Positions 1 to 64,000 of a stretch of DNA of 64,000 nucleotides are shown piece by piece (position 1 is the first letter of the stretch; each line of letters begins with the position of its first letter). The notes beneath the pieces are model-generated. The model saw only the letters and a list, made by a program, of their open reading frames with translations, had not been told where the DNA came from and did not search any database. The DNA is taken from positions 496,001 through 560,000 of the forward strand of contig CDRNST010000175.1 of assembly GCA_977016875.1 (NCBI GenBank), given 5' to 3'. Both the position numbers and the translations under genes were made by a program. The DNA comes from Pavona decussata (Eukaryota).

Positions 1-3000
1 CCAAGTGAGATCAGGCCTCCGTATGTAGTAAGTCACAAATGTTGAGTTTATTCACAAATGAGGTGGAGTCGACCCTTAATTCTTTCTTCTAACAACTACT
101 GCTTGTCGTTTTACTTTACAAACGATCAAGTTACTTTTTCTTATTAATTATTACTAATTTTTATTATTCTTTGTTTCCCTGATGCTATCGATTAAGAATT
201 TCTCTCAGTAAAGAAAAATGCGAAAACTTCCCCCTTGGAATAAAATGTGGCATAAAAACAAAAGAATTATTTATATATAACTGAAAAAAGTCGCGCATCA
301 GAAGCAGCTCTCGTCGCGTTTTATTTATTTATTTATTTATTGAGAACGAGCAATTATTGAAAGTTAAGACATGAATGACTTTCATATTTACTATCTTTCC
401 CTATTTTTTTTTTAGTTCCAAGCTTCTGTTGACGCAAATGGTGTTTATACAGGAATGCAACCACTTACAATGTAAGTTAAGTCCAGAAACGAAGAAATTT
501 GATTTCTTTTTTCACTATATCTTAGGTCATTTGAAAAGTCCATCGGCCCCAATCGAGGGGCATTTCTTTTTTATTTTCAAAAATACCAATATCCACCAGT
601 GAAGGCTTTTGGACAATGCCGGAAATGATTGATGCATAAGTTATCAAACACTATTTATGTCCAGTGTAATATGTCTTGGCTCCTTCGTGGCAGTTGGAAG
701 GTAACCTGCTAACATTTTCCTTTATTGTCACGCAGGCGGCCACGATGGATAACCAGATCAACTCAAACTCAGGCTGATGTTTCTGTTGCTGGGCAAGTTT
801 CATCTCAGGTATAACATTATGAATACATACATTATGTATGACAAACTCTACATAATATACTTCCGCTATCGATCCACTTTTCCTTCTCATTAAAGATGCA
901 TTTGTAAAGTTATTAAAATACACAAAAACTGTTCTCGACTCATACTGATCTTAATCACAAACTAACCCAATTAACAATATATTGAGAATTTAAAAAAGTG
1001 TTGTTCTTGTATTGTTTTAATACTTTCGATAATTTTTTTTTCTCTATTGATTTTTACTGTATGTACATTTTGTTGGTTTTCCTTTTTTTTTTGTTTAAAA
1101 GTATGTTCAACTTGTGTAACTATCCATTTCAGAATACCCACGAGGCTGCAGCAAAGCGGCAAGATTACAAAATCAAAACCCTTCAAGAACTGGTGATGTA
1201 AGTACATTAAAAGTTAGTTTCGCTACATTAGTCTTACTTTGCGTTTTGAAAAAATGAAAATGGCTGATCCTAACTAAGTGAAAATCAGATCGGGATTGTT
1301 TCGAAACGTTTTATCTCATTATGTAGTAAGTTTTACTTTAGGAAATTAAAAAGAAATATAAAAAATAATCGCGTCTTGACAATCAAAGGAAACTGAGTGA
1401 AACTGAGTGAAATCAAATTTGATGCCTGAAAATGAACAGGAGTGCAAAGCAAAGACAATGGGTAAAAGCTAAGACTCAGTTTTGTAGTGTACGTATTTTT
1501 ACGCATTGATTTATTTTGGTTAAGGTTTCTTTGGAACTTATCATGAATGTAATGAAGTATTGGGAAACATATGGAGAAAAAAATGATGATGAGAACAACA
1601 ATAGGAGTTAATATCTATTAGATTAGTTTCTGCCAGATAGTTTTGCGCTGAAGGTTAAATTCGAATTCTCTATGTCTTGTATTGGTCTAGTTAAAAGCAT
1701 GGTAGATACGATCTTATATATTTCTTTTTATCCACAGAGAATGGAAAGAGAAGCTGGAAAAAGAAAGAGAAGAGTATGCGTTGAAATTGAAGCAACAATC
1801 AAACAAAATCCAGGCTTTGGAGATGAAAGACAAGCAACACAAAAAGACGGTATGAAGTGAAAGTAATAAGATAATTTTACCTTAATAAAATGGTAAACTA
1901 GGATTTATGCCTGATTCTACTTGAAATATACCAACTCTTGTTTTTTTATGTGGTCCAACAAATGTGTGCTCCATTAAGTCTTAAATATAGACATTTGTTT
2001 TATGCCAGAATATTAACTAAAATTGGATTCTCTTGTGTTTATTTTATGCCCTTAGTAAAGATCTGTCGATCACCTCTCTCTCTGAGCTAATATATGTTTG
2101 GGAGGTGAGGGTGGGGGGGGGGGGATGTGGATGTAGGGAAAGGTCACCTCCCTTTAACTGAACAGTGTAAGAAAAGTATCGTATCTCTGAACTTGGTTTA
2201 AACGTTCCTACCGAAAATTACATTGGCGACCGTCAGATTTGTCAACGACTGAGAGATTGAGTGCGCGCGACTTCTCAAATCTAGTTTGCGTGCTTGTGTC
2301 TGCGGTCCTTTGTTTGCTGGTAAAAAACGGGAAAGAGAGAGGGTTCTGGGGATGTGACTGGTTTGAAATTGAGAGTGGACGTACTTGTACTCAGATTTGA
2401 ACGTCCATAATATCATTCCTGAGACGATTGAATAATCAACAACTATCTTACAGAAAGAAATCTCAGATTCAAACAAGTTTGCTTCGATCATGTTATGTCA
2501 GCTAGTCAGCAAGACAAAACGTTTTTTCTATTTTCACAGATGATGGAACAGACGGAAGCGAGAAAGATGGCCGAGGATATGTAAGACATTTTTTTTCTCT
2601 TTTCTTTTAATGAGCCTTATTTGCTCTTTCTGATGTTTGATTTTTTATGTATGACCTCAGATGATTGTGCGTATGGTGCTTGTCCTGTAAAAATGTTCAG
2701 ACGTTCTTTTCTTCCTGTGTAAAGGTGTAAAAAAACCAACGAGGAGAAACAGGCGTTAAATGCGATGATACAATCTATGGAGAAAGAGGGCTGCAAAGTT
2801 AACCGACTACTGAAGGTAAACAGTTTTGATAGATAAATCAACTGAAATTAGCTCATTCAATCAGCATGTCTTGATTTTTGGTTTGTCACTTGTAATAGAC
2901 AATTACTATGATTGTGTGCTTCTACCATTCTCGTGTAAAACAACAAAGGTTGATAATTTAAATCACCTGTTTCAACTAAATTTATGTTGAAAATATTTTT

Positions 3001-6000
3001 CGATGATTCCCCAAATCTTGTCTTTGTGATTAAACTAAACGCAGAAAAAATTAATATCCTATCAATAAAGAGTCTATTTTTCGAAATGAATCAATCAAGT
3101 TCTTTCTTTGTAGACAAAAGAAGCCGATTTGTGTAGAGCCGACAACCAAATTACCACCTTGAAGTCGGACTTCTCGGTTCTGTGGAAGGAAAAACTAGAA
3201 GCAAACGACGAAATTGCTGTTCTTAAGGTGGAGTGTAAAAAGGTGAGTAAAACCTTTAATGGTTTACCTATCGACATGAAATCTGAAAAGTTTGCGCAAT
3301 TCCGAAATCATCAATATACCCGAAATGACTAAATGAGTGAATAATGTAAAACAATAAAATGAAGAAAATGCATGTTTTGAGCGTTCTTTTGTCGAAGGGA
3401 GCAAAATTTAATGTCCTCAATACTACAAACAATAATGTGAATTCTCTTTTTGATTTGGACTGGTATCCGCTCGGATAGATGTGAAGAGGTACTCAACGAT
3501 AAACTGATGACGCGATTAAAACAAGATTCGGGGAAAAGAACTTAAGTCTGACGGCCAAGTGCGTCACTAGAGAAACGTACCTTTAAATACAGGTTTGACT
3601 GACTCACGCCTTCTTACACTGCCAGGACAAATAAACCAATCCTAATGTCTGCCTCGAGTTTCTCTTTCCTCAGAACTGAGATATCCGACTCCAAGGTAAA
3701 GTTTGTTGCACTGGATTTGGATATCACAGTTCTGAGAAGGGAACATAACATTCGTGCTAGGAGCGGACTGCCGAACTTTACTCACGCCTTGAGAAAACTG
3801 AGCAATTTCGATGCTTTCTTTGAGTTGATATTTAAAAAATTAGGTTTGAGCCGACATAGATTTATAAATAAAAAGAGGCAGTGATCAGTCGTAACAACAA
3901 TGGTTATTCCGTTTACACTTCTTTTAGAAAAAAGTGGGATAAATTTGTACTTAATTTCCTTTGCTAATACCATTTCCATCCATTACCGTGGGCAAAACCA
4001 TTTCTAAATATTCACGTCCACTAGAATAGTATTGTCTAGAATAAGAACAGTGGAACTCATGTCTAAAGTGACTTTATAACCAATGTTTTCCTTGTATCTT
4101 TTTTAATCAAGTTGGAAGACCTGGTGCGAGTCAAGACGATCAAGGAATCGTAAGTTAATTTCGCTTCGTTGAAAAAATGGTATAACGTAAGAGAATAAAA
4201 TCCCATAATCAATACTTTGTATTTTTTCAGGCTTATTTTTGCTTTTTTGTAATTCCATCTTGAGTAACTTAAAACATCACAGTAATGCGCGATCCACTAG
4301 CTAAACAAGAATCATGATATAATTCCATCATCTGCCAACATGCCTGTAAATTTTTGTTGCAATCGACTTCAGAAATTCAGAGATGTGACGGCTTAGTAGT
4401 AAACACCTACCAAGAAAATTTGGCTTCTGAATTTATTGAAGGCAAGATAAGGTAGGGTAGTACCTCCATGAAGAAATTCTTAAGCCAATTTCTGAGAAGG
4501 TGTTTTCTTGTAAATATTCTGAAGTCGATTCCGTTGAAACTTTATAGAATTGTAAAACTGTGCCCTCTGTCTTGGTACCTCGGGCAAAATTTTTTCCAAA
4601 ACGGACCTCCCGGCCGGTGAATAACATATATTTCTTTCTGCCTACTCAGTCAAGACATTAACAAACCATTGCCCTATTTTCATCAACAGAAATACTGAGA
4701 CAATAAAGGAGTTGGAAGATCAGGTAATTTTACAGTGTAATGTAACAAAGGCAAATGTTCCGATGATATTGACTTTGTTTACGGTCACTTCAAGTTAATG
4801 AATAACACGGAATATGTTTTAACTATGTTAAAGTAGCTTACTCTTACCATTTCTTGTTCAAAGCCATTCTTGTTATTATTGTCATGTGTTGTTACGTTGA
4901 TAGATAGAGAGAAGTAAACGATTTATTTACCATCGGTGGTAATATTGAACATAATATTAAATCATTTTTCCCTCGTAAATTTTAGGTCACCTTTTACAAG
5001 TCCGGTTACGAGAAAGCCACGAAAAAGTGAGTAAAATTAGTCTTGAAACCTTTTTAAAAATTTACGCCTAGTCTTGTGTAGGAGGTAAACTCCATGTTTT
5101 ACTCTTTCCCCCAGACATGCGCAAAAAGCTCTCAGGTTTAGAACAGGAGACTAGTTTATTCCATAAGGCATGAACATGCAGTAACCTGCAATTTTGTGAT
5201 TGCTGAATTCTAGAAACTTATGTAAGCTACCAAATTTAGCTTTCTATTATGTAAAACGTAATTAGTCCTCTACGGAAATTTCTAGAATTATGGAGTGAAA
5301 GTGTGTGCTGTAGACACACACGAATCTTCGCTTGGGAATACTTTGGTTACGCGAACGGTATCTTGACACCGTGTTGTCTACAACAAGAGCTATTGACAGC
5401 TAAATTTCTCTTCTTGTCAGTAGCCACTTATGGCTTTTCTGTAATGTTGATGCATATTCTCGAATCCACCGAGACCAGATTGGTATTGAAGAGCGTTGAG
5501 GGCTTTAAGGAATTAACCTTAAGATAATACTGAAATGAGCTTTCTTTGTAACTCAAGATAAAATCTCTTTTTCTAGGTTGAGCGAATCTAGTCAGGTGAA
5601 AGAGTCCCTCGCACAACAGTCTGACTCGTGTAGAAATAAATTTGAAAAGATCAAAGAGGAAAAAGACACGATTTGTGAACAGGCTGAAATAGAGAAGGCT
5701 GCTATGTCTAAAAAGATACAGACGCTGACAAACAAATGCTACAGAAAAGAAAAGATTATTGAGGTAAAGATGACAACTTGAGGAGTTAGCTTTATAATAA
5801 AATGGCGCAAATTGGAGTGGTTTATATTGAGAGCACAGCCGTGAGCCATTTTCAAGCTATCAGTCAAGACAGTTAAATTAAATTTCTTTGCAGTAAACAA
5901 TCCTTACCATCATTTCAATGTAGATAGTCTCTTGACAAGAGTCATAAGCGCCCAGAAGACTAATTTACGAACAACTTGAAACCACTGCTTCACGACTTGA

Positions 6001-6925
6001 AACATAGAAAACCATAGGAAAGTTTTGCTAGCGAATGCCTTATTGAATTTTGTCCACCAATTCGGACGGCACGTTTTAGCCTCGAGGAGGTCATTTTATT
6101 CTTTCTATCCCCACCGTGCATCTCTAGACAGCCAGTTTCTTCTTTGTACTCCTGTATGAGGTTCAGCCTTTTTTAAAATTACGAATTAATAATTCTTCGT
6201 AGGAATGTTTCTCATTTCTCGTTTCTTTCATTTATTAGACTGAGAAAGCAGCACATGATGAACTCGAAAAGTAAGTGGACTTCAGTTGTCGTTCGTTAAT
6301 TAAAGAGAAACAAATTTATTTTTGTGTTCTACTGTACGCATGTTTTGGTTCTAGTCAAAGCCTTTTTTTCTTAATTAAATAAACTTCTCTCAAAACCATA
6401 AGTTTGTTGATATAGGGCTACAACCCGGATAAAATGGACAAGAAAAAATGGCTTCTCAGAATGGGAACGATTAAATAGTTCACTAACTAAAAAAACTAGA
6501 TTTTCAAGAAATTATGACCAATTGTTAATTGTGACTTTTCACGTTCACTTTTCTTCCATGGGGTAGAATGTTAATTTTATTATTTTGCATTTTAATTCAT
6601 AGAAGCAACACAAAACTGAAAGAGGAACTGAAAATGTTGAGAAAGGAAAAAGAGTTGCTCTCTCAAGAGAACAGTTTTCTAAAACAAGAGGTGGGTAGCT
6701 TCATTCTGACATTGATACATGACCGTCGTCTTCTTTTTTGTTTTTACCTCTTCTCTAGTTTATTGCCGCACTATCAAGTACCTAAATACTGTTAATACTT
6801 AAGCATTTTTATTATGATTTTATTTTCAGAATAACAATCTTCGGTATTATGGCGGAGTAATCGGGAGCATCCGAAGAGTGAGGCGTTTCCTTAGCAGTCT
6901 TGCTGAGCGCCTAATCCTGTTGTAA
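1..6925 (+). CDS. Gene A: uncharacterised long coiled-coil protein, 5'-incomplete, 15 exons visible (369 aa visible)
   Basis: Exons <1-27, 416-471, 736-808, 1133-1197, 1738-1849, 2540-2580, 2725-2815, 3114-3242, 4112-4149, 4690-4723, 4986-5026, 5577-5763, 6239-6270, 6603-6690, 6830-6925. All have GT-AG junctions and splice into one open frame (...RPRWITRSTQTQ...EWKEKLEKEREEYALKLKQQ...KLKEELKMLRKEKELLSQEN...RYYGGVIGSIRRVRRFLSSLAERLILL*). Internal exon lengths match paralog B exactly. Confidence 0.88.
3601..3812. repeat. Intronic inverted copy of gene A exon 3114-3242, containing a ~68-nt hairpin (3669-3736)
   Basis: The reverse complement of 3601-3700 aligns to the 3' two-thirds of the 129-nt exon and its donor site (ACCTTGGAGTCGGATATCTCAGTTCTGAGGAAAGAGAAA vs ACCTTGAAGTCGGACTTCTCGGTTCTGTGGAAGGAAAAA, 32/39). 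Arms CTCAGAACTGAGATATCC (3669-3686) and GGATATCACAGTTCTGAG (3719-3736) pair at 17/18 positions. Confidence 0.85.
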
Positions 6926-7100
6926 ACTCGTTATACTGATACGGCTGGGGGGGGGGGGGGGTCCAATTGATACTAAAAACGTTTGCCGTGGTCTTGGGAG
7001 CAGAACTAGAAAACTTTCTGTGGGATTTTCACAGAAATGGAAAAAATTGCCAACTTATGAACACTTGAGATTTAACAACCAAAGTTCGTAATATTTTAGG

Positions 7101-7244
7101 AAACCAGCTCCTGTAATACTGAGTCAGAAAACCTGGTTAAACTAGCTTCTGTAATATTGAGTCTGAAACCCAGTTAAACTAGCTTCTGTAATACTGAGTC
7201 TGAAAACCTGGTGAAACCAGCTTCTGCAGCATTGAGTCTTAAAC
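7101..7244. repeat. Minisatellite, ~37-38 bp unit x ~3.8
   Basis: Repeated AAAC(C/T)AGCTTCTGTAATACTGAGTCTGAAAACCTGGTT-like units just downstream of the gene A stop codon. Confidence 0.85.
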
Positions 7245-8088
7245 AAGGTTACTTGAATCGCGTCACCAGGAAAAACAAGACATAAAATTAAAAAAATAAT
7301 AATGTCTCGTTTTTCCTGACATAAAAACGTGAAACGGTTATAATGTTAAAGCAACGGAATTTATATTCTGTTAAAAAAGATTAGAGATTGCAATCGTACA
7401 TGCCCAAGTGAAGAAATGTACGGTGTTGAAATGTCAGTTAAGCCTTTCACGCCCAGAGTGTAATCTTTGAATGAAATCCTAAATTGAGACGATTCGTATG
7501 TGAAAGCTACTGGGCATTGCTTTACTGGTGTCAGAAAAACATGGCCAGGTTTTCAGACAGAAATCCTTAGACAAGAAGTGTGCTTAAAACTACGTTAAAG
7601 AGTTCACTAATGCTTGAGCTAAGCTAGTTCTCAGGTGGTTCTAACCACAGTTAAATTCACATGGCAGTTTTAGCTACCTATGGGTAAAATTCCTCTAGAG
7701 TGATCATTCAAATGAAACCGGCTGGGTTCATTCATTTGGTGATATGCTGGCTTCAGGGCCACCCAACGAGAAAATTTAAGCGAATTAAGTGAAATACTTA
7801 GTAGAATGTCCTTTTCTATTTTTTAATGTCTTTTGGGATCCTTTAATAAGTTTATTTGAACAAGCTTTAAAACATTTTCCAGTATAGTTCGATTCGAATT
7901 TCCGAGGCATTAAGTTCACACAAACACAAATTTACCAAAAACAACCGTTGGGCGCCCCTGTCGCTTGTTATATTGAAGTGTTATTTTGTGAAAATTAAAA
8001 AAAAAAAACTGAGCAAAAAAATGAATTGTATTGTAAAAAGAAAAAAAATTGATAAAAGAGAAGAAAAGGATAGCCACAAAAAAAAAAA

Positions 8089-8117
8089 AACAACAACAAC
8101 AACAACAACAACAACAA
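8089..8117. repeat. (AAC)n microsatellite following a poly-A run
   Basis: Direct reading. It explains the poly-C, poly-T and poly-V spurious ORFs at 7916-8184. Confidence 0.95.
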
Positions 8118-10360
8118 AAACCACACACGCACAAAGAGGCAATGCAATTTCTTCATAAATGAGACTATTTAGAAAAAGAACCACTTCTTTGCCAATATGA
8201 TTCTGGTCCCGGTTTTTTTCCAGTCACATGTTAAATCTTCAAGGTTTTCCAAGATTGGTTTTGACTGTTATATTTTTGCCTTCAGTTTAAGAACTTTGGT
8301 TGTTAAATCTCAAAACGTTTTTGTCAGGGAAATATGATGTCATTCTTCTGCTATCCTTAGTTAGTTTATATACATATTTAATCTAATAGAGCGCTAGTTT
8401 AATTAGAGTCTTGTAGGACACTACTAAAATATTACTACTGAAAATTACAAGAATGAAGAATACAGAATAAACAGATATAGAAACTAACTTATAGCATGAA
8501 CTGCTGTCTAGCCTTGATAAAAGCGAATTAAATGCGCGAGCGCAGTTTATGCGAAAACTACTTGTAGTTTTCGGGTAAATCAGAAAACTGGGCGAAGCTT
8601 TTTGAAGATTTTGTTGTTTACAACAAGCAAGACGCGGCTAAATTAAAAACGTGAGCTTCTTCGGCGAACTTGAGAAAAACACTTTTCTGAACCGCTCTAA
8701 TCACTTAACGCAACTTCCACTACGCTTTGATTTAAATACAGTCATTGCAAACCTAGAGAACATGGGGTTAACTCGTGGTTGAGAATTAGCCCAAATTTAA
8801 CTGTTAGCTGAGAAATGGCAGTTTTTTAACTGATAGCTGAGAAATGTTAAGAAAACTGTTAGTTGAGATGTCTAAACTTTGTCTGAGTTTAGAGTAAATT
8901 TTATTTGTAATTACTGAACTTGCCGATAACTGTATAGAGAATAAACTGCAGACGAAAATCACTCGGAGCTAAATTGTTTGTAGAAGTCGTGAGGTCGTCA
9001 GAGGGCAGTGGTAAGCAATAGGTGTTTTCGCTTGGGAAAATCCGTGAACCGTTTTCATGTGTTGTTTTTTTGTGGGGGAGGGGGGGGGGGGTGGGGAATT
9101 CGAAAATAGATTTCAGATCCAAGAAATACCTCTCTCGAAATGAATTGTAGATTAATAAAAACATGTGAGAAGCAAAAGTTAAGGCAGATCCGTAAATAAT
9201 CTGATAGCTGAGATCTGGCCAAAAGTTTACCATTTCTTTCATTCTATCAGGCTGCAAACCGGAAATTGATCTTTATAAGTGTTCGTGCAGTTTTATACAG
9301 CAAAAGGGTTAAACACTTGGTGACCCTTTCACCTTATCAGTAGAGCATCAGCGGCAGAAACCTATATCCTTCATAAATAGTCGAAAGTTGGCATTTATAT
9401 CTCAGTCAATTTTAAACGTGAGCACCAACCCCCGTCCCCCGTCCCCCTTCTTTCCGGGCATTTGCTGGCCATTTTCTCTCCAGAGCAATGCAAATTCCCC
9501 ACGGTAGGGTCGGCCAATAAACCTAAAAACCCCACAGTACACGCTTAGAAGGTCTTAGAAAAGCGTCTAAAAAAGCGTCCACGGGACGAGACTAAAAATA
9601 AATTTTCTTGTAAACAAACAAAAAATTTGAATTGCAAACAGGAAAATAAATACAGTTAAAATGGTATTTTATTACCAAAAGAAGAACTTTTAACGTTACT
9701 TTACTCACGGCATTATAATTATGAATATCATTTTATAATTCATATGAAAAGAGCTGCCTTGTCCTTCTTACAGCTGTTCTTACTACAAAGAGGGTCGTAC
9801 AGGGGGGGTCTCTTGCACGGTTCACGAACAGAAAAAATAGCAAATCACGGATCACAGAAATGAAAATTTCGTTTTCAAGCTCTTCACGGGTCACGCAAAA
9901 CCTTCAGGTCACGGATTACGAAGACGCGCGGACCGTATGGCAGGTATTGGCCAAGAGAGTAGACCCACCACAAGTCCACTGGCCTTCAATGCTTAGTTGT
10001 TCAACGCATTCAACATCTATATATTAAGAATCAAGTCATAATCAGGATTAGCGCCTACAACGACGATACTGTGAAGATGACAGTGCCACTCGCGCCCGAA
10101 CCCGCTACAAAGTTCGGCAAACCTTCGTACTGCTGTGCATGTCTGATCGGCCGACACGAATTGGAGCTTCTGTGGTCACTCAACCGAAAATTACCCAAAA
10201 CTGGTACCCCCGGCATATGCATATATGCATCGATAATGATATCACCATAATTGTACTTGGCAAAATAAAAGAAACAAATGTTTATAAAGAACACTCTTTG
10301 TAAATTTAGCCTGGGAAATATAACTTTTAGGTGTAAAAGAAAGAAACCCGCCAACGGCCG

Positions 10361-10849
10361 GCCCGGGCAATTTTTTTTTTTTACGCCCACTTCAAGATGG
10401 CGGACAGTTACCGTGATAGACTGGTAACTAGCAAGTCAAGTAGAGTAACACAACATTACTTCCGGTAAATTCGCGATCGCTTTCGCGTGTTTCCATGGCT
10501 TCTCAAGACGTTGTTTTTACCTGTTTTTACACTGAGACACCAGACATCATTAGCGAAATGTAAATTTAATGAGCTGAGATCAATTAAAGTGCGGATAACC
10601 TTGTGAAGAATACTTCTCAAATCGCCTCCGAACATTTTTATAGTCTTTAGTGTATCGAGCCCCTTTCTACGGAAATCCAACCTCTACTACCTTTAAAAAA
10701 TATGTCTCGAACTTTTATAGTGTCACCATTCCTCGAGTGCAGTTCAAAGCTCAGATGACATTTTTCTGGTGGGCGTAAAACGAAATCGATTTTCATTTTA
10801 CGCCCACTTTTTGGGCCCGCGGAAACTAACGAGAAAACTGGGCATGAAA
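10361..10849 (+). repeat. Left terminal inverted repeat (~490 bp)
   Basis: Reverse complement of 16937-17425. Contains repeated TTTTACGCCCAC motifs, an internal palindrome GTGGGCGTAAAA...TTTTACGCCCAC, a YY1-type CAAGATGGCGG and an ETS-type ACTTCCGG. Confidence 0.92.
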
Positions 10850-10963
10850 GATTACAAGAAAAGGGACTTGAAATGAATTAAGACATAAATGTTGAACTCT
10901 GGAGAGTACAAGTTTGTACGGCTCGTTTCAATACGGACAGCTCCTTATACAGAGGGTAATCAA

Positions 10964-12651
10964 TGTTGGTTTTGAAACGTGATGTATTTTACTTCATTTT
11001 TTATTCTTTATTTTTGGATGATACTATGCTTTAGATATTACCGCGTAATTGTTCTTTTATCAATTACTGATTAGCGCTCACACCTTACCGGTGGTTGACT
11101 AGCCCATAGCTGCTATGTCCGTTAGGGAAATGCGAAAGTCTCTAGGTTTTTCTGCGCACGTACGCCTTTGTTAGATAAGCAAGCTTTCAATTCAGTTAGA
11201 TCAGTTCTGGTGTAGAGTCTACGGTGTCAACTACTACTACTCGGCAATCGGGCCACTCAACTCTATCTACACTGGTATCAGTCTTCTTTATTTAGTGCGT
11301 GTGCAAACCAAAGTGAGTACTGTCTTTTTCTTGTTTTTAGTTTTCTGTAATTCGGTTTATCGTTACTAGTTTCAGTCCTAGATTTTGTTCGTTATTAGAT
11401 TTTAGGAGTATCGTTGCCAATTTAGTTTTCGTATACTCGGAACGCTGTATTACTATTTTCGCTAGGTTTATATCATCAAGTAATTAGTTTTTATTGGTCG
11501 TAAACTGTTTAAGGATCGACTATCACTACATGCATGGTTTCTATCGTATTACTTCAATTTGTTACGCACTGTAGTAAGCTCAAGCATGTTAAGGCATGGC
11601 TCAAGGCCATATCTGGGTAAAAAATAGAAACAATTATAACTCTGCATAAATTTACTGAAAGACCATCAAACTTGGTAGCGACACAGAACTTGATGACCTT
11701 AACTCAATTCCACCCTCGCGACCTAAAAATAGATGTCACGTGACCGGTTATGATTGTTTCTTTGCTCAAACAGAAAATAGAAAATGGGGTGCCGAGTTTA
11801 CATATAATGAATATCGGTTAGAACGTTTCTCTTATTGCATGGTTATGCCTTATATGAATCTGTCCGGAATGGTTGACTCCAATATTTAGTTAACGGATTA
11901 TTTAACAAAATAGGTCACGTGACTTATTAAACTTCTTAATAACATTTTAATAAAACCAAAACCTATTCCATTCAGGACAGATTCAGTTTCTATATGATAT
12001 AAGTTACAAACACACATGCTATGCTCCGAGTCAGAATGAACCATTCTTGCCCCATCTGATAATTTCTTTTGAGCGCAATAGTGACGTCATCAAACACGTG
12101 ACCACTATTCTTATGCCCTAAGGAATCTAAAGTCGTTGTAATATGTCAATTACAAACTTATGGTCACTCTGGGTGATTAAAGAAACATCGATTTCAAGGA
12201 TAGGTGGTCATAAATTCGCGGGGGGTCTTAAGTAAAGAATGAACCATGCCTTAACATGCTTGAGAAGTGCAGATTAGTATCTTTTAGTTTCACATGTTAT
12301 TGTATTTTTTAATTGTTAGTCTATCTTAATTTTATGCTTATATGCGTTAGTTAGGTTCGGTTGTTTTTCATTATTGTATTTCAGTTCGAACCGACACATC
12401 GACACAACCGACATATCATATCGTCAAATTGTCAAATCGTTACTCTGCAAGTTCGCAACTGACACTCGTCTTAATCGCTACGTGACCTGTCTACCTCAGT
12501 TGAACTTTGTATGGAACATTGACCTGTCTATTAAACTTTGTTTGCGTTTTAGTCAGAGTTTCTTGTCGAGTTCGTTTTTTACGCTACGCACTACTCTACC
12601 CGTGTTATTCATTTGGATCTTTGGTTTGGCATTCTATCCTTGTGAATTACA
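10964..12651 (+). mobile_element. Solo LTR (~1.0 kb after removing the nested MITE), inserted inside the long-TIR element
   Basis: Starts TGTT (10964) and ends TTACA (12651). Flanked by the 5-bp direct repeat ATCAA (10959-10963 and 12652-12656). ATTAAA near 12530. No internal gag/pol. Confidence 0.65.
11579..12264. mobile_element. MITE (686 bp) nested in the solo LTR
   Basis: TIR CTCAAGCATGTTAAGGCATGG / CCATGCCTTAACATGCTTGAG, a perfect 21 bp. 3-bp flanking repeat AAG. Confidence 0.85.
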
Positions 12652-12904
12652 ATCAAGTGCAATCAAGGTATGCAAAAAGCAACCAATCAAAAAACTTGTA
12701 AATAGAAAATTGTGCATGTGTTTACATAGACTGATGCAGACACTTGAGGGAGTTCGGGTACCCCTTTGCCTTGCATAAACTTTCAAATTCTCCCAAACTC
12801 CCTCAAATGCTGTTTGTAATTGAATGTGTGTTCCTTTAACCTTGTTAATCACAGTCACATCCTCTTACTTGTGATTCTTTAAGCTCAACCACTTGCCTAA
12901 ATTG

Positions 12905-13586
12905 TTAACACTTTCCAGAATTTTGCTGATTTTTTGCAATGTTACTTGCAAGATCATGCTTTCTTTTCTGTACCTTTGGTCGTTTCCTGACACGAAAATT
13001 ATCTAAGACTAAACCGATCAAATTCATCACTGTCATTGCCCTCATCCTCAGCCTTTCATGTAAATGGTTTTGGAGGTCAGTCTGCTCGAGTTTTCTTCAT
13101 CCTTCAGGAAATCCCCTTTCTTCTCTGGCCTGTTACTGTAGATTGCACCTAGCTTTCTTCTTTTTCCAATCCTTTTTTTTTTTTTGGTTGTAGTCTGGAA
13201 TCTGTTAAGGTGACGGCTTGCAAAAGTATGTAGCGCAGACGCAATTCCAGGTATCACGCTACAGGTACTCCCTTCTTTGAGTTTTTCATACCTTGAAACA
13301 AACTAGCTGACTCCCACAATAAAATTTTCATCCCCACTCTTTAATTTTGAAACAATGTCATTGCACACTTCATAGACCTTTGTCTAAAGACCTTCTGCTA
13401 TGGGGTGGATTGGATGCATTTCATCAATACTGTCAACTTGACTGCTGTTGTCTGTAATGTCTGTTGGGCCTAGTGATGGTGTGGTTAAATCTAATGAACA
13501 TTGGGGTCAAGCACTGATTGTCCATTGAAGCAGACTCCATTTTGAGTTGCTTCCTCTTCCACATTTTTCTGGTGTACACCGTCTGC
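12905..13586 (-). pseudogene. Degenerate C-terminal exon of a probable MULE/SWIM-type transposase
   Basis: Acceptor at 13586. Reads ...VCNDIVSKLKSGDENFIVGVS*FVSRYEKL...IASALHTFA...(frameshift)VQSTVTGQRRKGIS...PPKP...RKRPKVQKRKHDLASNIAKNQQNSGKC*. From memory this resembles the C-terminal tail of invertebrate SWIM/MULE-domain proteins. It has stops and frameshifts, and no DDE core is visible. Confidence 0.55.
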
Positions 13587-13988
13587 CTGCTAATAACTAA
13601 CAAAGTAATCAATGCTGGCTGTTATTCTGATCTTGTTTCTAACTTGTCACCCCCCTTTGGAACCCACAATAACTATATAACTGTATAATTTGGAATTTTA
13701 TTGCATCGCTTGCAAGATGAAGTGAATCCTGTGCTCTGATTGGCTACTCGCCTGATCAAGATGGAGCCATCTTGCCCACTTAGGATTACCTGTTACCCGT
13801 TTACTCATGGATGCATATAATAAATCTTTTTATGGCCAAGCTTAGGTCAAGATGGCAGGATATTGGCCTTGTTCTATTGTTGGCAAAATTATTGATCGTC
13901 CTGTCCCTAAATTGTACCGATGCCCCCCCCCCTCCCCAAGCCCCTCACCCCCTACACACACGCACATCTTTTTAGGCTGGGATCCCTC

Positions 13989-16244
13989 CTAAAGGCTAAT
14001 CTCTTTTGTTTCACAATTATTTTGAAGGACGTAAAAAGAAGATAAGCCTCTCGCCCAAGAGCTTCGTTATGTGATACACAAGAAACCTGCAAAAAAATGT
14101 AAAAGTAAGAAACTGTATGTATGGCTTTAACATACCACTTCATCATTCATACAGAACCACCTCTGGTCCACCTTGCAGTAGCTATAATGGTGGCCACATT
14201 TGCACTTAGTACCACTTTGTACAACAACACTTTGCAACTCGTACATATTGCTGTTCTATGTAAGCAAAAAATTATAGTATAAACAATTAGAGAAGGCGTA
14301 ATCTTAACTATTTCTATAGTTGTGTACCCTTTCTTAGATAAACATTTAAATGGTAATACAGTGGAACCTCTCAAATACTGGTAAAGGCAACCTCCTATTT
14401 AATGTCAGGAAAAGTGGTTGGCTAAAAGAAGTGGTCACTGTCAGAGAGCCTGCAGACTGTAATGTTGTTAATTCTAACCTGAATCAATTTCTATAAATGG
14501 GGATGGATATGGCAAGTGGAAGTTGTGGGAAACATGAACAGAAGGCAAGTGTTTCATCAGCTAGTGGCCTGTTTCAGGTTATCCCAAAACTTTCACAAAT
14601 GTTACCATGGAAATAAGGAAAGTATGAATTTATACATCTTTTCTATAGAGTTACAGTTAAGCAACCAACCAAAATAAATACAAGGGAGTATTTCTTTCAA
14701 GCTGTTGGTAGGACTGCTGTAAATTATTGGTCAGTGGTGTTGCACATGGGAACGAGTGTGAGTTGTGTGTAAAAAACATGGCCGACAGCCTGAATAAAGT
14801 ATGATCGTTGTGTTAGCCAAGTTGTTCCTGTTCATACCTGTATCAGCTGGTCAACAAAGCTAAGTGGACTATTTCATCACTTTTCCTTTTTGAATGTCAA
14901 CCCAGTTTATTTGTAGAGATCAAAATTACTACAATCAAACTTCCCATAAGTGAACACCTCCCATAAGCGGACCAAGCACAGGTGTCTGCTTTTGAGAGGT
15001 GTCCACTTACGGGAGCTGTGCATTGGCGGAGGGTCAACTATAATACTAGTATTCTTAAAATAAAGCTATATACCGGTAATGATAGTACAGACAATAATTA
15101 GGGTATGTCACTACTTACAGCTTTTTCTAACAAAATTATATTTTACTTTCTTATTGTATCAAAAATAATTATACCTTTGATGGCTCATTCAATAGTAAGT
15201 AGTCAAACCATGCAGGGTATATCAATTTCTTCCTCAATTTGTTAATTCCTGTTCTCTCAAATCTGCAATATATTATTGCAAATATCAGGGAAAAAAGGAT
15301 CCCTTGTCTTTAGAGTTCAGGTATTAAATACAAGAAGCTAAGACAAAAATCTCCACAAAATTATGTAACTTTCAAAACCAATTCTTCGAAATAAACCTAC
15401 CTTTTTAAATGGAATGTGAGGACTTTGGGCCATTTACCAACAAATTGGTCTTTCTCAGCCCTGGTCAGCTCATTACACCTGTGTACAACACCAAGCACAA
15501 TAGGTATTGTGGGCACACGCAAACACAATCTAATATGATCTCTGTGAGACATATTGCAAATTCATGACTTCCTAACCTTTCGCAGAAGCATCGATTGTCC
15601 CCATCAAGAATTTTGGTCATATTTGTGCAAACAGTAACTACATTTTAATATTAACAATTTATTCAATTTTCTTATTTACAAAAACGTTTCCTATCATGGC
15701 CTCTTAACCATCACCATACATAGTCAAATGGAATTATCTTTTCTTATTATAAAATAGGGGTCCTCCCAATCACTGGTTGAAGCACTTGATAATATACAGA
15801 CAAAAATTCTTGATGATTGACACAAATCCTTTATGCATAGCCCATCATTGTTGATTACTGTGCTTTGCTATAACATGCCAAATCCGAAATTGAAATCACT
15901 GCCGACAGTTGCATTTTTCGCTACCGTCAATGACTGCACTGGAAGCTTTAGAAACAAAGTAACAGGATCAATAGGTCACGCTCGTGCAGTGCATGGTGAT
16001 TGGTGGATTTTGATCCACTTTGTTTGATTGACGGCAGGAAAAAATGCAACCATCTGCTCATGCAGTGTTTTGTATTTCAGATTCCACCTGTTATTGAAAA
16101 GTGCAAGTTAACTGTTACATCTACCTGTATGTCGATACTGTTATTTAACATGGTGATTGTTCTGCTGCTGACATGTTGGCACATTGTACACTTTACTGAA
16201 GTGGAGAATAAAATAGCATATTTGGAGATATTGACTTTGTTTAT
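13989..16244 (-). pseudogene. Spliced ubiquitin-specific protease (USP/UCH, peptidase C19) catalytic-domain gene, decaying, inside the transposon
   Basis: GT-AG exons 16244-16125 (FSTSVKCTMCQHVSSRT), 15637-15577 (ILDGDNRCFCER), 15478-15401 (CNELTRAEK...WPKVLTFHLKR), 15262-15175 (FERTGINKLRKKLIYP), 14255-14136 (YELQSVVVQSGTKCKCGHHYSYCKVDQRWFCMNDEV) and 14086-13989 (VSCVSHNEALGREAYLLF, 1-nt deletion before Y). The last five splice in frame. Both finger CxxC pairs, HLKRF, the His box and AYLLFY are in USP order. Cys box not found. Confidence 0.88.
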
Positions 16245-16936
16245 CTGTGCAAAATTACTACTGTCACATACCTCATGCAAACATGGGCACTATTATTTTT
16301 GTTTGTTATAGTAACTAGAATACTTCTCAATGGGAAGCCTACTACTAGTTAGCCCACTAGGGGTCAAATCCTCCACCCTGCCACTATCTGGACTTTTCTT
16401 CCATAGTCTCAAATTCAACTACTCTACAGTTTGTAAATAGCCCTCATTGGTCAGCATCCCGCCAGTTGGTTATAACATGGTGCTGGAAAGTCATTAGGGG
16501 CAGCCATGATTCACATTTGTGGCATTAATTTATTCATTTATTGTTATTATTTTTTTGATCATTATTTTTTATTTCTGTATTATTTTAATAATTGCATGTA
16601 TACAAACCTGTACTGGTTAGCTCTCCTCCAATTTCTTCATGGAAGTGAGAGGCACCACTAAAAACAGACCACCAGCCTTAAATGGAAGTGTATCGTTACT
16701 CTATAAAGTATTGGTTTAATCATGTTTTATGTCTAGCTGTGTAAGGTACAGCTTTACTGACACTCACTTGTCAACTGATAACGCCATGTCCAATCGATCG
16801 CACAGAAAACTAGTGTAAACAGAGAAATAGACGAATTTTCCACGAGTGTGACAAATTACCGCGAAATGAAAACAATTTTGCCGCCAAAACTTACATATCT
16901 CTTAGTTACCAGCTTCCCAACGAACGATCGCACTTT

Positions 16937-17425
16937 TTTCATGCCCAGTTTCTTCGTTAGTTTCCGCGGGCCCAAAAAGTGGGCGTAAAATGAAAATCGA
17001 TTTCGTTTTACGCCCACCAGAAAAATGTCTTCTGAGCTTTGAACTGTACTCAAGGAATGGTGACACTATAAAAGTTCGAGACATATTTTTTAAAGGTAGT
17101 AGAGGTTGGGTTTCCTTTGAAAGGGGCTCGATACACTAAAGACTATAAAAATGTTCGGAGGCGATTTGAGAAGTATTCTTCACAAGGTTATCCGCACTTT
17201 AATTGATCTCAGCTTATTAAAGTTACATTTCGCTAATGATGTCTGGTGTCTCAGTGTAAAAACAGGTAAGAACAACGTCTTGAGAAGCCGTGGAAACACG
17301 CGAAAGCGATCGCGAATTTACCGGAAGTAATGTTGTGTTACTCTACTTGACTTGCTAGTTACCAGTCTATCACGGTAACTGTCCGCCATCTTGAAGTGGG
17401 CGTAAAAAAAACACAATTGCCCGGC
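16937..17425 (-). repeat. Right terminal inverted repeat (~490 bp), immediately upstream of the LRR gene
   Basis: Reverse complement of 10361-10849. The element ends at 17430, 156 bp before the ATG at 17587. Confidence 0.92.
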
Positions 17426-17586
17426 CCGGGAGAAACCCCATAGCAGGGAATCGTGAGGAATGGTACATGAAGGCCTATTGAGGAGACCCCTAAGGGGAAG
17501 GAATGTGGAAACTGAAATGTAGTTAGCCATGATATCTTGAGGCGATTGTTTTCAAAGCTTAATGCCGGGATTTCAAGGCGACAAAC

Positions 17587-19594
17587 ATGTCCAAATCGCT
17601 GGCAGACCTATGCATGTTCTGCATCGCAAAAAATCTTCAAAATATCAATCGTGTGGGGACCTTCTTATCCAAAAATGACAACGAAGTTCTACTGGAATTG
17701 CTTTGTGATCATGACATGTTTACGGCAAGCAATCTGCCGCATATAACTTACCATCTTCTCTCATCTCGGCTCGAAAACATTGCTTTTCGTTACAGTCGTC
17801 AAGTGAATGACACCCTGCTACAGAACGTGGCTCACTGCGGTTGTAAACTCAAGTCTTTCATACTTAAGGATTGCCCCCAGGTGTCAGGTGAGGTTAATTC
17901 ATTGGAATCCTATAAACCCGACGATACCAGTCAATGATAGATCAATAATAAATATAATCATGCAATGATGATCAGTAGTAATCAAATTAATTAATTGATT
18001 AATATTGGAAATTAATAAAAATCGAATCTGGATGTTAAGTGATTTTCGATTTTCATTGATTTCCTTTGATAATTTTTCATTGATTTTGATTGCTATGGTA
18101 AATTAAAATCTGTTGTTTTTTAGACCCCGTTCACACGTATCCAGATATTTTTGAATCCGCAACTTTTTCTTTCCGGATACGAACAAATCCGCGTCCACAC
18201 GTTATGTGATCAGAGTGTATTCAAATCGAATTCGCCCGTCCACACGTATTCGCATTTACTCTGGATTTACTCTAGCACCTAGGACTACTTGCATAACAAC
18301 ATCTACCGGGGCACGCGTTACTGTTGTCTTGCCTTCAATATATGGTCGTAGCTCATTAGCTAATTCATAAAGGGAGCCCTGCTCCTCTGGAAATTCTCCC
18401 GCCATTCCTCTGCGATCACGATCTGATTGACAAAATTGTCCCAGCAGGGGCTGGTTCGTCCAGGTCTAACCCAGAATCATCAAGGACGGCATAGCTTTCC
18501 TGTTCGTTTAAGTTGTTTCTGCTGGCCGTTTTGTTCGGTAGACAACGTAAAGAGCTTGCAGATGTCAAGCCGCCTTCTGGCATAACCTATGTCAGCATTT
18601 AGTAGAGCGACATTTAGCTGCATACAAGCTAAAAGACTGGAAATAAGCCCAAGGAGCACAAAAGCTATTTGCCTTCGATCGGCGGCCATAATTAAATTTG
18701 CGCGGTAAACACTGGCGCCAATTTTGCGATGTCATCGTATCAGAAAATATCCGGATTCGACCGTCCACACGTATCTGAAATGTTATCAGATTCAAAAATT
18801 TCCACTCTGGAGAGCGGATTTCAAAAATTTCTGGATTTGCTTGCGAATTCACCGGATGCGTGTGGACAATAGCTGTATCTGGAAAGAAAAAGTTGTGGAT
18901 TCAAAAATATCCAGATACGTGTGGACGGGGTCTTACACACATCACATGATTTACAAAATATTCCCATTAAAGTTTAACTTTTCTGATGTATGATAAAAAG
19001 TAAAGTACAAAAGAAACAACAGTAATGGCAACATTTTGTTGTGTTTGCTGTATTGGCAACAGGCATGTCAGAACTACTTTAAATACCTTAGATGTTTTTT
19101 TGTCAGCAATGATGGAATGTTCATCATAGAGAGGTCAGTATGATATTAATAATAGAGTGTTTAAGCATGATGTTATACGTGAGCTCACGTTTGTTTGCTT
19201 TTCTCAATTTCTTAGATAAATCAATCAGAAAAGCTGAAAAAATCACACGTTCATGAGTACCCAAACCTGCTCATTTCCATGTACAAAAAGCAGACAGCAT
19301 ACTTTAATAAATTCTCGCTATTCACAAGAAAAATGCCATTCTGGCAGAATCCCTGCCAGCAGATTAAATTAAATTATTTTTTAATGTCAAGGTGTTCTTT
19401 ATAAATTAACACTTGATAATTTTAGGTATGATTTTATTCGTAACTTGGATTTTAGATAGAATACACGGCTCAATGGAAGAGCATATCTTATTTATATATG
19501 TGAATTGATACCATGTTTAAAGAAGGTGCCTACTAATACAGAAGTATTTTTGCACAGTTTATGACTATGCAGGGAAAGCAGATTTTAGCAAGGG

Positions 19595-19625
<31 letters not shown>

Positions 19626-22600
19626 ACCACGCAATTTTCAGAGATAATTAAGCAACAATTATTCTAAAAAGCAGAAAAATATAAAGCAATGTATGGCATT
19701 TTTTCCCCAAAATAATTGAAACTCTATTATCTCTGAAAAATGCATTGTTACCCCAAATTTTCTTTTTGGATACCAAGAGTACTTGCTAAGTTCTGCTTTC
19801 TGCACATATTAACCGCGCAAAAAATACGTCTGTATTGGTAGGCGCCACCCATAGAAAACCCGAGTATCTCGAGATGTGTATAACGTATGCGCAATAACAA
19901 AAGTAGGCACTGTCCTTAAATAAAGCTATGACTGACTGACTGACCCGACATACATAATCTCTGAATGAAATATAAACTTTCTCTGGGGCTGTTACAATAA
20001 AAAATTTATTAAGTGTCCCACTACGACAGATTTTACAAAAAGCTAATTCAGCTAAAACATTTTAGAATCAAAGTTTTAACCCTGTGATTTTAAAAATCAG
20101 CAATTTTGATAATCCTAAGAAACTGGAACAGGAAGAAAATATTTGTCCATCCTATCGTGAAGGTTATTGTTTAGACATAGTGCTGTTTAATCAAGTAGAT
20201 GCCTTTAAAGCCAGAATCATGCAAATACAGACCTTGTTATTCTGTTACTGATACTGGCTCAAAACAGAGCTGCTGTGTATTTATGAATGTGAATGTATGA
20301 AATTCATATAATTGTTTGATTTGGGAATGAATGAATGAATAAGTGAGAGACATTCAAACCAGAATCAAGACTTTCAGGTTGTTCTCATTTTCATAAAATG
20401 TTATTCCCATTTCATGGGGCAAAAAGAATCTTTTTTCTTTTTACCCATTTAACTCCCCCTCCCATGCCCATTTGTGAGCCTATCTGCTACCCCTGGCACA
20501 TATAAGCCCACATATATACAGTAGTTTTTTTAAGTTAACAAGGAACCAAACAAGTTTAAAGCTGTGTTTCTTTCCTAAAAAAAATTGACAGTGGCCTCCA
20601 GTAATATGCAGATTATTGTTTACAGATTTGTGTAAAACCCATGAGACTTGTCCAGATGAAGACAGGACAGGAGTGTCGTGTTTTTCATAAAGTCATAAAT
20701 TAATCATTGTGTAATTTGCTTTTTCATGCACCTTTGCTTTCAGCTGTGTATTCAAAGCGAATTACCATGTGATTACTATTCTTTTCACAAACATATGTAC
20801 CATTGGAACTAATTTCAACAAATGAATTTCAACTTGCAGTCACACTAAATAGTCTCATTGTTGATTATACTTGGGGTAGACCTGAGCATTGTTTACTAAT
20901 ATTATAGACAGATTTAATAAAACAACCATTTTAAGGACATGAGAGGACCGACAACAAGCTAAAATTCTTTGATTGTTTATGCTACATTATTAATGGGTTG
21001 GCCAACAAAAGTGCTATCACATGGTTCAGTTGCCAAAATGTATGTGTTCAGTGTGTGAAACAGGCTTAACAAAGCCATTTCAGAAGGAATCTGGTGTCAC
21101 TTATAGTAACTCACTTGTTTCCAAAATCAGTTATTAAAATTGTCTCAAGGAAAGTGTGACATTGTAGAATGTAGTAACATTTACTTATTATTAGTGTATA
21201 ATTTTGTGATTACAGACACCAATCACATAACATCATGTCACATCACATGATATGACAAGCCAAAGATCGTCTGTACGTAGGAGGCTAATCATGTTCTGGA
21301 GATGTCTAAGTTTTATAGTTAGGTGTTGACTATAGTAATCAGCCTAATTTATACCAGTAGTTAAAAAATTTGTGATAATTTTGACATAATTTGAATGTCT
21401 TGATCATTGTTGTTGTTGTTGTTTCTTAGATAAGGGGTTGTCTTCCCTTCTTAAGACTCAAACAGAGTTGGAACTTTTTCACCTCAAATTGGGCTCCACT
21501 CACATCAACCTAACTGACAAGTGTTTGACAACGCTGCACTCTCTAAAATTAACATCAGTTAAACTTGAAAGTCTTGACCAAGTCACCAACAATGGAATTA
21601 TCACCTTGGCCAAGAACTGCCCCAGTATCTGTGAACTAATGGTCCCACGATGCAATTTACTTACTGATGGCTGCTTTCAAACTGTTACAACACTTTTAAA
21701 AGGAGGATTGGTGAGTTGGCATTATTTTGTGTTTTTTCTTATGATTCAAAAATAAATTTGATACAACCAAAACCATGTCCCCAGAATTTTCTCGGTGTTG
21801 CTTTTCAAGGTGGGGGTGGGAGAAAGTCTTGGTGAGGGCCTGATTACATGGAAAAAGAAATTTCAGAAACCTTGGACGTTTTTTATCATGTGATCTTGCT
21901 ACAAAAATGGAACCTAAACTTTGGCATGCATTTCCAACCTTATTCCAGGGTTTTTTTTTTCCATATTTATTATGGCAAGGTCACAAGAAAACATTTCTAT
22001 CATTTTTTGGAGATTTTTTACCAAATGACCTAGCTGCTAGCCTTAACAGAAGTTTCTCCCAACCTGCTGCCAGCCTTTTTGCTGCCGTGTATGCTACAGA
22101 AGGGATGATCAGTATTCCCCTGTCATCAGTTGAGCACCAACCTCACTGTGATTGCAAGATGTTAGACTCAATATCAGCTATCAGGGTGGTGGATACTGAT
22201 GATTGTGACTTTCAGCACTCCTCAGCTGCCTTCTTTCCCATCTTCTTGGTAGTTACCAACCTATCTCCACCCCTGCCAAGGCCCATATTGATAGCAGTTG
22301 TATATAAACTGAGGTGGTTACCCTGTCCCCTGTCTTAATACATCTTCATTGGTTGCCTGTTTCATACCGGATCATGTTTAAGCATGTTCTATTTGTTTAT
22401 AAATCATTGAATGGTCTTTGCCGGCAATATCTAATGGAACTCCTCGAACATCGGAAATCAACTCCGTCTCTTTGCTTGAACTCTCAAGACCGACTAATGC
22501 AGCCAACTTGTAAAACCAAGACATATGGGGCTTTCTCTGTTTGCACCCCAAAGCTTTGGAACACTGTTCCTTTGGAAATACGACGTTCCAGTACACTTTT

Positions 22601-25600
22601 ATTATTTAAGAAAAAAACTCAAGACTTTCCTTTTTATCAAATTTATTGAGAGTAACTCTTTATCATATTTTTAAATTTTAGATTCTAGTTTTTTTTAGGT
22701 ATTTTGCTAGTCTTAGTTTTCTAAGTTATTATTAGGGTAAATGTTTTTCGTTAAGCGCCTCAGACAAATAATGAATGCATGCGCTATATAAATGAACTAT
22801 TATTATTATTTTTATTTATTATTTTTTATATAATTATATATAATGCCAGATACATTCTCACCTATTAATATTACATCACAACTGTCGCATTGCATAGCGC
22901 CAGCCTTGCAGTAGTACTAATATAATTATGGCTAAAATGATATTATCATTGGAAATTTTCCATATAACAGGAAGTGTTAGATATCTCTGGTATACATCTG
23001 CTGACTGATTTAAGCCTTGTGGCTATTGGTTCAGGCAACTGTCCCCGCCTCAGAGAGTAAGTAAACTTATTTACTGGAACTGTTACCTTAATTGTCTTTG
23101 TACTTGGTGGCACGCAAGGCCTCAGAATTATTAGTGGAGCTGCTGGATAACCTACATGTAACTGAGCAAAAAAGCATTTTCTCATTGTCAATTTTAAAAA
23201 TAACATTTTTTGTAAATAAATGCAATTTAACGGAGTTAACAACAAAGAGCGCAAGTGTTGCTCCATAACCAGCGGTTTATCTTTGGGCGCATGCGCCAGA
23301 AGTCCACGTGCTCACAGTATATTCAATGTTCTTGCTGCATAGGCCTAGCAAGTGTTTGCATAGCGGTTTTGTCGGAAGCTTCTGTTTCTCCCCCTCCCTT
23401 CCCCCCTCTGTCTCTTCCACTGTTTTATCAGTGTGAGGGGTGGCTGTGTTCCCTTGAGGGCCTGGGGGCTTGTGGCTGGTTTGCCAGGATTTGCCAGCCA
23501 TGGGAGCGGTCTCAATCTAGGAGCTGGCTGCCAATAGAGCAAGCTCATGGATATCACAGGCACCCAACTTCCACTTCGTGATGCTGTTTTTAATGTTTAT
23601 TGAATTATTCGCTTTGATGTACATGTTGTAAAGAGTAAAGAAGCTCTACTAATGGCTTACTCTTATAGCCTTTTTTCAGAATTAAATTTTTTTTCAGAAA
23701 TGAAATAATATTTAGTAATTATTGTGTAAGTATAAGGTCTGTCTTTGAATTAGAGGCCTTTACTGTTGTAATGAGGGTTGATAACCAAACTGTCTGTCCC
23801 CACACAGACTCAAACTTGATGGATGCACCATGATTTCTGGACTAGGCCTAAAGCAGGTAGTTATAAATTCTTATTTTTTAATGGCCAACATGCTAAAGTA
23901 ACAGGAGCAAATTATTAGGTTATGTGGAGCCTGTATCGTATGGTGTGTGACCAATCATCAGTATTATACTGCACTTGATGTGCTTCAAATGGTATAAAAG
24001 TAGGGAACTATCAGGCCATGTTGGTGGAGGACATTAACCCTTGATCTACCAGAATTAATGCATTTTTGTTTTGGATGGGCTTTATTTAGTTATTTTGTTA
24101 AGGGTCTACTGGTATAAAAGTCAAACCCACTCTTTGCATGTAACAAATATAAAAACATGCTATGGAAATGTTACCTGCAAAAAATTTGCTTTAGTTGCTG
24201 TAAATTGGATACATTTTTTGCATTGTCCACTAAACAAAGGGCCGAATTAATGCATATGGTGGCAAGATAAAGACAATGTGCCGTATAATTCACTAATGGC
24301 AGATGCATGGGAAAAAACTGGCACAAGGCATCAAAACAGGCATGTTAGGATAAACAAAAAATAATTTTCCTGGGAGTGCAAGCTCACTGAGAGACTATCC
24401 TGCGATAATTTGTGATTGCTACATGATGGAAACCGATAAACACTAGAACTTGATGAACTCGTTCGGAATAAGTGATCAGAAAACTTTGCTATTTAGAAAC
24501 TCTGTAGTTATATCCGCTGATTACTCTCACTGTTAGCTTGTACTCTCTAAAAAAATGTTTTTTGTTTATCCTAAAACGCCTTGCTTTGGTGTCCCCCATT
24601 TGTGAATACGGTGTATAAATAAAATATTTACAAAAAAAAAAATAAAAATAAATGGAAAGTACAAGAATATTATAGGGCTACAAATATTTAGATTGTTTGC
24701 TTTTTTTTTAGGGGAGGAGGGGAGGGTTGTTTATGTGGTGTACCTTCTTGGTTTACACTGAGTGTTGTTTTTAACTGCCTTAGGTTACTCAAGGTTGTCC
24801 TCAGTTGGCAAATCTTGATATCAGTTACTGCTACAGAATTTTAAAAGAAGGCACTTCAACAGTTGGAGCTAATGCATTCCCCACAAATCTGACAGATCTG
24901 ACTTTACATGGAGTACAAATGTCCGCAGAATTACTAACTGAGCTTGTGGATAAACTAACATATATAAAAGTATTGACTTTATGTGGAATGATGGCAGTGG
25001 ATGATGACACACTGGATAATGTGAGTAAATTAAGTTTTAAAATGAGTACAAAAGGAGTTCTTACTTTGTGTTTGTTGTACTACGTACTGCAGATAATTCA
25101 CTTTTAGTTTGTCAAATTTCGATCATTACTTAAAATAATTGTTCCTGCAAATTTTAAATACTTTCAGACAACTTCAAGGGAAAAGAATTTATTTGTACGA
25201 TTATTTTAGAATTTATTGTTTAAACCTTACATTAAACACTACTTACAATACATATACATGTAAAAATAAAGGTAAAAATAATACAAAATTTCACAGTGCG
25301 ATAAATCTCATTTGGTATCAGTCATATAAAGCAGTCAGATCAAGACATTAACACTGAAAATTTCCATTTCTATCTCCTATCGCAAAATGTAAATGTGCAA
25401 TCAACTTTAAAGAACCAAGATAATGTGTGAGTGAAAGGCTAAGGGTAAAAAAGGAAACTAAAATTTTACAATAAATTTCATTCAGGGTTGAAATCTATCA
25501 CCAAAAACGTAAATACTGAAAATTTTTGGATACGCATAGCAATAAACACTGAGTACCGCAGCGCTTAAGACTCTGTAATTTCCATTTTTAACAATTTTAG

Positions 25601-28600
25601 ATACTTAAAAGCACTAAAATGACATAGTGCAGACTGTAGAGTGTTGTGTAGCTAGATTGATCACATATGCTACATGTATGTATCTTCATCTGAAATGTCA
25701 GCCGTCTTCTCCCCCAGTTACAGAGATGGCTGACATTTCAGACTATCTGACTATCTAGGCTACATATGCCACTCATTAATGAGTTTTTTTTTTTCATACA
25801 GATTTGTTTGGCTGTTGGTCGAACCTTGACATCTTTGGATCTGAGTGGTTGCTCCATTTTAACAGATGTTGGTCTTTCGTCCATTGGCAAACATTGTAGA
25901 GTCATTGAATCTCTTAAAGTGTCTTTCTGCCCAAACATCACTGGCCAGAAGTTAAAACCACTTTTTATGTGCCCAAAGAGAGGCCCAGATTTTAAAGTAT
26001 TTGTGGCTAATGGATGTAAAATGGTCAGTTAATTTTAGTGTTTGTTATTTGTTAATTTTGTTGGGAAGGTTATTTAGACATGCATGGTTCAGACTAAGCA
26101 GGGATGTTAGAGGAACTGTTGATTCAAATGCCATACCCAAATCTACAATCCTAGCCAGACAATTGGGAATACATCCCCAAAACGTTAGACTCAAGTCTTG
26201 CACTCCCCACTCCCTTCATCCAAAGTTGCAGATTCCAAGCACTCGCCCCCCCCCCCCCCCCTGAATTATTGACCTAACTATATAGAACACCATGTAAAGA
26301 AGTACCGGTAATCAAAATGGCAGAAAATTTAATGGTGAAAAATGTCAGTCACATTTGCAAGTCACATTTACTCCCCTCCAAACACACACATACAGCTGTA
26401 CATACATATGCATCTGAGCATCCTCTTGTGACACATTTGCCCTCCCCTCTCACATAAACCTACATGAACATGAACCTTCATCCATCCTTAGGCTTCATGA
26501 ATTCTTGTTAAGTAGTTTATTTTCACAGGTGTAACCTCTCCCCATCCCCCTGAAGGGTGGGTATCTAATTTTTAGTTCATTAATGAGGCAACCAATAGCC
26601 AGCCATAGGATTTTTTTTTTTTTATGTCTATTATTTCTTTTTAGGAATTGTTTGGGATAATATAATTTGCTCATCCTTCTAAGGCATATATATTTTTTTC
26701 AGTTTTCAGTTGATGTGATAGCTGAAATAGCAGCGCATTGTCCGTCTCTGAATACTTTACGTCTAGCAGGAATGAAAGAAGTTGATGATCAGTTGTTAAC
26801 AGCAGTTGCTGAAAACTGTTGCCAGCTTTCCTGTGTTAGCATTAAAGGATGTGGCTTGGTAAATATAATTATTCTAGTACAAAATATACCACTCAATTTT
26901 TTCTATCATGTAAAGTGTCCACCCCATCGTCTCTATAAATGATGCACCACTTGTCAATACAGTCACTATACTGTGTTCTGGCCAGTTTTTTCCTGGTGAT
27001 CTGTGCTTATTGGTTGAGATAATCTGGGTTGCTGAGTTTATTTTAAACCACCCATAACTTTCAGTTTCATTTGTTCACAAATTCGTATCCATCGACTTTT
27101 CAGGAGACTCATATTAACAAATTAAAGGTTTAATCAATAATTATTATGAAACTGCTTTTCTTGTGGCAAGTGTCCTTTGATTATGCAAACAGCAAAATTT
27201 TTCTTTATTTCACAACCTCATCGAAAAAAAGAAAAAAGAAACAACAAGAAGAAATAAAGGAAAATAATTAGGCCCACAAATCACGTATTGTTGTGTAATG
27301 TGCTATGCTTGTTTTGTTGCTGTAACAATGGATAATGATTTGATCAGGTTTCAGATGTAGGAGTTTGTGAATTAGCACGCATGTGTCCATTGGAGGAGGT
27401 TGTGGTTTCTGGTGTGTCAAGTCTGACGGATCGCTCTGTTTTTGCACTTGCCAACTGTTGTACTTCAACGCTAAAAGAACTGTATGCATCAGGATGTTCT
27501 ATGATTACTCAGGCAGCCATTAATTACCTTCAGGTATGATTTAATGTTCCACGTGTTGTACATGCCAATAGTTAATTATTTTAATGGTGTTGAGGTTTAG
27601 TAGCACACTATACTCGTATATTCTTAAAGTTTTCGGTAGTGAACAAGCAATTCCCGGCGTTTTATTTTGGGAAGATACATTTTTGGTCGTGTTCATATAG
27701 TCTCTACAGCATGCCTGCAAGGGAACATGTCTTGAAAAATGAAACCAAAGTTAACTATAAATTAAAACTGGATAATCTAGCTTTCTATATGATTCTTGGT
27801 TTGCCATAATAAAGTTATAAAATAATAAAATTTAGAAAACTTGCTGATTGACAAGAGACTGGTTATAAAGAAAATGAGGACTTGCTTAACAAAATGGGAT
27901 ATAATTACAGTCAGCTATCTGTAATGCGGGGCCCCTCCCGGATTAACTCTTTAAAGAGAGTTTAGTTGCAGACAAGCAACTAAAATTCGGCCTGGATATT
28001 GCCCAAGCATGTCCTATGCTATAATTTTTCTGATCCAAGTTACCATCTAATAGTATTTTGAGTAGCCATTACTTCGGTGGCGCGCAACATGAAGCGTTAC
28101 ATAGGTTTTTCCGGTATTTGGTTCATTGGAAGCCTGGGATTCTGGAATTTGAAGAAAAGGTTTTAAGGTTGTATAGTTTTATGCGCTTGGGTTCGGAAAA
28201 TGTCATTTTAAAGAACTGAGTTCCTGTACGTCCGGTGCACGCAAACTCAAATAATGACTGCAAAGGAGTCTTTGACCAGCCCCCTCTCAGAAGTGACGAA
28301 AAAACAGAAAACAAACACTCAACAACTATTGTAGAAATCTTTTTTGCCCCCATATAAAACCGACTTTCAGGGTAGTTAATAATGACTAAGATAACTCAGA
28401 GGTGCTCAACAGTAAGCAGGTCAATGTTGTTTACACTTGTTTCAGGTAATGGTATTAAATAAAATATCCTGCTCTTTGTAGGACTGCTGTTTGAAAAGAA
28501 TATTTGTTGAACACCGCACACCAAATGTTGATCCTGATCAGCTGATGGCCAAGAATCTGGACACAGGAGAGTTTTGTAGGGCCGACCTTTTGCCTTCAGG

Positions 28601-28637
28601 TCCTGTAGTACAGGATCCAGACTGGCTAACATACTGA
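17587..28637 (+). CDS. Cysteine-containing LRR protein (AMN1/FBXL-type LRRs) with N-terminal BC-box-like motif, 557 aa, 9 exons
   Basis: Exons 17587-17887, 21430-21710, 22971-23056, 23808-23856, 24784-25020, 25802-26023, 26703-26858, 27348-27533, 28482-28637. All are GT-AG and phase-consistent (1674 nt). Repeats of the type LxxLxLxxCxxLTDxGLxxIxxxC (e.g. LTSLDLSGCSILTDVGLSSIGKHC). N-terminus MSKSLADLCMFCIAKNL. Confidence 0.92.
18123..18932 (-). mobile_element. Internally deleted PIF/Harbinger element (810 bp) in LRR-gene intron 1
   Basis: ~55-bp TIRs (GACCCCGTTCACACGTATCCAGATATTTTTGAATCC...) with TTA on both flanks. Internal minus-strand remnant ...FWVRPGRTSPCWDNFVNQIVIAEEWRENFQRSR...ELRPYIEGKTTVTRAPVDV, typical of Harbinger transposase N-termini. 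Confidence 0.88.
19521..19915. mobile_element. TTAA-flanked MITE (Kolobok-like)
   Basis: TTAA|AGAAGGTGCCTACT ... AGTAGGCACTGTCC|TTAA, imperfect TIRs. Confidence 0.7.
22316..22811 (+). mobile_element. 3' fragment of an L2-clade LINE
   Basis: SPVLIHLHWLPVSYRIMFK...AFSVCTPKLWNTVPLEIR...FKKK, followed by AGCGCC...GCGCTATATAAAT and an (ATT)n tail. Confidence 0.85.
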
Positions 28638-29580
28638 ACCAGCTAGCTTGTCATGCATGCGCTGTGTTAGATTTCTCATAATAAAGCTATCATGATTTCC
28701 CGCTCCTGGTAATCCCAATGACTCCTGTATTTATAGGGAGTTACCCTTAGTTATGGTTTCATTCACTCAGAATCTTTTCAAAGTCGCAATCTCCACCTAT
28801 AGCTAAGCCCATGCTGTTTGCAGTGAACGAGGGTTTGTTGTGTCAGGACTCGGTGATGTTACATGTGAGTTTCAAATTTAAAGACGAGACAGTTTTTTTC
28901 AACGTGGTGAACTGAGCCATGTGCCAAGTCGTTATAGAGTATGAGATAGTAAAACTGATCTTAGTGCTTTCGCTTTAAATGTAAAGGGTAAGGAAGGCCA
29001 ATTTACACATACTGATTTATCGATCCGATTAGTAGGTTCATTCGCTCTTGGTATAGCGAGGAGTGAAAACGGCCTGATTACAAAAAACTCTAGCGCACTC
29101 AATGTCTTTTTCAAATTGGTCAATCGGTACGTGTGAATTAGCCTTGAGATCCAGAAGATGTATCACATTTTACTGGTGGCCGGTTTAACCTAAATGAGTC
29201 CACAGCATAAAGTACTACTAAGTTACTGAAGTATTAACTTTCGTATAGAATAACATTTGTGAATTTGCTTCACAATTTTCTGAACTTGAGCAAATCAAGA
29301 ACAGCGAATGATAGCCGGTAATACATGTTAAAAGAAATCTGGAGTGCATAGTACGGTGAAATCTGTGTGGAGGTTGACATGCTAGGAAATAACTACTCAT
29401 TTTATGGTCGAATTTCTTTCACCATTGTCTTCGTAGCCATGCAATCGTGTCAGAAACATCTTGTTCTTTACCCAGCACTGAAATAGGTTGTAAAAATCGA
29501 CCTCTTGTGATGTAATTCGTAACGAGCAGAGCTCAATGTAGTTTTCCCTCTAAGGGATATGTGTAATCGTTTTGTTCATT

Positions 29581-29896
29581 GGGGTGCTTGCCATTAAGGC
29601 AAAATTTTCGGTTTAACCGATTAAAATGCAAATGGAACGCGCGGATAAACCGGTAATTTTCGAATTCCTTTTTAGGTACTCTACATGTTTGGAACGCCAT
29701 TCCATTTGCACAAAATTGTCATTTCGATTTTGTTGGTTTTGTGCCCCATCGCGAAGCGTTTTGAACTGCCAATGAAATTGGAAGTTTGGAATCGAAGAGG
29801 ACGCTCTTGGTCGGGACTGCAGAAATCCCGAAAGAGCCATTTAGCATAATCTTCGGAATTATGAACAGAACATTTTGGTCAAATGGAAAACGCCCC
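29581..29896. mobile_element. Degenerate MITE
   Basis: Imperfect TIRs GGGGTGCTTGCCATT / AATGGAAAACGCCCC. Confidence 0.4.
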
Positions 29897-31144
29897 TTGT
29901 CTCAATGACAACAGTAATGAAGCCAGAACTCTCCCTGTACGTTTCCATATGCGTTGTAATGAACCGTCATCAGTAGATAGCACTAATTTTTCCCAAAGAA
30001 TAAGTAGAGTCCCGCTAGTTTTGCCAACAAAATAGGAGTGCCTTGAACAGTCTAAATATTTTAGCAGAATGTAGAATAAATAAAATCATCAATTTTTGAA
30101 CTTGGATGTACATTTGTCACTTTTCAGGCAGTGTCAATCCAATAATTATGAGCGGCTGTTTTCAGAAAGCTCTGATAAACCGTTAGAAGATACTTGTGGA
30201 ATATATAATACAGATCACCGAAATACCCCCTCTCTCCCCTCTTTTCCCCCCTTTGACTTTTGCTAGTAGATGAAACAATCTATATCCAGACAGAAAACCA
30301 TCGATAACTAATGAAAAAGTAATCTTGGCAATAACAGCTTGCATAGCGGTGAAGCAATCTCGTTCTGAGACTGTGGACAACTAGATTTCATGAAAGGACA
30401 ACCGAGAATAAGCTGACCAATGGTTCAGGATATCTTACGCTTCGATGGTCAATTCAGGGGACAGAATAGAACGTTTTGCAACAATGATTCAAGAAAAAGT
30501 TGATATTGTTTGATTTATCATTTAGGTATCGAATTATTAAGTGAAAAAATGATGATTGTCGAATGACAACGTTACCGCTTGTATAGGACGATAATGCAAC
30601 ATACTGTTAAGTGAGGCGGGTAGCAAAAATTAGTTTGGACCAATACCTTGATAACGATATAATTTCCTCAAATTGCCGTTCACGTAACGTGGAAATTGGG
30701 AATTGCATCAAAATGAATACATAATCGTCAAAACCAATATAACTGACTTTCTTTCTGAGGGTAAGGCTTTAAGAAATGGTATACTTTACAAAGTTGTGTA
30801 TATCTTGGGTACTGGTTGGTGCGTGTTGTTATGCAAACATCAGCAAGATACTCGACGGGTTTCTCATCTCGTGCGATAATGAGCAACTGGACATTTGGTG
30901 AGCTCGATGTAGTAATGTCAAAAATAAGGAAAAATGACACTGCTTCTTTCATCCCCGACTCATCTTCAATAAAATTGATAAACAAGAAAAATAAGATGGG
31001 GTCTTAGTTTTCATAATTACGAAAGCTTATTACGAAAACTAAAACCCCACCGGAAAAGTGACATATAAAAAAAAAGTGTCTTAGGTCTTAGGCCTGTTCC
31101 AGCCTGCGAGCAAGCTCCCTTGGAGAGCTTGCTCGCACGGGCTA

Positions 31145-32022
31145 GGCCTGTTCCAAAGGTCGTGCTACTGTCGTGCCGAACTTAAATCAATTTGACCCGG
31201 CAGTATCATGGCAGTGGTTTCAAACGTCGAATTTAATTCAGTCGCGCCAAATTTTAAAATATAGAAATGCGTAGAACGAGCAAATTAACCCAAAATACAT
31301 TAAAATAATTTATGAATTTAGTTCGGCACGAAACCAAGTCGCGCTAGCCTGCTGCCGTTTGGCGCGAGAGGGCCTGCCGTGCTACTTCCGTGCTAAATAG
31401 TCGTGCCGAACTTAATTTAGCCTGCCGAACTAAATGGTTTCCACTGAGGTCGTGCTACTGCCGTGTTCAGAAGTCGAGTTAATAGGCCTTATCACGGTTT
31501 TCGACGCCATTTTGACGAGTAGGCAAACAGGCTAGAAATAACAGTGTTTGTATGGAAATCCGATGTCAAATAATTTTCATAAAACATCGCTTCTGAAAAA
31601 TTCATGAATTGGAAACTTTTGGGACTAGGAAAAGGATTTTAAAAAAAATTTGGAGGGATGTAGCTGTGCCAGAAAGCGTCCAGTCGTGTTTTGAACTTTT
31701 CATACATTTGTCTGTTAGCGAACCAGCCGTGAACTGCTCTAAAAATAGCTCGCGGGGAAAAAAATACAGGGAAATGTATGGAAAGTTCAAAACACGACTG
31801 GACGCTTTCTGGCACAGCTACATCCCTCCAAATTTTTTTTAAAATCCTTTTCCTAGTCCCAAAAGTTTCCAATTCATGAATTTTTCAGAAGCGATGATTT
31901 ATGAAAGTTATTTGACATCGCATTTCCATACAAACACTGCTATTTCGAGCCTGTTTGCCTACTCGTCAAAATGGCGTCGAATAATTCAGTTCGCGACAGC
32001 AGCGCGACGTTTGGAACAGGCC
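31145..32022. mobile_element. Harbinger-like MITE with a nested fold-back element, just upstream of the Tudor gene
   Basis: Outer TIR GGCCTGTTCCAAAGGTCGTGCTACTGTCG / CGACAGCAGCGCGACGTTTGGAACAGGCC. Internal GTCGTGCTACTG and GTGCCGAACT repeats. Confidence 0.7.
31501..31980. repeat. Long near-perfect palindrome (209-bp arms, 62-bp spacer)
   Basis: 31501-31709 is the reverse complement of 31772-31980 with few mismatches. The mirror-image ORFs 31609-31842(+) and 31639-31872(-) reflect this. Confidence 0.95.
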
Positions 32023-32407
32023 GGCTTAGGTCTTTATTGTTTTCCGGGTCTTAGCTTTTGTGACAACCCCTACAAAGCACCATTTGATGAATCTGGCAAC
32101 TGTGCGTTGGATTGCTTCCTAGATGTCCTTCATAGTCCTGTCCCAGAACTCCGTCTTACTCCGCCCTGTGTAAGGCTAGACCAGGGCTAGACCCTATGGA
32201 CATGCGGTGACCGAGAAGAACCTGGGACTTAGTTGATCCACGAGGGAGATTGCAAGCATGGCGGACGGAGGGTCCGGTTTGGGACGAAGGAAGGTGTGGT
32301 AAATTCTTCTTGTTTTCTTTGTTAATTTCTTTTTGAATACCCAGTTTTTGAGGCTTACTACTTTCCTATTCATTCTGCCTTTTTCAGGGGATATATACAG
32401 CAAATTG

Positions 32408-35400
32408 ATGTCATCGCTCGAAGCAGAAGACTACTTCGATATTCCGGAGGATCACAATCCCAAAAGTGCCAAACGTAAACCTGTTTGGAGCAGTGCAGAC
32501 GCTCATTTAAACCCTCAAACCCAGCAGCAAGTTCAGTTCTTAGCTACAAACTCCAGGTTCTCTCAAGCTAACCCAAGGGACAAAATCCCGTCCAAAGTGT
32601 TAAAGGCGATGGAACTTGATCATGATGAAGCAGCCACGCGGTTGCCAGATGGACAAGGCGAGAAAAGTGACAGTTTTGGCAGGTAGGAAGCTTTTGAAGT
32701 TTCAGTGCATATTGGCAATCGCATTGAGTTAAGTCGATGCGGGAGTGTGCGGCTGTTAACTTTCCTTGAACAACTTATATGGAACAACTAGGTCACCACT
32801 TCGTTCCATCTCATTTTCATGCATTTGTCGGTCCAAGCTTTTAAAGAACGATGCGTAAATAATGGCACTATTGTTATTCACTGATACCCTTTGTTCTGTA
32901 ATTTAGCAGGTTTGGAGCAACTTTAGTACACAGGGTCACTTAGGTCCAAATTTAGCAGAGGTCACTTTTTAAGTCGACTTTATTATTGCATCGTGTATAA
33001 ATTTTGCATCTTGTACTTGTCCTGCCATAACAAACACAGGCTACACACATTGTTTACCTGGGGCCGAGGGAGGTGCGTTCTGTAGCTACAGTGTTAGTCA
33101 CATTAGATGGAACGTCTCTCTCCATCCTGCCGTCTTGATGTTGGCTCACAGGATTGGCTAGAAGAATTAAAAAAAAAACAACATTGAGAGGGGATAGGGA
33201 AGCAAGAGAGGGACATTTTGGGCTTGGTTGTGAAGTGTCACAACTATAACTTGACTAGGACTGTAGATGTATACCTACCTACCTACCTAATAATTCGTTT
33301 ATAAGTAAAACAAGAAATAACAAACATGGAGGTGGAGTCGGAATGTATATCTCAAATACTCTAAATTTTAAAGTAAGAGATGACTTAAGTACATTTGACG
33401 AAGAAATATTCGAGTCATTGTTTATCGAGTTAAGGGTCAAAGGGAAGAAAAGCAAAATTATTGGAGTTATCTATCGACCTCCCAATAACACATTTAACAA
33501 ATTTGAAGAAAACCTAACCAAAACTCTGGAATGCCTTAATAACGAAGGAAAGGAAACTTACTTAATGGGTGACTATAACCTTGATATATTAAAATTTAAT
33601 GATAGTGTTTTTATAAACGACTTTATAAGCCTAATGTATGCATCGCCATTTTTTCCTACAATAACAAAACCCACAAGAATTACTGACAAATCAGCTACCT
33701 TAATAGATAATATATTTATAAATAGTCCAAATAAAAACAGTAAAAGAGGCATCTTGATATCCGATCTATCAGACCATCTTCCTATATTCTATATAACAAT
33801 GGACAAACTAGATATAAAACATGACCTGATAGAACAAAATATACGAATCATTAATAAAAAAAACTTTGAAAAAAATAAAGATGAATTAGCTAAAACTAAT
33901 TGGGAGAATATAACAAACCTAGAAAATCCTCAAGAAGCGTACGATAATTTTAAGGAACAATTTAAAGAGATATATGACACTCATCTACCCACCAAGAAAG
34001 TAACACTAAACAAAATAAACCATAAAAAGAAGCCATGGATTACAAAAGGATTCCTTATATCTAGGAAAAAGAAAAATATTCTTTATAAAAGATATCTTAA
34101 AAGTCCATCAATTTTTAATGAGCAGAAATATAAAAAGTACAGAAATAAATTTAATAGCTTAAAAGTAATAGCTAAAAAGAATTACTACCAACAACAATTA
34201 AATACAGCAAAAAATAACATGAAAAAAACCTGGAGCATCATAAATGAGTTAGTAGGAAAAGCCTCAAAAAAACAAAATTTACCATCACAATTCAAAGAAG
34301 GTGTAGATATCATAACTGATGCAAATGAAATTGCAAATAGATTTAACAAATACTTTATAAACGTAGGCCCATCATTATCCAAGAAAATACCTAAAACACC
34401 AAATAGCTTTAATAAATACCTAAATAACAATTATGTAGAGTCCATATTCTTAGATCCAATAACAACAACCGAAGTTGAAAATGAGCTCAAAAAGTTAAAC
34501 CCTAACAAAGGTAGTGGATTAGACGATATAAATCCCAGAGTAATATGCGAAATAAGCAAATTAATTTCGTACCCACTTACATTTATCTTTAATCAGTCAA
34601 TAATTACAGGTATAATACCTAATCAGCTAAAAATCTCAGTAGTTTCTCCGGTCTATAAAACAAGTGATAAGGACGTATTTCAAAACTACAGACCGATTGC
34701 AGTCCTTCCTTGTTTCTGTAAAGTTCTTGAGCGACTTATGTACAGGAGATTGATATCTTATTTAAACAAACATCATATTCTCTCTGATCATCAGTATGGC
34801 TTCCGAGCAAAGCGCTCAACTCAACAAGCAATTATAGAACTTGTCGATAAGATTACCTCAGCAATAGAAAATAACGAATATACAATTGGTATATTTCTAG
34901 ATTTATCAAAAGCGTTTGACACAGTTGATCATGAAATATTAATCAGTAAAATGGAACACTACGGAATAAGAGGAACACCGTTATCATGGTTTAAAAATTA
35001 TCTAACAAATAGGCAACAAATAGTTAAGTATAACAATGTATTATCAAAACCTAACACAATAAGATGCGGAGTCCCACAAGGATCTGTATTAGGGCCACTA
35101 TTGTTCCTTATATATATAAATGACATTCATAAAAGTTCTAATTTATTTCATTATACTCTGTTTGCAGATGACACAAATCTTTTCTTTAAGCACAAAAATG
35201 TAAATCAACTATTGCAAATTGCTAATGAAGAAATTAGTAAAGTATCCGATTGGTTATGCTCAAACAAACTAACCCTAAATACCAGTAAAACGACTTTTAT
35301 GATTTTTAAGACAAAGGGAAAAAAATTAGATATGCACTTAGGCGTTAAAATCAATCAACGAGAAATAGAGCAGGTAAAATGGACAAAATTCCTAGGTGTT

Positions 35401-38400
35401 AGAATAGATGATAAAATGACTTGGAAAAATCACATTAACTACATAAGTAATAAGACATCAAAATTGTCTGGTATTATAGCCAAATTAAGACACTATGTAA
35501 ACAAAATTACTTTAAAAAATGTTTACTTCACAATGATATATCCATATTTTACCTATTGTAACATTGTATGGGGTAGTAATTATGCATCCACACTAAAATG
35601 TCTTCACAAGGTACAGAAAAAAATTATTCGTCTCATGACTTTCTCAAGATACCAAGACTCAACTACTGCATTGTTCAAACAACTAAAAATACTAGACATA
35701 TTCCAGCTTAATACTTTTCTAACTAGTCTTTTTATGTACTCACAAAGAGCAAACATGTTACCAAATACTTTTAACAACTATTTTGTACAAAACAGACAAT
35801 TTCATCAGTATAATACAAGATCTTCAGCAAAGTTACATATTCGGTATACTAGAACAAATTATGGAAAATTCTCTCTGAAAGCTAGAGGTGCTAAATTATG
35901 GAATAATCTCCCTGATGAGGTGAAAGATGCTAAATCCTACTTTTCATTTAAGCGGAAAGTGAAGCAGATCTATTGCTCAGACATCAGTACATAAAGTTTA
36001 AATTACCGACATCGCCATCACAATCTTTTACTACTATAATCCTAATATTAATCTTAATATTAATTAGGTACGTATATATATTTGACAGCTATCAAATTAT
36101 ATAACAATAGAAAATATTAAGAAATAGGGGATCCCCTAAAGAAAAGTTTGCAAAAACTTGCTGGGATCTCCTGCCAACAATATATATGTAAAATGTAGAA
36201 AACCTATTGATTGTATAAAGATTGGGGCAAATAAAAAATGAAATGAATGTATAAAATGTGCTTCCAGGTTTCTTGTTTGGCAACTTTTACTGTGCTTAAT
36301 TCCCAAGAGGCTCAGCATGCGCAAAGTAATCTGAAATGTACTTGTCCAAAAAATCCAGCAGCAATAATACAGGGTATGAAAAAAATATTTTTTCTTAGCA
36401 ATGGCCTGTACACTGGAGTTTTTGTTTTCTCAAGGACTAGAAGATGCAGAGAGTGGAACTGCAGTTATAAATTTAGAGAAGAATCTCCCAATATCCCGTA
36501 AAGATGATGATTTCAGTAACAAAGCAGAGCTGCACATATTCAACAAAATAAGTGAGACCTGCCAGTTCTCACGGTTTGGGGTATTAACTCATGTTCTCAT
36601 GATTTGGCCTCCAAATCTCACAGTGAATCAGAAATCCTTGAAATTGCCAAACAAGTGAAAATGGCTGAATTTGTCACGTCTAATGTTTGAGGGAAACCTG
36701 GGTACAATTCCAACCTCATTCCCATGAAACAAAGGTGTGCTAAGGTCTCTGGGAATGCTTTTGCTGTGAACAGTGAATTCAATGGTGGCTCCAAAACAGA
36801 AACTGACTTGTAGACTTTGGGGCCTCAGCCTTTTACTTCAAAGAGGGAGTACAAATAAGGTAAAGAATACCTTGAAACAAGAAATATACCATTTAACTTC
36901 ATTTAACACATATTATTGGAAATCTCCAGGTTTGAGATCCCAATCGCCAGGTTTTTCTGGGCTTTTTTCAAAATCTCCAGATTTGCATGTTTTGGGGTTT
37001 GGCAGGTGTGATAAGTCCAATTTAACAGAACATGAAAGGGTCTACCTTAGCTGAATTTATAAAATGTTGAAGTGTGAAATGCACTCCTGTAATCTTTGAT
37101 TATGGCTAGTATTATTAATAAGCTTGTTGATCATGCCATGAGAATTGAACCGCAAAGTAAAAGCCACAGTGAGAATTAAACCAATGATCTTCCTTATGTC
37201 ATTTGGATACTGTAACACCTCAGCTACAGGGAGTCGTGTGTTTGAGACATCACTGATGCTTTGCTAACAGATTGTAGGACTTGCATTACTTATAAACCTA
37301 GAGTAAATGACCTCACTTACCATGAGTGGCTCACTGGCAGACCATCCAATCTTTCCTTTCAAGGTCAGTGGTTTTGTAATGCATACTCCAGATAATTACC
37401 TACAGCTGTATTCAACCATTTTGTTTTAATTTTGTATTCAGGGAACATGCAAATCCTGAGCATGAAGCTCTTGATACTTGGAATCCAATGTCAGAGGATT
37501 ACGAATCAAAAGCTTTCAATAGCTATAAAGAACCAAGTGTTACAGATTTTATGGCATCTTTCCAGGCTAGGTATGTCTTTAACCCTGAAGCATTTTGAGC
37601 TTGACATTATACATTTCCAGTACTTGCTGTTGTTTCTACAGCTGTAATCATGATCAACCAAAGAATAAATCAGAAGTTTAATAAAACTATATGTTCACTA
37701 ATCTGTTAATTTATGTTCACTTCTAATTTAAGCCAAACATCACAGCCATCTTCCAATTCATCTTTGAAAAGTGAAGGAGATGTCAGACTGTTTGTTGGCA
37801 GAATTCCTCGGCAAATGACTCAGGTATGCTGGCTTTTGAATTGCTTTGTTTCGGTGCAGTTAACTTGGACAGTCCTGGAAACACCTCCAGTTGCTGCCCT
37901 AGACTCCATGCTGTCCTGTTTTTTATGATGCAGTTTTGTGTGGGAACTAAATGAATATTCTTCTTGAAAAAGAATCACCATTCAATCACCATACATTCCA
38001 GCCTTGGTGTATAATGCAATGCAATGCAATATAGTGCATTATGTTATAATATGTGTTTTTTTTTATATTGGAAGACTGTCATTCTCTGCTAAGAAGGTAG
38101 TTTAGCGATATCCAACTCGACAAATTGCAAAAATCAAAGAACATAATTGAACAATTGTCCAAACTTTGTTTTCAGCTTCTAATACATCTTACTTGAAACA
38201 TACACAAAGAGAATGATTATCAAAAGTTGCTTCACGTAAGTTCTTCTGGGTTGTCATGTTATAAAATTTACAAAAACAGTTTTTTATAATAATATTATAT
38301 CACACTGCAGTGGATGTGTGACAGTCCAGCTTAGACCTTGGTTGTGAGAAAACCATCGATCAGTAACCAGATCACGTATCTGTTTAACCTTACAATATTA

Positions 38401-41400
38401 TTTCAACCAGAGAAATCCTATCTGAATGGAAGGAAGTAAGAGTAACATCTATCTTTAAATTAGGAGCAAGAAACAATGAAAATAATTATGGACCGATTTC
38501 AATTCTCTCTCAAGAATCAAAGGTCATGGAGTGTGCCATTCAAGTTCAATTGTTGGCTTTTGTTTTAAGGGGGCAATTTACCTAAATTTGAATGAAATTT
38601 AAAGAGGTTTTAAGAAGGGATAGAAGAAAGAAAATGATTTTTGGAAGACTAACAGACAGTTGATACCCACGCGAGAGCACTACAGGTTGTTAGTGGACTA
38701 ACTTGGTGTCCGTCTATTAATTATTAACTACAAATTCTAATTTTAAAACTTCACTAAATCTTCGATATTTCTTATTTCTCTTAATTTAACTAATCTTTGT
38801 AAAAAAAACTACTCCTCCCAAATATACCCAAAAATCACCCAAAAATTCACAAAATACCCCACAACACAGATTCACGGGATAATGATAGGGTTTTTGGATT
38901 GCTTGAAACGTGAATGAGATATTTCCATTCAAGCTATGTCAAGCGGCGGAAAAATGGCGTTTAGGGGAATTGCCCCCTTAACATAAAATTACTTACTAGC
39001 AGACTACCAGTCTGATACTTTACGAGTCTGTACTTTGGAAAAAACTAAGGTAGTGCAGGATTTTTAAATTAAGTTGCAAAATGGATGGAAAGTAACAAGC
39101 TCATCCTAAATCATAGTAAAAGAAAATCAATGCTCTTTGGAAAATGGCAAAATCTTGCCAAATCGCCACATTTTTGTATACAGCTAAATGGAAAGAGTTT
39201 AGAAAGAGGGATGAAAACCTCTTCTCTCCTCTTCTCCCCTCTCCTCTCCTGAAAATTGCACTAAAGACTCTTGACTTATGCTTGAGCCAAGAACTACCAG
39301 ATTGACTTTGATAATGTGTCAATTATTGACAAAGCCAATTATCACCATCTTAAGATCCTTAGGTCCTGGCCTACTGAGAAAACTGCCCGCCCCCAATCAG
39401 ACAAACGTTAATTTTCACATGTCCAACGTTCTGACTTTACATTCTTTTTGTACTTTTAATAAGTTACTGTTCATTTTACATACAGTCACAAATTTCTATC
39501 CTTTGAAGACAACAGGACTGTTGTCGAAAGCTTATAGTTTTTAAACTTTTAACCAGAGAATGTTTTATCATTGTCTTGGTTGTATTGCGACAAAGCACTG
39601 AACCTGTACAAATGTCCATTTTCCTTGCTCTAAATCCAGGAAGGCTTAAATAATCTGTTCAGCCAGGTTGGAAAGTTGATGTACTGTAAACTGGTCCAAC
39701 AGAGCAACAAAGATAACAAAGATACTAATATTGGGTAGGTACATGTAGTAGAGGAGCTTTATTTCCAGTTATCAATGTGACCATCTTTTATTTATTTATT
39801 TATTTATTTATTTATTTTGTTTTGAAGGCTTAGGTACATTGTATGTTGTTTAATTGTGATAACATCTTGACAAAATGACTGCAAAAATTATAGTTGTCAG
39901 TATTTGTGACCCTCCATAGGATTTCAGTAACTTTGGTAATGACATGTGCACACCTTTGGAACACAGCACACAAAGCATGTCAAGAAGGCCAATATACACA
40001 ATTTGATAAACATTTAACAAAAGTAATTGTGTTTCATGTTAATTGTTCTTATCTGCTTGACAATAAAAATATTTGTATTCTTGACATGGTATAAAGTGGC
40101 TTTGTTCCTTGACACAGTACGGCACTTCGGATTCCAGTGAGCAATACAACTGAATTTCCCAGAGATTTAAGTTATCACAGCTGTTGTTCAATTGTAAAGA
40201 TACTACAGTGCAGCTCAGAAATAAGCGAACATCGCATACGCGTACCATACGCAAGTAATACGCGTATGCGTATGCTGCTATACGCGTCTGCGTATGTTGT
40301 CATACGCGTATGTCCTGCCTTTGTTATTCATAGCCATACCTTTGCTTTATGTGGCATTGTCTTGCACAACAAAAGAAACGGTAAAGTAAAAGCGACAGCC
40401 TGAGAAACATTTCTAGGAGCCCACAAGCCCAAAAGGTGAGAAGTTAGGAGCCCAACATGTGAAGTGTTAGGTGCTGCTGCAAAAAACATTTCAGCACCCA
40501 AAGCATTTTCTTGGGTGCCTTAGGCTACCAGGCTTCTGTTAGACAGCAGCCCTGCATACTTTTAATAGTAGTTCTCAAAGCCTAGCATGTCACTGACATA
40601 CAAAATAGCAGAACTGCCACGTGCTTTTATTGAGACTCAAGGAAAACTCGTTATGACTCTTGTTCACAACGTTTCAGGTTCTTGGGTTACAAGACTGTAC
40701 GTGAGGCAGAGGCAGCGATACAAAAGTTTGATGGGTTGGATCTAGGAGAAGGTGTCAGGCTTAAGGTTGCACTTGCATTGGCTAAGCAGAAGCCAACCTT
40801 CACAGATCTGGAGAAAACTGAACCTACTGTGAATGGTATCACAAGCAATGGTATGCCGCACAATGCTGAGGAAGGTGCATCTGTTAGGTATGATGATGTA
40901 GTATTGATTGATGTACAGTGTATTGAGAATACAATGAGATTTGACCATAATCTTGATGTTATTATGGTTAGTGTATGTAAAAGAGCATTTTTATTATTTT
41001 GACCGCTACATATATCTCATTATCAGTGAGAAATGATGCTGTAACATTAACAGCATGTGTCTGGTATGTTTAAAATAGACTGCATCTACAGTACAGCTTA
41101 GAAATAAGCGACCAACACATTAACTCATTTGAAACATCCAAAGTACGGTTCTTGAAGAAAAAATACTCTGAAGTGCGCTGTCCCAATTGAAGTACTACTG
41201 GTGTGATCACAGTACATGTACCAAAGAAAAGTAGAATAAATTATTACTGTCAAGCTAATCACATTCTCTTTGCCAGATGTGAGCATACAGTCCAGGCCAG
41301 AATTAACCGAACTATGCAGACACATTCTTGACGCAGCAGAAACACATATGTACATATTTTTAGACTTGTCTAAATGTGCGCGTTTTTGCCATTGTTATTC

Positions 41401-44400
41401 ATCGTCGTAAGTTCTCTGTGTGGTATTGCCAAATAAAACAAAAGAATTCAATGGGTTGACGACAAACACAAAATTAGCATTTTATGAAATCAGCCAGCGA
41501 CAGCTACAATATTTCAAATCTTATCTGCTTCATAAATACTGGCAACTTTAAAAACAACTCCTAACCGGCATTGAATATTCCGCATATGTTATAGAAAACA
41601 TAAATCTAAGCTAGTTAGTTGAATACAAATTGCTCTATGTGCGAACTCGTGAATGGAATAGGTGAATGTAATGATACATGTATTCCAGATTTTAGACACT
41701 TCCGACACACACATTTGGGACTCAAAAGGGAGGGTTTCAAGGTTTTTTTTTGAAGCGCTGAAGATGACACAAGTTGGAATGAAATATCAACAATACGAAA
41801 ACAATGAGCTAGCTCATACATAGTATTGAGTCTGACTAGACGCGTATACATGTCCGCAGCAGATGTGTTTTTCGTGTATGTTTTGGTTCGCTTAATTCTG
41901 ACCTGCACTGTATTAACTCTGTCAATCCTAATCAGTGCCATTGGCATAAGAAAACATTCACTAATTTGTCCTTGAAAAAGCTTTTATGGAAGTTGCTGTT
42001 TAAAACTGGGCCAAAGCATTCTATGGATCCTCATTGAAGTAAAACAACCAGTGTTGAAGTGAAGTATACAAGAATGGATAAGATGAAGAACAATCTAGGC
42101 TTGGACTGACCTTCAAAACAATTTGAAAAATTTAGGCTTAAGTTTTCAAATCAATTAGGTTGCATTTGATTGACCCTATTCTGGAATAAGAATAAGCAGT
42201 ATTATAAGAATAGCCGTTAAATTTCTCTCTTTAGTTCATTCAACAGTAAATTCTATAGTATTTTATTGCTGTACATAACTTATAGTCAGTGGCAAGTCAG
42301 TTTCAAAACCATCTCTTACCAGTATTATTAAGAAATTAAAAAAAAATTAATCATCTAATTTGTTAAATCAGTAAGGACTTAAAATATTCATTGCTTTGAT
42401 TTAGGCACAGAAAATGCAAATGTAACATTCTTGCATTTTTTCCTCACAAATCAGTTGAAATGTGTTAGCAATGGCCCACTGGGACTACCAGTCTTGGTGG
42501 GAGTATAAATTAAACTTGGATAGGTTTTTTAGTATCGTGGAATAAGAGAGTAAAATTATCTTGTCAACTTGTCACCTATCAGATGCAATTTCTTATTAAT
42601 TCTATGAAAAATGGAGGAATAATCTTAAGGTTATTGTGGTGATTGCATTAGGTTATGGCATAGAAAGAAAAAATGTACAATGTTACATAGTAAAAAATTC
42701 CTCTTCAGGTTATAGCCGGCAACCTTATTTTTTTTTCTCAGGTTTTCATGCAATTTAATCTTTTCCTTAGGGATATAGTATGTGTACTAGCTGTACTGTA
42801 TTAGTACCCAACATGTACATGTACTTAGCAAGGGCGCTGCCTAACAGCCTGCCTAAATTGAAATTTTTCGTAGGCAACAGCCTTGTTTAGGGATACTATA
42901 ATGTTTTTCTCTGAGTCTTATGTTTTTGTTGTTTGATTGGGTCCTGGAATTCAATAAGATGGTCAGATGATCTGCTTGATTGCGTAATTTTCTTTTACTT
43001 CTTTAGAGAAAATCAAACAAGACTTCAGGATGATGGTTTGTCTTCTGCAGCCAAGCCCAGCATTTCATCTGCAGGTATTATCCTTCAACCCACTGTGTAC
43101 TCTGTAGTGTTTATGCATGTGGTTGAAAATGTGATTCAATTAGCTTTTGGCTTTATTTTTGTTTTCCTTTATCTTTGAGGGGTTAGTAAACTGTGGTGCT
43201 GTGTCTGTGGGAAGTAGAAATGTACGTTGAATGATGTTGAAAGAAATGACAAGGATGCATCTAAACCAGTCACTTGACACTTTAATCTGCCTAAATACAC
43301 TTGCTAACACATGCCAGTCTGTGGAATTTCTCCTCATCATGGCAATACAGAAACCTGCAAAACTCTAGAAAAAAAATCATCTTCCAAATTGGCACTCTTA
43401 ATCCCCAGAGAATCGAGACTTTTTTATTCAACTAATTCTTGTTTTTCATGCTACCATGCTCCCACCAATAACACAGCTCCACTGCTCACTTTATAAACAC
43501 GTACAACTGTACAACTCACAATTCCTTGATCCACTCTGATAAAAGGCTAATGCTTGAAACGGCAGCACTCAAATGTCGTTACATGTACAGTGGCCAATTT
43601 TCCCTCTAGTTATCAATTCTGTCTTGATAAAACTAAACATTAATTTTATAGCAAAGCATTTCCATGCGTTTAGTACAGACCAATATAACCGTGTTTGCAA
43701 AAAGTATTTAAATATCAAACCTCTTTGTAATAGGAACATCATGATAGCCTTCTTTGGTGAAATTTATTTCCCACCTTTGACACTGTAGGGCAAATTTTTT
43801 GTGCGCCAATATATTTTTTATTTGCGGTTATCATGCAGTGCTGCACTCTAGAATATACCTCAGCGAAATCATTTGCAAATAATGCATTACACTTACAACC
43901 AAACAGTCATGTTAAAAAGGATGTTACAAATGAATGATTTGGCTCAGAATCTATCAGTTTTTCAAAACAATTGACAAGAAAAGGGGTCTGTGGGTCTCCC
44001 TAATGAATTCCAATTGTCCTTTGAAATAAAATTATTGGTGTATAGTTTAAGGTGCCAGAAACCCTTTTGTTTGTCTGATCTAATTAAAACATTAATTACT
44101 GTAATCCTATTTATGTGTATGTGGATTTTAAGTGTTGTTCTGTTTAAAATTTCTCTTAATCGAATTTGAAAAAAGGTGAAGATGTCCTTCCTGCATTTCA
44201 TGAAAAGGTTTTTCCTCTCATCTGGGTTTTTGTGGCCATGTTAGCATCACACTCGTTAATATTTTTATCTTTGAAGCCTTTTGACTAGTTTCCTTTTTTG
44301 TTTTCTCTACAAGGGAAGTCTTGCACTTTCTGTCGCAAATTAGGGCTAAAGTGGTGCTCAGTGTGCAAAATTCCATATTGCAGTCGGGACTGTCAAAAGA

Positions 44401-47400
44401 GTGATTGGCCAAAGCACAAGCTTGTTTGCCCCCGACAACTGCCAGCTGAGAGCAAAACAACTAATCCACCGACCCATGCTCTCTTGACCACCACCCCTGG
44501 GGATTCTGTGCAACCAAGTGATAATTCCCTAGAGGAGACAGGTTCCCTTCATACACCCCCTGGGGATTCTTTACAACAATCGGAAGAAAGTATGGCGACT
44601 ACTGTGCACAGTTATTCAGACGAGGAGACTGAACCAAGCCCCGAAAATGAAAAGGACCCAATCAGAGTAGATGGTTTTCATGTTAACAATGTTGAGATGT
44701 TTGCTCAGATGATGGGATTTGACCTCAACCAGGTGAAATTTGTCGAAAAAAGTCAAGACACTGATGATTCTGATAAGTCATCTTCATCTTCTTTAGATAA
44801 CAGCACGCCTCAGGACACTTCGTCCAAAGTATCTATGGCTGCACCGACCAGAGATGGACCAAGTCAGCAGACATTGCAAAAAGAAACTCAGGCTGGGAAG
44901 CAAAGCAGTGACACTATAGCAATGGAACCAGTCAGCCCTTTAGCAGCATGTGTGACAGAGCAAGAGAATCATACTCCACAGCAATCAACTTGTGCCCAGG
45001 GTCACAAGCGCTTTTTCATAAAGCACCTCCCAATGGAAAGTGTGCCAAAAGAAGGTTTCTTCAAAGCAGAGGTCACAGTAGTTGAGAACCCAAGCTGCAT
45101 ATGGGCTCATTTGTGCACACCTGAAGCTTTGGAAAGACGTGAGCAACTAAAAAAATCTCTTCAAGCTTCATACTCGAATTCAGTATATGAACACTATGTT
45201 CCAAGTAGTGGTGAAGTGTGTGTGGCCCAGTTTAGTTTCGACAGCCGCTGGTACCGAGTTAAGGTTGATGTTGTAAACAACACTGGAACTTTAAGGGTGA
45301 CATACATTGATTTTGGCAATCATGAAGATGTTACAGTAGATAAGGTGCGTCGTATAACTGACGATCTTGTTGGTTTTCCAAGGCAAGCTCTAAAACTCTC
45401 CTTGCATGGCATAACAAGTAGTTCCCCGACAGGTAGCTGGTCATCTGAAGCAACAACATTCGTCAAAAGTAAAGTTCTAGGCATGGAGTGCAAAGTACAA
45501 GTCGGTGGGCAGCACAATGAGATATTGTTTGTAAAGTTATTTGACCCTGAGGAAACAAATTCTGACTCTACAATCAATGAAAGCTTAATTGGTGCTGGGT
45601 TTGCCAAAACTCGAGGACGACCAACCTCTTCACTGAATACTCCCCAGCAGTACTATTCAGGATCACAGCATGTGCATGGGCATCAGCATTATATGCAAAA
45701 TGAAGGTATAACCAGTAGAGAAAGACTGCCGTTTCCTCACTCAAACAGTTCACAAAGTCAAGACAGTGTACACGAACAGCAAAGAGCCCATGTGAACCAA
45801 GCGAAGAAACCATCTTGTCAGTCAGGTGGCAATGCTTCACCTCCCAAAGAATACAGCAACTCTTCAAGAAACTCCTCAGGACCAGGGATAAAAAAGGAAC
45901 CATTTGAAGCCATTGTCAATGCCATTGTGAATCCATGGGAATTCTATGTACAGAAAACAGATCCACAAATGTTGGTTGGACTTGAGAAATTAATGCAGGA
46001 TTTAAATCGACACCTCAGTGCAGCTCCCTACACAACAAAAGCATCATTTTCCCCTGGTGAGGTATGTGCTGCCAAATTTTCATTGGACAATCGTTGGTAT
46101 CGAGCTGTCATCCTAGAGAAGCTGCCCAGTTGCTTCAGAGTTCGTTATGTGGACTTTGGCAACAGTGAGGTGGTCCAAGGTGCTTCCATTCGTCCATTGC
46201 CTCAACAGTTCCAAAGCCTTCCTCCTCTGTCCCTACAATGTTCTTTAGCTGGTGTAACAAAACCTAAAGGACAGGACTGGAGTTCCGAGGCAGTACAGCA
46301 TTTCAAGTCTCTGGTGTCAAATAAACCATTTGTCTGTTGGGTTGTACATAAACATGGAGTTGTCAATATTGTTGAGCTTCTTGACCCAAGGAGGAATAGA
46401 GAGCAGACTGTAGCAAGCTCACTTATATCTGCAGGTATGTGGGCAATGTTTAACAGTTAAGTTAAACCATCGAAACAGTGTGCGATTTCGAAAACCAAAG
46501 TTAAAGGGCAACTATCGCACCTGCCCATTTCTCTCCCTCTCTTTTTTTTTAACTACCTAAATACTAACATGTGTAAATTTTGCTGTCATTTGATTCGAGA
46601 TGAGTTGTCGTACTTCAAAATTGCTTCCATAAAAGTTTGCAATGCACTTGGCTGTAAAAGGAATCCCAGGCCAAGTTAAGGCTACAGAATATGTTCTTTC
46701 TTTTACTTTACGTTACAGTTGATCCACGTCACGCGTGACCAGTATTTCCAAGAATGAAACGAACATTCGAAATTCTCTTTGTAATGTCCGGATTTGAATG
46801 GAATGTTGAACATTTCTCTGGAAATCTTTCCGAAAAAGACGCATTAACAGGAAAAAAGATTCAAAATACTTAAGGGAAACAATTGTTAGTCTTGAAATAC
46901 GTAATGCTGTAATGTAAAGAAAAACTCATAGCTTTATACTGTCAATAAACTAGGGAAATTTCTATGGGAACTCTAAAATCTCATTGGTGATGTTCGAAAC
47001 TGACATGTAAATTTCAAAACTCCGTTCAAATTTCAAAAATACCGGTCACGTGTGATGTGGATTGACTGTAATTGTAGGCTGACTAGTCCGACAACTACAG
47101 AGGAGAAAGTTCTGTTTGTTTGGTTTTCTTTTGGTACAAGTAAAAGCTGATCACAGAATTCCATTTTCATTTAACGTTTCTTAGGACTAGCGGATGCATT
47201 CATTCATAAAGACGGATCTAAGCACCATTTGGATGGGAAAAGAGGACCATCATTCACTGGTCTACAGCAACAAGTAGTTGGAGGAACACCAGTACCAAAG
47301 AGCCCTGGTGGTGACGTACGGAGGTCCCCATTTAGTCCTCAAAGCTCCCCAAGCAATAGTGAAGGCCCTTTACCTAGAGCCAGGATAGAATCTGCTGTGT

Positions 47401-50400
47401 TTGAACCAGCAATTCAGGCAGCAGCATTGCCCCAAGATTCAAGACTGGATGTTTTGGTGACAGAGGTTGCATCTCCTGAACTCATTTACTGTGGAAGTGT
47501 AGAATCTTCACGGTGGATTGCTAAGTTGACTGAAGACATGAATGAGCATTACAGTGCTGTGAGTTATCCTCCATTTGTTGCACGTGAAAATGATTTCTGT
47601 GCTGCACATTTCACTAAAAGTGGAGACTGGTGTCGAGCCTTTATCAAGGGAACCTCTCCTGATGGAAGAGTATATGTTCATTATGTTGATTATGGAAACA
47701 CTGAATTTGTACCACAGGATCACCTGCGACCTCTCATTGAGCAGTTCAGTTTCAGCGCGTTGCCGTTTTCTGCATTAAGATGTTCTTTGGCAAATGTCAT
47801 TCCCCTTGATTCATCTGGCTGGTCTGATGAAGCTATGTCACATGTTAAAACGCTTCTTCCAGAATATGGTCGCTGTAGTTTGCATGTGGTTGGGCAACGG
47901 AAAGGAAAACTTTTTGTTGACATAACACCAAATGAAACAGGTAAAAGTGTCGGTGAGACATTGGTCAAACAAGGGCTGGCAAGGGTGATCATCAGTAAAG
48001 TAGAGCAACATGACCAACAGAACCAACGTCATCCCACAATGGGTCAGAAAAGTCCGAATGATAATGCCATGGGAGAATCCAGGAATCATACTTCAGAAAA
48101 CCACACTGCATCACCGCAAAGAAGAAATATCGAGAGGCATGACCTAAGTTTGTTAGAGGCCCTTGTCTTTCAACCTGCAATTCAGTCAGCAGCATTACCA
48201 GAGGACAAGTCATGTTTTGACGTGGTGTTAACAGAGGTGTCAAAATCTGGTATGTTCTTTGTACAAGTAGCTGACCGTGACACTGGGCAGAACTTGAAGA
48301 AACTTTCAGACGATATGAACACATACTACCACTCCTCAGCACCAACGTCCTTCCGCCCTCAGCCAAATCAGTTGTGTGCAGCTCTGTTTGCAGAAACCGG
48401 TGACTGGTGCCGTGCCTTAATCAAAGAAGTCATTCCTGATGGTTTGGTAGATGTACACTATGTTGACTTTGGAAACAGTGAGAAGCTCTCGGTGTCTAGT
48501 GTACAGCCCCTCATGGATAAGTTCGCCACTGTTCCATTCTTTGCCTTGCCATGCTCATTAGCAAATATTAGACAACCAGAACCTCCTGGCTGGCCAGATA
48601 ATGTTATGGCATTGTTAAGGGAAAAGGTTCCACTTTCTCAACCAATAAGCACTAGAGTATTGGGCAAACGTCGTGGTATGTTGTTCGTTGATTTTACAAT
48701 TGCAAAGGATCCACCTCAGTCACTGAGCCAGCTGTTGTTGAATGAAGGCTTTGCACAAAGGTTAGTGCAAGAAGGTGATACTCGTAGAGAGCACCAAGGG
48801 GAGCGTTCTCGACCACAAGAGCCATTAGATTCTGGTCGTCAACAGTCAGCAAGCACTACATCCTCTTCTATACAAACGGGAAACTTTGAATCACGTGTGC
48901 TTGAACCTGCTATCCAATCAGTTGCAGATCTTGATTCATTTGATGCCATGTTAACAGATGTCTCATCACCAAGCTCTTTCTTCATTCAAGTTCTACACCG
49001 CGACAAGGTTGAGATCTTGAGGCAGCTCTCAGAGGACCTGAATGCACATTACAATGCAGTAAACTATCCTCCTTTCCAAGCCCAAACCAACCAGATGTGC
49101 GCAGGATGTTTCTCTGGTAGCGGCGATTGGTGTAGAGGTTTTATTTACCAGGTTAGTTCAGATGGCTCTGTGCATGTTCACTATCTGGATTTTGGCAACA
49201 GTGAAGTGCTGCCCTTGTCAAAAGTGCGCCCACTAGAGGTACGCTTCCAGCAGCAACCCCCCATGGCCTTGAAGTGTTCACTGTCTGGAATCCTACCCAC
49301 ACATTCAAGTGGCTGGTCTAACAATGCCAAGGAAGCATTATTGTCGCAAGTACCACTCAATAGCTGTCTGAAAGTCAAAGTGGAAAGAAAGGAAAGCAGC
49401 TTGCTGTTTATCGATACAATACTTCCAGACTCTTCCAGTCAAGAGTCCTTGAGCCATTTTCTTATTAGTCAAGGACTGGCTAGTGCTAATCCACCAGTTG
49501 GCAAGCCAGTCCAATCAGCACCAGCAGCTCCTATTAGCGACAACCGTGTTTATGCTTCAGCAATTTCCTTGGTAGATGTACCACTGGGCACCACATGTCG
49601 GGTCCTAATCAGTGAAGTCCAGCAACCAGACAAGATCTTTTTTCAAGTTCTGAATAGAGAAAATGTCCAAGGTCTTTTGGCTTTGTCAGAAGCATTGAAT
49701 ACCCATTGCTCTACAGTTGATGGCAGCTCTTACAAACCGCTGCTAGGAGAGCTGTGTTGTGCTCAATTCAGCGAGGACCAAAACTGGTACCGTGCTGTTG
49801 TTATGCAAGAACTTAATGAGTCCCAGATGATGGTAGTATTTGTTGATTATGGTAACCAAGCAGCAGTTGCAGTCAATTCCATTCGACGAATCACTCCCTC
49901 TTTCACTCAGCTTCCAATCCAAGCCAGGGAGTGTTTCTTGGTAGGCATTCAACCAGCTTCAGGATCCTCTTGGTCCAGCGATGCTATTAACTTCTTAAAG
50001 GAACGTCTAACTCCTCAAGAAATTGCACCGTTCTTTGCAGAGTTTGAAAGTACAGAGAGAAACGGGTGTTGTTTTGGTGTTCAGTTGTTTGACATAGATC
50101 ATAGTGGGCAGCCAGGGATCTCCATTGGCCAAGATATGATTCAGCACAGCCTTGCTCAAAGGCAAGATGACTCCGCCTGCTCAACGCTTCAGATGACTGT
50201 CCCTAATGTAGATCAATTTGATGTTGTTGTAACAGAGATTGTTCATCCAGGGGAGATATGGGCTCAAGTCCTGGATGCGGAGGCTCGTAATTCACTTGAC
50301 CTGCTCATGAAGGATCTCAACCAGTACTGTGTAGAAGCACCCCTGCCCACCTCCACTCTCCAGCCCGGCCAGGAATGCTGTGCCCAGTTTAGCCAAGATG

Positions 50401-50765
50401 GACTTTGGTATAGAGCGCGTGTGTTAGAAGGTCCGCCATCAGAGCAGATTGCAGTTCAATATGTGGACTTTGGTAACAGTGAATGGTTAGCACCTGACAA
50501 GATAAGATACATGAAAGACGAGTTCTTCAAACTTCCTACTCAAGCGCTCAAGCTGAGCTTAGCAAATATTCGCCCTGCTCATCAGGTTTGGGACCAAGAA
50601 GCAGTAAAGTGGCTGAAAGTGATAGAAAACCGACAGCTAAAGGCCAGAGTTGTCCACCGTTTGCCAGAGTGTTTGGTTGTGTCGCTTGAAGACTGGACTG
50701 TGCCCAATGGTCCTATAAATATAGGTGAACAGTTGATAAATATGGGATACGCTGTTAAGTCATGA
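32408..50765 (+). CDS. TDRD1: Tudor domain-containing protein, TDRD1/Vreteno-like: RRM + MYND zinc finger + 7 extended Tudor domains, ~2189 aa
   Basis: Exons 32408-32682, 37442-37570, 37733-37823, 39640-39734, 40678-40887, 43007-43074, 44314-46434, 47185-50765. All are GT-AG and in phase (6570 nt). RRM (RLFVGRIP...IGFLGY...EAEAAIQKFDG), MYND (CTFC...CSVCKIPYCSRDCQKSDWPKHKLVC), and seven C-x-A/G-x-F...W(Y/C)R...DFGN/DYGN Tudor cores. Start codon and exact orthology are less certain. Confidence 0.85.
33274..36246 (+). mobile_element. 5'-truncated CR1-superfamily (CR1/Crack/L2 group) LINE, apparently young, in the first coding intron of the Tudor gene
   Basis: Uninterrupted ORF2 from ~33292 to 35994. 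3' UTR with AATAAA (36229) and an (AAATG)n tail. Candidate TSD ATGTATA (33267-33273 and 36247-36253). (CCTA)4 at the 5' junction. Confidence 0.92.
33343..35994 (+). CDS. LINE ORF2 (partial APE endonuclease + reverse transcriptase)
   Basis: GVIYRPP, MGDYN, TLIDNIF, SDHLPI (endonuclease). NYRPI, QYGFR, FLDLSKAFD, GVPQGSVLGPLLFLIYIND, LFADD, KFLGV (RT). Confidence 0.95.
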   Translation: MYISNTLNFKVRDDLSTFDEEIFESLFIELRVKGKKSKIIGVIYRPPNNTFNKFEENLTKTLECLNNEGKETYLMGDYNLDILKFNDSVFINDFISLMYASPFFPTITKPTRITDKSATLIDNIFINSPNKNSKRGILISDLSDHLPIFYITMDKLDIKHDLIEQNIRIINKKNFEKNKDELAKTNWENITNLENPQEAYDNFKEQFKEIYDTHLPTKKVTLNKINHKKKPWITKGFLISRKKKNILYKRYLKSPSIFNEQKYKKYRNKFNSLKVIAKKNYYQQQLNTAKNNMKKTWSIINELVGKASKKQNLPSQFKEGVDIITDANEIANRFNKYFINVGPSLSKKIPKTPNSFNKYLNNNYVESIFLDPITTTEVENELKKLNPNKGSGLDDINPRVICEISKLISYPLTFIFNQSIITGIIPNQLKISVVSPVYKTSDKDVFQNYRPIAVLPCFCKVLERLMYRRLISYLNKHHILSDHQYGFRAKRSTQQAIIELVDKITSAIENNEYTIGIFLDLSKAFDTVDHEILISKMEHYGIRGTPLSWFKNYLTNRQQIVKYNNVLSKPNTIRCGVPQGSVLGPLLFLIYINDIHKSSNLFHYTLFADDTNLFFKHKNVNQLLQIANEEISKVSDWLCSNKLTLNTSKTTFMIFKTKGKKLDMHLGVKINQREIEQVKWTKFLGVRIDDKMTWKNHINYISNKTSKLSGIIAKLRHYVNKITLKNVYFTMIYPYFTYCNIVWGSNYASTLKCLHKVQKKIIRLMTFSRYQDSTTALFKQLKILDIFQLNTFLTSLFMYSQRANMLPNTFNNYFVQNRQFHQYNTRSSAKLHIRYTRTNYGKFSLKARGAKLWNNLPDEVKDAKSYFSFKRKVKQIYCSDIST
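38569..38977. mobile_element. TTAA-flanked MITE (Kolobok-like) inserted at an old LINE RT fragment
   Basis: TTAA|GGGGGCAATTTACCTAAA ... TTTAGGGGAATTGCCCCC|TTAA. The upstream flank (~38420-38560) translates EWKEVRVTSIFKLGARNNENNYGPISILS, an RT-adjacent LINE motif. Confidence 0.8.
41089..41910. mobile_element. TA-flanked non-autonomous DNA element (Tc1/mariner-pogo-like)
   Basis: TA|CAGTACAGCTTAGAAATAAGCGACC ... GGTTCGCTTAATTCTGACCTGCACTG|TA. A lone matching end lies near 40205. Confidence 0.7.
46716..47068. mobile_element. TA-flanked MITE in the last intron of the Tudor gene
   Basis: TA|CAGTTGATCCACGTCACGCGTGACCAGTATTT ... AAATACCGGTCACGTGTGATGTGGATTGACTG|TA. Confidence 0.8.
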
Positions 50766-52642
50766 GACTGCAAAAAAGAACAGACATCCAGTGATTTTCT
50801 AGTAGTAGTAACACTATACAAAGCTTCAGCAGATAACAAGGCGACTCTTGTCAAGAGATTGTATGATGAAACATTGCTATTAGCGCAGTGTGGGTCGGTC
50901 AGATAAATGTTAGACTCAGTTTGAAAATGCCCAATTGGAACATTGCGAGGACACGTGATTTTTCCGAGGCGTATCTGCCAGAACGGGACAGTCTTGTCTT
51001 TCTTTAAAGAATTGTGAGCTCAGTTTTCTTGGAGACTGCATAAAAAGAAGCATCCATTAGTAAACTGACTGCATTTTGAGCTTTCTGATAGGCAGCAACG
51101 CAAACCTTTATGTTTGGATTTTTAAAGTTTCGTCACTGTCTTTGCATATTTGGAGCAAACGCAAGAAAAGGCCATATGTTCTGATATTTCTTTGCACCGG
51201 TGCCTTGTTGTTTGCTGAAGGTCTCTTGCGTTTCCGTGGTTTAGAACCAGTCTCCAGATCATGTGGTATGAAATAGTCACTTGCAGCATGTGATATAGAT
51301 CAGTTAGTCTAGTGCATCTGGCCACAACGATCACTCAAATACGCCATGACCAAAACAGAGAGCTGCCTTAGGGTATCGTTAATGGGCCAGAAAGCTTCAG
51401 TTCGACAGAAGTTCGTCTGCTATTAGTATCGTACTTGTTGTTAAGTACCCATGACCTAATTTTGTTTCTCATATCAATTTACCCATCACCCGTGTTGTAT
51501 GTATAAGGAGGTAAAATAATAGTGTTCTCATTTTGTTGTCGAGTTTACGCGTATATACCAGAAATGAAATTGTTTTTTATTGGTTGATAGTCTCAACTGT
51601 TCCTCACCGAAGGTTTTCAGCGAATTCTTTTGAAGTTTTTCGGAATAATATGTTAGCTTATTTATCCAGCTTCCTTGTGCCCTGAAGCAAGTTCATGCAA
51701 AATTATTTTCACATCGCGGTATTCGTTAATTTACTTCACAGCTGCTTTGTTTTAATCGCGGTCAAACGTACAAACGTGTTGTTAATGCTGGTTACATGTA
51801 CTTATACGATGGCGAGACGTTTGCTCCGTAGAGGTTACTGCCGAAAACGAGTGTGTGATTAGTGGAGGTATTTTTTATGTTTGTAGTAAATTGATTAAGT
51901 TCTGATGAAAAAAGGCCAAAATAACAAGAGGTGACAGTGATTACAAGACATTTCGAACCACTTCAACGATGATTGAACACGAAGGCACATAAAAGGGTTA
52001 GTAAGGTAGATGTGCCACTACAATCAGTGGAACCTACCTCGGCGACTGTTTTGCTTGCACCAAAAAAGGGAGACGTCTTTATTCCGCTCCCTTCGCCGTC
52101 GAGAGAACATATGAAAGTAAAACCTTGTTTGTCTTGTTCTTCTGTTGTTCTGTTGACCAGTTATCAACAAATGATACCTGACATTTTTTTCTTTCGCGTC
52201 TTTGTGTTTCTAATACGAATCTTAAATTGATTCCATTGACTGTTTAAATCATGTTATAGTTAATGAGCTTGTTCTCGCTTTATTTACAGTTATAAGGCAT
52301 CAAAATAAATTTATATTAAGCGATTTCCATTAAAATTCTCACGTTGTTCTTATGCAATGTAAGGAGTTATTGTTTTGAATGACGTAACTTTGTATATATT
52401 TTCAGAAATCTAGTTTGCTTTGCCGTTTTACTATAATTTGTGCAATGTCGTGTGCTTCAGTCGGTTGGTAGCCTGGCAACGAGGCGGAAATTCCAAGCAG
52501 GTGTCGTCTAGCGACGAGCACAGGACCCGTTGAAGTGTAAACCCAAGAAGGAAAAATGTTTTGATCTTTGTGCTTGGCCTTGCGTTTGACAGTGCATGCA
52601 TATGACTAATGTGCTTACGATTATGCTTCCTTCGCCGGTATA

Positions 52643-52900
52643 CAGCTATTTCAGTTAACGTTGTCGGTTCAAAGCATAAAGCTGAAAGACAAGACCGAAA
52701 GTTTACGTGGGATTTTTATGAATAAACTCATCAAAATCAGTCATGCCTGGAGAAAACAATAGGTAGTAATTAGCAGTACAATGACCTGCACGTGCAGGGA
52801 TGATTTTGATGAAATTATTCATAAAAAAATAATCCCACAAAACATTGCGGTCTTGTCTTTTAGCTTGATTTTAATCCGACAACGTTAATTGAAATAGCTG
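52643..52900. mobile_element. Palindromic TA-flanked MITE, copy 1
   Basis: TIR CAGCTATTTCAGTTAACGTTGTCGG / CCGACAACGTTAATTGAAATAGCTG. Nearly identical to 57945-58201. Confidence 0.9.
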
Positions 52901-53673
52901 TAAATTAAACGAACAGTTCCCTAAAGGACTTGGGTCAGCTTTAAGTGATTTTTCACTTCACTAACTAACTTTCCTAACTTCCTTTTGAGGTTTGAAGTGA
53001 CGAATAAGAAGCCGCATCACACTGCGTTCACCCAAGACTTGTGTCTGGTTTGGGACAAAATTGTTCGTTTGTCATCTATTTAAAGCTCAGTAGTAGCTAC
53101 CTTTTTGGCAAAATTAAAGGGCTGAAAGTCCCCCTCGGTTTCGTTATAATATTGAGAAGTTAATCAAAATTAAATGGCAACAAATGAAACTTTCTAATTT
53201 TTTTATTTTATTTTATTACATAATTGTTATCTGAAATGCATTTAACTTAAAATGCTAACTTAAAAGTTTAATGCATTATAGATAACAATTATGTTACTGA
53301 GATGATCCTCCCAGTTCGAGCGCCAATTCATGGCAATTCAGTGTGAAATATGGCAGAATGGCATGTATTTCCCTGATCTTTTTTGGATATTTAATAGCCA
53401 AGTTCGTAAACTGGAGGCAGAAAGATAGCACTCAAAACCAATCTTGACAAAAAGAAGAAAACCTTGAAGATTAACATCTTTTTTTTCGTTCTTTTTCCTT
53501 TTTTATTTATCTTCAGTGCTCATAAGTTCACAGTTTCCATCAATCTCCGTGCATCATCCACAGAAAATGTCTTCTGCTCTTTTCCAAGGAGCGTGACCAA
53601 GACGTTTCAAAAGTTTAATTATTAACTACCCCCCCCCCCCCCCCCACTTCCGCATAACGACGTTGCAGCAGGA

Positions 53674-56600
53674 TTATGACATAAGGCGGTCTGCAAGACG
53701 ACTGAAAAAACGCCTCACTCTTCGGATGCTCCCGATTACTCCGCCATAATACCGAAGATTGGAATTCTGAAAAAAAAAAAAAAAAAAACAACTCATAAAA
53801 GAAAATTAATTTAGGTACTTGATGACCCCGTAATAAACAACGGCCATCCAGCAATTTTAGAATGAAGCTACCCACCTCTTCTTTAAGAAAACTATTCTCT
53901 TGAGAGAGCAACTCTCTTTCGTTTTTCAACATTTCCAGCTCCTCTTTCAGTTTTTTGTTGTTTCTATGAATTACAATGCAAAATAATAAAAATTAATTTT
54001 ATACCCCAAGAAGGAAAAGTCAATGCGAAAAGGCACAAATTAACAATTTCTCGAAAATATAGCTTTTGCAGTAAATGAACTGCCTTAAATAATTTGTCCC
54101 ATTCTGAGCCCCCATTTTTATTTCCTATTAATTTTCAACCGGAACTGTAGTCGCATATCATCAAACTTATAATTTTGAAAGAATTTCTCTTATAAGAAAA
54201 AAATACTGCTTTGCCTGTTAACCAAAACCAGTGGCACCAAGGCATCATCGTCTTACTGGACACTAAAATTATGTGTCATTAACGAACGACAACTGAGGTC
54301 CACTTACTTTTCCAGTTCATCACGTGCTTCTTTCTCGGTCTGATCAATGAAAGAAACGATAAACGATTAATTTTTCGACGAAAAATTAAGAAAATGTTTT
54401 GTATGTGGAAAACGCTGAAACTTATACCGGGAGGACAGACAGACTGACTAAAGATGACAAAGTGGGATGGAGAGAACAATTTACGAACATTGTTAGACTT
54501 TTGAACATCAATTCAACCTTGACGAGTCAAGGAGGAAATGCTGATAACAAAAACCACTAAATCCAACATTGAACAGGGATGGGGGCCTGGACCTACCAAC
54601 GATATACGACACTATACGATGGTCACGTGATAGATGATCACGTGACCGATTAACAAGATCAAACTACTGAAGAAGACGTTGAGATAACTTTGAAATATTT
54701 CGTTCCCAAAACTATTTGCTCTGAGTCGGCAATTTTCTTTTATCATCATCATGTTTCCAGGGCAGGAAAATAATCTTTTCAGGAGATGGTAAGGATTCTT
54801 TAATGCAAAGAAATTTAATGTAACTGTCTTGACTGGTAGCTTGGAAATGGCTCATGGCTGCGAACTCAGTATAAACACCACTGCGATTTGCGCCATTTCA
54901 TTATAAAGTTATAAAGCTAACTGCTCAAGTTGTCATCGTTACCTCAATAATCTTGTCTTTTCTGTAGCATTTGTTTGTCAGCGTCTGCATCCTTTTAGAC
55001 ATAGCAGCCTTCTGTTTTTCAGCCTGTTCGCAAATCGTTTTTTTCTGCCCCTTGATCCTTCTAAATTTATTTCTCCACGAGTCAGACTGCTGTGCGAGGG
55101 ACTCTTTCACCTGACTAGCTTCGCTCAACCTAAAAAACGGATTATGTAGTTGGAAAGAATGCTCATTTACTATGGTAACGTTAATTCCTTACAGCCCTCA
55201 ACGCTCTTTAACGCCAAGAAAAAACCCTGTGAGGCTTAAGAGGGTGTTAACCATTTGCCCAAAAACTCCCGGTTTGCTGGAAATAGCAGACCATTAATCA
55301 CGGTTTGCTGGAAATAGCAGTACATTAATCAACACCCACCAACCAGCTTCACCACAACCGCCTTCTTCGTGTATCCGGATAAACACTGGCCCTTGTTACA
55401 AGTATCGCTGTAAAGCCGTTACAGAATAGAAACCTATATTTATTAGCTTACATAAGTTTCTACAATTATGTCCAATGGTAAAAGTGTTAAATGGTAAGAG
55501 CTTTTTTACGCATGTCTTGGGCCAAATTGGAACAAGTAAACCGATGGAGTTCACCTCTTACCCACTGAAAACTGTCCAGTGGGTTTGGAATCAATTTAAG
55601 AAAGGTTTAAAGATTAATTTTACTTACTTTTCCGTGGCTTTCTCGTAACTGGACTTGTAAAAGGCGGCCTAAATTTTACGAAGGAAAAACGTTTTAAAGC
55701 AATGTCCAATACTATCAGCCATGCTACTCGCATACTCCCTCCATCATTAACGTAACAGCACGTGACAACAACAACGTCAACGAATGGCTTTGAATATATA
55801 GTTAAAACATATCTCGTGCTATTCATTAACTTGAAGTAACCTCAAACAAAAGTCAATATCATCGGAGCGTTTGCCTCTGTTGCATTACACTGTAAAATTA
55901 CCTGATCTTCCAACTCATTTATCGTCTCAGTATTTCTGTTGGTGGAAATAGGGCAATGATTTGTTAAAGTATTGTACAGAGTAGACAGAAAGAAAAAATA
56001 ATGATAAATGTTATTCAGAGGGAGGGGAGGGCAGACTATCAGCTTCAAACGTGCATTTTACGTTCTATCTAGCGTTTCTAGGTCCTCAGGGACTTCACGT
56101 GGCATTTGTAATTTAACCTTTCGTGCGCTTTCAAGTTTGCATTCATTATTGTGAATCTATTCCAGCAAGGCTGGTTCAGTTCTCCTCATCTACAGTCAAG
56201 CTCATTTCAACCTATCCGAGGAAAACGTTTGTAAGTTCGCCCTTAGTCCTCAACTTTGCTTATTTTCTTTTCACCCATTGCTGTATTTTATTTCATTTAG
56301 TAGTCGAACCATCATCATCATCATCATCTCAATAAGATTCGTTTTGTCGTTTGCTGCGTTCGAAGTAACCTCGATTCAAATGTTGTGAACATTAAAAGAA
56401 AGTAGTCGGTGTTCACAGAGACCATCCTAGTAACTGCACTGGCCCCCCGGGGGCATTACCAGGCTGTAAAATACTACAATGACCACCGTTAGAATTAAAC
56501 TGAAAAATGTGACCGGAACTAATTGACACTGAAAACTGAAAACATTCTCACTGAAAACTGTCCAGTGGGTTTGGCATGAATAAAAAAAAAAAAGAGGTTT

Positions 56601-59600
56601 TAAGATTAATTTTACTCACTTTTTCGTGGCTTTCTCGTAACTGGACTTGTATAAGGCGACCTAAATTTGACGAATGAAAGACGTTTTAAAGCAACGTCCA
56701 ATACTATCAGCCATGCTACTCGCATATATACTCCCTCCATCATTAACGTAACAGCACGTGACAACAACAACGTCAACGAATGGCTTTGAATATATAGTTA
56801 AAACATATCTCGTGTTATTCATACATACATACACATAATTTTTGTTAAGGCAGGTCGGTTTGTGGCAACCCAAAGGCTGGTGTGGACCTGCCAGGAACTA
56901 AAAAACTGCTTAAATATATGTACAATTCTAAAGAAAAAGTAAAGAAATTTCAAGAACTTAGAAATATAAAAAATCCGTTTGCTTTGATGTTATCACACAG
57001 GCCTCCTTTTCGAATTGAATACCATCTAATGTCTTTGAGGCCTGTCTAAGTTTTTGTTTGAAAAGCTGTAGAGAGGAAGCATCCTTGATGGCTTTAGGCA
57101 GCAAATTCCAGACAATGGGCCCTCTGTACCTTGCACTATTCCTACCAAGATCACTGTTACACCGTACATACGGAAAGTCATTAATACGCCTTAGGTTATG
57201 ATTACTATCAATGTTGCGTTTTGTGAAAAGGGCAGTAAGTTGATCAGGTAAACTATTATGATAATCTCGATACATTATAGAAGCGAGTCTACGTTTGTAA
57301 ATATAGCCTAATGATTTCCATTTAACTAGGTCAAGAACGTCAGAGTCAGGAGTTTCGCTGGGCAGTTTATGGATTAGTTTGGCTGCTTTCAAGTGTTAAT
57401 GTTTCATTCATTAAATGTGGATGGTCATTAACTTGAAGTGACCGTAAACAAAAGTCAATATCATCGGAACATTTGCCTCTGTTGCATTACACTGTAAAAT
57501 TACCTGATCTTCCAACTCATTTATCGTCTTAGTGTTTCTGTTGGTGGAAATAGGGCAATGATTTCTCAATGTATTGTGTAAATCAATTCAAACGTGCACT
57601 TTATGATCAATTGTTGCTAGGTCCTCAGGGACTTCACGTGGCTTTTGTAATTTTTAAAGATCAAAATCTTTCGTGCGCTTTCAAGCTTGCCTTCATTATT
57701 GTAAATCTATTCAAGTAAGGTTAGTACAGTTCACCTTAATAGTTGGGCGTCTACAGTCAATCTCATTTTAACCTATCCGACGAAAACATTTGCAGCTAAA
57801 AATTAATTTCGCCCTTAGTCCTCAACTTTGCTTATTTTCTTTTCACTCATTGCTGTATTTTATTTCATTTCTAGTCGAACCATAATGTTCAAGACTCCCG
57901 GGCTGCAAAAATCTACTATACCCACCGCTAAATTATGACATATACAGCTATTTCAATTAACGTTGTCGGTTCAAAGCATGAAGCTAAAAGACAAGACCGA
58001 AAGTTTACGTGGGATTTTTATGAATAAATTCATTAAAATCAGTCATGCCTGGAGAAAACAATAGGTTGTAATTAGCAGTACAAAGACCTGCACGTGCAGG
58101 GATGATTTTGATGAAATTATTCATAAAAAATAATCCCACAAAACATTGCGGTCTTGTCTTTTAGCTTTATTTTGATCCGACAACGTTAATTGAAATAGCT
58201 GTATATAAGGGTATAAAGCTGAAAAATGTGACCGGAACTAATTGTCACTGAGTTGAGTGAAAACGAATTTGAGTTACGCCAAGCAAAACGAGATTCTGGT
58301 GCCTTTGAGGGTGTTTTTTTTAATCCCGACTCCCAGCTCTGTCATTGTCTTGCGAGAGTTCCCCTTCAAGGGATTATCCCAAGAAATTAATTTTCTAAAA
58401 AGGATGTATGATTACTTTGACTTACTTTGTCGCTGCTTTCTCGTAAGCGTCCTTGTAATAGGCGACCTAAATTTAGAAATAAAATCAGTACTTTTTTTGA
58501 TGTTATGTTCAAAGGGGTTCATATATTCATATTCATATATTTATATTTACAGCAGAATGTGACAACAACAACAGCGATAATAATATAACAAACTGAGAGC
58601 TTTGAATGAGAAATGGCTTGGAAATAAGCATTGTATTTAGTTTAGTGATCAAAGGATATGTTTTGTATTCATCAGTGTGCAAAATATTCTCAAACAAGTC
58701 TTCGCGAGTGCAGTATTTGTCTTTGTTGCATTGCAAGGCTAAATTACCTCATTCTCCAAATCATTTGTCCTTTCAGCATCCCTGTAGGTGAATGTAGAGT
58801 ATAAATGTTCATTAACATACATAGCTTGTTTTGTTAGCAAAACTTTGACAGCGATACGGGGATCATCTCATTACATCAAGATAGACCTTACAAATGGCGA
58901 GACGTTGGTAGAGCAATATTTTTTAAGGACATTGAGTAAGCAAACCCCTTGGGTCGGCTGCTTTTCTGATATGGGAGGATAATACCCGAGGCTAGAAGAT
59001 TGTCCAAAAATTAAACTGTTGCTTCGAAGGCACCTAGGAAATGCTAAGGACAAACTTTTAAGGCGAGGATATTATCATGTGATATACCAGCAAGCCGAAA
59101 AACGGTTTATTTATTTTATAACCCTTGGATGAACCTCTAAGATGCCGATACTGTATTTACCAGTTTTTGAAATAATCCATGAAGTAGTGAGATCATAACT
59201 TTATGAACAGTAAAGCAACGTATTATTAAACATTAAACAAAAGGTCACTGGGAAACAATCCTGAAAAAATTCTAAGTATTCAATACGGGATTTTATTCTC
59301 TTACGTTGTGCTATGTTATCAACGAAGAAACAAAATTAACTTACGTCTCCTTATTCCGCTTGACTCGCATCAGGTATTCCAACTTCAAAAAACATAGAAG
59401 AATAACATGTGAGTCCCACTGTCCTTATTCTAGACAATACTATTCTAGTGCAAGTTAATGTTAAGAAATGTTTTTGGCCAAGGAAATGGATGCTAACTTA
59501 AAAAGGTCGATCTTTACATAAAAATTTGGTAACAGCTTACTGCAGCTCGTCATTTCTTTTAAATTGATTTGATTTTGTCCCACTAGTGTAAGCAAGGCAT

Positions 59601-62600
59601 TTAGATGCAAATTGTCTATTAAAAAAGGGATAATACTCCCTAGCACGAATGTCACATTCCTTTCTCATAACTGTAATATCCAACTTGGATGATCCAATGC
59701 AACAAACTTTACCTTGGAGTTTGATATCTCAGCTCTGAAGAAAGAAAATTAAGCTCGTGGCAGACATTGCTCAGTTTTCTCAAAGAGCGAGTAAATTACG
59801 GCAGTCACCCCTAGCACGAATGTCATATTTCCTTCTCAGAACTGTGATATCCAAATCCAGTGCAACTGAGTTTACCTTGGAGTCGGATATCTCAGTTCTT
59901 AGGAAAGAGAATTAAGCTCGTGGCTGACATTGAAATTGCTCAGTTCTCTCAAAGCGTGGGTAAATTACGACAATCACTCCTAGCACGAATGTTATATTCC
60001 CATCTCAGAACTGTGATATCCAAATCCAGTGCAACTAAGTTTACCTTGGAGTCGGATATCTCAGTTCTTAGGAAAGAGAATTAAGCTCGTGGCTGACGTT
60101 GAAATTGCTCAGTTCTCTCAAGGTGTGGGTAAATTACGACAATCACTCCTAGCACGAATGTTATATTCCCATCTCAGAACTGTGATATCCAAATCCAGTG
60201 CAACTAAGTTTACCTTGGAGTCGGATATCTCAGCTCTGAGGAAAGAGAATAAACAGAAATCTAATATATGACCGTCTGATTCGTTTTTTCGGATGCTCTA
60301 CCACTGAGCTACAGGAGCTAAGGCCATTAAACTAGGTTCATATGACAAACATCCTGTATACTAGTAGGATGCGTGAAAGAAATGTGATGTTATATTTTAA
60401 GCCTGGCCGTGAATAAATGTTACATATGTTTTTTTTAGTCATGTGTATTTTTTAGTCAGTGACACGGGACTTTCTGAATCCGATTTTTATTTTAAATTTC
60501 ATGTTTTTGTGTTTTTTTTTATTGTTAACTTCAATAAGGCCACTTTTTTAAAATAAGTCCTTTGTTGGCAATGATGTTTTAGGGACAGATGTTGGCATGC
60601 ATTTCAGATTTCATGTCACAACAGAGCTGGATGGTGGTTAATCAAGTGCAAGGTAAACCGATAAAGGTTGACTCACCTTCTTACACTCCGCCTTATGAAC
60701 AGCAATTTCGTCGTTTGCTTCTAGCTTTTCCTTCCACAGAATGGAGACGTCCGACTCCAAGGTGGTAATGTGGTTGTCGGCTTTACACAAATCGTCTTCT
60801 TTTGCCTAGAAAGAAAGAACTTGATTGGTTCCTTTCGAAGAATAAAGACTTTTTTAAATAGAATATCAAGTTGTGCTCCGTTTGTTTTAATTACAAAGAC
60901 AACATTTCGGGAATCATCAAATATTATTTTCAACATCCATTTTTAGTTAAACAGGCGCTGTTCAAATTATTTTCAATCCTTTGTAGTTTTGTCAGAGAAT
61001 GGTAGGCACGCATAGTTATTGTTCATTTGCATCTGACAAGCCAAAGATTAAGACATGCTTATTTCATAAGCTTAATTTAATGCAACCATCAAAGCCGTTT
61101 ACCTTCAGGAGTCGGTTAACTTTGCAGCCCTCTTTCTCCATAGATTGTATCATTGCATTCAACGCCTGTTTCTCCTCATTCGTTTTTTTGCACCTATATA
61201 CAGGACGAAAATGAAAAAAAAACAAAAAACATCTAAACATTGAACGTCTAAACATTTTACAGGAAATGTACAAAATGTACCGAATTATCCACAGACATAC
61301 ATGAACCAAACCTCACAAAGAGCAATAAAGTCTCACTAAAACAAAAGATAAAAGTGAATGTGTATTACGTGTCCTCGGCCACGCCTCTCTCTTTAGTCAG
61401 CTTCTTGATCTGCAAAAAAAAAAAAAAAATGGGAAAACGTTATCTTGCAGGCGGTTTTAAATGGTGTAACGTTTTTGCATTACATTGATCCATAGACTCG
61501 TAGACTAACGCATAACATGACTGAAGCAACCTTGTTTGAATGAGAGACTACTTTCAAGAAAATTGTTTAATGTTTTGATTTCGCAATTAGCTTAGGAACA
61601 ATATTGTAATTTTCGGCAGCAACCTTCATATAGTGCATAAAAGCACAAGAGCAGTTTTTATTCTGGCATATAATATATTTCTATTCCCAAGATTTAATGA
61701 AGCACACATTTCTAGAACCTCGTGAAATAAGAAGAAGTGTAAGACTGTAAACGATAATTTCTCGTAGAATCGGCATAAATCATAGTTTACCTTTTTATTA
61801 AGGGAAATATAAATTATCTTATTGCTTTCACTTCATACCGTCTTTTGCTGATGCTTGTCTTTCATCTCTAAATCCCGAATTTTGTTTGACTGTTTTTTCA
61901 ATTTTAATGCAAAAGCTTCTTTTTCTTTTTCCAGTGTATTTTTCCATTGTCTGTGGATAAACATAAATATATCAGGTCGTATATACCATCTTTTTCACTA
62001 GACCAATGAAATTCATAGGGCTCAGTTGAAATAGAGATCACTTTGAAAATAATACTTGTTTCTGATAGGCAGCAAGTTAAAGAGTAATTAGAAATTATCA
62101 ATGTGCAAAAAAAAGAAGAAAATAATGTTTAAGTCCTCTGGTGATATATTTCTGCACTATGTTGCCAATCAGATCAGTATTTTTGCTAGTCGCATTTGAG
62201 AACTTGAATTGCAAGACAATAGATAAAAGGTTAATTTTGGGTGTTTGGAGAAAATGGTAATCAAGCAATAGATGGAGCACGGGGTGGGGGGGGGGGGGGG
62301 GGGGAGGATCTCAGGTATATTAGAGACAGGAATGCGAGACTGACATGGAATTATTAGACCCAGAAAAAGTCATCTTAGGCTAGACCCTGACTAAGAATGT
62401 CCAACGGCGCAGAAAGTAACCCCCAAAAGTCCCGTTTGACATAAAAATGAGAACCCTTACTTACGTCAACAGTTCTTGAAGAGTTTTGATTTTGTTTTCT
62501 TGCTGCTTTGCTACAGCCTCGTAGGAATTCTGATATGGATAGTAACACAAGTTGAACATACTTTTAAACAAAAAAAGAGAAATCAAGAAGCATACATACA

Positions 62601-63381
62601 ACCTAAAAATACATTGTAAAAAGGCGAGTGTACTACGAGAAAAAACCTTATTCAATTGCGTTTCTTTGTGATTACCCTGTCTAGACCGGGGACGACTTTT
62701 GCCCCACCGATTTACTTGTTACAATTTATCAAATATTTTAGCAAACGCCAATTTATCTGGAACAATTTGATGTGGCAGGTCACTATGTACTGAATTTGAT
62801 TTTTCCAAGGCAATCAATTATTAATAGGCAGGTGTCGTAGAAAAATGAAATATAATTATTGTAACTTTAATGTTCTTAGCTCAATTTAGTATTCTTGATT
62901 TCGATGGCGGAACCAAGTAGGAGAAGGTAAAGGAAACGTGGATCGATAGTGGAAGTATATAATGTAGAGTCTGTCACATTCATAATGTTATACCTGAGAT
63001 GAAACTTGCCCAGCAACAGAAACGTCAGCCTGAGTTTGAGTTGCTCTGGTTATCCAGCGTGGCCGTCTGCGGGAAAATAAAGGAAAATGTTGGCTAGTTC
63101 CGCCTCCCAACTCCTATGAAGGTAAAACAGGACTGAATAGTATTTGACACGGGTTATGCATCTTTCGTTTCCAGCATTGCATAATGCCCTATCCTCCCCT
63201 CCCCTCTCTCGGTGGACATTGGCATTTTTTGAAATCAAGCGGACAAATACCCCACTGTGACGGTCATGACGGATGATGGCAGTGAAAAAAAAACATCAAT
63301 TTCTTCGCATCTTGACTTAACTTACACTGGAAGCGGTTGCATCCCTGTATACATTCCATTTGCGTGAGACAAAGCTATGAA
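53674..63381 (-). CDS. Gene B: paralog of gene A, coiled-coil protein, 5'-incomplete, 18 exons visible (409 aa visible)
   Basis: Exons 63381-63326, 63066-62994, 62529-62465, 61950-61839, 61409-61369, 61193-61103, 60805-60677, 59382-59345, 58781-58748, 58466-58426, 57537-57504, 56660-56620, 55935-55902, 55668-55628, 55129-54943, 54339-54308, 53963-53876, 53766-53674. All are GT-AG in one open frame ending RYYGGVIGSIRRVRRFFSRLADRLMS*. Confidence 0.88.
54490..54710 (+). mobile_element. Penelope-like element 3' fragment
   Basis: PTLNRDGGLDLPTIYD matches the PxLNRDxGxxLPxIY end of Penelope GIY-YIG ORFs. It is followed by an ACTGAAGAAG...GAAATATTTCG end motif. Confidence 0.7.
56821..57400 (-). mobile_element. 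3' fragment of a CR1/L2-group LINE with an (ATGT)n tail
   Basis: ORF 56958-57392 (...HNLRR...RNSARYRGPIVWNLLPKAIKDASSLQLFKQKL). It interrupts a site that is empty in the duplicated intron near 55820. Confidence 0.85.
57945..58201. mobile_element. Palindromic TA-flanked MITE, copy 2
   Basis: Near-identical to 52643-52900. The homologous duplicated intron near 56460-56520 lacks it. Confidence 0.9.
59640..60250. repeat. Tandem array of ~169-bp units (3.6 units, 4 hairpins) derived from an inverted copy of the adjacent gene B exon
   Basis: Units start CTAGCACGAATG at 59640, 59811, 59980 and 60149. The last three contain CTCAGAACTGTGATATCC...GGATATCTCAG(T/C)TCT(T/G)AG hairpins (59835-59902, 60004-60071, 60173-60240). 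A degenerate hairpin lies at ~59664-59739. Confidence 0.92.
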
Positions 63382-64000
63382 CTGCAAAAAGATATATAGA
63401 GAAAGATAGTAAATATGAAACTTATCCATCTCTCAACTTTCACTAATTCCGTTTTTAACAAAATCAATATAACAACAACAACAGTTTATTCAGTTTTCCC
63501 ATATGTATACATGGCATTACCGACTTAATAGAGCTATATAATATAAAATTATAGTTTGTATTTGAATAATTAAATTAACATTGATTGTCGTATTTACATT
63601 GAGTCACAAATATAAGCAGCGATTGTCCTACAGACAAAAGGATCAACGTTGTTAAAAAGAAACAAAATTTTTGAATTATTGTCTAGATCATTAAAATATT
63701 GATATCTAACATTTATTTTATTGAAAAATGTTTTGCGTATGTCATTATGAGTCATCATCATTATAATGATGACAAGAAAATAAAAAAATGTAGCTCGTCT
63801 TCAATCTCATTTAAATAGCAAAGAGAGCAGATTCTTAGATTTTCAGTTGTCTTGTTGTGCCTTCCAGTTTCTATTCGTAAATTGTGATTTCCAAGGAGAA
63901 ATTTATTGACTTGTCTCTTGTGGAGTGTATTTTTTATTGGATCTAAAAAGTCAGTTTTGTGACAATCTTTTTTGAAGGTAGAGTAGAATTTCAGTTTTTT

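Follow-up and report, generated by a model that had tools for sequence, protein, structure and literature searches.

A recently mobile Mutator-type transposon family of Pavona decussata that carries a truncated ubiquitin-specific protease gene and probably derives from a lineage with its own protease and transposase

In the genome of Pavona decussata, a spliced ubiquitin-specific protease (USP) gene lies on the minus strand between long terminal inverted repeats (TIRs). Did this gene belong to the transposon itself, or was it taken from the host? An earlier note on the same DNA regarded the locus as a decayed copy of a transposon family encoding its own deubiquitinase, with a one-off capture of the Pack-MULE type as the alternative. 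In the present study, we analysed a stretch of 64,000 nucleotides (the window; contig CDRNST010000175.1, positions 496,001 to 560,000) together with the family copies and related elements. The copies, the related element L056 and the link to a transposase tail support the former reading: the window element is probably (roughly 0.75) a non-autonomous Mutator-like element (MULE) derivative, formed by internal deletion, of a lineage with its own USP and transposase.

The element spans 10367-17420 of the window. Its parts other than the exons are as follows.

10358-10366: left target-site duplication (TSD), CCGGCCCGG, identical to 17421-17429
10367-10849, plus strand: left TIR, terminus 5'-GCAATTTTTTTTTTTACGCCCACTTCAAGATGGCGG, also present in L056
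10964-12650: nested insertion of 1.69 kb, private to the window copy, with a 6-bp duplication (AATCAA) and without TIR; outside the family sequence
12651-13951, minus strand: family-specific region 3' of the USP stop codon, present only in family copies, bar a short repeat
13126-13377, minus strand: decayed MULE-type transposase C-terminal (SWIM-side) remnant, matching L057:16365-17054
15602-15815: segment of 214 bp in the opposite orientation to most copies, flanked by inverted repeats of 13-17 bp, with 'opposite strands' contig joints
16937-17420, minus strand: right TIR
17421-17429: right TSD, CCGGCCCGG, 9 bp

MULEs duplicate 8-11 bp of the target, typically 9, and have long TIRs (tens to hundreds of bp), but long TIRs are not exclusive to them. 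Here the TSD is 9 bp and the arms, as aligned (10360-10849 and 16937-17426), are 490 nt long and 96% complementary, in agreement with the TIR length of about 490 bp given in the earlier note. The flanking repeat described there, AGAAACCC, is indeed present on both sides (10342-10349 and 17431-17438), but we rejected it as the TSD in favour of CCGGCCCGG. Perfect or near-perfect 9-bp TSDs, each its own, were found in 13 independent copies, and the TSD of one further copy was read by eye only. Copies insert at the consensus CC-N5-GG with 9-bp duplications. A TSD of 5 bp was ruled out, because L038, L039, and L041 depart from CC-N5-GG alike on both sides. Short inverted repeats occur within the 490-bp unit, and many MITE-sized elements share its terminal 75 bp.

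The family has at least 21 copies in the 602-Mb genome. Many TIR-bounded copies with the USP had been proposed as a check, and the genome search gave 56 TIR ends, paired in inverted orientation with a spacing of about 5.35 kb; we retrieved at least 17 full copies, and the His-box exon was found in 21 copies. The whole interior is common to 17 of the 17 retrieved copies, and the minus-strand USP gene is the same in every family copy. L032, L034, and L035 are 2-3 substitutions apart across 4.8 kb and have different flanks and TSDs; therefore, the family moved very recently. The window copy is a dead member of this Mutator-type family. An autonomous element with the exact TIRs of the family was not found in this assembly.

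The exons of the USP gene in the window copy, all with GT-AG introns, are listed below with the joints observed in contigs of public runs. These runs came from three studies; they are presumed to be RNA, a label that is a guess, and the sides of the joints are short (26-30 nt).

16787-16768, minus strand: exon 1, ATG, MALSVD; a 62-nt deletion took the Cys box; joint to exon X not seen in the RNA contigs
16657-16608, minus strand: exon X, GASHFHEEIGGELTST; X|A joint, and acceptor used at 16657
16195-16125, minus strand: exon A, VKCTMCQHVSS..., first CxxC of the zinc ribbon; X|A joint in two runs
15617-15577, minus strand: exon B, TKILDGDNRCFCER, LDGDNRCFCER; acceptor lost in the window copy; B|C joint
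15478-15401, minus strand: exon C, CNELTRAEKDQFVGKWPKVLTFHLKR, WPKVLTFHLKR; B|C and C|D joints
15262-15175, minus strand: exon D, FERTGINKLRKKLIYPAWFD..., KKLIYP; C|D and D|E joints
14255-14136, minus strand: exon E, His box and Asp/Asn box; D|E joint
14086-13952, minus strand: exon F, VSCVSHNEALGREAYLLF..., AYLLF, stop TAG; acceptor used in a contig joint

The joints at X|A, B|C, C|D, and D|E are exact GT-AG joints, and exon-skipped forms are also present. The truncated USP gene of the family is still transcribed and spliced, the runs being presumed RNA. The six minus-strand exons of the earlier note stand, exon X having been overlooked, and its candidate first exon (ATG 16787) is kept as exon 1 apart from the joint to exon X.

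Exon E matches PF00443 at positions 196-235 (E 2.6e-8; 34.2 bits versus the Pfam cut-off of 23.9), and thus holds the His box and the Asp/Asn box of peptidase C19, with the GHHY and ND motifs kept and a private H-to-Q change (VVQSG). Its best match among solved structures is USP36 (E 1.5e-5). The thumb is missing from the family: no exon corresponds to PF00443 positions of about 21-95, and just about 110 nt lie between exons 1 and X, so that the domain is not a complete thumb-palm-fingers domain. By these motifs the USP is of the C19 type, a predicted ubiquitin hydrolase.

The window copy has no Cys box (GNTC), as had been noticed, because of the 62-nt deletion in exon 1, which is shared by its subfamily. 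The sister subfamily, B, retains the box (MALSGLINIGNTCFVNS; PF00443 positions 2-20, E 0.0035) in an exon 1 of 82 nt whose frame does not continue into exon X. The frameshift reported between exons A and B has its source in the 214-bp inversion, which removes a phase-0 acceptor present in other copies and occurs otherwise only in L031 and L033. In exon F, the window copy lost 1 nt after LLF, and its frame is shifted relative to the AYLLFY of subfamily B and L056. Exon F shifts are found in both subfamilies, and the frame-breaking lesions differ between them. In most subfamily-A copies, one frame runs from the ATG to exon E (20+50+71+41+78+88+120 = 468 nt).

L056, on a second scaffold, has a terminus identical to that of the window family for 35 bp. 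Its Cys-box exon, with a significant match to PF00443 (positions 1-42, E 8e-8), lies 647 nt inward of the terminus, versus about 633 nt from one TIR end for the start codon of the window family. Beyond the Cys box, L056 has the same exon series plus a QQDAHE thumb exon; thumb-like exons including AQQDAHEL lie in an interval of about 1 kb, with weak tblastn matches only. The termini (84-87%) and exons (74-78%) are the only alignable parts; the introns cannot be aligned. Comparison of the exons gave a pS of 0.70 and a pN of 0.20 (dN/dS about 0.11), which shows that the USP exons of the parent lineage were kept under strong purifying selection. Within the window family, exon divergence (2.0%) is close to intron divergence (2.3%), the shared variants are 18 nonsynonymous and 6 synonymous, the data reject an omega of 0.2 (P < 0.004), and dN/dS is about 1: the gene evolves neutrally. 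A dN/dS below 1, anticipated among copies, thus holds between the element lineages and not among the family copies. Because L056 has the same terminus and exon series, dN/dS between the two types is about 0.1, and drift within the family is neutral, the family is probably a derivative of a USP-carrying MULE lineage and not the product of a one-off host capture.

Exon-peptide searches of this genome matched family copies, a decayed relic at C195, and host USPs only. Host USPs are at most about 42-48% identical to any cargo exon, with none above 42% for the His-box exon, as expected of a transposon-specific USP; for exon C the best non-family match (49%) is the decayed relic. No host parent unlinked to transposons was found with the exon peptides in this genome. 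The C195 relic is 14 kb away from a related terminus, and its side and orientation both fit. The USP36/USP42/USP17-type host deubiquitinases have the same order of motifs (Cys box, QQDAHE, two CxxC pairs, KRF, His box, and AY.LFY); here, in contrast, the gene is inside TIRs, is without the thumb in the window family, and shows only the above identity to host exons.

Downstream of the USP gene, the window copy contains the transposase remnant, as the earlier note had suspected, and so do all other family copies. Window positions 13377-13126 match L057:16365-17054 (55% amino acid identity over 85 residues, E 3e-19), and in subfamily B the homology reaches further upstream, to about window position 13590. 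The matched open reading frame, from a metagenome contig with a fuller USP gene upstream of it, represents the C-terminal portion of a MULE-like transposase. Pfam called MULE or SWIM neither on the remnant nor on the L057 pieces, and hmmscan gave no PF04434 (SWIM) match; the link to MULEs is made through L057 as an intermediate, and it consists of colinearity with PF10551 loci and a lead from the ESM Atlas. Among the homologs of the L057 frame in this genome, outside the family and the two USP-linked loci C392 and C20, 12 of 13 follow a PF10551 MULE match on the same strand at a distance of 1.1-2.4 kb. Two pieces upstream in the decayed L057 gene match the MULE core start and the core-to-tail stretch, so that L057 is colinear with these loci over core start, post-core, and tail. 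A SWIM-type zinc finger after the MULE core is common, not universal; the closest Atlas clusters contain SWIM (score 0.95, 198 shared features), and L057 shows a C...CKH motif.

The MURA-type DDE core (PF10551) is absent from every family copy, and no PF10551 or IS1595 (Merlin) match adjoins a terminal-motif match in the genome. Merlin/IS1595 elements (TSD of 8-9 bp) were rejected: none of the 36 PF12762 matches in the genome is near the terminal motif, and the tails that the remnant matches are MULE-linked. In L055/L057, the USP exons and the transposase share one strand and follow the order seen in the window, with a gap of about 13 kb that contains nested elements; a second terminus was not found there. 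From the matching order and strand, we infer that they form one element. An open frame of 1647 codons in C392 spans the three transposase pieces as well as a portion of a UCH match. This UCH match has two stops, and the transposase section shares only 29-41% identity with its L057 counterpart.

The proposed ancestor would be a MULE whose coding region comprised an N-terminal USP (peptidase C19) and a MULE transposase. The family, as its probable internal deletion derivative, still has both TIRs of 490 bp, the start codon, the USP exons for fingers and palm, and the final 90-180 codons of the transposase; the thumb exons and the DDE core are gone, as is the Cys box in the window's subfamily. 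Copies were probably mobilised in trans by transposase made elsewhere, with the truncated USP as a likely passenger. By analogy with the Ulp1 and OTU proteases carried by other transposons, the protease of the parent lineage may serve its transposon, perhaps by removing ubiquitin from the transposase, or from chromatin and repair factors where transposition takes place. No Mutator element pairing a USP domain with a transposase was found described in the literature searched.

MULEs with a Ulp1 (C48) protease, namely KI-MULE/KAONASHI, CUMULE-type MULEs, and MuDR elements of hydra and lancelet, have been reviewed (PMC2836005). Like the window family, they are Mutator-type, with long TIRs, 9-bp-class TSDs, a cysteine protease of the ubiquitin/SUMO system, and many non-autonomous or decayed copies; here, however, the protease is a USP (C19, PF00443), encoded on the transposase strand and either N-terminal to the transposase or upstream of it. 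A deubiquitinase-type domain is also stably carried at a fixed position by Helentron/Helitron2 elements (UCH; HELIANO, PMC11417382) and by Helitron or Ginger1 elements (OTU). Those elements are of the rolling-circle Rep/helicase type or integrase-like and lack a 9-bp TSD, whereas ours, with its MULE-type tail, is a TIR element of the cut-and-paste kind. A Trichomonas vaginalis protein, XP_001314237.1, is cited (PMC2836005) as an IS4/IS5-type transposase fused to peptidase C19, and so likewise links a C19 ubiquitin hydrolase domain with a DDE transposase; it differs in its transposase superfamily (pfam01609) and protist host, and is a single reported protein with no characterised element family.

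It is unlikely that a non-autonomous TIR element captured a host USP fragment once and then amplified it, the USP never having been the transposon's. Pack-MULEs of plants and Pack-TIRs of animals resemble our family as multicopy non-autonomous TIR elements with a gene-derived interior that is transcribed, in some cases as chimeras (PMC8277862). Capture would accommodate the lack of a transposase core in any copy, the introns retained in the cargo, its truncation and neutrality among copies, and the chimeric transcripts known for Pack-TIRs (PMC8277862), but not the missing host parent, nor a remnant of the transposase itself behind the cargo, nor the C195 relic near a related terminus. L056 also has this gene at a matching distance from the shared terminus (633 versus 647 nt), with unalignable introns and the low dN/dS. 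The interior thus appears to be the lineage's own decayed USP plus a transposase tail; moreover, no Pack-MULEs were found in 100 animal genomes (PMC8277862).

Similarly doubtful is a function for the truncated product of about 190 codons, as a catalytically dead ubiquitin binder, a regulator of the autonomous element, or a nascent host gene family, for which Ssk-FB4 would be a precedent (PMC8277862). Correct splicing in the presumed RNA runs and the 468-nt frame are consistent with it, whereas the equal divergence of exons and introns, the 18:6 ratio of shared variants, the subfamily-specific frame lesions, and a domain without thumb and with the Cys box missing or off-frame argue against it. 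That there is no transposon at all, only independent insertions of the 490-bp repeat or a local inverted duplication around a host USP gene, might be suggested by the inverted repeats in this unit and its MITE-shared end, but is refuted by at least 17 loci with both arms, the same 4.4-kb interior, their own 9-bp TSDs, and unrelated flanks. A small unrelated repeat lies at about 13712-13884, inside the family 3' region.

The copy in the window is of interest for the lineage to which it points. We give somewhat better than even odds (about 0.55) to a Mutator-type (MULE) lineage that carries a genuine USP (C19) domain within or directly upstream of its transposase, in which selection has long kept this domain (its synonymous sites are saturated), and that is still mobile in this genome. 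The window family is probably an internal-deletion, non-autonomous derivative of a MULE lineage in which a USP domain is encoded together with the transposase, and the family copies are probably moved in trans. The earlier note had proposed a transposon lineage with its own deubiquitinase, and our results support that main interpretation.

Ulp1 is carried by MULEs, Ginger, and Zisupton, OTU by Helitrons and Ginger, and UCH by Helentrons, all as independent acquisitions. We found no MULE with a USP in the literature, which was covered without most subscription journals and Repbase Reports; cases already on record are MULEs with Ulp1; Helitrons, Ginger1, and one hydra MuDR with OTU; an IS5-type transposase with a C19 domain, in Trichomonas (PMC2836005); and Helentrons with UCH (PMC11417382). 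No USP is listed in a survey of MULE diversity, and no Pack-MULE was found in a survey of 100 animal genomes (PMC8277862). One proposal is that domains of the Ulp1, OTU, and C19 types connect transposition with ubiquitin/SUMO-regulated repair (Bao et al., PMC2836005); for the present element, we can only infer a role of the protease.

The inverted repeat reported at the element ends is real: the arms at 10360-10849 and 16937-17426 are 490 nt long with 96% complementarity. Direct reading of the ends and comparison with 17 other copies placed the termini of the window copy at 10367 and 17420, and the terminal sequence of the family is 5'-GCAATTTTTTTTTTTACGCCCACTTCAAGATGGCGG. The target-site duplication (TSD) of this copy is the 9-bp CCGGCCCGG, at 10358-10366 and 17421-17429. 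The earlier note had taken AGAAACCC (10342-10349 and 17431-17438) as the flanking duplication; we rejected it, as it lies outside the true 9-bp duplication. The two copies of AGAAACCC flank the insertion and, in the reconstructed empty site, would stand on either side of CCGGCCCGG with 18 bp between them; they could be a coincidence, a short repeat of the host, or what an older element with an 8-bp TSD left behind. Thirteen independent copies have their own 9-bp duplication, perfect or with one mismatch, and comparison of these TSDs gave a target preference of CC-N5-GG. In three family copies (L038, L039, and L041), the duplications are off this pattern, yet the same 9 letters are found on both sides; thus, the TSD is truly 9 bp and not 5. 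The terminal 75 bp of the family TIR is common to many MITE-like elements of 250-400 bp throughout the genome, and a run of same-strand copies was seen on contig C122 (1.00-1.13 Mb). Examples of the MITE-sized elements are as follows.

C177:122603-122856, MITE-sized element with the family terminal 75 bp
C233:1782362-1782661, MITE-sized element with the family terminal 75 bp
C436:3617782-3618119, MITE-sized element with the family terminal 75 bp

On many contigs, the TIR was found as inverted pairs with a spacing of about 5.35 kb, and the terminal 32-mer had 56 matches in the genome against 0 for the reversed control. The whole interior (window 12651-16936), with every USP exon, is common to all fetched copies; the His-box exon was found in 21 copies and the 3' region in about 23. 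The window copy measures 7054 bp, lengthened by a private 1.69-kb insertion (10964-12650; 1,687 bp) with a 6-bp duplication, AATCAA, no TIR, and no long ORF. The family falls into two subfamilies, A (the window type) and B (L042-L046), with identities, gaps ignored, of 97-100% within each and 94-96.5% between them. We dropped a labeling of the two as 'old' and 'young', since the low BLAST identities were due to indels and both are 97-100% identical internally. L032, L034, and L035 are 2-3 substitutions apart in 4.8 kb and have unrelated flanks and different TSDs. Therefore, transposition was very recent, and hence a working transposase source existed; because near-identical derivative copies stand at different sites, we regard the lineage as still mobile in the Pavona decussata genome. 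L036 and L037, which have common flanks, are a segmental duplicate. The extra DNA in L039, L040, and L047 was considered as a candidate transposase and rejected, as it consists of nested foreign elements (Harbinger-like, GIY-YIG-like, or with no long ORF). A short repeat of about 90-170 bp (window ~13712-13884) lies inside the family 3' region and had 347 first-look candidates in other parts of the genome. A pair of inverted repeats a short way downstream of the element (18108-18180 and 18875-18947; 73 nt, 86%, 694 nt apart) looks like a MITE.

Direct reading of the minus strand gave a gene model of eight GT-AG exons, which confirmed the spliced USP gene of the earlier note and added one exon (exX).

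16787-16768, minus strand, ex1, MALSVD
16657-16608, minus strand, exX, GASHFHEEIGGELTST, absent from the earlier note
16195-16125, minus strand, exA, first CxxC, VKCTMC
15617-15577, minus strand, exB, LDGDNRCFCER
15478-15401, minus strand, exC, WPKVLTFHLKR
15262-15175, minus strand, exD, KKLIYP
14255-14136, minus strand, exE, His box
14086-13952, minus strand, exF, AYLLF and stop

The USP pattern GG-L-S-VKC-C is formed by exX together with exA. By itself, exE scores above the Pfam UCH cut-off (E 2.6e-8), and its nearest solved relative is USP36. All searches were run exon by exon, never with the joined protein, and dN/dS was calculated from the sum of per-exon counts.

In most copies of subfamily A, the exon lengths hold a single frame from the ATG through exE. 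The frameshift described previously corresponds to a real lesion, but the lesion is a 214-bp inversion (15602-15815) between inverted repeats of 13-17 bp, which takes away the phase-0 acceptor of exB; it is present in the window copy, L031, and L033 as compared with all other copies. Either a single inversion occurred in a master copy or the segment is prone to flipping. The window copy has no Cys box, as had been noted, the box having been lost from subfamily A through a 62-nt deletion. Subfamily B kept it: exon 1 is 82 nt long there and reads MALSGLINIGNTCFVNS..., a USP Cys box (PF00443 positions 2-20, E 0.0035), and is out of frame with exX. In both subfamilies, the spacing from exon 1 to exX is just about 110 nt; thus, the USP thumb (roughly PF00443 positions 21-95) is absent. 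Small frame shifts in exF are found in both subfamilies at different places. Under this splice model, no copy of the family can encode a complete catalytic domain, and the window copy is inactivated by several lesions at once: loss of the Cys box and of the thumb by deletion, the inversion, the nested insertion, and a His-box change from H to Q.

Differences among the copies were counted with the majority state of each column as the reference. The divergence was 2.0% in exons, 2.3% in introns, and 2.5% in the TIR, and the shared variants comprised 18 nonsynonymous and 6 synonymous changes, which fits an omega near 1 and rejects an omega of 0.2. Because the exons diverge as the introns and TIR do, and because of the 18:6 ratio, the USP gene is a drifting passenger within the window family.

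Contigs of four public sequencing runs, from four studies, were placed on window 13900-16950. Spliced joints were found in three of the four (X1, X5, and X9), with exact joints, 26-30 nt on their sides, at X|A (two runs), B|C, C|D, and D|E; the skipped parts end in CT..AC, the minus-strand equivalent of GT..AG. Forms that skip exons (X>C and D>F) were present as well, and the ex1|exX junction was not seen in the contigs of the four runs. As genome searches with exon peptides found no intron-less copy of the gene, the joined contigs are spliced RNAs, for data that consist of contigs from runs labeled RNA only as a guess. In one X1 contig, a foreign upstream sequence, which matches C165:19896-19925, on a contig with no known family copy, is joined to the exX acceptor (16657); this could be a chimeric transcript, an insertion missing from the reference, or an assembly artefact. 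In an X9 contig with a loose end at window 14033, the open frame runs on past AYLLFY. The extension matches no examined locus and may derive from a more complete relative present in the sample.

The origin of the USP was sought outside the family. No close host gene was found in the genome; the best non-family match to exE was 42%, and that to exC was 49%, the latter in a decayed relic on contig C195. An exhaustive protein search with the His-box exon gave host-type USPs and short fragments only, including the 91-aa P0006, which sits on a 752-kb metagenome contig (L055). P0035, a relative of P0006, led to L056, a 5.3-kb Tara metagenome scaffold that gave the deciding evidence. The terminus of L056 matches that of the family, is identical for 35 bp, and is preceded by a GC-rich 9-mer; a second match is to the inner TIR. 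At 647 nt inward (633 nt in the window), L056 has a Cys-box exon above the Pfam cut-off (positions 1-42, E 8e-8), and the next exons carry FCIVC and AQQDAHEL (thumb). Homologs of exX, A, B, C, D, E, and F then follow, ending in AYVLFY. Only the termini (84-87%) and the exons (74-78%) are alignable between L056 and the window family; summed over exons, pS was 0.70 and pN 0.20, giving a dN/dS of about 0.11. The relic on C195 belongs to the L056 type, and its side and strand relative to a related terminus are those expected. Because the same gene occupies the same place by the same terminus and silent sites are saturated, these comparisons indicate that the USP was inherited and selected as part of the element and not recently captured. 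Since L056 comes from a Tara metagenome, a cnidarian is the probable host of the USP-MULE lineage.

The C195 relic stands in a mosaic of other elements, among them ORFs for a YqaJ-like exonuclease and an OTU-like protease and a fragment of a reverse transcriptase. The positions in the mosaic are as follows.

L052:2600-3313
L054:243-1370
L054:1984-2364

A locus on contig C334, the best UCH match of the genome and 14 kb from a terminal motif, was rejected as an unrelated host-type USP with a terminus match of only 60 bp. On L055, two large same-strand ORFs (908-3613 and 3955-5415; 901 and 486 aa) stand upstream of the USP exons and have motifs such as GDNND...H.T and DHEEADTR. We rejected them as part of the USP element, as they have no Pfam match and no homolog in the examined loci; they probably belong to another, unclassified transposon.

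The link to a transposase came from L057, the extended L055 contig, in which a series of frame-shifted pieces (15036-17054) was found downstream of the USP exons, in the same orientation. The piece at 16365-17054 (229 aa) matches window 13377-13126 at 55% over 85 aa (E 3e-19) and aligns with subfamily B over 181 aa; the transposase C-terminal remnant claimed in the earlier note thus stands. A view that the remnant was unsupported (no Pfam match; pieces within 12637-13621) was reversed by this alignment and by the colinearity with MULEs. Homologs of the piece in the genome are the family copies, 13 further loci, and USP-linked loci on contigs C392 and C20. All but one of the 13 lie 1.1-2.4 kb downstream of a PF10551 MULE match on the same strand, and the two upstream L057 pieces match the same loci, at the PF10551 start and between the core and the tail. 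Because all three pieces map in order onto PF10551 loci, L057:15471-17054 is colinear with MULE transposases. The decayed pieces were unscored in a Pfam scan, and the nearest ESM Atlas clusters carry SWIM. The best genome match to all three pieces (29-41%) is a stop-free frame of 1647 codons on C392 (~143.0-147.9 kb), which also holds part of a UCH match that includes two stops; C20 is a decayed twin of this locus. In the genome, neither PF10551 nor IS1595/Merlin (PF12762) was found beside terminal-motif matches, and hence no partner element was found. Contig C227, the sole near case of a terminus with a transposase, was rejected for its wrong orientation.

If the proposed lineage is real, a third protease class (USP/C19) would be tied to the MULE transposase, and deubiquitination would be a component that the cut-and-paste cycle has acquired repeatedly and independently (Ulp1, OTU, and now USP). 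The lineage would, in addition, offer a live system for testing the role of the protease. Useful in this respect are protease exons under clear long-term purifying selection (dN/dS ~0.1), a natural 'deletion series' (L056 with the full gene, and derivatives with and without the Cys box in the Pavona decussata genome), and signs that transposition was very recent; with all three, it becomes testable whether the transposase needs its own deubiquitinase. There is also a risk in annotation: if the family is not recognized, some 20 fragmentary genes for a 'ubiquitin carboxyl-terminal hydrolase' will be called from it.

On L057, a zf-C17orf113 ORF (PF25431, E 3.7e-8) was found at 18372-18923, and downstream on the same strand (19740-20171), the gene table of the contig gives a weak FAM200/ZBED5 RNase-like match that our own Pfam scan did not reproduce. 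These ORFs point to a hAT/Buster-type transposase at the place expected for the USP-MULE 3' terminus. On contig C209, outside the USP family, terminal motifs at 889156 (+) and ~900762-900782 (-) face each other 11.6 kb apart and mark a candidate large relative.

Follow-up and report, generated by a model that had tools for sequence, protein, structure and literature searches.

An intronic array of hairpins derived from its host gene's own exon in the coral Pavona decussata, a candidate small-RNA precursor cluster

Can a gene give rise, inside one of its own introns, to a hairpin directed against its own exon? A 64,000-nucleotide stretch of the Pavona decussata genome (contig CDRNST010000175.1, positions 496,001–560,000; hereafter the window) raises this question. 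One intron of a gene that we call gene B holds a tandem array whose units carry an arm antisense to the exon preceding it, and a related structure occupies the corresponding intron of a paralog, gene A. We describe the array and its origin and weigh four explanations for it.

In gene B (~53355–63450, minus strand), inspection by eye recognizes seven exons with AG/GT borders, each of which is conserved in protein sequence in gene A (~350–8350, plus strand). Genes A and B, ~45 kb apart, are the two copies of an inverted segmental duplication. Their introns are 73–78% identical; summed over the seven exons, pS is 0.206, dS 0.24, and dN/dS 0.42. The parental exon of the array—129 nt, 43 codons, phase 0–0, AG/GT borders—lies at 60677–60805 (minus strand) in B and at 3114–3242 (plus strand) in A, with 117 of 129 positions identical. 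Because the exon is phase 0–0, skipping it preserves the reading frame. The encoded protein is a coiled coil, and Pfam searches with each exon singly returned no domain. Only one further paralog was detected, on contig C233 (57% protein identity), and it has no inverted exon copy. An exon profile found no relative among metagenome contigs, a protein-level search with the open reading frame of the 129-nt exon gave no candidates, and an exon search of a representative library yielded nothing but genomic read-through ORFs from other corals.

The window holds several other features. Between A and B, at 44298–50765 (plus strand), two long open exons encode a zf-MYND domain (Pfam, E = 3e-8) followed by several Tudor domains (TUDOR, E = 5e-51); this is a TDRD1-like gene of the piRNA pathway. 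An intact 883-aa open frame at 33343–35994 (plus strand), judged by eye, looks like the endonuclease and reverse transcriptase of a non-LTR retrotransposon. Downstream of the array, the large gene B intron (55595–58800) has blocks duplicated within itself (e.g., 55598–55826 versus 56590–56822 and 55823–55975 versus 57425–57577), which also match one block in A (4631–5064). Two 96%-identical copies of a ~267-bp element (52639–52905 and 57940–58206) have internal fold-back arms and 36-nt terminal inverted repeats that are up to 97% complementary; the element looks like a MITE or a foldback element.

The array itself spans 59639–60253 on the minus strand and comprises 3.6 units, each 169 bp long. 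At 59692–60250, Tandem Repeats Finder detects a period of 169 bp (3.3 copies, 91% matches), and a repeat-family search places the unit starts at 59639, 59809, 59978, and 60147, with the last unit ending at 60253; period and unit number agree with the preliminary description of this DNA, which had placed 3.6 such units in the intron after the 129-nt exon. In the minus-strand pre-mRNA the array lies 420–1040 nt downstream of that exon, and it is intronic because the next gene B exon, of 38 nt, lies beyond it at 59348–59385 (minus strand) and closes the intron. If the array acts at all, it acts in this minus-strand pre-mRNA. A 26-nt arm sequence, for which the number of occurrences expected by chance is none, recurs exactly at 59874 and 60043, with one mismatch at 60212, and with three mismatches at 59711; paralog A has one exact copy (3672–3697) on the strand opposite to the B copies. 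Identity among units is 82–96%, with many substitutions between them. Across the 602-Mb genome, the 169-bp unit matches only the two paralogous loci, both on one contig.

Each B unit contributes one hairpin region on the minus strand. Unit 4 (60163–60253; 5′ arm 60216–60237, 3′ arm 60176–60197) is transcribed first and carries one A-to-G change that retains a G:U pair. It is adjoined and truncated by a tRNA-like short repeat (60254–60420, no strand assigned) that has at least 846 candidate copies in the genome and in which ARAGORN called no tRNA. Unit 3 (59994–60084) has its 5′ arm, antisense to the exon, at 60047–60068 and its 3′ arm at 60007–60028, and unit 2 (59825–59915) has the corresponding arms at 59878–59899 and 59838–59859. 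Unit 1 (59654–59752) is decayed, having acquired changes at 7 of its 53 arm positions and an insertion of 8 nt. In paralog A, a single hairpin (3656–3746, plus strand; 5′ arm 3672–3693, 3′ arm 3712–3733) is followed by a partial second repeat (3762–3813, plus strand) that is another copy of the exon's 3′ end. The proposed amplification from one copy in A to four in B is thus correct for the four (3.6) units of B but not for A, which holds 1.4 units: the hairpin and the partial repeat.

Homology to the exon extends well beyond the arms. On the plus strand, every B unit holds a sense-like exon copy of ~73 nt. The long inverted copy in A (3579–3708, plus strand), which is antisense in the A pre-mRNA, aligns to the exon over ~125 nt: exon positions ~29–129, the GTGAGT splice donor, and ~20 nt of intron. 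This alignment scores 85, whereas the highest score among 300 shuffles is 37. Since the homology runs through the splice donor into the intron, the copy arose by inverted duplication at the DNA level and is not a processed copy. Directly beside the antisense copy lies a ~35-nt fragment in the exon's own orientation, and the two together form a fold-back structure. The first 14 nt of the 5′ arm all match the exon, and over its 26 nt there are 22 matches (exon B site 60738–60763, minus strand; exon A site 3156–3181); the other arm has the exon's orientation and agrees with it at 24 of 33 aligned positions. The earlier reading of one arm as antisense to the exon, of the other as a diverged sense copy, and of the hairpins as products of inverted duplication of the host exon is borne out on all three points. 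As in target-derived hairpins, the homology, splice donor included, exceeds any small-RNA site, and an origin by inverted duplication of the host exon is well supported by these alignments. The partial repeat on the other side of the A hairpin was likely the substrate for unequal crossing-over: two direct repeats flanking a hairpin provide a route by which its number could rise to four units in B.

Predicted hairpins of ~70 nt form in B units 2–4 and in the single A copy, and folding is stronger on the host-gene strand. In host-gene sense, the free energies are −36.2 kcal/mol for unit 2 (z = −7.9), −36.9 for unit 3 (z = −7.6), −43.1 for unit 4 (z = −6.8), and −42.9 for the A copy (z = −7.6); unit 1 reaches −27.6 kcal/mol (z = −3.4), and unit 2 on the opposite strand −29.8 kcal/mol (z = −4.4). 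The upper stem consists of 7 + 9 + 4 bp separated by two single-nucleotide mismatches, the lower stem adds 7–10 bp, and the MFE index is 0.98–1.16. The whole array is predicted to fold into separate local hairpins. In size, stem, and stability (about −31 to −43 kcal/mol, z = −6.8 to −7.9), the hairpins resemble miRNA precursors (~60–80 nt, with a mostly paired stem of at least ~20 bp). The preliminary description had assigned a ~68-nt hairpin to every unit, which holds for units 2–4 (~70 nt, z about −7 to −8); unit 1 has decayed. No Rfam family matched (best 17–18 bits against cut-offs of 70–80), and the arm sequences were absent from the literature searched.

Sequence conservation was compared between the A copy and B units 2–4, that is, between two paralogous loci only, and the B units exchange sequence with one another and are not independent. 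On this footing the two stem arms are identical at 52 of 53 positions, the loop at 12–13 of 15, the spacer at 61–62 of 72, and the downstream flank at 20–21 of 24. Arms differ from loop, spacer, and flank combined (95/111) with Fisher P = 0.013, in a small sample of 1 versus 16 differences. No more than one change among 53 positions would be expected with a probability of 7e-5 if the arms evolved at the synonymous rate (pS 0.206), 0.003 if they changed as fast as the non-arm part of the unit, and 0.036 if they changed as fast as the parental exon. The check that had been proposed, whether stems are more conserved than spacers, thus comes out in favor of the stems between paralogs A and B, and arms more conserved than loop and flanks are the pattern associated with miRNAs. 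In unit 1, the loop is still the ancestral one, common to A, despite the changes in its arms. Three transitions in the upper stem all retain G:U or A:U pairing on the host strand, and no compensatory double changes were found in the stem among the A and B copies. Because both arms are nearly identical while the 15-nt loop between them carries two to three differences, a single gene-conversion tract is an unlikely source of the identity. The pattern suggests selection on the hairpin; with two loci and B units that exchange sequence, it is suggestive rather than conclusive.

We tentatively favor the reading that the array is a cluster of small-RNA precursors, of the miRNA or hairpin-RNA kind. 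On this view, before A and B diverged, the 3′ part of the 129-nt exon would have been duplicated into the downstream intron as a fold-back, with one sense and one inverted copy. In the host pre-mRNA, this insert would form a ~70-nt hairpin whose 5′ arm is antisense to the exon. Unequal crossing-over between two direct repeats of the exon's 3′ end, one on each side of the hairpin, would then have raised the number to four units in B, and selection would have retained the hairpin as a small-RNA precursor. The intron would thereby house a young cluster of miRNA or hairpin-siRNA type, like those proposed for hexacorals, and small RNAs from the 5′ arm could still pair with the exon in A and in B, although no longer perfectly. 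From the observed anatomy, origin, folding, genome uniqueness, and excess arm conservation, we infer that the hairpins are processed to small RNAs and that these may silence A or B.

How well could such small RNAs pair with the exons? The 22-mer that stem geometry indicates in the 5′ arm forms 18 of 22 Watson–Crick pairs with either exon (22 of 26 over 26 nt). Against exon B, positions 5, 6, and 12 are non-Watson–Crick and position 11 is a wobble; against exon A, position 6 is a wobble and positions 11, 12, and 20 are non-Watson–Crick. In this register, mismatches fall in the seed or the centre. Among all 21–23-mers, the best register scores 4.0 on a plant-type scale, reached against exon B with an unbroken run of 14 pairs (positions 8–21). 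Between A and B, 4 of the 26 exon-site positions have changed, and none in the arm; exon sites that diverge while the arm stays unchanged are unlike a maintained guide–target pair. Near-perfect complementarity of the kind seen in young plant MIR genes and hairpin RNAs was not found, and both exons lie outside the three-mismatch range. The earlier expectation of near-perfect pairing therefore fails, with four non-Watson–Crick positions in the 22-mer and 4.0 as the best plant-type score. Targeting of the A and B exons by the array is possible but weak, to judge by these pairings.

Wider targeting fares no better. The "other family members" named as targets in the preliminary description come down to one further paralog, that on C233, which pairs poorly with the 5′ arm. 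The genome search for paralogs of better complementarity retrieved this paralog alone, and at up to three mismatches genome-wide the 5′ arm has no other site apart from one transposon or repeat copy. Near-matches to the 3′ arm elsewhere in the genome belong to two unrelated repeat families. One is dispersed and has a 22-mer at two to three mismatches from the arm (C81:378115, C47:367089, C65:1848925, C115:550428, C224:904740, and C272:167665); the second occurs on C45, C20, and others. Being confined to two families, these near-matches are at chance level. Among metagenome contigs, a 19-nt arm pattern gave 16 hits, all attributable to chance, and a two-arm pattern gave one hit among prokaryote genome contigs (a bacterial MAG), again attributable to chance.

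A narrower form of the small-RNA reading is that a fast-evolving, recently duplicated gene makes intronic guides against its own mRNA and that of its paralog, as an autoregulatory or paralog-conflict circuit. We regard such a circuit as improbable.

The strongest alternative to a small-RNA precursor is an inert relic, in which a neutral fold-back duplication of the exon expanded in tandem and the arms stayed identical by chance, by short ectopic gene conversion, or by both. The decay of unit 1 and of the complementarity to the exon is what such neutrality would leave behind, as is a stem without compensatory covariation. The non-arm part of the unit is 86% identical between A and B, somewhat above the neighboring intron (73–78%), which could mean an old conversion, and the contrast between arms and surroundings comes from a small sample of 1 versus 16 differences. 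However, that contrast (52/53 versus 95/111, P = 0.013; P = 7e-5 at the synonymous rate) is not what neutrality predicts, conversion would have had to skip the 15-nt loop between the arms, and the full stem is retained in three of four B units and in the A copy. On balance we think an inert relic rather unlikely, though a serious contender.

A second alternative places the function in the pre-mRNA itself. Intronic editing-site complementary sequences and exon-masking antisense elements provide a complement of an exon in the intron downstream of it. At the coral locus, the intronic antisense might likewise pair with the exon, or the hairpin might bind a double-strand RNA-binding protein, and either could tune inclusion of the 129-nt exon or its A-to-I editing. 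Like those elements, the coral intron complement has a very stable predicted duplex with the exon: −90 kcal/mol in A and −84 to −85 kcal/mol in B units 2–3, with z about −9 to −10, and the exon–antisense pairing could extend over ~100 nt. The phase 0–0 exon would keep the frame if skipped, and the antisense copy in A covers the 5′ splice site. Unlike those elements, however, the coral exon lacks co-variation or co-conservation with its complement: its sites changed at 4 of 26 positions with no matching change in the arm, and it is the local hairpin that has been conserved rather than the exon-pairing segment. Gene B, moreover, has lost the segment that covers the splice site to a repeat insertion, and a local stem that forms within ~20 nt should outcompete an exon 400–1000 nt away. 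We accordingly consider a cis-acting structure unlikely, more so than an inert relic.

An assembly artefact, or membership in a transposon or satellite family, might be suspected of a tandem repeat with a high-copy short repeat directly adjoining it but is very improbable, since units only 82–96% identical do not resemble a collapsed or duplicated read pile, an identical open frame across units 3–4 and the repeat junction occurs on two ENA contigs, and the genome has no copy of the unit outside the two loci. A transposable element or satellite had been considered as a candidate class and was rejected: instead of many dispersed copies, only the two paralogous loci match the unit. A protein-level search with the open frame that runs through the unit returned only this genome's own ORF.

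Read as a small-RNA precursor cluster, the locus can be set beside three known systems. Drosophila hairpin-RNA (hpRNA) loci were reportedly described by Okamura and colleagues in 2008. They are like the coral array in being inverted target duplicates that sometimes form tandem hairpin arrays, and they are tied to fast-evolving, recently duplicated genes. Their stems are usually longer and yield 21-nt siRNAs via Dicer-2, whereas the coral stems are miRNA-like, at ~20–24 bp, and the dN/dS of the coral host pair (0.42) is not clearly a signature of conflict. Drosophila hpRNA loci include tandem-hairpin ones and silencers of young duplicated genes (PMC10317233). A second comparison is with plant MIR genes that originated as inverted duplicates of their targets (Allen et al. 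2004, cited in PMC7713132). Young plant MIR genes, too, are fold-back copies of a target exon with one arm antisense to the target, but they are usually separate loci with near-perfect pairing; the coral hairpin pairs at 18 of 22 positions and is intronic in its own parent.

A third comparison is with other hexacorals. Fridrich et al. (2020) found extended target homology in 11 of 138 Nematostella miRNAs and proposed for Hexacorallia a path from inverted duplication of a target through hairpin siRNA to miRNA (PMC7713132). The coral locus would fit the early-to-middle part of that path. As in the hexacorallian miRNAs of that study, its hairpin shares homology with a protein-coding gene well beyond the 22-nt site. 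The coral hairpin differs in its particulars: it lies in the parental gene's own intron, it is tandemly amplified, and its origin is legible down to the splice donor. For the hexacorallian miRNAs, small RNAs and Argonaute loading were shown; the coral hairpin is a putative precursor.

If the stems do yield small RNAs, the array would show with unusual clarity how an animal miRNA-type gene can be born from its own target, for its history is still readable: the parental exon, the splice donor carried along with it, the point of fold-back, and the later tandem amplification. The two paralogous copies also permit a built-in test of selection. Were the self-targeting circuit real, it would resemble the Drosophila hpRNA suppressors of young duplicates and be the first of its kind in a non-bilaterian, with its birth from the host exon still readable. 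More broadly, a small-RNA precursor at this locus would give a reef-coral example of plant-like miRNA birth in cnidarians, a model that has so far rested on Nematostella statistics, and would raise the question of what purpose an intron-encoded guide against its own host exon might serve.
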